Source: Gnetum montanum
Lineage: Eukaryota > Plantae > Gnetophyta
Length of the DNA: 64,000 nt
NCBI GenBank assembly: GCA_015680685.1
Contig: MNCI01003051.1
Span: 319,984 to 383,983, forward strand
Direction: 5' to 3'
Both the position numbers and the translations under genes were made by a program. Below are positions 1 through 64,000 of this stretch, one piece after another. The stretch's first letter is position 1. Each line of letters starts with the position of its first letter. The notes beneath the pieces were generated by a model that saw only the letters and a list, made by a program, of their open reading frames with translations, made no database searches and was not told the DNA's origin.

Positions 1-2375
1 GCCACCAATTGTTCCCAAGGGATTTGCATCACAGTATCAACCCACAAATGTTACTTGTGCTTCTACTATTAACCGCAGTGTGAATCCTCTACAACATCGA
101 AGGCATCCCTTCTTTAGACATGACCATAGAAAGGAACACCACAGCTCAAAAACCACTACATCTGCCAACTCAGCACAAGTCCAACACTGTGGTGCAACTC
201 CCTCCTCGAACCCAACGCCTCGTGTTACTTTCTTTGGGCCATCAACCACTACTCCAACAACCATGGGACCGAATGAATATAACCACTGAGGAAGACAAAT
301 TGATCCTTGCATACCATCTTACGGTCAAGGGTATCATAGTGGGTCAACCACTCATCAGTTAACTACATCTTATAAATTGCCCCACTATGCTTACTATAAT
401 CAAGTGTGTGAACCCCAATCGGGTAAGTATGACCAAGTCCCAATGTTTCCAACATGCAAGGATCCCAACCTTTCATTTATTAATTTTAGCCATGCTCAAT
501 CATTTAGTTATGGGGGGTATCCTCCATTCTAACAACAGTGGATTTAATAAATGTTTTTCTCTTTTTTAATTTTACAATTTTTAATTTTCCAATTTTTCAT
601 CTTTCAGTTTATTGTTTTGTCTTTTTGCCTTTTTATATTTTTATCTTTTTATGAGTAATCTCATCTATGAATAAAGCACTCATGTGACTCGTTGGTTGAG
701 GTTTTGTTCTCTGCTATTAAGTGTCGAGTGACTGATTACTTGGATAGCGAGCCCATCACATCCATCCACCCATTCTACCCTGGGTACAATGATATTCTTA
801 ATCATTAAAACTTAAAGTAACCTGGTGTTATCATACCCAGAGTGAAGAAGGATGGACTAAGTGGGAATGGCCAAGGTGTGACATCAAGGGGACTTGTGGA
901 TTCTCTTTGGTGACATCTGTAGGAGTTATCATGTAGCTTTGTTGTACTAAGATCCTTGTAGATCTAATAAAAAATGGGAGTAAGAGTAATCAAAAGGCAC
1001 TCAATCATAGAAACTCAATGCTATAGAAATACATGCACCCATGCTCGAAGGTAGGCGACTTATCTGAATTAAGCATTCAAAAAAAAAGAGAGTGTGTGTG
1101 CCAAAGTGGCCACACAAAAAAAGAACAAAGGAAAAAAAACATGTATGCCACAAANTAGAAACTCAATGCTATCCTAGTGGGTTCCAATAGAAATACATGC
1201 ACCCATGCTCGAAGGTAGGCGACTTATCTGAATTAAGCATTCAAAAAAAAAGAGAGTGTGTGTGCCAAAGTGGCCACACAAAAAAAGAACAAAGGAAAAA
1301 AAACATGTATGCCACAAAGCAAAAATCACTCCTCCCTTGGACGAAACCCCAAGTGACCGTACGCCTTGCTGTCATGATGCTCTTATGGTTGTCTATCATG
1401 GGATGAAACAATGCAATGTCACTAATCGGAGGAATGGACTTGGTCTTGATTTTGGAGTGACGGGCGAATGACACACTAATCATGCCTGACACATAGGATT
1501 CATTATGCCCTTAGTTAGTTACCTCATGTCCCAATCTCTGCAATCCCTTCTACAATTCATCTCATCTCGCTATTTATGAATTTGTGACTCATGTCTTATG
1601 TAGCATTGAATTCATACCTCATCATGGTGGTATCTACATGTGTGTGTTTTGTGGAACTAGTGTGGATTACATTTAANNNNNNNNNNNNNNNNNNNNNNNN
1701 NNNNNNNNNNNNNNNNNNNNNNNNNNNNNNNNNNNNNNNNNNNNNNNNNNNNNNNNNNNNNNNNNNNNNNNNNNNNNNNNNNNNNNNNNNNNNNNNNNNN
1801 NNNNNNNNNNNNNNNNNNNNNNNNNNNNNNNNNNNNNNNNNNNNNNNNNNNNNNNNNNNNNNNNNNNNNNNNNNNNNNNNNNNNNNNNNNNNNNNNNNNN
1901 NNNNNNNNNNNNNNNNNNNNNNNNNNNNNNNNNNNNNNNNNNNNNNNNNNNNNNNNNNNNNNNNNNNNNNNNNNNNNNNNNNNNNNNNNNNNNNNNNNNN
2001 NNNNNNNNNNNNNNNNNNNNNNNNNNNNNNNNNNNNNNNNNNNNNNNNNNNNNNNNNNNNNNNNNNNNNNNNNNNNNNNNNNNNNNNNNNNNNNNNNNNN
2101 NNNNNNNNNNNNNNNNNNNNNNNNNNNNNNNNNNNNNNNNNNNNNNNNNNNNNNNNNNNNNNNNNNNNNNNNNNNNNNNNNNNNNNNNNNNNNNNNNNNN
2201 NNNNNNNNNNNNNNNNNNNNNNNNNNNNNNNNNNNNNNNNNNNNNNNNNNNNNNNNNNNNNNNNNNNNNNNNNNNNNNNNNNNNNNNNNNNNNNNNNNNN
2301 NNNNNNNNNNNNNNNNNNNNNNNATTGAACTTTTTTCAATAACCTTACTAACAATTAATCTTTGTGTGATTATAG

Positions 2376-2796
2376 ATGGCCCCTAAAAGAAGACAACAAG
2401 GAGGACCTTCTCAAGGTGTAATCGAATGACCAGGGGGAGGTAGAGGTCAAGGAACTCATGCAGAGTAGAAGGCACAATCATTCAACATCTATCATGGAAC
2501 TCCTATTACTACATAATCTATCCAAGCAAAAGGAGGAGAGGTTAGGGCCCAAGCCTATGAAGAGGAACGATAGCTATTTGCAGCATGGCATGTTAAGGCC
2601 AATCAAGTGTTCCTGTTTCTTTCGTGTTCATGGAAAGTGCTGACTCCATCAAACATCAGCATGGATAGCTCATAATCCATGGATAGAAGAGAAGAAATAT
2701 CAAGCGCTTCTTTAACAATATCAATCTCAGAAGCCTAGCACGCAGAACAAAAGAAAGGCACCCATGGAGGAGCCACCACTACCAAGAACCCCATGA
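2376..2796 (+). pseudogene. Internally deleted accessory (env-like position) ORF of element A, MAPKRRQQGGPSQG...
   Basis: N-terminus matches 39823 onward and C-terminus matches about 42460-42619, with the middle missing; preceded by ctaac...gattatag|ATG. Confidence 0.75.
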
Positions 2797-2970
2797 GTTC
2801 TACAAGTTTTGTCTTTTGTGTCTGTGTCCAAATTTTGTTTAATTCTCCACTGTGACATCAATAAATTCCTAGTCAGTCAATAATCCCATAACTATCTACT
2901 GTGTAATCAATTGAACTTGTTCCTCACTTTCTTTGACTTGAGGATGAGTTGTTATTCAGTCGTGGGGGTA

Positions 2971-3921
2971 TGATGAATCATGGTCTATCAGGTCCTGTTA
3001 TCAGACCCCTATTGTCTAATGGGCCCCAATATCAGACCCTCGATATCAGGTACACAATATCAAGGCTACCAAGCGATATCAAACATCCAATATCAGGTCC
3101 TATCTCATTGCCTATAAATAAGAGGCAGCGCACTTGGTTTTGGCATTAGTTCTTAGTCCCTTACCCAAACTCTTGCAATTTTTCCTTCTTAGAGTTAGAA
3201 TTATTTCTCAATGCATGCCCACAGTGTGATGATTGTAATTGTATGGCATCCTTTATTCGAGTGTGACGTACTTGGACACGTACATGACTGGAAAGTAAGA
3301 TTGAGATTACTTCATCATTGCAGCATTCACTTAGTTNCGAAAGTAAGATTGAGATTACTTCATCATTGCAGCATTCACTTAGTTTAATCATTTAATTGTT
3401 ATTGTTATTTATTGCTTCAATAGTTAATATCTCTTCATCCTAAACTCCTTAAATGTGGAATGAGTACGACTTAATCACGAGCAATTAAGTGTGACTACTT
3501 GGTAACCCAGTAGCGTACCTAGGATCTACGCTTGGTAATCCCAATGGTAGTTGTGCACGAGGTCCAAGATGTGCACACATGATTAAGGAATGGATGCTCA
3601 TTGCACTTAGGATAGCTTAGACTCTCTTCCCCTATCTCCTCTTAGTATAACTCTCTCTCTCCCTTTTCCCTCCTAGCTTAGCTAAAATTATTTTCCATTG
3701 CCTCTAGGAGTAGCATTAGTTTAGGAACACATCATACACCTCACTCTAGACTAAACCATATGTGACAAAGCAAATACTAGTCTAGGTGGGAAGACAGCGA
3801 ACTACGATTAATGAGTAACTATCTAGATACCACAATTAGCTTGTCTACAGAGTTCGACCAGATCGTGCGTGAAACACTCATATTCATATGGTTGAGTGTA
3901 GGGGTACCTCGCCACTCATCA
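2971..3921 (+). repeat. 3' LTR of element A (TGATGA...TCATCA)
   Basis: Inverted termini, TATA (cctataaata, about 3111), collinear with LTRs at 36983, 42808 and 48478. Confidence 0.92.
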
Positions 3922-5118
3922 CAAGGCTTGACTACTACTCAAAAGGATGCTGTGTGAAAATGATCAAAGAAATATGTCATCATAGGCAATAACACATTAT
4001 GTCGACAGTCCTATGATGGAATATTACTAAAATGCTTAGGTAAAACCAAACTTGGAATAGTCTTAGAGGAGGTTCATGAGGGTGCTTATGGAGGACATAT
4101 AGGACCTAAAGTTATGGCTGCTAAGATTAGACAATTAGGCTACTACTAGCCCCATATGGAAAGTGACTACATGCAAAAGGTTAAGATATGTGACACATGC
4201 CAATGGAATTGTAACCTAATACACGTATCATCGACTAGGTTGCACACTACTCAAATCACTTGGTTGTTTCAATGATGGGGTTTAGATATCATTGGACCTA
4301 TAATGCCTAAGTCTTTGTCAGGACATAGCTTCATCATCAATGTAACCAAATGCTTTATCAAGTGAGTTGAGGTTATTTCCCTATGAAAGAATACATCCGA
4401 CCAATTTTTCAAGTTTATCCTAGATAACATTATAGCCTATTTTGGCATACCCATGACCATATTTACAAACAATGGACTACAATTTAGTAACCATGAAATG
4501 AAAGATTTCTATTACAACATATTCATTAAGCATTCGTTTTCATCACCTTATTACCCTCAAGCTAATGGACAAGTAGAGGCTAGTAACAAAACCATCATTA
4601 GCTTACTTTAAGAGATGCTTAACAATAGCAAGTGCAAATGGCATGAGCTGCTTGTTCATGCACTTTAGCCCTACAAAATGACCTATTACATGGTAACTGG
4701 TGTAACCCCTTATAACTTGTTCTATGGTTCTAAAGTTATTTTACCTCTTGAATTGTAGGTGTTGTCACTCCCAATAGCCTTGACCAACTTCATCAATGAT
4801 GAGCAGAACAAGGAATTGTGGACAACAACTATAGACTTGGTGGAGAAGTAGCATATGCAAGCGATTACTCACATTGAACACTATAAAGAGAGGTAAATAC
4901 AACAACACCATCGTAACTTGACAAAGCATAAGATCAAGAAGGGTGACCTAGTCCTCAAAGCTATCCACAAACATGCACATAAATTCTTAGGCAACTGGGA
5001 AGGGCCCTTCCTTGTCACTAAAGCCTACGGTAATGAAGCATTCAGGATAGCCGACATGGATGGAAATGAGTTGGCCAATTCGATTAATCATTCCTATTTA
5101 AGGCCATATTACATGTAG
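3922..5118 (+). pseudogene. Degenerate gypsy integrase (HHCC, core, GPF/Y tail), Tat-like
   Basis: EVHEGAYGGH..GYY*PHM..CDTCQ; *GLDIIGPI; FSSPYYPQANGQVEASNK; KKGDLVLK..NWEGPF..INHSYLRPYY; many stops. Confidence 0.92.
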
Positions 5119-6331
5119 CCAATGATCATCAACAAGTGACCCTACTTCACTATAGCTCATCAAGGCCTAAAACTAGTGACATGGCCTACTGAGGTCTTAA
5201 ACTAGCACCACGGTCTGCTATGACTTTAAACTGATACCATGGCCCATCACGACCCTAAACTAGCAACATTGGTGACCTAGGTAGCTTGGTTTTATGTGGC
5301 CTATACATACTATAATGTTATAACATGTTCTATTTACTTGGTTTTCTTATCCTCTTGGAGTTGTGTTGGTTGAAGCTCGAGGCCATTGCAAGGGTGCAAG
5401 TCAGCATGGTAGCAAGTCCACTTGAGGGTAACATAGTTCATTTAGTGGAAAATCACTAAGTCCATCGAATGTAATGCATCTCGTTTAATGGAAAAACCAT
5501 CAAGTTTGTTGGGTGTAACACAACTCACTCAATAGGAAAACCATGTCAAATTGACTCTAATAATGAAACCCAATGAAGGTTTATTAAAAAAAGAGGAGGG
5601 AGAAGCAAATTTCCAAGAAGCTAAATGGCCAATGAAGCCTTAAAGTCAAATGGCCAAAGTAACCTTGGAGTGAAGTGATTAGGTCCTCAAATGCGTTTGC
5701 TAAGTGACCAAGACTTCAAAACATGTCAATACCATGTTGTAGCCTTGATGTCAACACTTGGAACACATTGTTAGCCTTCATGAACATCTTGTTGCAACCT
5801 TAACATTATCATCTCATCATCACAACCTTATCCCATCATCACAAGCACTCTTTAGCATGGTTCAACACGACTGGATTAAACATAGAGAGGGAACGTCGAT
5901 GGTGGACTTGTAGTGGTGTTTTGTATTCTTTGTTAGTTCCTCTTGAGTCAATCCTTCAAACACCAACAAAGAGACACCATTGAAACACCATAAAAATTTG
6001 CATGTTATAACCAATTTTCATCATGTAGCCTTCACCCCATGAAACTTGAGGGAAAACTTCATTGTAAATGTGAAGATTGTAATCCATAGAAGGCAATTTC
6101 ACATAATTCATACTTTTGGGATTGAAAAATGCCTCATAAGTGGTCAAAGTCTCATTCCCCCAGTGAAAAAAGTGACCTAGTGTCTATATTTAGGCTTAGA
6201 AGGGTGGGGTGTCAAAATGGCAACTTGATGGATTTTATAAACTTTTCTATGCTAGAAACACCTTTAAGAGGTAAATCTCACCTACCCCCAGCACGGAAGG
6301 GTGGGGGCTTCCTCCTCAGCATGGAAATTTC

Positions 6332-6412
<81 letters not shown>

Positions 6413-7832
6413 ACCNTGGAGGCTCTACCCTCAGTGTGGAAACTACATACCGACAGTGTGGAAGCAACATGAGCAAGATTTCTATACTCCATTGGCTTCA
6501 AGGTTGACCAACCACTTTGACAAGGATGGTAGAAGGCTTAGTGTGGAAGATCTATCTCCAACGTAGAAGGTATTGTCACATTACTATTTATAGTAAATGG
6601 AATGGCCATGGGGGATGACACTTACTATACATAGTAACCCCACAAATTGGGGCACACATCTTAGCAGTACGAGGCAAAAATTTGCAGCTAATCTGTAGAA
6701 AAAATCATGGTCTAAAACCTATAAAACCAAAACCCCAACACCCCTTTTAGATTCCACATTTTGGCATTTTCAAGCACATAGCAATTTTGGCCTTAAAGAG
6801 CTCTTACAACCTTGCGAAAACGTAGCCTCTTGGAGCCTCCTAGCATGGAACCCTTGCAACCTTTGTTGCCCCCTTGAGACTTGTGGATTTTTCATGCCAA
6901 CAATGCATTTTTGAGATCCCCAACCCCCAACATGGAGCAATCTAGTGGCCAAAATTTCCACTTTTCTGATCCTCCAATGGTGACCCAAGTTGCAGATTTG
7001 AAGTTGTAGTAGAGGAGGTTTGAAAGCATTAGGAGTGGCTGAGCATCTGGATCATGGAGCAAACCACATTGACTTCAACAGGCTTTGAACTCCTACTCCA
7101 ACGAACCCCCTTTGCTCTCTTACAGGCATTTCTTATACACATTTTTAGAACTCACGCTTTATTTTTTTAATAAAGTTTTAAAGTTCCATTTTACATTTGC
7201 TTTCTGTTTCCAAATTTGTAATTTTTTGTACTTTATTTTCTTAACCCCCCATTTTGCATGTGATAAGTCCCTAGGTAATCTACTAGACCATCCAAGACAC
7301 CTAAAATCCCATTTTCAGAGGCCCTAGGGATTCAAGGTTAAGGTTGCTACACTGGATCTTTTGGTTTTCTAGTGATTAAATTTTCCGATTGCAACAGCGA
7401 TGGAGACTTGGCCATTTTTTCACATTTGCCATTCAACACCAACAGAGTTTTTGCTGTTCTCAGAGCCCAAAGCCTTCATAAGCCAATAACTTGCAAAATA
7501 CTTATCCAATTCACTCCATTCTTCAATCCTGCAGCTACAAGAGATGAGCTTTATGTCATGGGGGCCATAAACTATAGGTTTTCAACAACAAAAATTTCAA
7601 AATTTATCTAACTCATACAAGGTTTAACTAGTAAAATACTATTAAAAATTACTAATTCATGCAAGTTAAGCCTCACAATAAACTCTGGCAACTATCAAAC
7701 TAAAATAATATTAAAATAATTAATTCACCATAATCACAGCTTAACCTAAGTATAATTGATCAAAGGAGACAAGGTGTTAAGTGTTCTAAGTTACACATCA
7801 AATGCTAATCCTTGGCCATGTTGTGATTACAA

Positions 7833-10087
7833 ATGGCACCAATACCTAAGAGACCATAGGAAGGAGGTCCATCCCAACAAAGGGATAAGCGAACTAGAGG
7901 AGGAAGGGACCAACAACAACCCCAAGAGAAAGCAATAGAGACACATGCAACAGGACCTCTTTGGGAGGAGCCTAAAGTGGAATCTATCTAAGAGATTCCC
8001 ATAGCTGAGACTACGCAATCACAACGAGACAAGGTACCTAGCCCCAAACCAAACTTGGAAGTCACTTTGACTTATTCTTGCTTGAGGAAAATCAACACTA
8101 AGGAGGTTAAAAGTTCGATTCTTCAAGAACTTAACTTTGGACCTTTCTTAGACTTGGCACTAGAAGAGGTCAGAACACAATTGCAAACATCTCTCATGTG
8201 GTCTATCTTCACTTCCAGTGGGGAATGGTACATGGGGAAAACATACCTCTTTTGGAACAGCAGGTAGGCTGATGCCATGATGAAAATAAAGAACATCAAT
8301 GTGTGGTGGTGACCCATCAGTCTATCGATCAACTATGAGTCATTTGAATGAGGTAATCAGAACCATTAATTGGCTAGAGGAGGTTGTGTCATTTTTTTCT
8401 GTCCAAAGGATGTATGTGCCCACAAGGTCAAATCCTAGTGCCCGAGAAGTGACAGTGTCCCTCTCAAGACAACAACAATTCCTAAAAATTTCTAGGAATG
8501 TCACTACTTTCTTGGTGCACTTGGAGAAGGGTAAGGGAGCAATTGTCTTAGTGATGCAACACCAAGGGTAGGAGACAACAACAAAGGTGGTGGCTAACTG
8601 TGTGGTAGAAGCTTTGAATGCTCATGTGGCCTTTCTGCTAGATATCGCTGCACTCAGGGATGTGTAGATGTTTGTAGGAGCAACTAGTGGAAGGTTTAGC
8701 ATAGCCCAAAACGAGTAGGTGTTGGACCAACTAGTCAAAACTGGGGCAATTGCTTCTAGAGGTCTTTGACCTCCTAGATAACATCATTACCACCTAGTTG
8801 ACACTATTGGAAGACAGGCGCAAGCTTATCATTGTCAACGCCTAACTTGAGGTAGCTATATCTAATAATTAATGATTGGTTGCTGAGGTTGCAGAGTTGA
8901 AAGCTTGACTAGCTAATCTTGCCATTTTCAGCTAGACCATAACAAGAGATGAAGCTTTCCTATAGCTTCAAAACAAATTGAGAGAGGCTGATAATGCAAA
9001 GAAGACAATAGTCTTTAACACATCCCTCTTAGAGGCCACTGCCTACAACATCAAGAGGGACTTGTCAAAATTCCGCAAGGAGAATGTGATTTTGACCAAA
9101 GAAAAGTATCACCTGCGGGATGTCAAAACCCAAAAGGACCAAATGGTAGAATCTGTGTGACAGTAGCAAGAGGAGCTTGCCAAGGTAACCATGGATTTGA
9201 GGAGGTTGACTATTGAGAATCATAATCTCTCGATGGAGGAGGTTTATGTTCTTCACCAAAAAATAATAATTGAGATAGTTGCCTAGAAAAACAAGGCCCT
9301 AAAATTTGAATGGATGAAAAATCATTATAGGGACTAGGTTGGACTCCTCAAGGAGATGAATGAAAAAGAAACTCAATTGGCAAAGGCAAAAGTGAATGAG
9401 GCCCTCCAGTAACTCCAACAAAGAGGTGACATGTGGCAACCCATCTTTAATGGACTCAACACGTATAACAAAGCTGAAATTTGCCTCAAGGAGTTGCAGA
9501 TCAAGGAGATGATGGAGTACATGGAGCTAGCCAACCTATAATATGCAAACTTGATAGTGCTAATTGTCGAAAGGCCAAGGTTAGAACTCGAGAAGCAAGT
9601 GGACAACTCTTACCTCTTGTATGAGGCAAAGTTCAAGCACCATAAAGAAACGAAACAAAAGTTACAAATAGTTGATGCCAAGCTTAAAGTTCTCCGCACG
9701 TGCTTCACAAATCAACAATCGGTTATAGTGAACATGGCCAAGAGAATGAATAACTAGCAAGAGCTACAAAACATTATTAGAGTATTTGACATCAAACATA
9801 AACAATTTGCTACCTAGTTTATGAACGTTAAGGAGCTATTCTTAGTCATGCCTTGTCTATGAGATGTCCTCGTACTAGCTCACATCGACGATGCTGCGTG
9901 TACTGTGTATGATCCCTAGACTAAGGAGGAGAAGATGAAAGCGTTGCTAGATGCTTTTCATCTTTCACCAGAAGTCACAGTTGCAACAGGATAGCTGCAA
10001 CCACCTCAGTCTCAATCACCACATGCACTAGAGATAGGGGAAGGTCTTTTAGCACCTTAGGAGCCTCCACCTCTTGGGATCATTTGA
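7833..10087 (+). pseudogene. Degenerate accessory ORF of element B (basic N-terminus, ELNFGPF block, long coiled coil)
   Basis: ELNFGPFLDLALEEVRTQLQTSLMW and MELANL*YANLIVLIVERPRLELEKQV align by eye with element C's ELNFGPFTEFAPELVKDQLKGSPLW and MELANLQYAILVMLIVGCLRTKLEK*V. Confidence 0.8.
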
Positions 10088-10329
10088 TCTTATTCTTGTC
10101 TTTGGTAGTCTAAGGAGTTCTAGTTGTCAGTTTTTGTAAAGGTGTTCAATTTTGTTTTTATGAACACACCCTTTTTGTAAATATTGTCAATCCATGTACT
10201 TGGGCACTTAGCGTCAGTTTTTTTGAGTCAATTAGTTAGTTGATGGTTTCGTACCTTCCAAAATTTTCTAAGAAGCTCAATCCTCCTTTTGTTCACTCAA
10301 GGATGAGTTTTTAATCAATTGTGTGGGTA

Positions 10330-11138
10330 TGATAAATCATCTTCGATGGGCTACATCAATGCATCTCTGTCGACACATGATCTAATGCATTGACATGGTG
10401 TCTAAGTCTGCCTATATAAATGCATGCATCCACCATGTTTCGGGGATTGGTTATTCGATAGCTTAGGGAAGTTCTTGTAGTTTGTTTCCATAGTAAGAAT
10501 ATTTTCTAACTACCCATAGTAAGAGTTAAGAAGTGTATAGATCCTTATTTGAGCACTGATGTACTTGGACACTTCGCTGTGACAACAATAAAGGTGAACT
10601 TCTTGAAATATCTTACAAAATTTGGAAATAGCTTAATGTTTACTTTAATGCACTTTATTATTCATGCAATTTATTTCTTTGTCTTTAGTTAATTAAATAA
10701 AGATTAATTAATACACATAAGTATGACCACCTCGAACATAGCGTTAACACTTGGTAATCCTAGTAGTGCTGGCACTTGCTAATCCAACAACGTTATAACA
10801 TGTTCAGGATATGTACAGCAAGTGGGATCAGATTCTTGTGTTAGGGAATAGCTTAAGGCATTGGTTAGTTTACTAGATTAATTAATACTTAATTACCTTG
10901 TTTTACACTTAGGTTGAAATAGATAAAAATATAAAATATACAAATCATGTGCCTTGGTTACACTTAACTATACGCTTGTACTTGCACAAGTGGAACTAAG
11001 AAGACAACGATCGTATCCTTAGGTTCACCACCTAGATATTGTGCATATAGAAGACTAAAGTCTATGGAATTTGTCCAAATCGTTAGTGAATGCTTGTAAT
11101 TCATATGGTTGGACATAAGGGGTACTTGTTGCTCATCA
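10330..11138 (+). repeat. 3' LTR of element B (TGATAA...TCATCA)
   Basis: Follows the PPT; TATA cctatataaa at about 10411; homologous to the minus-strand LTR at 62875-63686. Confidence 0.85.
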
Positions 11139-11254
11139 TCTATGATATAATTAATTTATAGGGGATGCATTTTTTTCAATTTCAAACACATTGTTTGGTT
11201 ATGAGCTTATATTTTATTTTATTTTCCAACTTTCACCTACTCAAAACTTTGTTA

Positions 11255-13690
11255 TGCCCAAACAAATTATCAGTGTTCTGAAATCAAGGTTGCTGTGTTT
11301 AGCCTGGCCAATGATAAAGCCCCTGGTTTTGATGGCATCCCCATTGAGTTTTTTAAGAATCATTGGGATATTGTGGGTTCAGACCTCTCTTATGTTTTTG
11401 CAGAAACCATAAATCAACAGTCTCTCGGTCCTGAGTTAAATAGAGGTGTCATCCGTCTTATTCCTAAAACAGGTGATCCTTCATTGATTGGTAACTGGCG
11501 TCCTATCACTCTCCTTAACTCTGTTTACAAGATTTTGGCTAAATGTCTTGCTAATAGACTGAAGCTAATTATCCCTCAGATCATTACCCCAATGCAAACA
11601 GGCTTTGTTAAGGGTAGGTATATTCTTGATAATGTTGTTGCGGCTTGGGAAGGTATGCAATGGGCCGAGGACTCCAATCAAAACATTGCTTTTCTTAAGC
11701 TTGATTATGCTAAAGCGTATGACAAAATTGAGTGGAAATTTGTTATTGCTTGCCTTCATAAATATGGTTTTCACATTAATTTTATTAAAATGGTGGAGAC
11801 TCTTTTTGTCGACGCCAATGCCCTTATGGCTACTAGCGCTGGCTTAACTAATTGCTTCAAGCTTAAGCGCTCTGTTAGGCAAGGTTGTCCTCTTGCTCCT
11901 TACCTCTTCATTCTTGCTGCAGACTTTTTGTGTCATGTTATTCATAAGGATAAGGAACAAAATTTGCTTCAAGGTATTTTCATTGATCATAATGTTCCTT
12001 CCTTATTGAATATGCATTTTGCTGATGACTCATTCTTTATGATAAAAAATGATGCTCTTATTGCTGATCATCTTTTTTATCACTTTGATCAATATTGTAG
12101 ACTCTCTGGCTCTCAGATTAATTGGTTCAAATCTTCTATCTTTTGCAACAAAGAGGTTCAGGCCTAGGCGTTGTCTAAGTCTTGGCAATTTTTAGAAAAG
12201 GATCAAGTTTTTAAGCTTCTTGGCATTCCCTTTTCTTTTGGCGGATCATCCAAAACATTATGGGATGTCACTGTGAAGAAACTTGAACAAAAGCTTATTA
12301 AGTGGAAGGAAAAGAAGCTATCTATGGCTAGTAAATTTATTGTCTGCAAACATATTCTCCAAGCTACCCATGTGTATTTCTCTTCTTGTTGGGCTCCTAG
12401 CATCTCTGCTTATCGTTGCATTAATCAACTAGTCAAACACTTTCTTTGGAACAGTAGCCATACTAAGAAAGGATTTTGTCGGGTTGCTTGGAACGTTTGT
12501 ACTTCTCATAAAGAGGACGACGATTTGGGCCTCATTAATTGCTACAAACAGGGCATTGTGTTATGTGCCAAATGGATGGCCAAATGCTTATCTGGCTCTG
12601 AACCTTGGAAGCTTCTTTTCCTTAAACGCATACAGCTTGGGAAGCCCAAAGGTAGTAATTATTGGAATAATACTCATTTCCTTAACTGGATTCTTTTTCC
12701 CACTGGTATTACCATTTCTGGTTCTGTTGTCATCAAACACATTTGGAAGGCATGGTGTTATATCAGTCAGTTTTGGAACTTTAACACTATCACTATTTCT
12801 TCCTCTACACTTGATAAGCTTTCTCCTTGGTGGATTCCCATTCACAATGAACCTTGGGCCATTAAGCGTCCTCGTCTATGTAGCACTTGGGATAAGCTTG
12901 GCATCTCCTCCCTCTCCTCTCTTCGCATTCATAATCGTTGGATTACTTGGACTGAATGTCACCTTATTTACGGTATTAATGCTGCTCAAAAGTCTACCTT
13001 TTGTACGATTTTGGATAGCTTGAACAAAAGTGTTGTTATTCAAGACTCCCTTGGTGGTTTTTTAGATCTTTCTTGGATTTCTGGTCATCAAGTTTTTCCC
13101 TATCATTCTAAGATTGTTTACTCTCTTATTAATTCCACTACTAATATTTGGCCTAGATTCAACCATCTTTGGCAAGTTAATCTTAATGTGCAGGTTTGGA
13201 AGCAACGTATTCAGACTATTTGGACTACTCCTACTTCTTCAAAGATTCAACATTTTCTGTGGTATCTGATTCACCAAGGTCTTCCTGTGGGTGTTCGGCG
13301 CTCTCATCTGGGGGTTCCTGACCCGCGATGTCCTATTTGTCACAGGGAAGATGCTTTTACTCATTGTTTTTTTTCTTGTCCCCTTGCTCATAGCTCTTGG
13401 ATTTGGTGTGGCAGGTTTCTACAGGGTTTTCGACCAAGCTTGGATGAGGTTCTTTTTAGTGACACTCCGCATCTTCAAGGCTCTTTGATTTATATCTGGT
13501 GTCGCCTTCGTCCCCTTATTCTCCATGCTATCTGAAAATTTCGTTGTAATGTGGTTTTTCAACGTGATTCTCCTACTAATATTCTCTCCTTGTCTATTCA
13601 AGGAGACATTGTTCAACAGCTAATGCTACAGTTGAGCTCTTGAACTTTTTCTCTCCTGTTTTTCCTAATTTCTTGTAGTTTCTCCTCTTT
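11255..13690 (+). mobile_element. 5'-truncated L1-clade LINE: ORF2 RT plus C-terminal CCHC zinc finger
   Basis: KAPGFDG, NWRPITLLN, LKLDYAKAYD, RQGCPLAPYLF, HFADD, CPIC..H..C; single frame with only two stops (TAG 12165, TGA 13533), both at probable TGG codons; 3' boundary approximate. Confidence 0.95.
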
Positions 13691-14326
13691 TGAGGTGAGT
13701 ATTTCCTAATTTCTTGTACTATTTTCTTTTTTCTCTATTAATTAAATTTATTTTTTGGGGTCCGACACCCCATAATGAATAGAATTTTTGGCATATTTGT
13801 ATACTTCCGAGGCTCATTTACCATCCCTGTCCCAAGTAGAATGCTTTGAAATTGACTGAATGTTCTGTTGTTTTCTGCAACGTGATATGGTGCCCTCATA
13901 ATTTGATGATTCTTAACAGGCTGCATTCGTATTTGCCCCATAATTAATTCCAGATTTCATTAAGATTTCGAAAATTATGGATCAAGTTTAATAAAATAAC
14001 TACATCACACATGCTTCCTATGATTTTAAAACGCGTTACAGATTGTATAGCTTCTCCTCGTACTTTGAAAATAACTACTATAAAATCTTTTATTTTCCTT
14101 GCAGAGAGAGAGAAATTTATCTTTCTTTAAGAAAACCCACTAATCGTTGTCCCCCTATTTTAGATGTTCTATCGACGGTGAAAGGGCAAAAAATGTCAGT
14201 AAAGCTTCTTTCAGGGCAAATAATTGCTGTTCCATCTGTGGGAACTATGCTCTCAAGCATTTCTCGAGCTTTGCATTGCTGCTCTTCGTGAAAAACCACA
14301 ACTGGTCCTTGTAGCAGAAGGCCAAC

Positions 14327-14788
14327 ATGGAAAGCAACGGTAACAGCAAAAGCCAAGCTACAAAGCCAACGCATCAGGCAATAGACCTGAAACAGTGCGT
14401 ATCATCTTTTGTGGGTGGACTCAGGCAGAGGTGGGAGCAACGCTTGCCATGCAATTCCAGGGAATGTTCGGCAAAACCCAGAATCGAGGAACAATTCCAG
14501 ACAATCCTGACCCACACTCGGCAGGCTCTGGATACCCATATTGTGAGGCCCTTGAATGTTGGCAAGAATAAAGTCACAGAGACTCTGAGCATGGTAGAGA
14601 AAAGATTGAGAGGCATAGAGAGTGAGGCAGACATCGTCAAGGCTGTGTCTCTGCGTCTCAATGGCATTCCTGTCTACACTGTCAGTAACAGGATTGATGA
14701 AGTTTCTCTAATTGCTGATGCCCACAACCAAAAAAGTTTAGGATTGTTCTTCTTCCGCAAGAAAGATGCTGATTCATTTCTCTCTCAG
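14327..14788 (+). CDS. TIC22: TIC22 exon 1 (MESNGN...DSFLSQ)
   Basis: 154 codons, ends cag|gt; Tic22 N-terminal motif LNGIPVYTVSN...SLGLFFFR. Confidence 0.9.
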
Positions 14789-14866
14789 GTTAAAAGGGTT
14801 CTGGGTTTATGATATCTGTGACATAATTGTGCAGATTGATTTACTTGTGGGTTCTCGGTGTTGCAG

Positions 14867-14929
14867 TTTACTATTGAGGAACCGGTGCTTGGACAGGATG
14901 CTAAAGTGATATCTGTGCCTCTTGACAAG
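14867..14929 (+). CDS. TIC22: TIC22 exon 2 (FTIEEPVLGQDAKVISVPLDK)
   Basis: ttgcag| ... aag|gtaag, 63 nt. Confidence 0.9.
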
Positions 14930-16406
14930 GTAAGGGGAATGTGCAAGAGCTGTTTTAAGTATCTGTTTGCTGAACAAGCAAACAATTGGATAGATATGCC
15001 TTGTATTTTTTTTTGAATTTTTAATTTAAATTTTGAAGAGGACTCCATTGCACACAGTGATCAAGTTAGGTTTTTTTTCCTTGACGAACACTGTCCGGTG
15101 CCATGTAATATTCGTGCAAGGTCAAAAGTAATGGTGATATTTAAATACACATGGATTAGATAATATACATGAAAGAGGAATTGATGCATTGTGATGGATG
15201 GCATGTTTGGTTATTTGTTTCATTGCTGTTCTTTTGTTTGGAATATTCAATGCTGATTGAAACATTATTGCAAAAGGAATCCATTGTCATTTTTAAAATC
15301 ACTTGTAAAATCTACTATTACTATCATAACGGTTTCTGTATCCGAGGACAAAATGATCCCAAAACTTTGTTTTTAAAATACAAATAACCAACATTCAAAA
15401 TAGTGTCATAAGCTCCAAGCTTTAACCATACCTCTGCAGTGTTAATGAAAGTCGACATTTTTTTGTTCCTTTGTGACGATGTTTTGTGCTAACTTTCAAG
15501 TTGGAATTGTGCTTGTGATGACGGAAGAGGAAGCGGGTTCCAGTGTTTCTTTTGTGTTTACGTGGATATTTTATCATTGATCGAACTTTAAAATAGTATT
15601 TGTTTTCATTAGAGGTTTAGAACAAAGAATATTGCATCATTCTTTGGGCAATGTTACGGAGGCCCTTAACAGCATAAATAATTGCAGGTTGATCAATCTG
15701 TTATGATGTCATAACCTGCATTGGATTCCGTTTTTTAATCTTTCTTATCACAGAAACAGATGTTTTTTTTTCAATTAATTTTGGTGAATCACGAGATAGC
15801 AGGATTTTGCTTTTAGTTCTGGCTTCGGAGTACTACCTAGTCACCAAAGCCCAAACTGATTTTTCTTGTGTAAGTCATTTTGTTTTGGTTATATTGTGCC
15901 CAAATCAATAATGTGTTGAGCTTAAACAAACCATCGGTTGTTATTGTATTGAGCGTAAATAAATGTTGGCAGGGTATTATTTCTTAGTGGATGAGTCTTT
16001 AGATCAATTGGTGTATTGTGGGCAACTCTTAGTTTTGTCGATCTGCCTATAAAAAATGCCCTAAATTATGGAAATGCAGGATTGAGTGTGACGATTATAT
16101 AGCCATGAAGAACTGAAGGTGAAGTAATTTGAGGGATCCTTCTGCTACAAGGCTAGATTGCCCAATCTTATGCATGTAGCGAAGTTATGTTCTTGTTGTG
16201 TTGATATTAATTGGATCGGTGCTGCTTTCTGTTCAATCTCTATTTCCTTAAGTCCTAATACTCAATTCATGTTCAATGCTTAATTCATAAATGATTCCCT
16301 TTTTTCATGTCCTTATGAATTTGAAATTTATCTTGTCGTTGTGAAAATTGGAAGGTTTTGCAGGGTCAATTTAATTAACCTTTAACAAAATTTATTTCCC
16401 TTGCAG

Positions 16407-16481
16407 GTTTATGAGCTTCAAAAGCAGGGAATCACGTTTCGATTTCTGCCTGATCCCAATCAAGTGAAACATGCTCTTAAG
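16407..16481 (+). CDS. TIC22: TIC22 exon 3 (VYELQKQGITFRFLPDPNQVKHALK)
   Basis: ttgcag| ... aag|gtcag, 75 nt. Confidence 0.93.
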
Positions 16482-16991
16482 GTCAGTTAAAATCAATATT
16501 ATATATTTTTTAAAAACATGCAAAAATAATTATAGGAGAAGAATTTAATCGCAAATGTTATTTTCTTTTTAACTTTTGTCATCATTGAAAAGCAAAATAT
16601 TTAAATTTGCATGATAATTTAAATCTAATCCTGGAAACAAAATCTGACTTTTTGAGTGGTTAATCTTAATTCTTCATGAATCTCCATTTCAGTTGTAAAA
16701 TTGAGGTTCCTTATATCATGCATTCATATGGATGCATCACCTAATTTCTGACTCTGATGGAATTAAAAAGTGGGAATTTAAGATATTAGTTTTAGTGAGA
16801 ATTGGACCTATAGGTTTAGAGGGTTGAAAATTTTGTCTTTTAGCAGAAAACATAATATTTCAAAAGGTTAACATTTTTGGCTGTTAGCGTTGTTTAACTC
16901 TTCAAGTATTCTTTTCCTTTTAATATTTCATTTAGTGTTTTGAATAGGTGAAAATGTAAACAGAGGTATTGATAATTTTTTCATTTGACAG

Positions 16992-17048
16992 ATTACTTCA
17001 GAAGATGCAAGTCTTGGAGATTATTTTCCAGGTGTTCCAGTATTCCAG
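16992..17048 (+). CDS. TIC22: TIC22 exon 4 (ITSEDASLGDYFPGVPVFQ)
   Basis: tgacag| ... cag|gt, 57 nt. Confidence 0.9.
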
Positions 17049-17689
17049 GTTTTAAACCTCATTTAAATTTTCTACATTTTTAGTGTAAATCTATTTTAAA
17101 AATTTATTTAGATATATAATATTTGATGCCGATTACTGTTAGCTTTTCGCTTTGTACATACTAAATGTTAGGAAGTATAGAATCTGCTACTGAGTAGGAT
17201 TTCACTTTATAATCATTTCTTTCCAAACATAATAAATTATAAATTGCTTTCAAAACGTAAGTACATAAAATTTGTCGAAATTTGTCTTCATTAAGTTCAC
17301 TCTTATAGTCTTCTTTAATCGGGAAGCTCTATTCTGCAAATAAAGTCTTTGTATGTTTAGTATGTTTAATGCATGGACATATCTTTTACATCTTTGTATG
17401 AAGGCTTTTAAAATTCTGTCTGGGGAGAGAGGAGAGTACTTTGGATGTGGGGGCTGGAAATTTCTTCGTTTGGATCCATCAATTTTGGTTAGTTAGTCAA
17501 ATAAGCCTGATTGCTGATCACGCTGTAATGCATTCCAAGCTAAGCAGCTTAAAAATACAGTTGAGCTTATGAACACTAATGCTTTTTGTTGGACAATCTG
17601 CAATTTCACAGCCACTAGACTATAGTTTTAGGACAATATTCTGTCAAAATTTATTGATGGATAAATTTCTGTACAAATGTTTTTGGGAA

Positions 17690-20600
17690 AAAAAATCCAA
17701 AAAGTGTCTATTAACAAATATAAACAAAGTTTACATAGGGAGCAAGCCCCAGACAAGCAAGCTCATGAACATGTTAAAATGGCCAGCACTGGCCTCAATC
17801 TGAGGCAAAGGCTGGAATCACAAAGTTCTATGGTGACCAAACAGCACCCCTCAGGTGAACAACGAAACCAAAACACAAGATTGACAAGGAACAAATGGCC
17901 CACGCAAAGCAGGCACAAAGGTAGCTCCACAACTACAGATGGGATGTCAATTATCAGGACACATGTTCAAAGGGAAACTGCAAAACTCACAAACATTGTT
18001 CACAGTTATGGCCATTACCAAAGCTCAAAGATGTGAGGATTAAACATATCAACAACCCATAGCGGCAATGGGACCGGTGTTTTGAATTGGAGGCATTCTT
18101 GAAAGTGCCTTGGTTTGGGAAGGACCCCCTGCTGATTGCAAGCAAACATCACCTTGACTAGTCTATTGTCCGGGGTGTGCTACCTTTAGTAAATTGCTAA
18201 ACCTGAGCACCCTTTTCCACTTGTGGCTAATGCAAGGATGGGGCTTAGACCACTTTGTTTCCTGGGTGTAGAGAACTTCCACTTTCAAAGCTTCACCCAG
18301 TCTGAGCATCTCGTTGATGTGTGTAAGGCCATTCAGGCCCTCTACGTACCATGATCTTAAGATCATGGATTAGATTTAGGTTTAACAAGGTTGGATGCCC
18401 ACCTGCAACAGGGCCATCCACAATGTCTTTCTCCATTTGTCTTTGCTGCTGTTCAGCTGTGGAAGGCCGACTCAGCATATTTCTAGATGGTGAAAGAATT
18501 CCTTTAGCCCCCATGCAGTTTGGGCTGGATTTTCCCAAGTCAGATCCAACCACACTGTTGTCTAATGGATTGTGCATCTGCTTCCTACCTTGGTGTTTAA
18601 CCTTGGTGTTTAGAGTTCATCTGAATTGGGCCTTTCTCCATTTTTGAAACCACTTCCTCCAATGCATACAGGCCTATGATCACCTTCGTTGTTGGGGTAT
18701 AACCTTGTTCCTTTTGCTCTTCTGCTTGTGATTTTGGAGGGATGCTTCTTTTGGGGGCTATGGCTCTTTTCAGATGTTGGTTGTCACTGTGGCTTACAAG
18801 GCCAGAGAGACTGACGGCTGAGACCTTATTCTAAGGTGGTTGCTCTGGGGGACACATGCCTGCCCCCAGCTATGCTTTTGTCTTAGCTTGGTTGGCGATT
18901 TGAGGGTTAGCACTGCCCAAACACAGCTCGTGTGTGTGCTCAATCATAGATCCAACAACACAACCAGGGATGGGCTGTGAATTGCTAGGACACATGGTCA
19001 AAGGGAAGCCTCAAAACCCACAAAAATTGTTCATGGTGATGCACTATTACTAAAGCTCAAAGATTTGAGGATTAAGCATATTAGCAACCCATAGCAGCTT
19101 TGGGACCTCTGTTCTAAGTCATAGGTATTCTTGAAGTGCTTAGGTTTCAGAAGGACCCCTTGTTGATCACAAGCGAGAAACATGTGGACCAGTCTATTAT
19201 TTGGGGTGTGCGGTCGTTAGCAAATTGCTAAACTTGAGCACCCCTGTCCATTCAGCACTACCACTTTGTTTCCTGGGTGCAGAGAGCTTCCACTTTCAAA
19301 GCTTTGGCTAGTTTGAGCATCTCATTCATGCATCCAGGGACATTTAGGCCCTCAACTTTTTATAATTTTAAGATCATGAATTGGGCCAAATTTTAACAAG
19401 GTTGGAGGCCTTGCTTGCAGTTGTCGGGTAGCTTGAATGCTATATGTTTTCTCCGTCTCTATTATTGTACATTTTGGAAGGCCGACCCACTTGATGTTTG
19501 GATGGGAAAAGAGTTCCTCCAGCCCCCCATGTAGTCCAGGCTTGCGTCTCCTAGGTTGGACCTAGCCTGCTATCATCCAACAAATTGTGCATCCGCACCC
19601 TGCCTTGGTCTTTAGAGTCCTTGTCCATCTGTGAGCTAGGCCTTTCTCCATTCTTGAATCTACTTTTTCCAGCACATGTGGGCCTATTATCACCTTAGTT
19701 GTTGAGGTAAACACTCATTCCTTCTGTTCTTTCACTTGTGATTTGGAGGGATGCTCATTTTGGGGTTTAGGGATCTTTTCGGACTGTTGGTTGCCACCCG
19801 GGCTTATACGGCTAGAGAGATTGATTGCCAAGCTCTCATTTTGAGGTGGTTGCTTTGGGGAATGCATGTTTGTCTCTTGCTGCACTTTTGTCTTAGCTTG
19901 GTTGATGTTGCTAGGGTTAGCATTGTCCTGATGTGGATCTGGCATGTGTTAGAGTGGTGTTTGCTTGCTGTTGTGAGGGTTCCTTCCCTTTCCTTTTTGT
20001 TCTGGGTATTGGCAGGGGTTTTGTCCCTTCTTTAAATAGAGATACCAGTGGCTGGGAAAGTTATTAAATTTGAAGGGTTGTTTGATTTTCCCTCGAGAGC
20101 TAGATTTCAAATTGGAGATCTACATCTAGCAGCATGTCAATATAGATTTGGGCATCAATGAGTTGGGACATGGTAGCTGTGCAGTTGTCTAAGGCGATTA
20201 GCTCCCCAAAGATCACATCAATTGGCATAAAGACTTCCTTGTCCCAGGGTTCAATTGGCAAGCCTAGTAGCCTAATCCACACTGAGACTAATCAGATATA
20301 TTTTCTTGTAGTTTGGTGACTGCTGGGTACTATTTGTGTTCATATTTCCAAGAAAAGAAGTTGATTTTCAAACAACCATGGCCCATGGACAGAACCTTAT
20401 GCATAACCTTCTCAGAATCAAACAAAAATAAGGTTCCGTTACCCTTCAAGGATAATTTTCAAGGACATTGTTTGTGTGCTCATTGAAAAATGTGTTTCAA
20501 GGTAGGCAACCTACCAGAAAATAGGTTGATGAGGGTGTGTTAGTATCTCTGTGCTTGCCATCTAACAATCCGGTCAAGGACTTGGATGCTAATTTCATCT

Positions 20601-20900
20601 GCAAACTTGGTTGTGAAAAAATCCTTCCCACCACTTTATATTGCTTCCCTTTTAACAGGGTGACCATTGGTTTTTGTGTATTGCTAGAGGAGCTGGAAAC
20701 CATGTTAGCAAAGGACCAATGAAGTGTGTTGGCGATCCAAGAGCCACCCATATTGAATTCATCCACTGTTGTGTTGCTAGGATTAGGGTTCTTCATTGTG
20801 GAATCAAAAAGATTTCCATTGGAACCTAACCTATGCCCTTGAGGATTTCCGCCATGGCTACACCTCTCACTATCCTACACTGAGAGGTGGTTCGATCTGC
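17690..20900 (-). mobile_element. Degenerate L1-type LINE derivative in TIC22 intron 4: ORF1 (DUF4283-like) plus a duplicated ORF1-tail/endonuclease N-terminus, no RT
   Basis: WIRLLGLPIEPW..FGELIALD (20100-20282); APE start MILRSWYVEGLN at 18366 with a second copy at about 19378; boundaries approximate. Confidence 0.7.
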
Positions 20901-21030
20901 CCAGCCGCTTGTTGTACCCAATGTTGTCATGTGGACCATGGAGACTCAATCTATGTAATCCACTTGATCCTCTAGAAGCTTTGCTCATTATATTTGTGTA
21001 CAATTTGCAAGACATGACTTGTAGTATTTT

Positions 21031-21628
21031 CCACTACCTAGCATCAATGTATCAATCAGATGGTGAAATTAATAAAGATATAATAAGTAGAATTGAGGCA
21101 AGATAGTCAAAATGGAGACAGGCTAGTGGTGTTCTATTTGATAAAAGAATTTGAATAAAATTAAATGGAAAATTTTCTAGGACAACAATTAAGCTTGTTA
21201 TCTTATATGGTGTTGAATGTTGGGCAGTACAAAAGAGGCACAAACAGTAAATTAGAGTGATAGAAATCCAAATGCTTAGATGAATGTTGAATGTTACCAA
21301 AAGAGATAAACTGTACAATACAGACATTAAGGCAAGACTTGGAGTGGTTTCTATTTTAGATAAGTTATAGGAATGTTGTCTTAGATGGTTTAGACATGTG
21401 CAAAGAAGATTAAATAACAGCCCTATAAGAAAAGGTTGGTACATCACTATTCCAAGAAAGTCACTGAAAAGAAGGTCAAAAAGATATGGGTAAAATTATT
21501 GAAGATGATCTTCATAAATTGCAAATAAATAAAGATCTAGTTCTTTATAGAGTTGAATGACAAAAAAGAACTCATGTAGCCAATCCTATTTTGTTGGGAT
21601 AAGGCTAGGATGATGATGATGATGATGA
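21031..21628 (+). mobile_element. 5'-truncated RTE-clade LINE
   Basis: KWRQASGVLFD, LYGVECWA, LRWFRHV; 3' end gggataaggc followed by (GAT)n; TSD ttgtagtatttt at 21019-21030 and 21630-21641. Confidence 0.9.
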
Positions 21629-22691
21629 ATTGTAGTATTTTGCACTTCAAACTTGCATATAAACATGCCTACAAAATATAGTTAAAGCAATATTGTTTAA
21701 ATGTAACATACATGTCTTAACTTTTGAACTCCAATGTACAAAAGAGTTAAGGGGAAATAAAAATGTTTGAAAATCCAATTATAGGAAGATCAAGGGGTTC
21801 AAATCAATAGTGAGAATCTAGCTTATGAAGTACATTGATGTGTTTTATTAGTCTAACTTTACTTTGAAAATCCCCAACTTCTTAGGCTACCCAACAGGTC
21901 TTTTATATTCGCTAGACACTAGACATTAAAACTTGTTATATTCTTTCAAAAGCAATCTCTTATCTCTTTTTATATAAATGAATTGTTATAGTCTTGTAAG
22001 AAATCTATTTGAAAATGGCTTTTGGTGAAATCTTGAGCTAGAATTGTTTATGCAAGGGATAAATTATTCTGAGATTGTGAACATTAGAAGAGTTATAAAG
22101 TTTCTGGTATCATAATTATGAAATGCCTAGTCTTCTTCCAGTAGGACATTTATTTCTTGGCAGTATCATACTACTAATGATGCCTTTAACATTAATGATA
22201 CCCTATATCATGGCTAGAATTATATCGTGTGAACATTCTAATGAATGGAGAGCTGGTTCATGTCATTGGAATTTTCATAAATGTAGTCATTGTTATTTTC
22301 CAATTCATCAAATTGTTATTTAATGAGTAAGATGATAAGTTCCTTTGGCCATGTCTGTAGTCCAATATTTGAAAGTTCTCTTATAGTTTAAGAAAAGAAG
22401 TTTCTATCTGCTAGTATCATATCTTCAAAACATTTCTAACTAATTTTGGAGTCGTTAAGCTACATCAAAGGGGCTAGACTAAATGCCTTGGGGCACTGTT
22501 CGTTTCTTTGAATTCATACCTCTAATATATACGAAGCCTAGCTTATTTTTAAAAATATTCTTATTGTTAATCTGTACTTCTGTTTTAATGCATATAAAAA
22601 AATTGTTGCTCTTTTTTTAATTACTAAAGTTTACTTTCCATTACATTTGTTAGCATTGCTAACTAGAAATTGATGCTATAATTGTTTCCAG

Positions 22692-22751
22692 TGTAATGAT
22701 TTGACATTGAGAAACATGGATAGAAGGATGCATCCTGTGTTCTTCAGTAAG
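22692..22751 (+). CDS. TIC22: TIC22 exon 5 (CNDLTLRNMDRRMHPVFFSK)
   Basis: ttccag| ... aag|gtatt, 60 nt. Confidence 0.9.
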
Positions 22752-23753
22752 GTATTTTGCATACGGCTGTATTTACATTATTAATGCTCTTGTACATTTA
22801 TTTCTTTTAATAAATTCTGAATTTAGAGATCTATAAAGTAACCATGGTCCAATGGCTTCGTAAGCTTGATTCATTGTGCAACAATTATGCTGTTTGGGAG
22901 GAATTTCTTAGGAAAAGATTTTGTACCGTGTAATTGGATAGAAAAAAGTAGTAACACAACTAAACAGTTTTAAAAGCTTCATAGCTTGTGTTTTTTTTTG
23001 GTCATGTACAATAATTATACAGTTCTGAAAGTTTCATTCATATTTTTTGGCTTGGTTTCATTAGCAGTTTCGTTGAATATGTGAATGGTGCCAAAATTAT
23101 GCCAATTTTTTAAATTTGCATTCTTTAAGAAAAATCCTTCAATAATGCAGTGTCATGCTAGTCTTTTGGTTATTTGGGGATCCATGTAGTATCTTAGAGA
23201 GATCTAGATAGCCTAATATATGTTTGGATTGGAAGAAGGCACGTATGTGCTAAAAGCATCAAATATACCATATATCAAATTCATCGAATTGCTAATATTC
23301 ATTGCACACTGACAAATTTATAGGATTTTACAGAAGATACTAGCATGCTAGTTATACTTGGGACAAATTTGATTGCTACTTGGATCAATGACAGGTCATG
23401 AAAATGGCAAGGTTAGTGTTAAAACATTGTTTTTTTTAAGAGGGAAGTGTTAGAACATTGTTGGGGTTGTAGGTTAACTATCCACTTGCAGTTTATTCTC
23501 TCGAACCATTATAATGCCTTAATGAATGGATGTGTGACACTTTTTTTTTTAGAAAAGGTCAGGCAAAATTATATTAAAAAAGATATGTACAAAGCGGGAC
23601 TTCCATCAAACAACAGAAGTCCATATGGGGGAACTCCTGCCCCCTCTCCAAAAATTCCCAAAACAGATTGTGTTCCCCCTAAACCAACCCACAACACTCA
23701 AAACAGTGCAAGATAGAAATTTCACAATAATGCAAAACAAAACAGACTGAACC

Positions 23754-24261
23754 CTACACACCAAAACCACCAAACAGGCGACGATGGGGCAAACATGTCC
23801 CCACTAGCTTGTTCTCCTTCCACCCATGACTCTATGCTACAGTCATATTGACAGCCGTAGACATGGACATCTTGCTTGTTCTTGGGCATGACTAGTACCT
23901 AATACTGCCTGGTGTTGTTTGGTGTCCACGAAAGCTGCAGCTTGCTGAAACTCCTTGGCAGCCTTGTCCTTACGTGCCTGCTCTATTGCCGTGCCCTTCC
24001 CATCTGCTCTACACACCAAAACCACCAAACAGGCGACGATGGGGCAAACATGTCCCCACTAGCTTGTTCTCCTTCCACCCATGACTCTATGCTACAGTCA
24101 TATTGACAGCCGTAGACATGGACATCTCGCTTGTTCTTGGGAATGACTAGTACCTAATACTGCCTGGTGTTGTTTGGTGTCCACGAAAGCTGCAGCTTGC
24201 TGAAACTCCTTGGCAGCCTTGTCCTTACGTGCCTGCTCTATTGTCGTGCCCTTCCCATCTG
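23754..24261. repeat. Near-identical tandem duplication, period 255 bp
   Basis: ctacacaccaaaaccaccaaacaggcgacg... starts at both 23754 and 24009. Confidence 0.9.
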
Positions 24262-25427
24262 GGTGTAGCTTTGCCGTAGTTTTCTGAATGTGTTTGCGGA
24301 GCACCCTCCAAGGCACATTACAGCAAATGTTCATAATTTTGTATGGACATTTGCCTGACCGTAGCCACATTCGAACCCCATTCTTGTGTGCACGATCCAT
24401 TTGCCATCAGAGCTCCTCCACTTCTTGTTGCTCTGCTCCCACTCCTCCTGCTCGGCCTTCTCCCACTCTGCATTATGTTGCTTAGCAAGTAGCAACTTGG
24501 TCCTCACCTACTCCCTTAGGGAATCTTCAAGAGTAGCACTCAGGGCCAACTCTTTTAGATCCCATTCATGTTGAAGTTCCTTTTCTCGTTCCAACCATTG
24601 CTGCTCCATTGCGCTCAATTGATGCACAAACTCTTGCTCCCGAGCTGCCCACTTAGCCTCCCAAACATATCGTTATGCCCTCTGAGCCTACTTTGCAGCC
24701 TCCTCCACTGCCTTGGTTGCCCATGCCGTCTCTGCCTCCATCTCAAGCATCGCCTTTTCGGCCTCAAGGCGCTTGATCTAAACCCTGGCCACCTCAAGCT
24801 CGCCCCAAATTTCCCACACCAACTCTGGCATCAACTTAGTTGACCTCCCCCTATGGCACAATCGGAACCATAGACCATCAAAGAGCAATAATTAAACCAT
24901 AGTGGTGTCCTCGATGCTGTAGTTGTAACGTTGCTAGAAAAAACCTAGGTAGGTTAACTCATTGACCAAATTTCAGACACACTTCAAAAAGGCGAAGTGG
25001 ACCCCTTGCAATTTTGAAACATTGCCAAACTGGACAAAGTAATAGTCCACCACATCTATTGCCTCCTGCCAGATCCATTGTAGCATTGGCTTCAGAATTT
25101 GTCCATTGGCAGTCTTGGGAATAACCCCAAGAAAGAAAACCTGTGCATCCTGGAAACCGTGGCCATGAGGAAGAATAATCTCACCTGAAGCTAGAACTCC
25201 CAAACAAGCAGCTAGTCCCTCCTTCATCAGCGAAATGTGGGTCCGCCTAAACGTCGTTGCGATTCCATGCCAATTGCGAAAAAGGCATCATCCACAAGAA
25301 TTGGGTCCCCCTTTAGCAATTGAAGCACATCCGCCCACTCCACCTCCTGTATCATAGTCCACAACTCAACATTTCTCTAAAATCCTACGCAATTAGGTTC
25401 AAACGTTAGGGTCTGACCCATCGCCAT
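24100..25427 (-). pseudogene. LINE 'ORF3': ATHILA-ORF/putative plant transposon protein-like domain plus coiled coil
   Basis: Joined across frameshifts: VEWADVLQLL..DPILVDDAFF/RNW..THISLMKEGLAACLGVLASG..KFGQ*VNLPRFFLATL..HHYGLIIAL, then an E/A/K/R-rich heptad region at 24480-24830; 3' end approximate. Confidence 0.6.
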
Positions 25428-25679
25428 TGTTGCCTCTTGCCACAGTTTACACCCTTGTAGCACAGCTACCATGGAGTAGGCAACTGTGCAGCCCTAAACA
25501 CCTACGAGTTCTGCACCTTTCAAACGGCTCAAAGTGCAGTTGTCCCCATAGAATCCCTGCTCAGAGTGTGCTCGTGGTGGATGGGAGAGAGCGCAAGCTA
25601 CCACCACACATCATTCAAGAAAGAGCATTGATAAGCAAAGTGCTGAATAGTCTCCGAAGCCGTTGTACATAACAAATTG

Positions 25680-28547
25680 GTGTTCGATATACTAAGGCCT
25701 CAAGCCTATAGCACAACCTGGACAATCAACACATCGTGATTTAGGAGCCAGAGGAAAACTTCAATTTTTTCAGGCAAACTACCTTCCCATAATGTGCACC
25801 ACCTCCACACCATTGAAAACTTCCATTTTATGATTTCCTGGGGTGATTTCCCCATCATACCACTAGCAATCATGGTGGTAACATGTGCACAAATAGTCTA
25901 CTAGATGATTGAATCCGCTGGTCTGCTTGCCATTGAGTGTATTTTTCTCTCATGATCTGAACCCATTGAATGACATGAGAATTCAGCTGTGTGAGATGGT
26001 TAACCAAATTTTGGTAGGCCATCATAATTACATCCTGGAACCTTTGTGTTCCCAAACCCCTAGTTGCATAGGGTCTTGCAGTGGTTTCCAATCTCACTAG
26101 ATGTAGTTTTGACCCTCCTTTTCCCCCAAACCATATGAAATGTCTAATAATTTGGTCCACTTTTTCCACCACCCTTGTGGGAGGCGTGACAACTGTTGCC
26201 ATGAATCTAGCCATGGCCAACAACATTGAATTTGCCAATAACATTTGCCCTCTTTGAGTTAAAAATTGTACCATCCAATGTTCTACCTTTCGCTGCAATT
26301 GTTGAATAAGTGACCCCCAAGTCTCTTTACAGTTCCAAGCAAACATAAGAAGCCCTAGGTACACCTCTTGATTAGTTCTTGATACCATCCCCAGACATTG
26401 CAGAATCTACCCTCTAACTAGACAGGTTGCATGTGATAGATGCACCATGCATTTGTCCCGGTTTACCTCCAACCCAATCTCCAAGGCCATACGATCTAGC
26501 CCTATTGATGGCTTGCGCCTATAGAATCAATGCCTACAAAAGGATCATCATATCATTTGTGTAGTGCTCCATTAGGCAATCAATTCCAGCCACATTAAGT
26601 CTCTGTACCCCTTTAGCTTTGCAATACCCTTGCAATGTATCCATGGCGAGAATAAACAAGTAAGGTGACAGTGGGTCACCCTGCCTCAACCCTTGTCCAG
26701 GGGAGGAAAACCTCCACATCTGACCCCCAATATCAAAAGAATATGCTCATGAGGCCTGAATTTGGATACACAATGCAAAGAACCTTGGATCAAAGCTTTT
26801 TTGCTCCATGATATTAGCTAAGGCATCCTAGCTAACCATGTCGTAAGCTTTTTTAATGTCCAGTTTGATGCACATACCTAGGTACCCCAAACACTAAATC
26901 AAATGCATCACCTCTTGAAGAAGAATCACTTGAACCTGGATGTACCTTCCCTTAACAAATCCTGTTTGATTATTCCCAACTAGCCTTGGCATCAAAGGAG
27001 TAAGACATTGCACCAACATCTTAGTAAAAATTTGAATCAGGGTATTACACACCTTGATAGGATGAAACTGTGATAGGTCAGAAGGTTCAGCCACCTTGGG
27101 TATAAGAACAATTTTAGAATAGTTGATTTTGTGTTGGACCTGCTGCCGTTGAAGCATCCGATTGAAAGCATCTAACAGATTCAGCCCTAACACATCAATG
27201 AATTCCTTGAAAAACTCCATCGGCCATCCATCTAGTCCCGGGGCCTAATTCGATCTCATAGAAGCTAATGCCTCCTCCAACTCCTGCCACGAAAAAGGCT
27301 CCAACAACAGTTTATTCTCTGTGTCTCCTAGCAAAGGCTCCATCGGCACAGAAACAAGTGTAGTTCTCCCATACGCCCAAATCCTAGCCCAGTATTGCTA
27401 AACGACTTGAGCTACTTCCTAAGGATATGTAACCACCTTCTTGTTGAGATTCAATCTCACCTCCTTTGTAGCCCTATTCACTTTGGCAGCAACAAAGAAA
27501 AACTTTGTGTTATGATCCTCCTCTTTGAGCCAAGTAGTTCTAGCATGTTGTTTCCAATAACTCTCTTCCTTGGCATTGAGCTCTTGAAGTTCCCTCAGAA
27601 TGATCTACTCCCCTTTGTCTAGCTCTTCACCCTGCTCATGACGAGCCTGTAAGGAAGCTAACCGTGCCAGCAGAGCTATTTGCCCATCTCAAAAGGAAAA
27701 CCTCTTCTTAGCCTTAATTGACTGAAGAGCTTGTTTAAGCCAATGAAGACCCATCTTCAAGAAGTCACGGGGGTCCCTAATTGGATTATAAGTTGCCAAA
27801 ATCCCCACCACCATCAGCCTAAGCCAAGGCTTTCCCAACCAAGAGTGCTCAAACCGAAATGGAGAGGCCAATGGCTAAATCGGTCTCCCCACGTGACAAC
27901 AGAGCAATTGGTGATCTGATGCCAATCTCTCTTTCCCCACCACCCGAATCTTAGATTCTAGCACAATGTGTGTATTGACCTAAACATGGTTGATCTAAGA
28001 CAACACCTGATCTTTTCATTTATGATGATTGCTCTTGGTATACTTGCATCCGGTGATCTCCACATCAACTAAATCATGCTCCTGTAAGAATTCCAAGGAT
28101 TGTCTACTACTTGGAGGTTCCATCATATCATTACCTATTTTTTCCCAGGTGTACAAGTGTTGATTGAAGTCTCCAATCACAAGCTAGTGTCTAGTGTCAA
28201 CCTGCATAACCAGCTGCCTCAACTCTTGCAATCATTCTTCCCATCTCTGGGTCCCATAGAAATTTGTAAGCCATATGTTAGCTGCCTCAAGTTGCACCAT
28301 AATACTCCATTGCAAGGAGTCAACCAGCCTAAACAGCCGCTTTGCTAGAATGGCCAGCCAGCTTGCTTTTCCTAAACTAGGCACTATCTGTGTCTGCCAC
28401 CCATTGCAGGAAATGGGCCTCCGAAATATGCACTTTTGTCTCTTGCAAGCAAACAATGTCACACTCCTCCCGGTGCACAATATCTCGAAGGGTGTTTTGT
28501 TTATAGGGGGTACCTTGCCCTGTGCAATTCCACGAGAGAATCTTCAT
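25680..28547 (-). pseudogene. LINE ORF2 (AP endonuclease, RT, degenerate zinc finger)
   Basis: MKILSWNC, PFRFEHSW, NQTGFVKGRYI, RQGDPLSPYLF, YLGL, IRHFIW. Confidence 0.9.
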
Positions 28548-31500
28548 GGCTTACTAGCCAAGCGTTTCCTAACACTTCCTTCAAGGTCAGCTACAATCCT
28601 AGGTCGATCTCAACCTGTGTAATCTTACTACGAGCCACTAGCGATAGCGGTTGTCCAATTCAATCCGGTTCTGGTGAGACAGGGAAACCCCCACTCCTTG
28701 CCCGTTGTGCTTCTAAGATATCAATTATTTTAGGAAATGGGGAACCTTGAACGACCCCAACCTAGTCACCTAGTGGTGGTAGTCCTGCCTCCATAGTCCT
28801 TTGAGAAGGGGTAGGAGCATCCTCCCCCACCCTTCCAACTAGAGGCATCAGCTATTGCCCACTAGACCCCAAATCCATAGATGCCCCCCTTGAACTCCCA
28901 AAAGCAAGGACAAGCTCTGGTCCCCCATCTCTAGCACCCAAAATAGGCTCTTGGGCCTTAGCCTGGGCATTGGACTCACCAGTGTTGTAGACACATCTTG
29001 TAACAACGTTGCCCCGACGTTGCCTGGCACCCCAAGGAATTCACAAAGATCAAATAGATCTGGGGCGAAAGACCTGGGGAATACGCCTCAAACAAGCAAA
29101 CATCTCACAAGTGCAAGCAGAAGAGAACCAAGCAAACAAGTACACACACAACCTTGTAGGCCACATTGGTGGAAGGGGAGACAATGCACCTACAAGGGAA
29201 AGTGCCTCACCCCCAGATCCCTCACGATCTGGTCCAAGATGTGGCATGGCACCGCACCAAAACTATCCAGTCTTGGTTGCCTACATATCTACGACCGCCG
29301 TAGAATCAGGGCCATGTAGTTCTCCACGGAGAAGAGGGAANNNNNNNNNNNNNNNNNNNNNNNNNNNNNNNNNNNNNNNNNNNNNNNNNNNNNNNNNNNN
29401 NNNNNNNNNNNNNNNNNNNNNNNNNNNNNNNNNNNNNNNNNNNNNNNNNNNNNNNNNNNNNNNNNNNNNNNNNNNNNNNNNNNNNNNNNNNNNNNNNNNN
29501 NNNNNNNNNNNNNNNNNNNNNNNNNNNNNNNNNNNNNNNNNNNNNNNNNNNNNNNNNNNNNNNNNNNNNNNNNNNNNNNNNNNNNNNNNNNNNNNNNNNN
29601 NNNNNNNNNNNNNNNNNNNNNNNNNNNNNNNNNNNNNNNNNNNNNNNNNNNNNNNNNNNNNNNNNNNNNNNNNNNNNNNNNNNNNNNNNNNNNNNNNNNN
29701 NNNNNNNNNNNNNNNNNNNNNNNNNNNNNNNNNNNNNNNNNNNNNNNNNNNNNNNNNNNNNNNNNNNNNNNNNNNNNNNNNNNNNNNNNNNNNNNNNNNN
29801 NNNNNNNNNNNNNNNNNNACACATCTCCTTGCTTTACCACTTTGCCCCTTCTCCTAGCCAGGGTTTGCTCAATCTGAGTCTTGTGAGATGGAACCTTTGG
29901 GGAGACCCTACAATCTGTCGTTGAGTGACTCTTTCCATAGATCAGACAACCACTAGACAAAGTCCCACTAGTCATTGGCTTATCTATTAGCAAATTCTCA
30001 TATTCAATCCGTATCTTTTGATCTCCCGAGGGCATAGCTAAAATCACCTCATTAACCTTGTTCTTGAGTCCCAGTGACCTCCACACACAAAAATGGGCAT
30101 AGCCCATCCGGTCCATAGATGCAATGTACTTGTCGAACTTGATGAATTCCCCAAAAAAACCCAGCCAATGTTTTTAGGAAATCCAACACCCAGAACTCCA
30201 GGGGGAGGTCCAAAGCCCTAATTCAAATGGACGCCTAAGCAAAGAGTTCAATGTCCCGATGGGCCTTGGGCCACTAGGGTGCAAGTGCCAATCCACAGGC
30301 CCCATAAAATCAAGGGCCCTTGAAAAGGGCCCTCTCTTTGTCTTTTTCTGACTAGAAAACAAACAAAAGCTTGGCATTTGCCAGATTGTCGGCCTGCACA
30401 TTCTCCAAACCCTAGCTCGTGCTAGCCCATTGTCGTATAAGATCCATTCGGGAGTGTGCGCCTTCAGAAACAAACTTGCCAATAAGGCTAAGTTCCAAGG
30501 TACACATATCCCCATCAGGTGGTTGGCCAATTTGCAACCGCATAGTCCCTCCCTCCTTGGAGTGCCAACCAGGGCCACCAGGCAACAATGCTTCCATGCC
30601 CATTGAACCGCCTAGGCCACTTTTTCCTTGAGCATTCATGAAAGAGTTGCCCTCTACTGTAGCCCCATCAGACCCCAGCCCACCACTCCCTCCACAGCTT
30701 GATGTCCAGCTGGCCTTGCTGTCCTCAAGGACCACTCCACTCTCGTCTGCGCTCCCCATGCCCCCTCCTATATTCCCTGTGCTCCTGCCCATAAGTGCAC
30801 CCTACTGCTTTCAAGAGTCGATGTATTGAATGTTAATGCAAAGCTTAATAAGTCTTTTCAATGTGTGACACTTTCTTTCATGACGATCTGAATTTTTTTG
30901 GTTTGGTAGGTTTTGTTTTTTCTTCCTTTTCTCTTGAACAAGTGAAAATATAATTTTACCAATACTAAAATGTTGGGAGTTCAACCAGAAGAGTTTTTCA
31001 GACTTTAGAGATCAACCACGTTGAAGTGGTTTATTACATACTTGTTTAATCTAACAAAAGCTATAAAAAATTAAAAATTTCACCCTCATAGTACGAGCTT
31101 ATTCTCAATCTCCATTTACAACTTCTTAATTTTATTGCTCTTTGTTGGACTGTGTAAATATGACAAAATCATAATAATTATTTTCCATAATTTTTAGTCA
31201 CTAGATACACCGACTTTCTGATTATAGCCACTGTTTCAACAACTTGATTCCTGGGTATTCTTGCTTTAAAATTGGTTAAAGATTACAGGGCGTTTTGGCA
31301 AGGGTTCACCAACATCAATATTTCTCTCTGGAAGTTTCCGGAGATTTTATCTTAACTATTTCTAGAATCTGCAGTACTTGATCTTTCCGGAATCCAGGAG
31401 CTCCCACTATTTGGTATCTCATACATCCAACTGCATAAGTATCTATTATCTTTACTTCTATGACTTGTAGAATTTGCTTCCAGGATCTTGTACTTATTTG

Positions 31501-34500
31501 TAGGATCTTAGATGCTCAAGTTCTTTTGGTTACTACATCTTTGCCATACATCTTATAAACATTTAATCATCTTCTGATTTGCATCTTTTATACCACAATC
31601 TGAGAGTTATTGCATGACTTAGCAATCATTGCGATATTTACTAAAAAATTTTGGTAGCAAACTTTGAGATTGAACTTTTATTAAGTTTACACCACATTCT
31701 AATAATTTCAAAGATCCAGTTACTCGAATGCAATGCTATAAGTTAGCATTCTCCTTCCAACTTTCTACTACCAACAATTCTCTGTGGGCTGCTTTCAATT
31801 ACGTCAATAATTCGATGATTTTTTTGTATGTTTCAAGAGTCTCAGGGACATATGCACATGGGGATGTTGGGACATGTACGTGAAGGTTCTTTGGGGACAT
31901 GTTGACACATCAGGAATGCAAAGCCTCAAAATAGAATAGAAAAGTCTTGTCCTTGGCACCAAATAAGCTTTATGTACTCTATCTAAACCTATTCTAAGAA
32001 TGGAGATGTTTAAATGGATTGGCTAACATGCCATTCACAAGATTATCTAGCAATTGTTGTAAGTTCTTCTATGTTGCCGAGTCATTCTTAATATTTGCAG
32101 CTTAATTACATTGAAAGCATATGAAGAATTTTCTTGCATAGTTTATGACTGGCATGTAGGACAGAGTTAACATGAAACATGTAAAATAGGTCTTTCCATG
32201 TTCTTGGCATGCAAACTCTATTTCTATAATTGACCATGCAAAGAAAAACAGTATGCAGATCACAGAGCAGGAATCGATGGAGTCACAGGACACAGCCATG
32301 GTGAATGAACATTGTGGTTCTGATCAAGATGGCTGGGTTGAAAACTTATCAGCTCATCTGCATATTGAGATTTCTATGGCCAATCATTATCTGTGATTTG
32401 TCCCTGAGATGTAGAATAGCCGTTCTTGGCATTTGGGAAATGTTCCTAGAATATCCTGGGATCTGAGGACATGGTTGGAATTGATCACATCTCTGATGTA
32501 TCCTGGCACATTTGAGGATGTTGACCTGTTATGGGAATGTCCCAAAAGTGCAGTTTTTTGGAGGGATGCATTCACAGCATAACATTGATTGTTTTCCATC
32601 CGAATTTTATGATTACATACTAGCAATACAATTTAAATTTTATTTATACATCATTTTTAACCAATTCTTGTCCAAGCTGCCTAACTCTGAAAAATTGGAC
32701 AGTAATGTTGATCGATGGCTGTTTGAACTTTATTTTAGGTATGAGCAACTAAAGCATAATGGGTAAAGATGTTATTACTATCCTCCCATATATGATTACA
32801 AAATAAATGTTATAGTTTGGTTTTACACTTCACAGGAAACTCTAATTTACTAGGATCATATTAAAGAATTTACACAAGTGTTAATTGAATACAACTTGAT
32901 TGGGTTGAACATCTATTGTGAATAATCCTATTGGCAAATGTTCCATGGTTAGGAATCTTTGCACTGGACTTACTCATCTGACTGGGTTCCTTTGAAGATC
33001 AACGTGGTCTGCACTCACCAGCTTGTCAGGACTTCAGCCTTACAGTCATTTGTGAATTCTTGTTGTTGGATTTGTAATTTGTGAGTTAATTTTACAACTA
33101 GTACTTCTTGTGAACATTGATTATACTGTCAGTTATCCCATATCCTTGCCTTAATAGTCTGATGTTTCACAAATCATGGTTAACGTTTTTCGTTGAGTCT
33201 TTTTTTTTTTTATGGATCCATACTTCCTGACTTGGTTCTTTGGATGCACACATCAAATCCTTTTCAAACCTTTATGACTGAATATATCACAATCCTTGTC
33301 TCTTGATGACCATTCATGAAACACTATTAAGAATAGTATTAAGAATAGGAGTATAACAGGGATTTATTTGAGAATTAGAGATGTAAATAATAAGCATCTG
33401 CTAGTCATTGTCCATTTCCCTCTGACTAGAAAGATTTCTCTCTCTTGCTTTCCAAAAAATACATTAACTTTAGATACTTGATCTACCTTTTTTCAGCAAA
33501 TAGGTTTGCTATGTTTTTGGCCTGCATGTAATGTGTTATATGCCTCTAATATCTTGTATGATTTTTCAGATTCATGTAACCAAACCTCACTATGATGCGA
33601 TTTTTTAAAATGATCTTTCATCCATGTAAATACTTTTTCAAATTCTTTCGATATCGTTGATGCGGTATGTGGTCTTTATAAATTTATGTAACTACGTTAT
33701 CTTCATCGCTTTGACCCCTAATATATCTTCATTGATAGTCCTCAATTTTAACTTTCCAAATGTGCTTTGCCATTAGAGAAATTCTTTCTTCAATTTTGTA
33801 ACCTTTTAACTAACTACATGGATGTTCGTAAGATCGATATCAAATATATTAGTAGATTGAAGACAACGTAGAATTAATTGGAATACCAATTTTTGGGTTA
33901 CATCTCCAAAACTCTAGATCATAATTCTCTTCCTTTCCTTTCAAGAAACAATGGTATAAGAAAGTATTTTCTTGAAAAGAAACAGCATAATATTTGAAAA
34001 AGTAGCAGTAAGTCTTGTTTTTTTTTAAAAAAATCCTTGACCTTTGACATATTAAAAGGAAATAAAGTTTGAAGGGCTCTTGCGTTCAGACTCTTTCTGG
34101 CTTTGACAAGCTTTGCCATTACATTTGGCTGGAATTGCTCTGTACGTCTACTTTCAGTTAAATAATTTTTAAAAATCATTGTGTATGCTATAAGACTCTG
34201 TGGAATAGGGTTCTTTTGTAGCAGTGGAAGACAGCAATGTTGCGCACACGATTTTGGTGGAGAAATGACCTTCAACGCATACCATCTTTGATAGATCCCT
34301 TCAACAACACCTTAGTAATGACAGGCTTGATGGGTTTTTAATTTACTACACTATTTTGGTTTTGCAAGCTTGTTTTCAGCCGACATGGTTTATATTTCAT
34401 GGATTACGATTTCTTTGATTTTGGGTTTTCATTGATTTTTCCAAGAAGAGAAACCCTGGTTACATAGTAGCGGGGTACATCGGCAAACATTTTTTTTTGT

Positions 34501-35060
34501 AAATTCAAGGTTAGTTTCATTGAATTGCTTCATTTTTTCCCGATTATCTATCCACTCTTCAAGATTTCGGATGCATCTTTCCTTAGTTTCCAAGAAGATA
34601 AATTAATCGTTAACAAGATGCATGTAAAATTAAAGAGGCCATAAGATGGTGCAGGTTCATATTGAAATTTATCTAATAGGCCATAAAAAAACTCCATGAA
34701 GCATGATCATATGCTTTGCTTAAATCATGTTTTAGTCCAAGAAAACATTTATTTTTGTTTATCTAGATTTCTGCAAACTCAAAAATTCTTCTGGCACAAA
34801 CTAAAATCTTACGAGTTCAAAAAATAATTTGGGATGCAGTGTTTATTTGGGTAGGTTAATGGATTGGTGTTTTCCTAGCTAAGAGGAATGGTTAACCTTC
34901 TGGATCAACTAACTTATAACGTATACTTGAAAGATATGGCTGTGCATCTGTAAAATGGACCAAAGATATTATCAAATTTTTTATGTTTTGATGTCATGTT
35001 TTGCTGTTATAAATCTGGCAATGCTTTTGGGATAGCACCATGAATTAGTTTCCTTTTCAG

Positions 35061-35150
35061 GAGGACTTGGAATATTGTCGTCAACATGCGCTTCAAGCAA
35101 AAAGGCTCATGAACGAAAATGCTGGTGTTAGTGAAGTTGCAGACATTCAG
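35061..35150 (+). CDS. TIC22: TIC22 exon 6 (EDLEYCRQHALQAKRLMNENAGVSEVADIQ)
   Basis: ttttcag| ... cag|gtac, 90 nt; completes FFSK-EDLE. Confidence 0.9.
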
Positions 35151-35271
35151 GTACAACTAGCCTATGAACTTGCAAAGAAACTTGGTAGTTGGAAGTGTGT
35201 TATTTTTGAATGTATTGCTTGAAATGCTGTCAGACAAGATTTCATCATCATTTTTTTGTTTGTACCTGTAG

Positions 35272-35307
35272 GTTGGTAGTTTTGAAGATATTATCTGCAA
35301 AATGGAG
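35272..35307 (+). CDS. TIC22: TIC22 exon 7 (VGSFEDIICKME)
   Basis: ctgtag| ... gag|gtacg, 36 nt. Confidence 0.9.
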
Positions 35308-35446
35308 GTACGTTCATAACATTGTGATAGGATCTTTATTTTCATTAGTTTATGTACATTCATACCATTGCGATGTCATCTTTATTTTCATGGTTTATGT
35401 GTATTGGAAAATGTTCACTAAGTTTTAGAAAACATTCTCAAAACAG

Positions 35447-35539
35447 AAAAGTGGAAGTAGTTCTGGATGGAAGGATCTTGTTTTTGTTCCCCCAGGCTTT
35501 GGTTCTTCAAATCTTTTGGGACCGAAAGATCAAAGGTAG
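35447..35539 (+). CDS. TIC22: TIC22 exon 8 (KSGSSSGWKDLVFVPPGFGSSNLLGPKDQR*)
   Basis: aaacag| acceptor, with an in-frame alternative start at 35429; GW.D..F.PPG motif; TAG 35537-35539. Confidence 0.85.
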   Translation, partial: KSGSSSGWKDLVFVPPGFGSSNLLGPKDQR

Positions 35540-36285
35540 TTTCGGAAGCGAAAGGGCTTTAATTATACAAGAGGGCAAGGAATGCCATGCTTGTAAGATA
35601 TCTTTGTTGAGTAAATTGTCTATGATGTTGCTGTAAGGGTCAGGGCATAATATGCTTTGGTCATGTGTATGGAAGCTAGTTGAAAGCTTTTTTTTGGCTT
35701 GGAGTTGGCCATTTTTCTACAATGTGAATCTCAATTTTTTGTTGATTTATACATCTTTGTTTTCTAGAACGGTTACAGTAGTTTCAAAATAACAGCAATG
35801 TAACTTGATAGTGTTCTCTTAAAATTGTTGGAAATTATCCTCTTTAAAAGAAACCCAAAACAATACTAGTAAAATTTGATAGTGTTCTCTTAAAACTTTA
35901 AAAGAAACCTAAAATAGTATTGGTAAAATTTGCGACGGTGTCATTTGTGTTTTTAGATGTCTATACTTTTTTAATGATTGCAAACTTTTAGGGCTAGGGT
36001 CTAGCTGAGCAATGGCTTAGTAGAGTCATATGTTTAGAGGGTATATATAGTCATCTAGTTTTAATTCGAATTTTTCTACAGTGGATTTGATGTTTCTTCA
36101 GCACATCTAATTTCTCTAAAATTTTCATATGGAGGATTCTAAATTGCTCTCAACTTCTTTTGTGGATGGTGGAAAGAAATTTTTGTTGAATCTCATAATG
36201 TAGATTTACTAGTTGGCATTGTAAATTTGTGATGCGTTCCTCTAGTGATGTTGATGCAAATAAGATGTCTGATTTTGTTCTTTCT

Positions 36286-36498
36286 AATGATGTGTATGAC
36301 TTATTGATTGCTGATCTTACATCACCATACATGTTAATTCAAATTTTGGGTTACCAACCTTTTAATTGAAGCTTCACTTCGTAGAAGAATGATGTGTATG
36401 ACTTATTGATTGTTGATCTTACATCACCATACATGTTAATTCAAATTTTGGGTTACCAACCTTTTAATTGAAGCTTCACTTCGTAGATGAATGATGTG
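36286..36498. repeat. Tandem duplication, period 102 bp
   Basis: aatgatgtg... starts at 36286, 36388 and partially at 36490. Confidence 0.85.
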
Positions 36499-36982
36499 AC
36501 GTAAAAACATGTTAGAGAATAATTCATACATTGTCTTTAACTCATAACAATTTGAAAGAGTTAAGTTTTGACTTTGTAAAAATCTTAAGTGGATTAGAAG
36601 TTTATTAAGTTGTTTCGTAAATCAAAGTTTGTTTGTAATCAAGTTGATTTAAGTGGTGAAAGATATATTGGTTTATGAAATACAATTTGTAAGACTTGTA
36701 TTCTTATGAATTCGTAAGAATACATGTTAAGTAATGTTAGTTTGTGTTACAATTGCGACTCTTCATCAAGTTCAAGTTTGTCTAGTGTCAAGTTGTAAGT
36801 ATGTAATGTGAAAAAAAAAGAAGTGTAAGTAATGGGTAAGTAGCAACCTCTTTCAAGCAAAAGGTTTGAAGAATTAGTTTCAGTATACATTATCCAAAGA
36901 TTCTCAAGCTAAAGATTATAGTTTCAATACATTGAATATGTTGAATCATCAATAATTATACAACATTTTTTCCTTTTACCTT

Positions 36983-37807
36983 TGATGAATTGCGGTTTGC
37001 TAGGCCTTGATATTGGGTACATGATATCGCGATATCGCAATTTAGATACGATATTGTTTATACGATATCATGATTCCTATGTCAGCTTATAAATATAACA
37101 TTCAAGCCCACAGGGAAGGAGGAATCGATAAGTCTTTAGGATCAAGTTTTTTTATCAGTTTTTAGTTAGTTTTCAGTTCTTTTTCTAAGTGCATGCTTAT
37201 AGTGTGATATTTGTAATTGTATGGAACCTTTGTTTGAGTGTGATGTACTTGGACACGTACACAATTGACAATAAAGATCGAGATTACTCCATCGTTGCAG
37301 CATTCACTTAGTTTCTAATTGTTTAATTGTTGATTATTATTTATTGTTTTCTTAGTTAATATTTCTTTATTGTCATTTACTATTTCTGTTGATAATGTGG
37401 AATGGGTAGATCTTAATCACGAGCATTAAAGTGTAACTACGTGGTAACCCAGTAGTGTATCCATTAGTGCTTCAAGTGATGTGTGCTTGGTAATCCTAGA
37501 AGTAGTACATGAAGTCCAAGATGCGTACAAATGATTAAAGACAGATGCTCATCGCACTTATCTTACTTCATATTGCTTATTAGCTTAATTAAGATTATTT
37601 CTCATTGTCTTTAGGAGTAGCATAGTGTTAGGAATCATATCATACACCTCACTTTGGAGTAAACCATACGTGACAAAGCAAATACTAGTCTAGGTGGGAA
37701 GACAACGAACTACAATCAATGTATCACTATCTAGGTGCTACAACTAATTCGTTTGCGGAGTTCGACTAGATCGCGTGTACATGCTCATATTCGTATAGTG
37801 TTCATCG
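36983..37807 (+). repeat. 5' LTR of element C
   Basis: TGATGA start; collinear with the 3' LTR, with a small deletion near the U5 end. Confidence 0.92.
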
Positions 37808-37808
37808 T

Positions 37809-37826
37809 TGGCGTTGTTGCCAAGGA
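37809..37826 (+). promoter_or_regulatory. Primer-binding site, Athila-type (TGGCGCCGTTGCCGGGGA-like)
   Basis: tggcgttgttgccaagga immediately after the LTR; differs from the consensus only by transitions. Confidence 0.75.
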
Positions 37827-38093
37827 CGGTGCTAGTTATCTAGATTAGTTATATCATACAAGATCGCTGTAACAAAGTATTAACAATATATTTTTTAGAA
37901 AAGACATTAATTTTAATTAAGTCACACACAACCCACAACAATGTCTCTCTCATAAAACAACGATAACACAACAACTAGTGAGGCCATTCATTGGAGAACC
38001 AACGAAATTTATGATGAAGAAGAAGTTTGAAGTACGCAATCTTATGCAAGAGTTTCATATGTTCATGGACACCCCAAAGATACTCAAGGACTC

Positions 38094-39350
38094 TTGTCAT
38101 CCATCTCAAGCACCTCTAGTGAGGATGGGACATCCCATAGAATGAGGGGGTCCGTAAGGCCTAGGACCTTCTCAATGGTTAGGAAGAATACATTAGGAGA
38201 TGATTGGGAGACTTACAAAAGTTATGACAAGTCTTCCAGTTCTCTCTCTTCCTTTGCTCTTTCAATGTCAGGTTGTGACATGGATGAGTATTTCTCAAGG
38301 GGTTGGTGTAGAAATAAAAATCGAACCCACAGGCAAAATCAGGAACGCCAACATGAACAAAGACAACATCATCCCAACTCACAAACTCACAACCTACTTA
38401 GTGATGATGAACTTTTGTTGGCCAATAAGAGCCTAATGCATGTAATAGAGGTTGTTCAAATATCCCACAGGCATCGTAAGGAAAGCTATCTACCCAGGCT
38501 TAATTTAAACAACTTTCCCAAGTTTTTAGGAGGCTATGATTTAGATATGCAACATCATTTACAAGCCTTCTACGACGCCTGTGCATGGAACAATATTGAT
38601 AATGGGTGACAAAGACTTAAGCTTTTTCCTATGACACTTGTTGGCCAAGCAAAAGTATGGTACAGGTCTTTCAAGCTGAAATCAATTGGCCATTGGCCGA
38701 CAATGGTAGAACTCTTTAATGAAAGATATCAAACCTGTGCAAGAGTGTCAACCTTGAGGAGACAAATCCAAGAGTGGAAACAAGGGCAACATGAACCCTT
38801 GGACGTGGCCTTAGAAAGATATTACTCACTGTTAAACAACTACCCAAGCCATGGGTTCTTTGAGGAAAGGCTAATGTATCACATCATGGATAGGCTCCAT
38901 AATGAAACAAGGGAGACCCTAGGGATGTATGGCCTAGGTCAATTGTATGAACTATGAACCCACAAATTATAAGAGCTTATTAAGAAGGTAGCAAAAGAAG
39001 AAGGAGAGATAGCCAAATGGGAGAATGTTGAAAGATCACAACAGTACCAAACTCTTAAAGTAACGAAGGTCCATAATCATGAGGAGGAGAAATCAACTCA
39101 CCGTTAGGAGGTGGAACCATCTCCATCTTTACCAATACTAAAATCACTAGATGAAATTGAGGCAAAGATTAATAAGATGATGAAATGGGTACATGAAAAA
39201 TGTAGAGAATATGCAAATATTATCGGAGGTAAAACTACACACGATCACTTTGACACCCAGAATAAATAGAGGATGCCAAACTAAGAAATAGGACAAAACA
39301 CCATTCGATAACCGGAAAGAAGGGCTAAAGGAAATAAGGATAGGGGCCCA
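38094..39350 (+). pseudogene. Athila-type gag, degenerate
   Basis: FPKFLG..HLQAF; LKLFPMTLVGQAKVWY..W..MVELF..LRRQIQEWKQGQHEPL..ALERY..LL..YPSHGF. Confidence 0.88.
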
Positions 39351-39822
39351 ACTACAAATCAAAAGTATCAATGCGATGTTTGCCTGTACAATCACCCCAA
39401 AGGCCAATACCTAATCTTGTCACATCTACATGAGCATTGGGGAAGAATGCTACATTCGGATTTTGTATAGAAGTACTGTGTTCAACCGTAGTGGCAAAAT
39501 CCTCAGTCGTGGGGGAGACCGTCGCCAAACTGGCCTCAACCTTCATATGCCTCGACATCAAGTGCTTATTATGTTCAACACCCTATTTCTCCAACTGGAT
39601 TAACATCCTTTGCTTCACCCAAATCATTTAAATTATTTATTGAAGTCACTTGATCAAATTGGGCCTGACATTAAAAATTTTAGGGGGATTTCCTTGAAAA
39701 TTTCTAACTCTGAAATCACACTAAGCAAGAATTCAAAATTCATTAAAGGCAATGAGTAAGGTATAAGATAATTAAATTTTGTTAAATGACCTTACTAACA
39801 ATTGATCCCACTGTGATTACAG

Positions 39823-42619
39823 ATGATCCCTAAACGAGGACAACATGGATGACCCTCTCAAGGTGCATCCAAATGTCCAAGGAAAGGCAGAGGTCAAAGA
39901 CCTTCCGTACAACATGCAGAAAAGAGGCATAATCATTTAGCATTCATCAAGAAACCCCTGTTACTGTATAATCCAGGCAAGTAGAAGGTGGAGAAGGGAG
40001 GGCACCTGAACAAGGACAATATTTCACGTTGTCCCTAGAATGCATTTAGGAAATTCGGGAAAGGTCCACATCAACTGCAGTGATCGTGGAACTTAATTTT
40101 GGACCTTTTACTGAATTTGCCCCTGAGTTGGTCAAAGATCAACTCAAAGGATCTCCACTATGGCCTGTCCTCTTGAAAAGGAGAATGGTATTTGGGAGAA
40201 ACTTATCAATTTTGGCATAATAAAGAGAAAGGCACCATCATTGACATTGGTGCGGTTTCAGTTGATTTCTCCATGAAGGCCATTGTGGAAGTTCTGAATC
40301 TTCTGAATACAGGGCCCAAAGTTGCTCATCTGTCCACCCACTCTGATGCTGATGCACGAAAAGTATGGCTAAAGAGGATGTATGACAAGGAGGACAAAAC
40401 ATATGGGGAACTCACCCTTGAAGAGAGAATCTATTTCAAAATTGGCATCTATCACATCTTCCCAACGAAGGGACTAAACATAATATCCACCTATGCGGCT
40501 AGAGGAAGCGCAATCTTGATGGGCAAGGTTGATGCCAACTTGCCCCATTTATATCTAACAGAAATATTGAGGCAGTTCAAAGAACACAAGACATGAAAGT
40601 TTGCATTGCCCTTCCCTTGTCTAATCAAGAAGCTATGTTGGCATGTTGGAATTCTGGGGTACACTAATGATGTCCTTAGAAAGGCTCAAAATGCTTCATA
40701 TGCCAAATTAGTAACGCCACTAGCATCAAGAAAAGATGTTGGTGAGACACCAAAGCTTGAATAGGAGTAGACAGTTGGGCCCACTACACCTCAAATAGTA
40801 GGGCCTAGCTAACTTCTGGACACAAGGCCCAGTCAACAATAAGAAGTAGTGCCTAGCACGTAGCCCACAGGATAGCAGGATCAATTGCCACCATTGTTGC
40901 AAGATTACCGAATGTCGATGAGCCATCTCAAGGCCATCGCAGAAATGGTCAGTTGGGGAAGTCGTGATGAAGCCAAACTTTTCAAGGTAATCGACGATGC
41001 TGTACAGCCCACGATCTCAATCGATCATGCACAGGATGAGGTTTCGATACAAATAGAAGGAGGGGAGCCACATTGGTCATAATAGATTTCTAAGAATGCT
41101 GCATCATTTTAAGTACAATTGGAAACTAGTGAAGGTGCCACAGTGGTGATCATACAACACCAGGATGCAGTTGGAGCAGCAGAAGTGGTTGTGGACCATA
41201 TCAAAGAGTCATTTAACGTATTTGTTGTGCCATTAGTAGATCTCACAAGAGCACGTGATGCTCAAGTTCTAGTTGATACCTTGATGACTCTTGCAGAACA
41301 TGAGGATGCTCTGGATTGTTTGCTGCAAATAGGATAAGTAATGACGTCCCTGTTTGACATCCCCCAAGTTGTCATAGCAGCACAATCAGACCTCATTTCT
41401 ATGAAGGGAAATTTGGTCATGGTTGAGGTTAGGGCCGAACATGTAGAAAATGAGTTGAGAAGACTCCAGGAGAAGTTTGTTGCCCTACAAGCTACATAGC
41501 AGGATCTATCCCAACTTATTCTAGCCGACCAGCTAGAATTATTTAGGATAGAGCAATTGAATAAATTATTAGAGGATAATAAAAGGGTAGCAATGGAAAA
41601 AGTGAAGGCGGATTGGGATGCTTCAAAAGCATAGGCTCAAACATATGCATATGCAAAAGCACTCAAAGCCTTACAGGAAGGAAATAAGCTCCTTGTTGCC
41701 AAAAATCTTTGGTTGATAACAATTGAAAAACAAAAGAATGTTCTCAAGGAAAATTTTTAGCAAATGCAACAACAACTAATAAGGGTCAACTAAGACATGA
41801 ATCGCTTAGCTAGAGAGAACAGGATCCTCTCAATGGAGGAGGTACGTGCCATTTGTTAGAAGATGACCATTAAAATAAGCACATGGAAAAATGATGTTAA
41901 GTGACATGAAAAATTGAAGGAGCATTTCTAGACTATGTGGGGATGTATAAGCAGATCATTGAAAAAGAAATCCATATGGCTAAGACCCACATCAATTCTT
42001 TTAGTGCTTAAAACACTGATTGGCAGGCCATATTGGACACTTACGCCTTCGCCCACCAAGCAAAATTAAAGAGTCGAGACTTGCAGATCTTGGATCTCAC
42101 TGAATACATGGAGTTGGCAAACCTGCAATATGCCATCTTGGTCATGTTAATAGTAGGATGCTTGAGGACCAAGTTGGAAAAGTAGGTAGCTACCACCTAC
42201 GCCAAATATGAAGCAGAATTTGCTAAACACAAAAAGACACTACAAAAATTGGAGGTAGTAAATTCTAAGTCAAAGGTGGTAAAAGCTAGCTACCAAAGTT
42301 AGAAAGATGTTATAGTAGATTTGGCTTGACGTCTCATAGATTATCAAGAATTAGAGACAAATCCAGAGCCTACAAGGGGGACTGATGACTATTTGTGGCT
42401 TGGTACATCAAAACCAATTAGATGTTTCCGCAACTACCATGTCCATGGAAGGTGTCGACTCCATCAAATATTGGAACATCAACATGGATGGCACATGATC
42501 CCTGAATAGAGAAAGAAAAGCTTTAGGCGCTCCTTCAGAGGTATTCATTTCCAAAGCCTGGAGCACAAGATAAGAGGAAGAAGCCCATGGAGGAGCCATT
42601 GCCACCAAGAACCACATGA
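39823..42619 (+). pseudogene. Accessory ORF of element C (about 930 codons, degenerate): basic N-terminus, ATHILA-ORF/Transposase_32-like domain, long coiled coil
   Basis: ctaac...gattacag|ATG; VDFSMKAIVEVLNLLNTG; GKVDANLPHLYLTEI..ALPFPCLIKKLC; heptad-rich 41400-42350. Confidence 0.8.
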
Positions 42620-42807
42620 GTTCCAACAATTTTGTGTTATATATTTTGTGTTGGTGTCCTGATTTTGTATTCTGTTAAGTCCCACACTATGGCATAAAGA
42701 AATCCATAGTTAGTCCATAATCCCATATCTATCCATTGTGTAATTAAATGAGCTTGTTCCTCATTTTGTTTGACTTAGGGATAGTTTTTTATTTAGTCAT
42801 GGGGGTA

Positions 42808-43671
42808 TGATGAATTGCGGTTTGCTAGGCCCTGATATCAGGTACACGATATTGGGTACGTGATACCATAGCCTGGATATGATATCGTCTACACAATATC
42901 ATGATTCTTGTTTTAGCCTATAAATATAACATTTAGGTGCATAGGGAAGGAGGAATCGGTAAGTCTTTAGGGTCGAGTCCTTTTGTCAATTTTTAGTTGA
43001 TTTTCAGTTCCTTTTCCAAGTGCATGCTCACAGTGTGATGCTTGTAATTGTACGGAACCTTTGTTCTAGTGTGACGTACTTGGACACGCACACAATTGGC
43101 AATAAAGATCGAGATTACTTCATTGTTGCAGCATTCACTTAATTTCTAATTATTTAATTGTTGATTATTATTTATTATTTTCTTAGTTAATATTTCTTTA
43201 TTGTCATTGACTATTTCTATTGATAATGCGAAATGGGTACATCTTAATCACGAGCATTAAAGTGTAACTACATGGTAACCCAATAGTGTATCCAGTAGTG
43301 CTTCAAGTGATGTGCACTTGGTAATCTTAGAAGTAGTACATGAAGTCCAAGATGCGTACAAATGATTAAGGATAGATGCTCATCGCACTTAGGCTAGCTT
43401 AGATCTTACTTCATATTGCTTATTAGCTTAATCAAGATTATTTCTCATTGTCTTTAGGAGTAGCATAGTGTTAGGAATCACATCATACACCTCACTTTGG
43501 AGTAAACCATACATGACAAAGCAAATACTAGTCTAGGTGGGAAGACAATGAACTGTGATCAACGTATCACTATCTAGGTGCCACAACTAGTCCGTTTGAG
43601 GAGTTCGACCAAATCATGCGTACACGCTTGTATTTGTATGGTTGAGCATAGGGGTACCTCACTGCTGATCA
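42808..43671 (+). repeat. 3' LTR of element C
   Basis: TGATGA...TGATCA, follows the PPT, followed by the TSD. Confidence 0.93.
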
Positions 43672-43899
43672 ACCTTATTAAATTGAGTAAAATTTAACAT
43701 GGGATTAGATCAAGGGAAAGGTAAAAAGCAAGACCAAGAAAGGGTTCCATGAAGAAGAAGAAAGATGAGAATATAGATCACCTTACAAATTCCATATATA
43801 ATATGTCATTAAAGGAGGAAGATAATAACTTCCTAGGATCTTTGGTAAATAAATTATCGTAAAAGATACATAGAAGTTTATAATGAAGAATACATGACT

Positions 43900-46800
43900 T
43901 AGGCATAAAGAATGTAAATAATTCTATGAGCAAGTCGAGTGTGGCATGTAGTATCCAATTTGAATTTTAGACTTTATAATGATTTAGAAAAAGAAACAAA
44001 ATGATATGGGCTTAAGTGTTTTGTTTACAAGTGTTTTCAAGGAAGTATCTCACTTGATTTATAGTATAGAAATAACAACAAAAATCTAGAGGTATCTATA
44101 TCAAATGTTTGGTAGCCTAGACCAAACTAGGAAGGACGACTTTTTCGTAAGCTAAGAATAATGAAAATGGGGACAAATAAAAAATTGAAAAATTTTATCA
44201 AGGATATGAAATTGATTATACTTGAACTAGAATTTGGAGGTGAGAAAGTTAAAGATGAAGAGAGAATATGTTGCCTAGTAAAGACATAACTTAAACAATA
44301 CAAAGCCTTTACTCAACCTTTGGATGCACTTGGAGAAAGACTAAACTTTTCAACCTTGATTGCCCAACTCCAATTATAGGAAATCATCATGGAGGTTGAG
44401 TAGAAAATGGATATCACAGAACATGTCATGTATACTCTAAGAAATAAATAAATAAGGATGACAATGGATACCTAAATTATTTAATAGAAGGAATTGGGAA
44501 CAAATATCTCCTAATGAAATAAGGGGGCAAAAAGGCTATTTCATATATGGTAGAAAGAGTCATGAACTTATGGATTATTGGGTTAATCTAAAATATCCTA
44601 GATCTATTGTAGTCGAGAAAGGATTTATGAAGAGAAGAATGGATAGATAGAATCAACAAAAAAATGATAATAATAGTAACTATCAAATGAATGAAGCTAA
44701 TCTACTAGAGGATGAAGTTGTCTCCATACTAAAAGATATTACAATCCAAGATTCAATTATGAAAGTTGAACACAATACATGGTATATAGACTTTCATTGT
44801 TCAAGCCATTTATTTAGGAATTAAAATTTATTTCAGAACTTATGTATTGTTAATGCTGAAGAAGCCACTTCACCGATTGAAGTTATTTATACGTACAAGG
44901 GAATTAGTGACATTAGTATGAAGATTGCCAATCAATCCGTCCAAACTATGAATGTATATTATACACAACCTTAAAAGGACATAATCTTCTTTTAGTCTTT
45001 GAATTGGTGAAATTTGGACATAAGGTTGCTTTTGAACAAGATCAAAAGAAAAATGCAAGATGCACTATATTGGAAGATAGAACCCAAAGGAAGTTAGCAG
45101 AAAGAAAAGAAACAAATGGTGTATTTAAGTTGCACCCTACATGAGAGGTGATCTATGTTATGACTCACAAAACTAATGAGAATAAATTATGGCCTGCAAG
45201 ACTTGGACACATGAATAAAAGCTACATGCAGATATTGCAATATGCCTCAATAGGCTTTCTCCATTTGAACTTAAATTGGGAGATGTTTTGCAACTCTTAT
45301 GCTATAGGAAAACAAACAAGATTAAATTTTTCTTCGATATGAAGAATAATAGCTAAATCAAATTTAGAGATTATACACTCTAATGTTGGCTTCTATGGAA
45401 ATGTAACTTCATTAGGAGGAACTAAGTACTTTGTGACCTATATTGATGATTTCACTTATAAAGTATGGATATATATTATTTAGTCCAATATATATTATTT
45501 AAGACCTTTAAGGAATTTAAGACCTTGGTGGCAACAACAATCTGATTTCCCCATCATGAAGTTACGAATTGATAATGGAACAAAGTACGCAAGTAGAGAG
45601 TTTTCAAAATGCCTTAAGAAAAAAGGAATGATTCATATGAAAACTACTCATTGTTCAAAACAAAAATGCCTTAAGAAAAAAGGAATTATTCATATGAAAA
45701 CTGCTCCTTATTGTTCAAAACAAAAGAGAGTTGTGGAGGAAAAGAACAGAACCATTGGAAAGATGATGCAATGAACGTTGGCTTAATTTCAACTTGATAA
45801 TGCCTTTTGGGGAGAAGCATAAGGATTGTCATTCATATTATTAATAGGTATTCCATAATGTATTTACGGTTTTCTTGTCCAAATACTATTTCAAATGGTT
45901 GTAAGCCTAAACTTACTCATCTACATGTGTCTGGGTGTTGAGTCTACTACCATGTACCATTGATAACTAGTTTTAGTCCTAAGGTAATAGAAAGATACTT
46001 TGTAAGATATAGAATTCATAAGAAAGAATATTGTATTTGGTATCTAGAACTTGAGAAGATGGTTGTTAGAAAGGATGTAACTTTCAATGAAGAAGAATTA
46101 TTAGAAGAAAGGAAAACCTATGAAATTGGAGAACATAATTCATATGAAGATATGATTGATGAAAACAATTCCAAATCAAAATATTAAGATCAAGACTATG
46201 ATTTTCAAGAAACATTTATGAACTAAAATGAATAGCAAAAACTAAAGCTATTCCTAAGGACACTCATTAAGAAAGCTAAAAGTTAGTACCGGTCCTTAGA
46301 ACCAGAATTAATTAGATGATGGAATAAAATGCTTGAACTCTTTAATGACAAGTATTAAATGTACTTCCGAGTGTAGAATCTAAGGAAGTAAATCCAAGGG
46401 TGGAGACAAGGAACACATGAATCCTTGGATGCGGACATGGATAGATATTATTCTTTGTTTCATAGGTGCCTAGGCCATGGATTTTCTCAACAAGAGCAAC
46501 CCTACCATATCATAGATGGACTCTAGACAGAAATGAGAACTCTTGGGGTCAATGCTGAAAGGAGACTTTTAGAACTAAGGGTCCATCAGATCCAAAGGAT
46601 GATTGAGCAAGTGGCCAAAGAAGAAGGTAAGTTGAGAAAAAGGGAATGTGCTAAGAAGTACAACTAGAACCCTTCCATTTGAAAAAGGGAAGTTCAATTT
46701 TGTGACAACGAGGACGAGGCACCACTTGATGAAGTGGTGCAACGTAAAACCTTGCTGATCCAAAAATTTGTTTATGAAATATCAACCAAGGTAGACAAAA

Positions 46801-47490
46801 TGTGGGCTTCTTTAGATGAAAATTCTAAACTACTCTTTGAATCGTAGAAGAGTCCAAAGAAAAAGGTAGTGGTTGTGATCAAAGGAGAATGAAAGAACTT
46901 GAACGTGCTAGCACATCAATGTCCACAAATGAAGATTATCCTACACGTGATATGAGTGCTGATGATGAAAAAGAAAATATAGTACTAAAAAAGTCCAAAG
47001 AATGGGATCAAACCATTAAGAGTGCAAGTGACTAGGAAAATTTAGATGTAAATGAGCCAAGACTTACAAGAAGTCAATAGTAGGAACTATGTGGTAATGA
47101 TATCATTGCTAATGTTACAATGCCAAGTAAAGAAATTCCCAAGAGTGTGGTAGAGGCATTTACTATTGATCACTGGAAGAAGGCAATGGAGGCTGAAATT
47201 GTCATGATAGAAAAGAGAGAAGTTTGGGAGTTAGTTCCATGTCCTAAAAATCATCAACCTATTAAAAACCAGTGGGATTTTATGACTAAGCTTAAGGAGG
47301 ATGGAACATTGGACAAATACAAGGTTGGACTAGAGGCTAAAGGTCTTTCCCTAGGTATAGATTTTGAGGAGACATTTACGTCCACTACTTGTATGGTCAT
47401 CTTTCGAATAATAATCTCCTTATCTGCCAAAATAAAATGGAAAATTTGTCAAATTGATGTTCAGTTAACTTTTTATATATAGAATTACAA
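43900..47490 (+). mobile_element. Highly decayed Ty1/copia element (gag, PR, IN, start of RT)
   Basis: WYIDFHCSSH (PR), LWPARLGH, YFVTYIDDF, LRIDNGTKY, RKDVTFNE, WKKAMEAEI..WELV..GIDFEETF..QIDV; order IN before RT; LTRs not resolved. Confidence 0.88.
46230..46860 (+). pseudogene. Athila-type gag fragment embedded in the copia IN-RT linker
   Basis: Collinear with about 38610-39200 (KLKLF..WRQGTHESL..CLGHGF). Confidence 0.75.
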
Positions 47491-48477
47491 GGAGAAATAT
47501 ATATAGAGTAATTAGGATTTTTAAGAGAAGAAAAGTTAGTATGCAAGTTATGATAAATAATTTGTGGGTTGGCATTGGGTCATTCATGCTAGGTGGAATT
47601 CTTTTTTTTTTCCTACATGTTAACCTAGGTAATTCTTGATGGGGTAACATACCCTAGATGTAAGGTCATTTATACATAAGCAATCAATGTTGATTATTTG
47701 TAAATAGACACTATATTTTGATACCCAATTTGAAGAATATTCTAAGTTCAATGTTTTGTTAAGCTATTTAATGTTTTATTAATTTTTTAGAGTAGAGCAA
47801 CAAATTGTTAGTCTTCTTGGTCTTATTAAGTATATGGAACCTATGTCCACACTATTTGATTCTTGTAGATGTTTTTTCTTTGTTGAAATCAATTTTTTAA
47901 CTATAAAAAAGGACTTGGTATTGCAAGTAGGTGAGAAGATTTACTTTTAATTAATTACATATTATAAATTTTTTAATTCTTGTAACCTTTTTCATCATCA
48001 TGAACATGTGTTTAATATTTTTCCTTTATTATTCAAGAAAAAAGATGTTGAGGAAAAGAGAATATGTTGAAGTTGAGGATTAAAAAAATAATTTGAATTA
48101 TACAAAATTTAAAGTTAATGTTAATAATAAGAATGATCAAATGACAATAATAAATCAAAGAAGATAGAAGCTTTTGTAAATATTTTTACATTTACTATAG
48201 GAAGTATTGGTTAGTTTGGATAGATAGCTTATAAGGAAAATTTTCTTCATCTAAAAGGAATATTGTTAACTCAAAGAATAAAACTAATGTTGACAAGATG
48301 ATTAAACTATTGGTAAACATTTGTTATGTAAGGTTAATAAAAAGTGACGAGATGATGATGATGAATTTGAGTTATCATTTTGGGTGACTCTAGCTTTTTT
48401 ATAAATATTGTTATTTTGTTTGTTGCTACATCAAATCCTTTTGTTATTTTAGTTTAAGAATGGATGTTGAAAGTGAG

Positions 48478-49174
48478 TGGTGAGTGGCGAGGTACCCCTA
48501 CACTCAACCATACGAATATGAGCGTTTCACGTGCGATCCAGTTGAACTCCACAGATGGACTATTTGTGGTTATTCTTAGGTCGTAGTTCGCTGTCTTCCC
48601 ACCTGGACTAGTATTAGCTTGTCACATATGGTTTAGTCCAGAGTGAGGTGTATGATGTGTTTCTATACTAATTCTACACCTGGAGACAATGGAAAATAAT
48701 ATTAACTAAGCTAAGAGAGAGGGTGAGAGAGAATCTAAGCTAGCCTAAGTGCGATGAGCATCCGTCTCTCAATCATTTGTACACATATTGGACCTCATGC
48801 ACGACTACCACTGGGATTACCAAGCGCAGATCCTAGGTACGCTACTGGGTTACCAAGTAGTCACACTTAAATGCTCGTGATCAAGTTGTACTCATTCCAC
48901 GTTACTAGGAGATAAGGGTGAGAGATATTAACTAAGAAAGCAGTAAACAACAATTAAATAATTAATTAATTAAACTAAGTGAATGCTACAATGATGAANN
49001 NNNNNNNNNNNNNNNNNNNNNNNNNNNNNNNNNNNNNNNNNNNNNNNNNNNNACAGGGAAAGCCACCTCTTATTTATAGACATTGTGGCGGGCCGCGATA
49101 TCGCGGCTGCTGCGATATCGCGACTGCTGCGATATCACGACAACGATATCACAGCGCAAATTCATGACTCATCA
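48478..49174 (-). mobile_element. Solo LTR of the element A/C family; an internal N-gap could hide more sequence
   Basis: Reverse complement of the LTR at 2971-3921; flanks GTGAG and GTGAT (5-bp TSD, 1 mismatch). Confidence 0.85.
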
Positions 49175-50397
49175 GTGATTTAAATGTTGTTAGGACTAAA
49201 ATCATCCTACCTACTAATAATTAATTTTCTTCTTTTGATTTTTCAAAGCATCAATTGTAAGGTTATACACCTGAGTAGACATCCTTAAAATTGGAAAGGT
49301 TTTTCTTTCTATGTTGTTTTTGATGTTTTCTAGTTAGTGTCAAGCATGTGATGTACTCTACACTTTTTGATTATTATTAATATTTTATTTGAGGTTTGAA
49401 AACCCCCCACTAGTGGCTTGATAGAATATCACATGGGTGGAAGGACTGTTGGGGGGTTTGATTTCCATCCTTCACATGCTTGTCAAGTTTCAGAAAAAAG
49501 GAAAATAATTAAACTTCGACCAATCTAAATTTAGAGTAGTTTTTCATTGGTGGTTTTTACCAGTTTATCTTGTCATAGGGTATAATGAAATTTATATAAC
49601 ATTTGGAATGAGTAAAGACAATTGGATAATATTTTATTTCTATCAAATTTTATTAAATGTTAAGTGGTGTATTATGCTTATATAGGAGGTGATTGACCGT
49701 TCTGTTTGTAGTTAGGTTGGCTAAACTTTCATTTTTCTTTTAAATGATTCATGCCAATTAATTAAAATATGATTTTAGGTACTACAAAGAAAACATATGG
49801 TTGTGAAAATGGAGCTAGATGTAATGGTAGATTTTTAAGAGTCTTGTAGGTTGTGACATTGAAATTATTCAAAATACAATAGTATAAATATTTTCAAAGT
49901 TTACCAAATATGTTCAGTAAGCAAATAGTTTGAACCATTTAATGGTTTACGCATCTAATGGAAGACATACCATCTAGCCATGAGGGCCCTTCATGTAATG
50001 TAAGGGGGATCTAGGAGATCGTCTTGAGTAAAATAGAATATTACATGAATAACACATGTGGAGTTGATCTAGTTGTAGCTACAAAAACTAGAACTAGATC
50101 TAAAGCTATAGGGTTTTTATTTCTGGTCAGTCCAAACATTGCTCAAGAAGGTATGAAATAGGTAAAGAAAAAAATGCATTAAAGGTATGACCATTGATTT
50201 TAACATCAAATTTTAAAGATAAATATTATTATTTCTCAAATAAGAAACCTTATGGGTAATAGATAAAACAAACTTCGCCAAATGGGATTTAATATGACGA
50301 TGATTATATATCCTTACAATAGAATATTAATTATGAATAATGATGTTCCTTCCCAAAATTTGAGGAAGAAATTTGGCATGCTACTAAGAATTAGCTT

Positions 50398-50809
50398 ATA
50401 TATATATATAAAAATTGGCTGAGATGATTTTAAAGAAGATGATGTTAACCAAACCCGACTATTGGATGAGGTAACAAGATAACTAAAAATGGAATCACTC
50501 ATCGCTCCTCTGTTTTTCTACCACCTACCCAATTTAGCTTTACTCTCTCAATCAAGTTTGCTTTGTCTTTGTTTGTTCATGGCATTTTTGAGAAATAAAT
50601 ATCTCGCATAAATAATGCTCAGAAATGCCATGAACAAACAAAGACAGAGTAAACTTGACCGAGAGGATAAAACTAAATTGGATAGGTGGTAGAGAAATAG
50701 AGGAGGGATGAGTGATTCTGTTTTTAGTTATCTTGTTACCTTGTCCAGTAGTCGAGTTTGGTTAACATCATCTTCTTTAAAATCATCTCGGCCAATTAAT
50801 ATATATATA
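50398..50809. repeat. Long inverted repeat (foldback/MITE-like), arms about 190 bp, loop about 25 nt, (TA)n at both ends
   Basis: 50413-50592 is the reverse complement of 50618-50797 with scattered transitions. Confidence 0.92.
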
Positions 50810-51179
50810 AAAGCTAGTGGAGTGGTTTCGTGAGTTATGAGTAGAATTTAATTATTTTTTAAAGCAAAAAATCACATTCAAAGAAGATGAAGACATTTAG
50901 TATGTTTAGAGATTTTCCAAATTGCAAATGCTTGCAGCTTCTAGCTTCGAGCCTCTTAGGTCATACTGATACAAAAATGAATCATAAAATATAGGTATGT
51001 TGAAATTCTAACACGGGCAATTTCAAAGTAAAATTATTACAAATGCTTTCATACGCTACCAAGCTAAATGCAGATTTTCAAAAGTTGCTTGATGATACTA
51101 TGACAAGATGCGTGCATGAAATTTTTGATGTAGCTAAACATAACTAATCAGATTTATTGATCATTATTAAAAACTAGTT

Positions 51180-51250
51180 GGGCATTTGGTCTAGTGATAT
51201 GATGTTGCTTTGGGTGTGAGAAGTCTTTAGTTTAATTCTTGGAATGCCCT
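51180..51250 (+). pseudogene. tRNA-Pro(TGG)-derived pseudogene or SINE head
   Basis: gggcatttggtctagt..gctttgggtg..gtttaattcttggaatgccc resembles plant tRNA-Pro, with damaged A/B boxes. Confidence 0.8.
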
Positions 51251-51259
51251 TGTGGGTTT

Positions 51260-51630
51260 TGCAATTTAAATATGAAAATAATATCTAACTCAACTATTTC
51301 ACTTCTACATTTTTTTTAAATATCAAAATAATATCTAACTCAACTATTTCACTTCTACATTTTTTTCGTTAAATAAACAATTGCAATTTAAATATTGAAA
51401 TAACACCTAAACATATTCAATGCTACATTTTTTCATTAATCAAACAATTGCAATTTAAATGTTGAAACAACACCTAAATCATACATCTTTGATGCTACAT
51501 TTTTTTGTTAAACAAACAAAATATCGATGCTACATTTTCTATTAATGCTACATATTTTTGGTTAAACAAACAACTACAATTTAAATTTCAAAGTAACACC
51601 TAAATCATATATCTTCAATGCTACATTGTT
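51260..51630. repeat. Degenerate AT-rich tandem array (units of about 50-70 bp: gcaatttaaat, aacacctaaa, ctacatttttt)
   Basis: Recurrent motifs, including an exact repeat of about 40 bp at about 51276 and 51326. Confidence 0.7.
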
Positions 51631-52401
51631 CAATAAATACTTCTATTTTAGACTAATTACAACTATTTTACTAATTTTTACTTAAAACCATGAACGTGGG
51701 TTCTATTGCATCTTTATTTCATGCAATATTTCTTAGATTATCACTTAGCTTTCTAATTGTTCTCATGTTTAGTCCACCAAGATACATCAAGGAGACTCCA
51801 TGCAATGCTTCTTAGTACTGAATGATTAATAAATGGATGTGACAGAAAATGTGAATGCTTTCATAGATGTTGAATATCACAAAAAGAGAGAAAAAAATAG
51901 ATAAATAGTGTAACTTAGAGTGACTTCTATATAACGGGTAGGTTTGATGGTTTGATGGTTTGGACATGTAAAGAAGATTAGACTATGAGCTTATAAAAAA
52001 AGTTGCTACATCATTGATAAATACTTCAGTTTAGTGCTTAATGAGAGATGGTTCTCTTTGAATATAAGGGTTGTTTCTTGATTACCCATGTTTTGTGGAC
52101 TTTTAAAAAAACTTTTTTTTTTCTTAAACATGTTTTCAAGGTGGAATAGGTTTCAAATAAGGCATTGATTTAGTCAGAATTTAGCTCCCTTTTCTACAGC
52201 CGATTTCACATGGCAAAGAAAAATATTTGATGCTTTTACAGGTTTGTAAGAACTTCTCAGTATCTTTTGAACAAGAGGTTTTGCTGGATAAAGGATAGAG
52301 GATAGAAAATAACAATTGAGATTAGACAGACAACTGAGTTAATCTTTTTTTTTTTACCTTAAATTAGTATGACTCCAATAGAAAACCGTGACAAGAAATA
52401 A

Positions 52402-52759
52402 TCAATAGGCGCTGATGTTCATCATCATCATGGAACGAAATTCCGAAAAATCCAAAAGTCCATCACAATTCCTATCAAATCTGCAAATCATGTTCTTTTT
52501 CTTTTTCTTCTTCAGACTCAAAGGCGGACTCTATACACAAGAAGTTCTTGCAAAACGTAACGAAATCATCAAAGCTTAGGCTGAGGAGAAACGCGCGACG
52601 ATATCTTGGATTTTGTGCATCAGCACCGCCTCCATTCCCAGGTTTTGCAGAAACGCGTTGATTTCATGTGCGCTCATTCTTTTCATTTGCGTCCAACTCC
52701 AGCTGCTCATATAATCTCTACAAACGCTCAACCTCTAATGTATTGCTAGGGTTCTCCAT
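52402..52759 (-). pseudogene. Calmodulin-like (CML) EF-hand pseudogene, intronless
   Basis: MENPSNTLEVERL*RLYEQLELDAN/RMSAHEINAFLQNLGM../LSFDDFVTF..EEEKEKEHDLQ/NMICRFDRNCDGLLDFSEFRSMMMMNISAY*; one stop, three frameshifting deletions, EF3 missing. Confidence 0.85.
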
Positions 52760-53126
52760 TTAAAGGATAGAAACTAATGAATCAATTAATCGCCGAATTC
52801 AAAAACACAAAGAAACCAAAGTTCGAAGATTTGTCTGCAAATCACATCGACGATTTTGTTAAGACGCTTATGTTATTGGAAAGGAGCATGAAGGCAACCC
52901 TCCATCCATGATTCCATATTTCTTTCTTTCCTAATCAATGGACCACCACGACGACGACAAACCAACAACACCCCACACCACATAACAACATCCTCATCAT
53001 CATTACTGCATACATTCCTAAAAAATAAAATAAAATAAAATCCACAACCAAGAGTTGTGAGACATGCACACCTTGTAGCAAGCAATTGAATCCATTCACA
53101 TTCCCATTTTGTAATTGGTTGCTTCA

Positions 53127-53161
53127 TGTTGTTCAAAGATAGTGAACTTGGAGTAGATGAC
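53127..53161 (-). pseudogene. 3' continuation of the CHS/type III PKS fragment (VIYSKFTIF), split off by element D
   Basis: In frame with 61468 onward once element D and one TSD copy are removed. Confidence 0.65.
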
Positions 53162-53989
53162 TGTTTTAGGAGACTAGTGCCTAGGGCACCTCCTCTATTG
53201 GTATGGAAACTTGGCCTTTTACAAATAATAAACTAAAAAAAACTTGGAATTGAATTAAATAATTGTCTCGAATATAATGAGTAACTAAAGAAATGAATTT
53301 TCCCTCGTCTTGCCGTTTCACCAACCACATGCGCCGCTTGGAATGCTATCGCCGCAGAGAGGAAGAGGGAGGGAAGAGGAGGAGAAAAGAGAAAAAGAGA
53401 GACTTCTTGTTGCAGTCTGCACGAGGCAGCAACCGTGGTCACTCAAAGCCTACCGTTGTCTACCACCTTTTGTGCATCGTCGTAGGGAGAAAGACTGTCT
53501 ACCCATGTTTGCATTGCCGAAACAAGTTGTCGGCCCAAAGAAAATTGTACATTTTATGTCCTACGTGTGGGTTGCATTGTTGTAGACTAAAGAAAAAGAG
53601 AGAGAAAACCCTTCTACACTGTTGCGGAGACCCTAAGAATCCGATTTTGAGCTACTGGCTCTTGCCTTGGGTCCTCCTTAAAGATCAACTAAAAGCTTGT
53701 AAAGAAAAAAAAAGAAAGGAGGAAACCACTGCTTTTGGAGAGGAAGTTGCCTCTCAAGACTGATAGAAAGAGCTCTTTTGGACTCATGGAGAGAGTCCTT
53801 CCCCTATGGTTTTATAACTATTGTGACCATCCATAATGATGCTTACGTTTCATGTAATAGCTACAAAAATCGCCATCACTTCTTGTGTAATAACGCCCAC
53901 ATTCTCCAATTAAGTGCCCACTTATGTTCATAACTTTCAAAACATTTACCACTAATGATCGTAATCGCCGTCATTAATGACCATCACCT

Positions 53990-55568
53990 TGAAACACCGT
54001 GAAAATTGCGAGTCAGCCTTAGGCAAAGATTCGCGATTCAGGCAAGAATACATGACCAAATTCCAGAAGGAAGAATAAGGCAGAGTAAGGCAAAGAGACG
54101 CGTAGCATCAAGTCTTCGATTTCCTTTGCAGATTTTCAACATCACTATGTTTTATCTTTGTACGCTATATCACGCGACGTAGCGTAATGACGCTTAGCGT
54201 GATTTTGTTCAACATAGTCTAGTATCAGAAGGCAACTTACTTCGGGATCCAGAGAGGCTTAAGCAGCGTAATATGCAACTTATCGTATATTTTGCTAAGT
54301 CTTTTGTCCAAGGCCGAGTTTACGCTCTGTTACGCACGGCAGCGTAATGAGCTTCGGAAAAGTCAAAGAAAGTCCAAAAGAAGCGCAACAGATCAACTCT
54401 TTTTCCTTTTTTTGCGGATAGATCACCTTACGCTCGTTACGCAACGCAGCGTATCTCAGCGTAATGCATCGGTAAGCTAATCATCGTTTACGCTTTACTA
54501 CACTCGGTGGCATAAACGAGTGTAAAATAGCTTGAATACATTGTTTTCATGCTTTGTTACGCTCTTGCACGCGACGTAACGCGAATGAGCGTAATGTAGC
54601 CTAAAGTTAGCTGAGACATGCCCGACGCACATCTTTTATTCACACGCACAGTACGCAAATGAGCGTATTGTGCGTAATCATAAAGTTCAACACAAAGCTG
54701 GTTAGGTCAACGGCATTTCGAACGGTCCGAGACACGTGTCATCACAGCCATCCCTTCTCCACATATTGTCAAACCTATAAATGTCCCAGTTGGCGAAGAA
54801 AAAAAAGAGGGCAACAAGACAGAACAGAGAAAACACAGAGACAGAAGCAGAGGGAGCATCACTTTGGCAATTTTTGACAGCATCACCTTCTAACAGAAAC
54901 AGAGCATATTTCGCTTGAGCATTGGCAGCAGGAGCGATTACCCCTTTGGCGAAGACACAACTTTCTCCATTGGTGATCGTCGGCAGTTTCGAGAAAAGAC
55001 TACCTAAGGCAAAATGAGCAGATCAGAGATCGAGAGATCATCTGGTGTGGTTTGCAAGTTCTTTTGGTCAGAAGCAATTGATCAATAGACATCAGAACTT
55101 GACCTTCCTTGCATCCCATCTCTAGCCTACAAGGTAGATCGGACTCCATTCTGTACCTCTGCTTGGACAGTTTTCTTGTTATTTTGTGTTTGCCTTACAT
55201 CGAGTAATCGGGGTCTCCCCATTGTAACGTGATATACAAAATATTCATTCTTCAAGTCAAAACGTAGATCTTGAAACCATGCGTTTCTCTTGCATTTGCT
55301 TCTTCTTACTGTGTTAGCGTTATCATCGTTGTAATTCATCTACATTGTTTTCCCCTTATTTTGCGACTTGTCGAATCAAATCATTCCATGCAACATTTGG
55401 GATTTCCATCGGTTTACTGATTAGTAAGTCCCTGTCTGATCGACAAGACCGTTCAGGGCACCGCGGATTCGTTTTTCCAGCATAGCCCTCGCACGGATCC
55501 GTGGTTAAAACTGTGTACACGGAATTTTGTTTGGTATTTTCCAGCTGCCGACATTTTCCGTCGTTACA
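53990..55568 (+). mobile_element. CpG-rich solo LTR (TGAAAC...GTTACA) nested in the 3' LTR of element D
   Basis: Absent from the sister LTR; TSD CACCT/CACCC (53985-53989 and 55569-55573); TATA cctataaat at about 54774. Confidence 0.85.
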
Positions 55569-56999
55569 CACCCGACATTTTAAATGCCCACTACTCGCAT
55601 GATTTTTACTGTGGTTATTAAGAGAGAGAGAGATAGAGACGTTGATAATCATGGTCCCATGAGAGCATGGGAGTGTCGACATCAACACTTAGCCCCCAAA
55701 CTTTAATTGCATGCAAGTGCAAGAAATAAGACCACCCAAAATTTAAAATGATGCAATAGGTAGGGAATCACAAACATCACAAAACAAGCAAAGGAAAACT
55801 TAAAAGTAAACTGTATTGATTTAAACATGAATAAAATAACCATATAATCAAAAGAGAACTAAACGTGGCAACCCAAATCACACCATCTTATTTAATTAAA
55901 CTCTTAATATATAATTTTATTATTTTAACTACATATATCTATATATAATTAAAATATAATTATGATTTCTTTCCCAATTTTCTTACAAAGTAAAAGTTAA
56001 AATCATGCGGACTACTTTGAGCATAAGACCCATATTGTGGCTACCCACAACTTTCAAATTTTTCCTTGGAACTTTTTTTTTTTACATTGAGAAAGAAAAT
56101 GGATAAAAAGGGACTATTTGCTTCTATTTTTTTTTTCTTTTTTGAAAAAAGGGGGAATGAAGTCTAGGGTAAGGATTGCTGCTAGACCCCATCACACTCA
56201 AGAACTTATTACACTGCCAATGAACACAATCCTCATTCCTTTTTTTTTTTGAAGAAACTTTGCCCATGGTGTACTTCATTCTTAAGATAGAAATTCCAAC
56301 ACGAGTTTGGTCGATTAGCTGCACTGCCAATGAACACGGTCATTTTGGAACTTTGCCCATGGTGCAGTTCAACCCTCGTGTATGTGCCTTTAATTATAAT
56401 TTGATAGCATCATAGCAAGTCTCCTAGGTGGCTAAGGGTTCTCAAGTGAAGATGAACACACTTCACCTTGTTGTTCATGAGGTAACCATGGCTCATCACA
56501 CTTGAGGGCTAGGGCTTATAAGAGGGAAAATGGGGTTTTCCAAGGTCACTTAGTGATTATGGCTAACCATTCTCCAACATCACCTATCCTACACTCACAT
56601 GATCATGATGATTACATGATAAGTTAGCACAAATCTCATGCTCCATAATCCAACATAACTAGAAAAACTAAAACCTTGAAAAAGACTAGGAAGAATCAAA
56701 GCACTATTGAAATATATAATATAAAAGAGATTTTATGTAATAGTAATAAGAAATACTATATAAAGCATTATACTAACATTATTTTCCAATGGTGCTCTGA
56801 TGACCCAATGCCTAGTAACTTAAAAGACCATAATGATTATTAAAATCATATGCAAAGCAAAAATCAAAATAATATGCCAAGAAATAAATAATGGAAATGT
56901 AAAGAAAATATGCAAATGAAACTATATACAAATGAAATGCATGGTGAAGAGAAAGAAAGCATGCAACTAAGAATCTACTAGAGGTCTACATGGAACACC

Positions 57000-57250
57000 T
57001 AAGTAGAAATGCTTCAAATGAAATGCATTAAAATTCCTATGTAACCTATACCCTTGCACATCAACAATTCCGTAAACATAGGGGCCAATGATGTCTTTAA
57101 CTTAAAATGGGTCTAACCACATAGGAGAGAACTTATCTTGAAGATTTGCTTGGTCAAATGTTCTACCTTTTTCTACGACTAGGTCTCCTATCTTAAAGAC
57201 TTCACCAACGTACTTCCTGTTAAGACATTGTTTAACAATTTGTCGATGCT
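57000..57250 (-). pseudogene. Integrase C-terminal GPY/F tail of element D
   Basis: FKIGDLV..KFSPMWLDPF*V..GPYVY..NAFHLKHFY. Confidence 0.8.
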
Positions 57251-57586
57251 TAAGATTACAAAAATCAAGACCTAATCTTGACTTGCTTGATCATTTTCTA
57301 TAAAGTTTTTCTCTGATATAAGTTTCAATGATAGGTCTAGGTCTTGGTGGATCATCAAATATAGCCTTTCTAAGAGAATGTTCCATGGATGTGTCATTAA
57401 AATTTAGCACACCTTCAAATGTTTTAAGAGGTAGGGTCTTATTTATATCTTTGTCTTTCCCTAAAGGTGGTGGATTACTTAGACGAAATCCATCGTGTTG
57501 TTGATAAGGCAAGGTGTCTCCATAGATTTCTTCACCTTCTCTAGAACTTTGATAGGATTGGGTGGAATCTGCATAAGAGACAGGAT

Positions 57587-58100
57587 TTACTTTTGTAATC
57601 CACTCACATAGTCATTTTCAACATGTTCACTGCGCTCAACCTCAATAACCCCAACATAAAGATTAGTATTTCGATTTTCCAAAGATTGATTTTGTTGATC
57701 CAAGGCTGTAACTACTTGTTTGTAGAAGGGTTCTCGAGGTATAGTCATGTATTCATATTTTTCTTTAATAGGGATTAATAGCTCTAACAAATTTGACCTA
57801 AAGAAGCCCCCAAACTTGGCTCCAAAAATCCTGGATAGGAGAACACCATAGGTAGGTGACATGTTAACTACTAGGGTATCTGTGTAACATGTGAATGTAG
57901 GATATTGTTTAAGTTGCACTTTCACTCCTTTTAATGATCCTACTACAGGTACATTGGATTCATCGAGTTGAATCACACTTTTTGTTTGTGGTATCATTTG
58001 TGCTCCTAAAGCCTTACATACCTCAAGAGGCATGACACTAACAGTTGCTCCAAAATCCATTAAACAATTGTGAACATTCTTCCCTAAAATAATCGAGATT
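57587..58100 (-). pseudogene. Retropepsin (aspartic protease) of element D
   Basis: CLMDFGATVSVMP..YGVLLSR. Confidence 0.85.
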
Positions 58101-58679
58101 GTTAGGAAAGGGGGTTAATCTTTCTTGCTCATCATGGAATTGTTTACATTTTGTACTAATAATGTGTTAGGACTTTTAGTGAGTGAACTTGCCTTTCGGG
58201 GGTTGGGGATTTTCCTTTATTGGTTTCCAGTCTATGAACTACCTCTTTCATTTTGTTAAATTATAAAAGGTCATACATTGATATGTTAGATTTAATTTTC
58301 TTCAAATCTTCAACTAGATCATAAGTCTTGTGTTCATCTTTAGATTCTTATTAAGGTGGAGTTCTTTTAAGTATAGAAGGTGGGTTTGATTGTTGTGCAG
58401 TGTTTGTTTGAGATGACCCAGTCTAAGTATTTGTGTTACTTTGACTAGGAGCTCTTCTGTTCAAAGGAGTGTAAGGATCATTTCTAGTTTGTTGCTATGT
58501 GTTGTTCATGATGTCACTAAGTATACAGTAGTGGGCGTTATGCGGGTTGGGGTTGTTTACCATAACTTGCTCCAATGAGGAAACCTCTTCATTTTTTGAT
58601 TCATGAGGTACATTAAGGACCATAATAGGAGGTTTTCCATTTTGTTGACCTTGGGTGTTGTTGCCATATAATGCTAAAA

Positions 58680-59706
58680 ATTGGGGACAAGTCTTCTCAG
58701 AATGTTGCCTAGTGTTATGGAGGCTACAATAATCGTTATTGACTGATGAACTAAGCTTTTCAAGTTGTATAGGATCCTTGTTGTTGTTTCTCTTTAATTC
58801 AACTACTTTGTTTGAAAGTTTTTAAAGTGAAGTTAATATTTGGGTCATTTGATCTTGAGCTTGAGTCATGGGTTCAATAGGATTAGATACTCTGTTTGGG
58901 TTTATGATGGACTAAATTAAGGCCTTCAATTGTTCTTCATTCAAACCAGTGTTAGATGCTAGGAATGGAGAAGATGTGGGATCTTGAAAATAACTATTTG
59001 TAGGTTGAGTCATTTGAAGGGGAATGAGAGTTTGGAACATAGTGTTGGTCATTGGGAAAGTTGGTAGAGGACTATGTTGCATAGGATTGCTAACACTCAT
59101 CATTCCAAACTAGGTTTGAATGCTGTTCATAAGGGTAATTTGTTCTAGCTCCATGAATTTAGCCATTGCTCCTTGTATTTCTATTATGTTAGGGTTCAAT
59201 TTGATGGCATAGGTGAAGAATGGGTCGATGGTAGAGAGGTTAAAATTGAGGATACCATCAGGTTGTGGAGGCATCTCATTTGGCACATAGGCAAGTTGGT
59301 GAAGAAATCTTAGATTGTAATCCCTAACATTTTCCCTAGGTAGCTTTCTTAAGTTGGTGAAGTTGCTAGATGCTATGGCAAGGCTTGTGAATTTATCAAA
59401 CTGAGTCAAAAAATTATTTTTGAACTCCTGCCATGAGTTAATGGAGGCATTGGAAAGCATCAGAAACCATTAGGTTGCTTTGGTTCTAAAAGTTGTCACA
59501 AATACTCTACATGCCACATCATTTTGGATGATGTTGTGGATCCCAAGTAAGGTTTCAAAACATTGTACATGTTGGTGGGCATCACTAGTAGGGTTTGTGA
59601 GATCGTAGAACAAATTTATGTTCTAGAGTGACTTTGGGATGTCATGGTAGTTAGTAAAGTTAAAGGGGTTACCAACCAAGGGAGCTGGGGGTTGATTAGC
59701 TGCCAT
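58680..59706 (-). pseudogene. gag of element D with a CHHC knuckle
   Basis: SINSWQEFKNNFL..ENVRDYNLRF; CSLHNTRQHSEKTC at about 58685-58735. Confidence 0.85.
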
Positions 59707-60421
59707 CCTAGTCCAAGTTCTCCTAGGAACAAAGCTTGGAAAATGTGAGACTTCTTGTTTCCTTAATGCGAAGAGACATGTAATTGGTAAGTTAGAAGCA
59801 TAGGGGAGTTCACTCATAAAATAAAACTATAAAATAATTATTAAAATAAAACTATAAAATTGCATAAAAGACAAGATAATATTGAAATAATATTTTTTTG
59901 GCCAAAAAAAAACTAAAATATGCTATTTAATATAGATATATATATTTGAAAGAAAAATAAATGTATAAAATTGCAATACTTATAAAATTAAAAAAGGAAA
60001 TAGTAAAATGCAAGATTTTAGAAAAATAAATTTAAAATTGCATGATTAAATAAAACCACCTTACCTATCCTAGGACTAAGGTAAGGACCACCCAAACACA
60101 AATTCAAAAATGGGATTGAGAAACGAGGGTTTTTTAAAAAAAAAGGATGAAAGAAAAATAGGTGATTAGACCCAAAAGTTTTCAAGAAATGAACTTTTAA
60201 GAACAAGAAATGAAAGGCTCAAAAATTCTTTAAAAATGGTTTTTCAAGACAATGGCTGAAAATAATAATTTTAAATAAAACAAGTTTGAAATAAGGAAAA
60301 TGAAAATTTTGGAAACAGAATAGGAATTAGAAAAGGATAGAAAACAAATATTTCAGAAAATGGGATAATAAAGGTAAGAGAAATGGCAATAAAAGCTGAT
60401 AAACAAAGGGTTGAGGAAAGG

Positions 60422-60438
60422 CCCTCCTTCTAGCACTA
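60422..60438 (-). promoter_or_regulatory. Primer-binding site of element D (TGGCGCTAGAAGGAGGG-like)
   Basis: Reverse complement reads tagtgctagaaggaggg, resembling a Tat-type PBS with two transitions. Confidence 0.65.
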
Positions 60439-60491
60439 AAAAAGATGTTGATGCATAAATTTTGGTCGCATCAACACTGGGAAAGAAAACT

Positions 60492-61462
60492 TGTTTTAGG
60501 AGACTATTGCCTAGGGCACCTCTTGTATGGGCACGAAAACCTGAGAATAGTCTTAACTGGAGAGGGCTACATGGCCTTTTGCAAATAATAAACTAAAAAA
60601 AACTTGGAATTTAAATTAAATTATTGTCCTGAATACAATGAGTAACTAAAGAAATGAATTTTCCCTAGTCTCTCCATTTCGCCAACCACGTGTGCTGCCT
60701 AGAACACTATCATCGTAGAGAGGAAGAGGGAGGGAAGAGGAGGAGAAAAGAGAAAAAGAGAGACTACCTACTGTAGTCTACATGGGGCAACAATCACGGT
60801 CACTCAAAGCCTATCACCATCTACCACCTTTTGTGCATTGTCATAGGGAGAAAGACTGTCCACCCACGTTTGCACTGCCGAGACAAGCTATCAGCTCAAA
60901 GAAAACTGTACGTCTCACATCCTGCATGTGGGCTACACTGCCATAGACCAAAGAAAAAGAGAGAGAAACCCCTCTTATGCTACTGTGGAGACCCTAAGGA
61001 TCCAATTTTGAGCTACTGGCTCCTGCCTTGGATCCTCCTCGAAGATTAGTTGGAAGCCTATAAAGAAAAGAAAAGAAAGGAGGAAACCATTGCTTCTAGA
61101 GAGGAAGTTGCCCCTCAAGACTAATAGAAAGAGCCCTTTTGGACTCATGGGGAGAGCCCTTCCCCACTATTTTTATAGCCATTGTGGCCATCCATAATGA
61201 TGCCTATGTTTCATGTAACGGCTACATAAACCACCACCACTTCTTGTGTAATAACGCCCATGTTCTCTAATTAAGTGTCCACTTATGTCCATAACTTTCA
61301 AAACATCTACCACTAATGATCATAATTGTTGCCATTAATGACCACCACTTAACTATTTAAATGTCCACTACTTGCATGATTTTTACAATGGTTATTAAGA
61401 GAGAGAGATAGAGATGTTGATAATCATGGTCCCATGAGAGCATGGGAGTGTTGACATCAACA
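60492..61462 (-). repeat. 5' LTR of element D
   Basis: Collinear with 53162-53989 plus 55574-55686. Confidence 0.9.
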
Positions 61463-61467
61463 ATGAT

Positions 61468-61660
61468 AAGGACAAAAGTGCCATGGTTGTTCTCAGTGAG
61501 GTCCTAGGCTATGCAGAGGATGGTGCTGTCAGCCATGCAGCCATGATGGTACAGAATATGAGGTATGTTATGTTGTTGTGCGACCTCCCCCATTTGACAA
61601 GTGCCTTCTCTGCTACCTTCATTCCTAGTCATGACACCATCAACACCATTATGGCCCTGC
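61468..61660 (-). pseudogene. Chalcone synthase / type III polyketide synthase gene fragment
   Basis: MVS*LGMKVAEKALVKWGRSHNNITYLIFCT / LYHHGCMADSTILCIA*DLTENNHGTFVL versus CHS [30 protein letters not shown] / [29 protein letters not shown]. Confidence 0.85.
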
Positions 61661-62228
61661 ATGAGGACCCTATCAAGATCTTGAAATGCTCTAGCTAGGC
61701 CTTGCTATCCATGAATTTCAATCACAACAAGACATGGTCCTAGCTCATCAACCCTTTGTCAGTTGTGTAGGGTTCGATAGACTGGCAGAATTAGTCTAGG
61801 TAATTCCAGTCCAGCGTGATCGGCATGAACAACATCGGTGGAGGATTGGAGTAGCTTGATAAGGAAGAACAAGATCCTTTTGAGGATATTTTGATGAAAT
61901 TCAAGTGGGTGAAGTGATCGACCTTTTAGATTCGGCTCCCCTACATTGACTCTTTGGCTCCTTGACTTTTCAAATTCGGCTTCTTATGACTCTTTGACTT
62001 CCTTGCATGTGGCGTGACATGGAGGTTGACAAAATACACTAACCCCCCCTCCCCATCATGCTAAACATGTTGGCCTCTCGGCCAAAATAAGCATGAAGCT
62101 ATATTTGTTGGATATTTTTCTTATTATTCCTTATTGTAAGAAATAAGTAACATGGTTAATTGCTAAAAATATTGCATTATTTTTCTGAGAAAATTAAGTA
62201 ATCTTTGGATGTTTTTATGCACTCATGT

Positions 62229-62874
62229 ATCATCATCATCATGTTAGCCTTGTTCCAACAAGATGGGGTTGGCTACATGAGTTCTTTTTCACTATTTGAC
62301 TTTATGAATAGCTAAATATTTGTTTATTTGTAGTCTCTTCAAATTATCTTCAATTATTTTTCCCTATCTTCTTTGGTCTCCCTTTCAGTGGCTTTCCTAG
62401 AATAGTGATATAACAACCTTTGTTTATAGGCTCATTATCTGATCTTCTTTGCACACTTTCAAACAATCTAAGCCTTCATTCTTGTAGTTTATCTAAAATA
62501 AATCCACTCCAAGTCTTCCTTTAATGTCTATATTATATATTTTATCTCTTCTAATAACATTCCATATTCATCAAAACATTCACATTTCTACCACACTAAT
62601 TTTTTTTCATGCCTCTTTTGTATTGCCCAACATTCAACACCACATAAGATAGTATTCTTGATTGCTGTCTTGTAAAATTTTCTTTTTAATTTTGTTGTAT
62701 ACTTCTATCACGTAGAACACCTTAGCCTATTTTCATTTTGAGCATCTTTCTTTGATTTTATTTCTAATATCTTTATCAATTTTCACCATCTAATTAAAGG
62801 ATTGATCCTACGTAGCGATACTATTTGTAGTGAGGGACTTTTTTACCTTAAATTATTACTTCTATTTCACTATT
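62229..62874 (-). mobile_element. RTE-clade LINE 3' fragment, interrupted by the LTR at 62875
   Basis: (CAT)n tail at 62231-62242; reverse-complement homology to 21031-21628. Confidence 0.85.
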
Positions 62875-64000
62875 TGATGAGTAGTGAGTATACCTTATGC
62901 CCAATCATATGAATCACTAGCATTCACTCAGTGATCTAGTCAAATTTTGTAGACTTTAGTTCTCTAAGTACACTAGGTTCTAGGAGGTGAAACTAACCAT
63001 TGCAATCGTTGTCTTCCCAGTTCCACTTGTGAAGTTCAAGGGTATGCTTAAGTATAATTGAGACATATGATTTTTATCATTTATCATTTAAGTCATCTAA
63101 GAAAAAGAATAAAGAATTAATTAATTTAATATTTGACTAATATAATAACTAGCTATCATGTAACTAATCCTAACATAAGCATCCATTCTCACTTGCTGTA
63201 CAGAACCTAAACACGTATAGTACTACTGGGTTATCCAATGTTAAGCATTATTGGGATTACCAAGCATTAAACGTATGCTCGAAGTGGTTTTACTATGTTC
63301 ACTATTTAATCTATTTAATTAATTGATTACTTAATTACTTAAAAACATTAAAGGAAGTTTCTTGAATATTAAATGCTTAAAGAAAATAATTATGCTAGTC
63401 CAAGTGCTACAAGGTTTGATCAAAAAGCTCATCTTTATTGCCGCACACATTGAAGTGCTCAGGTACAATAGTGTTTAAATAAAGATTCGTACATTTAGAC
63501 TCCTACTATGGGCACATAGAAAATATTCTAACTTTCAAGTGGAAAAACTGTTAAAGCTTTGCTACAACTATGAGATTTCTTATCATAAATGTAACAAGTA
63601 AGCACACATTTATAGGTGGTGCCCCATCGATGGGTACACATCAATGGGTCAAACACGTCAATGCAACCAAACCATGCAACTCCTCATATCCCCACAATTG
63701 AAATGAAAACTTGTCTTCAAGTTTTTTACAAAATGTGGGAAGGTATGGGATTATTGACTGACTAAACAAACATACAAATATAACAAAAACTAATTGCCCA
63801 AGTGGATGGTTTTACAATCATTACAAAATTTTGGTGTTTAGGATAATAAAATTGAACACTAGGATGAAAATAACAAACACAATTCCTTTGATGGCATGAG
63901 GATTATGAAAAAGATCAAATGGTCCTAAGTGGTGGAGGCTCTTAAGGCTCCAATGGGCCTTCTCCTACTTTGGGTGCATGCGGTGGTTGAGGTAGTTGTC
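62875..64000 (-). mobile_element. 3' end of a second element-B-family copy: LTR 62875-63686, PPT, and accessory ORF tail running off the window
   Basis: Reverse complement of about 10000-11138; PPT (rc caattgtggggata) at 63687-63700. Confidence 0.85.

Follow-up and report, generated by a model that had tools for sequence, protein, structure and literature searches.

The analysis points, with a probability that we put at about 0.5, to a three-gene LINE family in which the ORF3 product combines an accessory domain with a long helix and a likely J-domain and would recruit the Hsp70 of the host to the element, most likely as a countermeasure to silencing. The copy studied is an L1-type LINE of Gnetum montanum, located on the minus strand at 23541-30860 of the window (the whole stretch of 64,000 nucleotides analysed, to which all coordinates refer). 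The LINEs described so far have one ORF or two, and what the Athila-type accessory domain does is a long-standing question. If the reading is true, finding the accessory domain as a third LINE gene would make it independent of LTR-type particles, not acting as an envelope, while the fusion to a J-domain would give a first concrete handle on its function through HPD-dependent stimulation of Hsp70. The element would then encode a co-chaperone in a group where host J-domain/Hsp70 complexes serve silencing.

An L1-type LINE in a host intron

A Tic22-like host gene, the exons of which matched PF04278 with E-values of 2e-14 and 2e-6, harbours the element in one of its introns. The LINE ends in a 10-nt poly(A) tail (23541-23550, minus strand) and is flanked by an 11-bp TSD, whose copies at the LINE 3′ end (23530-23540) and 5′ end (30861-30871) are the only two occurrences of this 11-mer in the window; the boundaries given in the original prediction are therefore upheld. 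Terminal repeats are absent, and a poly(A) tail combined with a TSD of variable length is what is expected of an L1-type element. The element had also been called full-length. Both ends are indeed present, but ORF1, broken up by an LTR insertion plus an N gap, is not intact, and the LINE at 23541-30860 is a dead copy of its family.

The broken ORF1 region (28500-30780, limits approximate, minus strand) contains a weak DUF4283-like match at about 30444-30277, with a Pfam E-value of 0.0088 (under the cut-off) and an E-value of 5e-5 against our own ORF1 profile. The later insertion into ORF1 is a very high-copy LTR sequence at 28999-29821 with a 5-bp TSD. Other copies of this LTR sequence run on into a primer-binding site, as seen at loose ends of contigs, and the N gap at 29341-29818 may hide a whole LTR element. 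ORF2 (25421-28547, minus strand) is likewise broken and encodes an APE endonuclease, a reverse transcriptase and a CCHC zinc finger (Exo_endo_phos_2, E 1.5e-6; RVT_1, E 3e-16; zf-RVT, E 3e-12), the finger lying at about 25813-25604. No RNase H was found in ORF2 after the finger, either with Pfam or with a profile of 31 RNase-H-bearing C-termini.

Among the best 120 of 631 listed relatives, the matches to ORF2 are reverse transcriptase proteins that are 28-38% identical, with the named ones coming from plants. In a quick tree of 62 rows restricted to L1 relatives, the reverse transcriptase forms a long branch and has no close relative among the 60 tested. Plant L1-clade LINEs share with this element a DUF4283-type ORF1, an endonuclease-reverse transcriptase-CCHC ORF2, a poly(A) tail and a variable TSD. 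They differ from it in that some add an RNase H to ORF2, of archaeal type as in Ta11 (according to passages of PMC5348765), whereas the present element lacks an RNase H, carries a third, separate ORF after ORF2 and has its reverse transcriptase on a long branch.

Reading frame of ORF3

ORF3 (24098-25427, minus strand; about 440 codons) stands directly behind ORF2 and is readable on the sense strand from 25427 to 24098 in five pieces, with 5 internal stops and 4 frameshifts in the present copy. Stops make up 6 of 438 codons in the chosen frames, compared to 44 of 866 in the other two. Because these frames had been picked by the analyst, openness was re-tested against shuffled sequences with a free choice of up to 4 shifts. 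Under these rules the stretch keeps 4 stops, while shuffles average 10.1 (0/200 as low) and the opposite strand has 8. The frameshifted sense-strand frame predicted behind ORF2, with the motifs quoted for it, is thus present and more open than shuffled sequence.

A stretch of about 2 kb had been placed between the zinc finger and the poly(A). The stretch exists, but 255 bp of it are a tandem duplication (23754-24261, 99% identical) that repeats the end of ORF3 and enlarges the 3′ UTR (23551-24097, minus strand). The duplication is skipped by a 1119-bp contig from sequencing run X1 that is 99% identical with 4 other letters, and it is probably an assembly artefact or an allele.

A nested LTR insertion was considered as the origin of ORF3 and is disfavoured: the 20 largest of the 32 repeat families include no pair that flanks it, and the sole purine run of at least 11 in the search round ORF3 falls within the ORF. 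Reads of RNA run X19 on this region are few, come from both strands, are mostly less than 95% alike and lie at a host-intron position, and hence are uninformative on expression.

The ORF2/ORF3 junction

ORF3 begins within a few codons of the last conserved motif of ORF2, in a different frame and with no A-tract between the two. The junction (25419-25431, minus strand) holds an ATG at 25427 and a second ATG at 25421. The first of these lies in the window's only AACAATGGC, which we take to be the plant start consensus and of which 0.76 would be expected by chance in the whole window. In other copies no indel with a share of at least 30% is listed at 25400-25440. Behind 25403, a cell of five contigs is collinear with the junction, and in it the ORF2-frame stop, read by eye, overlaps the ATG at 25421; the overlap is known from this one majority cell, with an agreement of 0.79.

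Judging from these five contigs, ORF3 is probably coupled to ORF2 by stop-start overlap. Translation of ORF3 from the element's single mRNA would then proceed by termination-reinitiation at the overlapping stop-start, as in SART1. There, according to passages of PMC3894237, ORF1 and ORF2 are coupled by an overlapping stop-start pentamer; the same pentamer between two LINE ORFs was read here in the five contigs, although it would couple ORF2 to ORF3 rather than ORF1 to ORF2.

A start so close to the last ORF2 motif could also mean that the frame extends ORF2 at its C-terminus, at the place of the Ta11-type RNase H, and looks separate since this copy is broken. Plant L1s do add a domain there (passages of PMC5348765), and insect LINEs add helicases to ORF2 (passages of PMC4686597). 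The difference in frame, the lack of a listed indel at the junction and the ORF2-frame stop overlapping the ATG in five contigs all make such an extension highly improbable. Moreover, the profile of C-termini with RNase H picks up the zinc finger at E 1e-16, while ORF3 gives no match to it. An RNase H identity for ORF3 was rejected on the same comparison.

ORF3 in other copies of the family

The evidence from other copies consists of contigs from public sequencing runs matched at 80% likeness, the summed depth of which is no copy number. In run X1 this depth is 36-388 over ORF3 and 54-749 over ORF2, compared to 11.5 in the flank, and the pattern is repeated in runs X3 and X8. Matches to 23500-25950 were obtained for 374 contigs, 262 of them less than 90% alike and 288 fitting only in part. 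At the poly(A) tail, 17 run X1 contigs leave the LINE, passing from the end (before 23541) into unlike DNA; nine of these share only the last ~36 bases and may belong to other families. No contig of run X15, from another organism (organism H), covers ORF3, and missing cover does not equal absence.

Among 15 of 58 joints listed, two link ORF3 to the end of ORF2 in other contigs, 31 or more letters lying on either side of the joint (25158 to 25489, side 37; 25454 to 25545, side 98), while two more (25185 to 25626 and 24391 to 25824, sides 28 and 30) are borderline. Furthermore, a 1679-bp copy with 80-81% identity keeps the order of the first domain followed by the helix/J junction. Many diverged copies therefore contain ORF3, and at least two copies besides this one have it linked to the end of ORF2, which bears out the proposal that it travels with this ORF2 in many copies, hundreds of diverged contigs being found.

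Several lesions of the present copy are missing elsewhere. The frameshift at 24977 is absent from 7 contigs and that at 24432 from one; the stop at 24675 is replaced by other letters in 79-86% of the depth; and a 13-contig cell at 24979, read by eye, keeps the VNLP motif and lacks the stop at 24961. For the frameshifts near 25283 and 24890, no indel with a share of at least 30% is listed in other copies. Since the 1679-bp copy shows no net change in length across the break near 25283, this break may be shared or misplaced. The first break of ORF3 (25279-25285) coincides with five consecutive U of the mRNA, with no indel there listed in other copies, and a −1 frameshift at 25279-25285 may be shared by copies.

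We consider it very probable that ORF3 is a maintained gene of the LINE family. It could instead be a passenger: a fragment of a host gene or LTR element that was acquired at the 3′ end on one occasion and has since been propagated, without being needed, by a subfamily. L1 elements are known to transduce 3′ sequence (PMC7264820). In X1, X3 and X8, one single-copy contig connects 23576 with 25516 and skips 1939 bases, the intervening letters being unread; it may be an ORF3-less copy, which would suit a passenger, or a copy with ORF3 less than 80% alike. Also in keeping with a passenger, the 440 codons of ORF3 can be read only with 4 frameshifts, whereas 623 codons of ORF2 are readable in a single frame, and synonymous changes account for 6 of the 24 best-supported differences, which is no excess (these are mostly the present copy's own mutations). 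Yet the ORF2 core contains 15 stops in its 623 codons, so that the stop density of ORF3 (1.4%) is not above that of ORF2 (2.4%), and copies only 80% alike keep ORF3 in order. In addition, the start of ORF3 abuts the stop of ORF2 with no remnant UTR or A-tract, and ORF3 is unlike element C and the other LTR elements of the window. Taken together, we regard a passenger as distinctly unlikely and favour a maintained gene.

The first domain of ORF3

The first part of ORF3 (24830-25427, minus strand) is suggested by fits to our own profile to be Transposase_32/Athila-accessory-like. The original prediction had compared it with the accessory ORF of element C (37000-43650). Element C has LTRs, gag and this ORF with no pol seen between them, and is likely a non-autonomous element retaining its accessory gene; a second broken ORF of this kind, ~30% identical to it in the helical part, lies at 7780-9900 on the plus strand. 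As claimed, the element C ORF carries the quoted motifs and is of the Transposase_32/Athila kind (Pfam E 2.7e-9, 37.6 bits against a cut-off of 45; Atlas 0.92).

For ORF3 itself, no piece or frame matched Pfam Transposase_32 (PF20167) or ATHILA ORF-1 (PF03078), the pieces being split by frameshifts, and HHalign as well as comparison with 12 single members was not significant, so that the Pfam and profile-profile comparisons proposed at the outset did not go in favour of the likeness. No relative was found among 475 candidates from 5.8 billion proteins or in 1.84 billion representatives, with queries that began after codon 46, omitted the J part and included ~30 out-of-frame residues. A search of the Atlas, at low recognition, gave no match either, and thus no intact ORF3 homologue could be examined. 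Direct comparison with element C was not significant, as 300-666 of 2000 shuffles reached the local alignment score, and by sequence comparison ORF3 is not similar to any other LTR element in the window. The best BLOSUM45 alignment with element C extends over 175 residues nearly free of gaps and keeps the motifs in register, and 300 of 2000 shuffles score as high.

A profile was then built from 11 PF20167 members, found on plant-like contigs in 4 of 15 distinct bacterial assemblies, with ORF3, element C and the split locus L045 excluded. In local HMMER searches element C scored 28-35 bits and ORF3 about −1 bit, a score reached by 52 of 2000 and 119 of 3000 shuffles (p 0.03-0.04). When aligned end to end, ORF3 fits with 1 inserted residue and is equalled by 5 of 1500 and 9 of 2000 shuffles; among controls, its score is matched by 20 of 1758 frames in the window and by 22 of 864 ORF2 windows. 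When the window was searched with tolerance for frameshifts, at three penalties, element C came first each time and ORF3 took ranks 3, 2 and 3 of 163-166 peaks; of 161-165 reversed decoys, 2, 0 and 1 scored as high. With other member sets ORF3 ranked 2, 3, 9 and 27 (the last two with narrow profiles), and with element C added it ranked 2. The own-profile p for ORF3 is about 0.003-0.04 depending on method, and its best values flatter ORF3 since the methods were tried one after another.

On this evidence, homology between the first domain of ORF3 and the LTR accessory domain is likely, but we stop short of assigning ORF3 to the family. Of the proposed accessory module common to LTR and non-LTR elements, what stands is a real third ORF in a LINE family, while homology to the LTR domain is suggested at p ~0.003-0.04. 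The fourth quoted motif is present as a pattern, but the family profile fits the next stretch, LLFDGLWFRLC, better than HYGLII. The description as env-like is dropped because a hydropathy scan (highest 19-residue value 1.35) found no membrane helix.

The additional ORFs of Athila/Tat Ty3 elements (PF20167/PF03078, for example sunflower Athila 14 aORF(+); PMC7264820 and passages of PMC11728184) likewise lie on the sense strand at the 3′ end and encode 440-490 residues. ORF3 has the same order and spacing of motifs over ~190 residues, then long helices, as in element C. It differs in sitting in a non-LTR element, and the similarity is at the edge of detection.

Searches with the domain of element C gave no homologue among 526 candidates, no locus in viral contigs and no solved relative by sequence. 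A metagenome scan yielded 3 short matches of 26-41 residues (L001-L003) that are probably due to chance, the Athila primer-site pattern occurred 0 times in viral contigs, and PF03078 had 0 matches in 5 genomes. Bacterial assemblies with short plant retrotransposon contigs matching PF20167 (L036-L047 in G001, G005, G006 and G013) probably reflect contamination.

The helical part and the end of ORF3

The original prediction had about 115 residues of coiled coil follow the first domain. Long helices are present, but their extent is about 135 residues: a single-sequence AlphaFold2 model of the middle of ORF3 has helices over residues 22-158, with a pLDDT of 94-98 over residues 41-150, and the long helical, coiled-coil-like part maps to 24420-24830 (minus strand). 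Nor does the frame end with this coiled coil, as had been supposed, since a further piece (24406-24098) is J-domain-like with an intact HPD.

The J-domain-like end, the part of ORF3 most telling for its function, occupies 24143-24370 (minus strand), with the HPD at 24257-24265. J-domains deliver targets to Hsp70 through HPD, a tripeptide of which the six-frame translation of the window has just two occurrences. The sole Pfam match of the last piece is DnaJ (PF00226), with E-values of 0.023 and 0.047 and 15.2 bits against a cut-off of 27.8; the alignment spans profile positions 2-50 of 63 with HPD in place. Since junk frames also give Pfam matches at E 0.02-0.09, this match counts solely as a test named beforehand, and it disappears when the whole ORF3 frame is scanned. 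E. coli DnaJ (1bqz) was the second of 2 PDB matches (E 1.3), and NCBIfam gave nothing for the piece. In a single-sequence model with a pLDDT of 55, HPD lies between two helices; fold searches with this low-confidence model found no Foldseek match and a best Z of 4.1 to unrelated helices. From these sequence features the last domain of ORF3 is probably a J-domain.

It is also conceivable that ORF3 is a real family gene whose likenesses to Transposase_32 and to a J-domain are both due to chance. In line with this, the DnaJ match of ORF3 and the Transposase_32 match of element C are both under curated cut-offs, several standard tests (the element C alignment, HHalign and single members) were not significant, and the fold searches with the low-confidence model found no J-domain. 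Both likenesses, however, had been predicted ahead of the tests and fall at the expected places, and the first domain fits its profile end to end. Chance in both cases is accordingly rated improbable, and we retain the reading of ORF3 as an accessory domain, a helix and a likely J-domain.

Proposed function of the ORF3 product

In the mechanism that we propose, the first domain would target the DNA or chromatin of the element in the nucleus, the long helix would space or oligomerise, and the HPD loop would trigger Hsp70 to remodel a silencing complex at the element. This sequence of steps, drawn by analogy, is put forward as somewhat short of an even chance. A nuclear, Hsp70-recruiting anti-silencing factor is favoured because the Athila aORF with PF20167 is predicted to be nuclear (passages of PMC11728184), because TE silencing in Arabidopsis involves the J-domain protein SILENZIO acting together with MBD5/6 and HSP70, and because proteins that counter silencing, VANC21 and perhaps PMD among them, are encoded by TEs (both from passages of PMC8616336).

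The main competing explanation is that ORF3 acts in cis on its own RNP, where Hsp70 would fold or activate ORF2p or ferry the particle with no role in silencing. Stop-start coupling, as inferred above, would place ORF3p beside ORF2p on one RNA. Activation of the hepadnavirus polymerase by Hsp40/Hsp70 provides a precedent. Chaperone and nuclear-import roles have likewise been proposed for additional ORFs of LTR elements (PMC7264820). Most L1s, however, work without such a gene, and PF00226 or PF20167 is carried by none of the 120 best-listed ORF2 relatives, a comparison that a separate ORF would escape. The nearest characterised accessory protein is, moreover, predicted to be nuclear (passages of PMC11728184). 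We consider an action in cis unlikely, and prefer recruitment of Hsp70 against silencing.

Somewhat less likely than the mechanism proposed above, the whole could represent an undescribed lineage of three-gene plant LINEs, in which an Athila/Tat domain crossed the divide between LTR and non-LTR elements, became fused to a J-domain, is expressed by stop-start coupling and turns Hsp70 against silencing. The window would then hold the full-length element that links ORF3 to ORF1 and ORF2.

Comparison with known systems

J-domain proteins of the DnaJ/Hsp40 class C, such as SILENZIO (passages of PMC8616336), share with the end of ORF3 a helix-HPD-helix arrangement, aligned to DnaJ positions 2-50. 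The J-domain-like part of ORF3 differs from them in being transposon-encoded, C-terminal and diverged (15 bits against 27.8), and is predicted from sequence. It also sets ORF3 apart from element C, the tail of which gives no such Pfam match.

Acquired accessory modules are kept by insect LINEs as well, with an SF1 helicase in ORF2 of TRAS and in ORF1 of Jockey, for which counter-silencing has been proposed (passages of PMC4686597 and PMC5563155; see also those of PMC6338049). While those helicases are fused to ORF1 or ORF2 and are of viral origin, here a separate third ORF is found in a plant. Extra ORFs are described for LTR elements in PMC7264820 and in passages of PMC9289625, the latter passages containing no mention of 'DnaJ'. 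In searches of open full-text articles we found no retroelement-encoded J-domain and no LINE with a comparable third ORF, the hits examined by passage being unrelated; this agrees with the original remark that a described LINE lineage with such an ORF3 was not known.

Other elements in the window

A nearly intact L1-type ORF2 lies at 11205-13640 on the plus strand (reverse transcriptase E 3e-29, zf-RVT E 4e-11); it ends soon after its finger with no third ORF in view, and provides an ordinary L1 for contrast. The Tic22-like host gene itself extends over 14315-35310 on the plus strand and has very long, transposon-filled introns. The intron that holds the three-ORF LINE also contains a second LINE-like element on the minus strand (17680-20990), with a DUF4283 ORF1 (E 3e-10), a 1-kb internal duplication, a likely TSD and an A-rich tail. 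No ORF2 was seen in its translation, and it is perhaps an ORF1-only non-autonomous LINE. A plus-strand fragment at 21080-21600 resembles what we assume to be the 3′ end of an RTE-type LINE.
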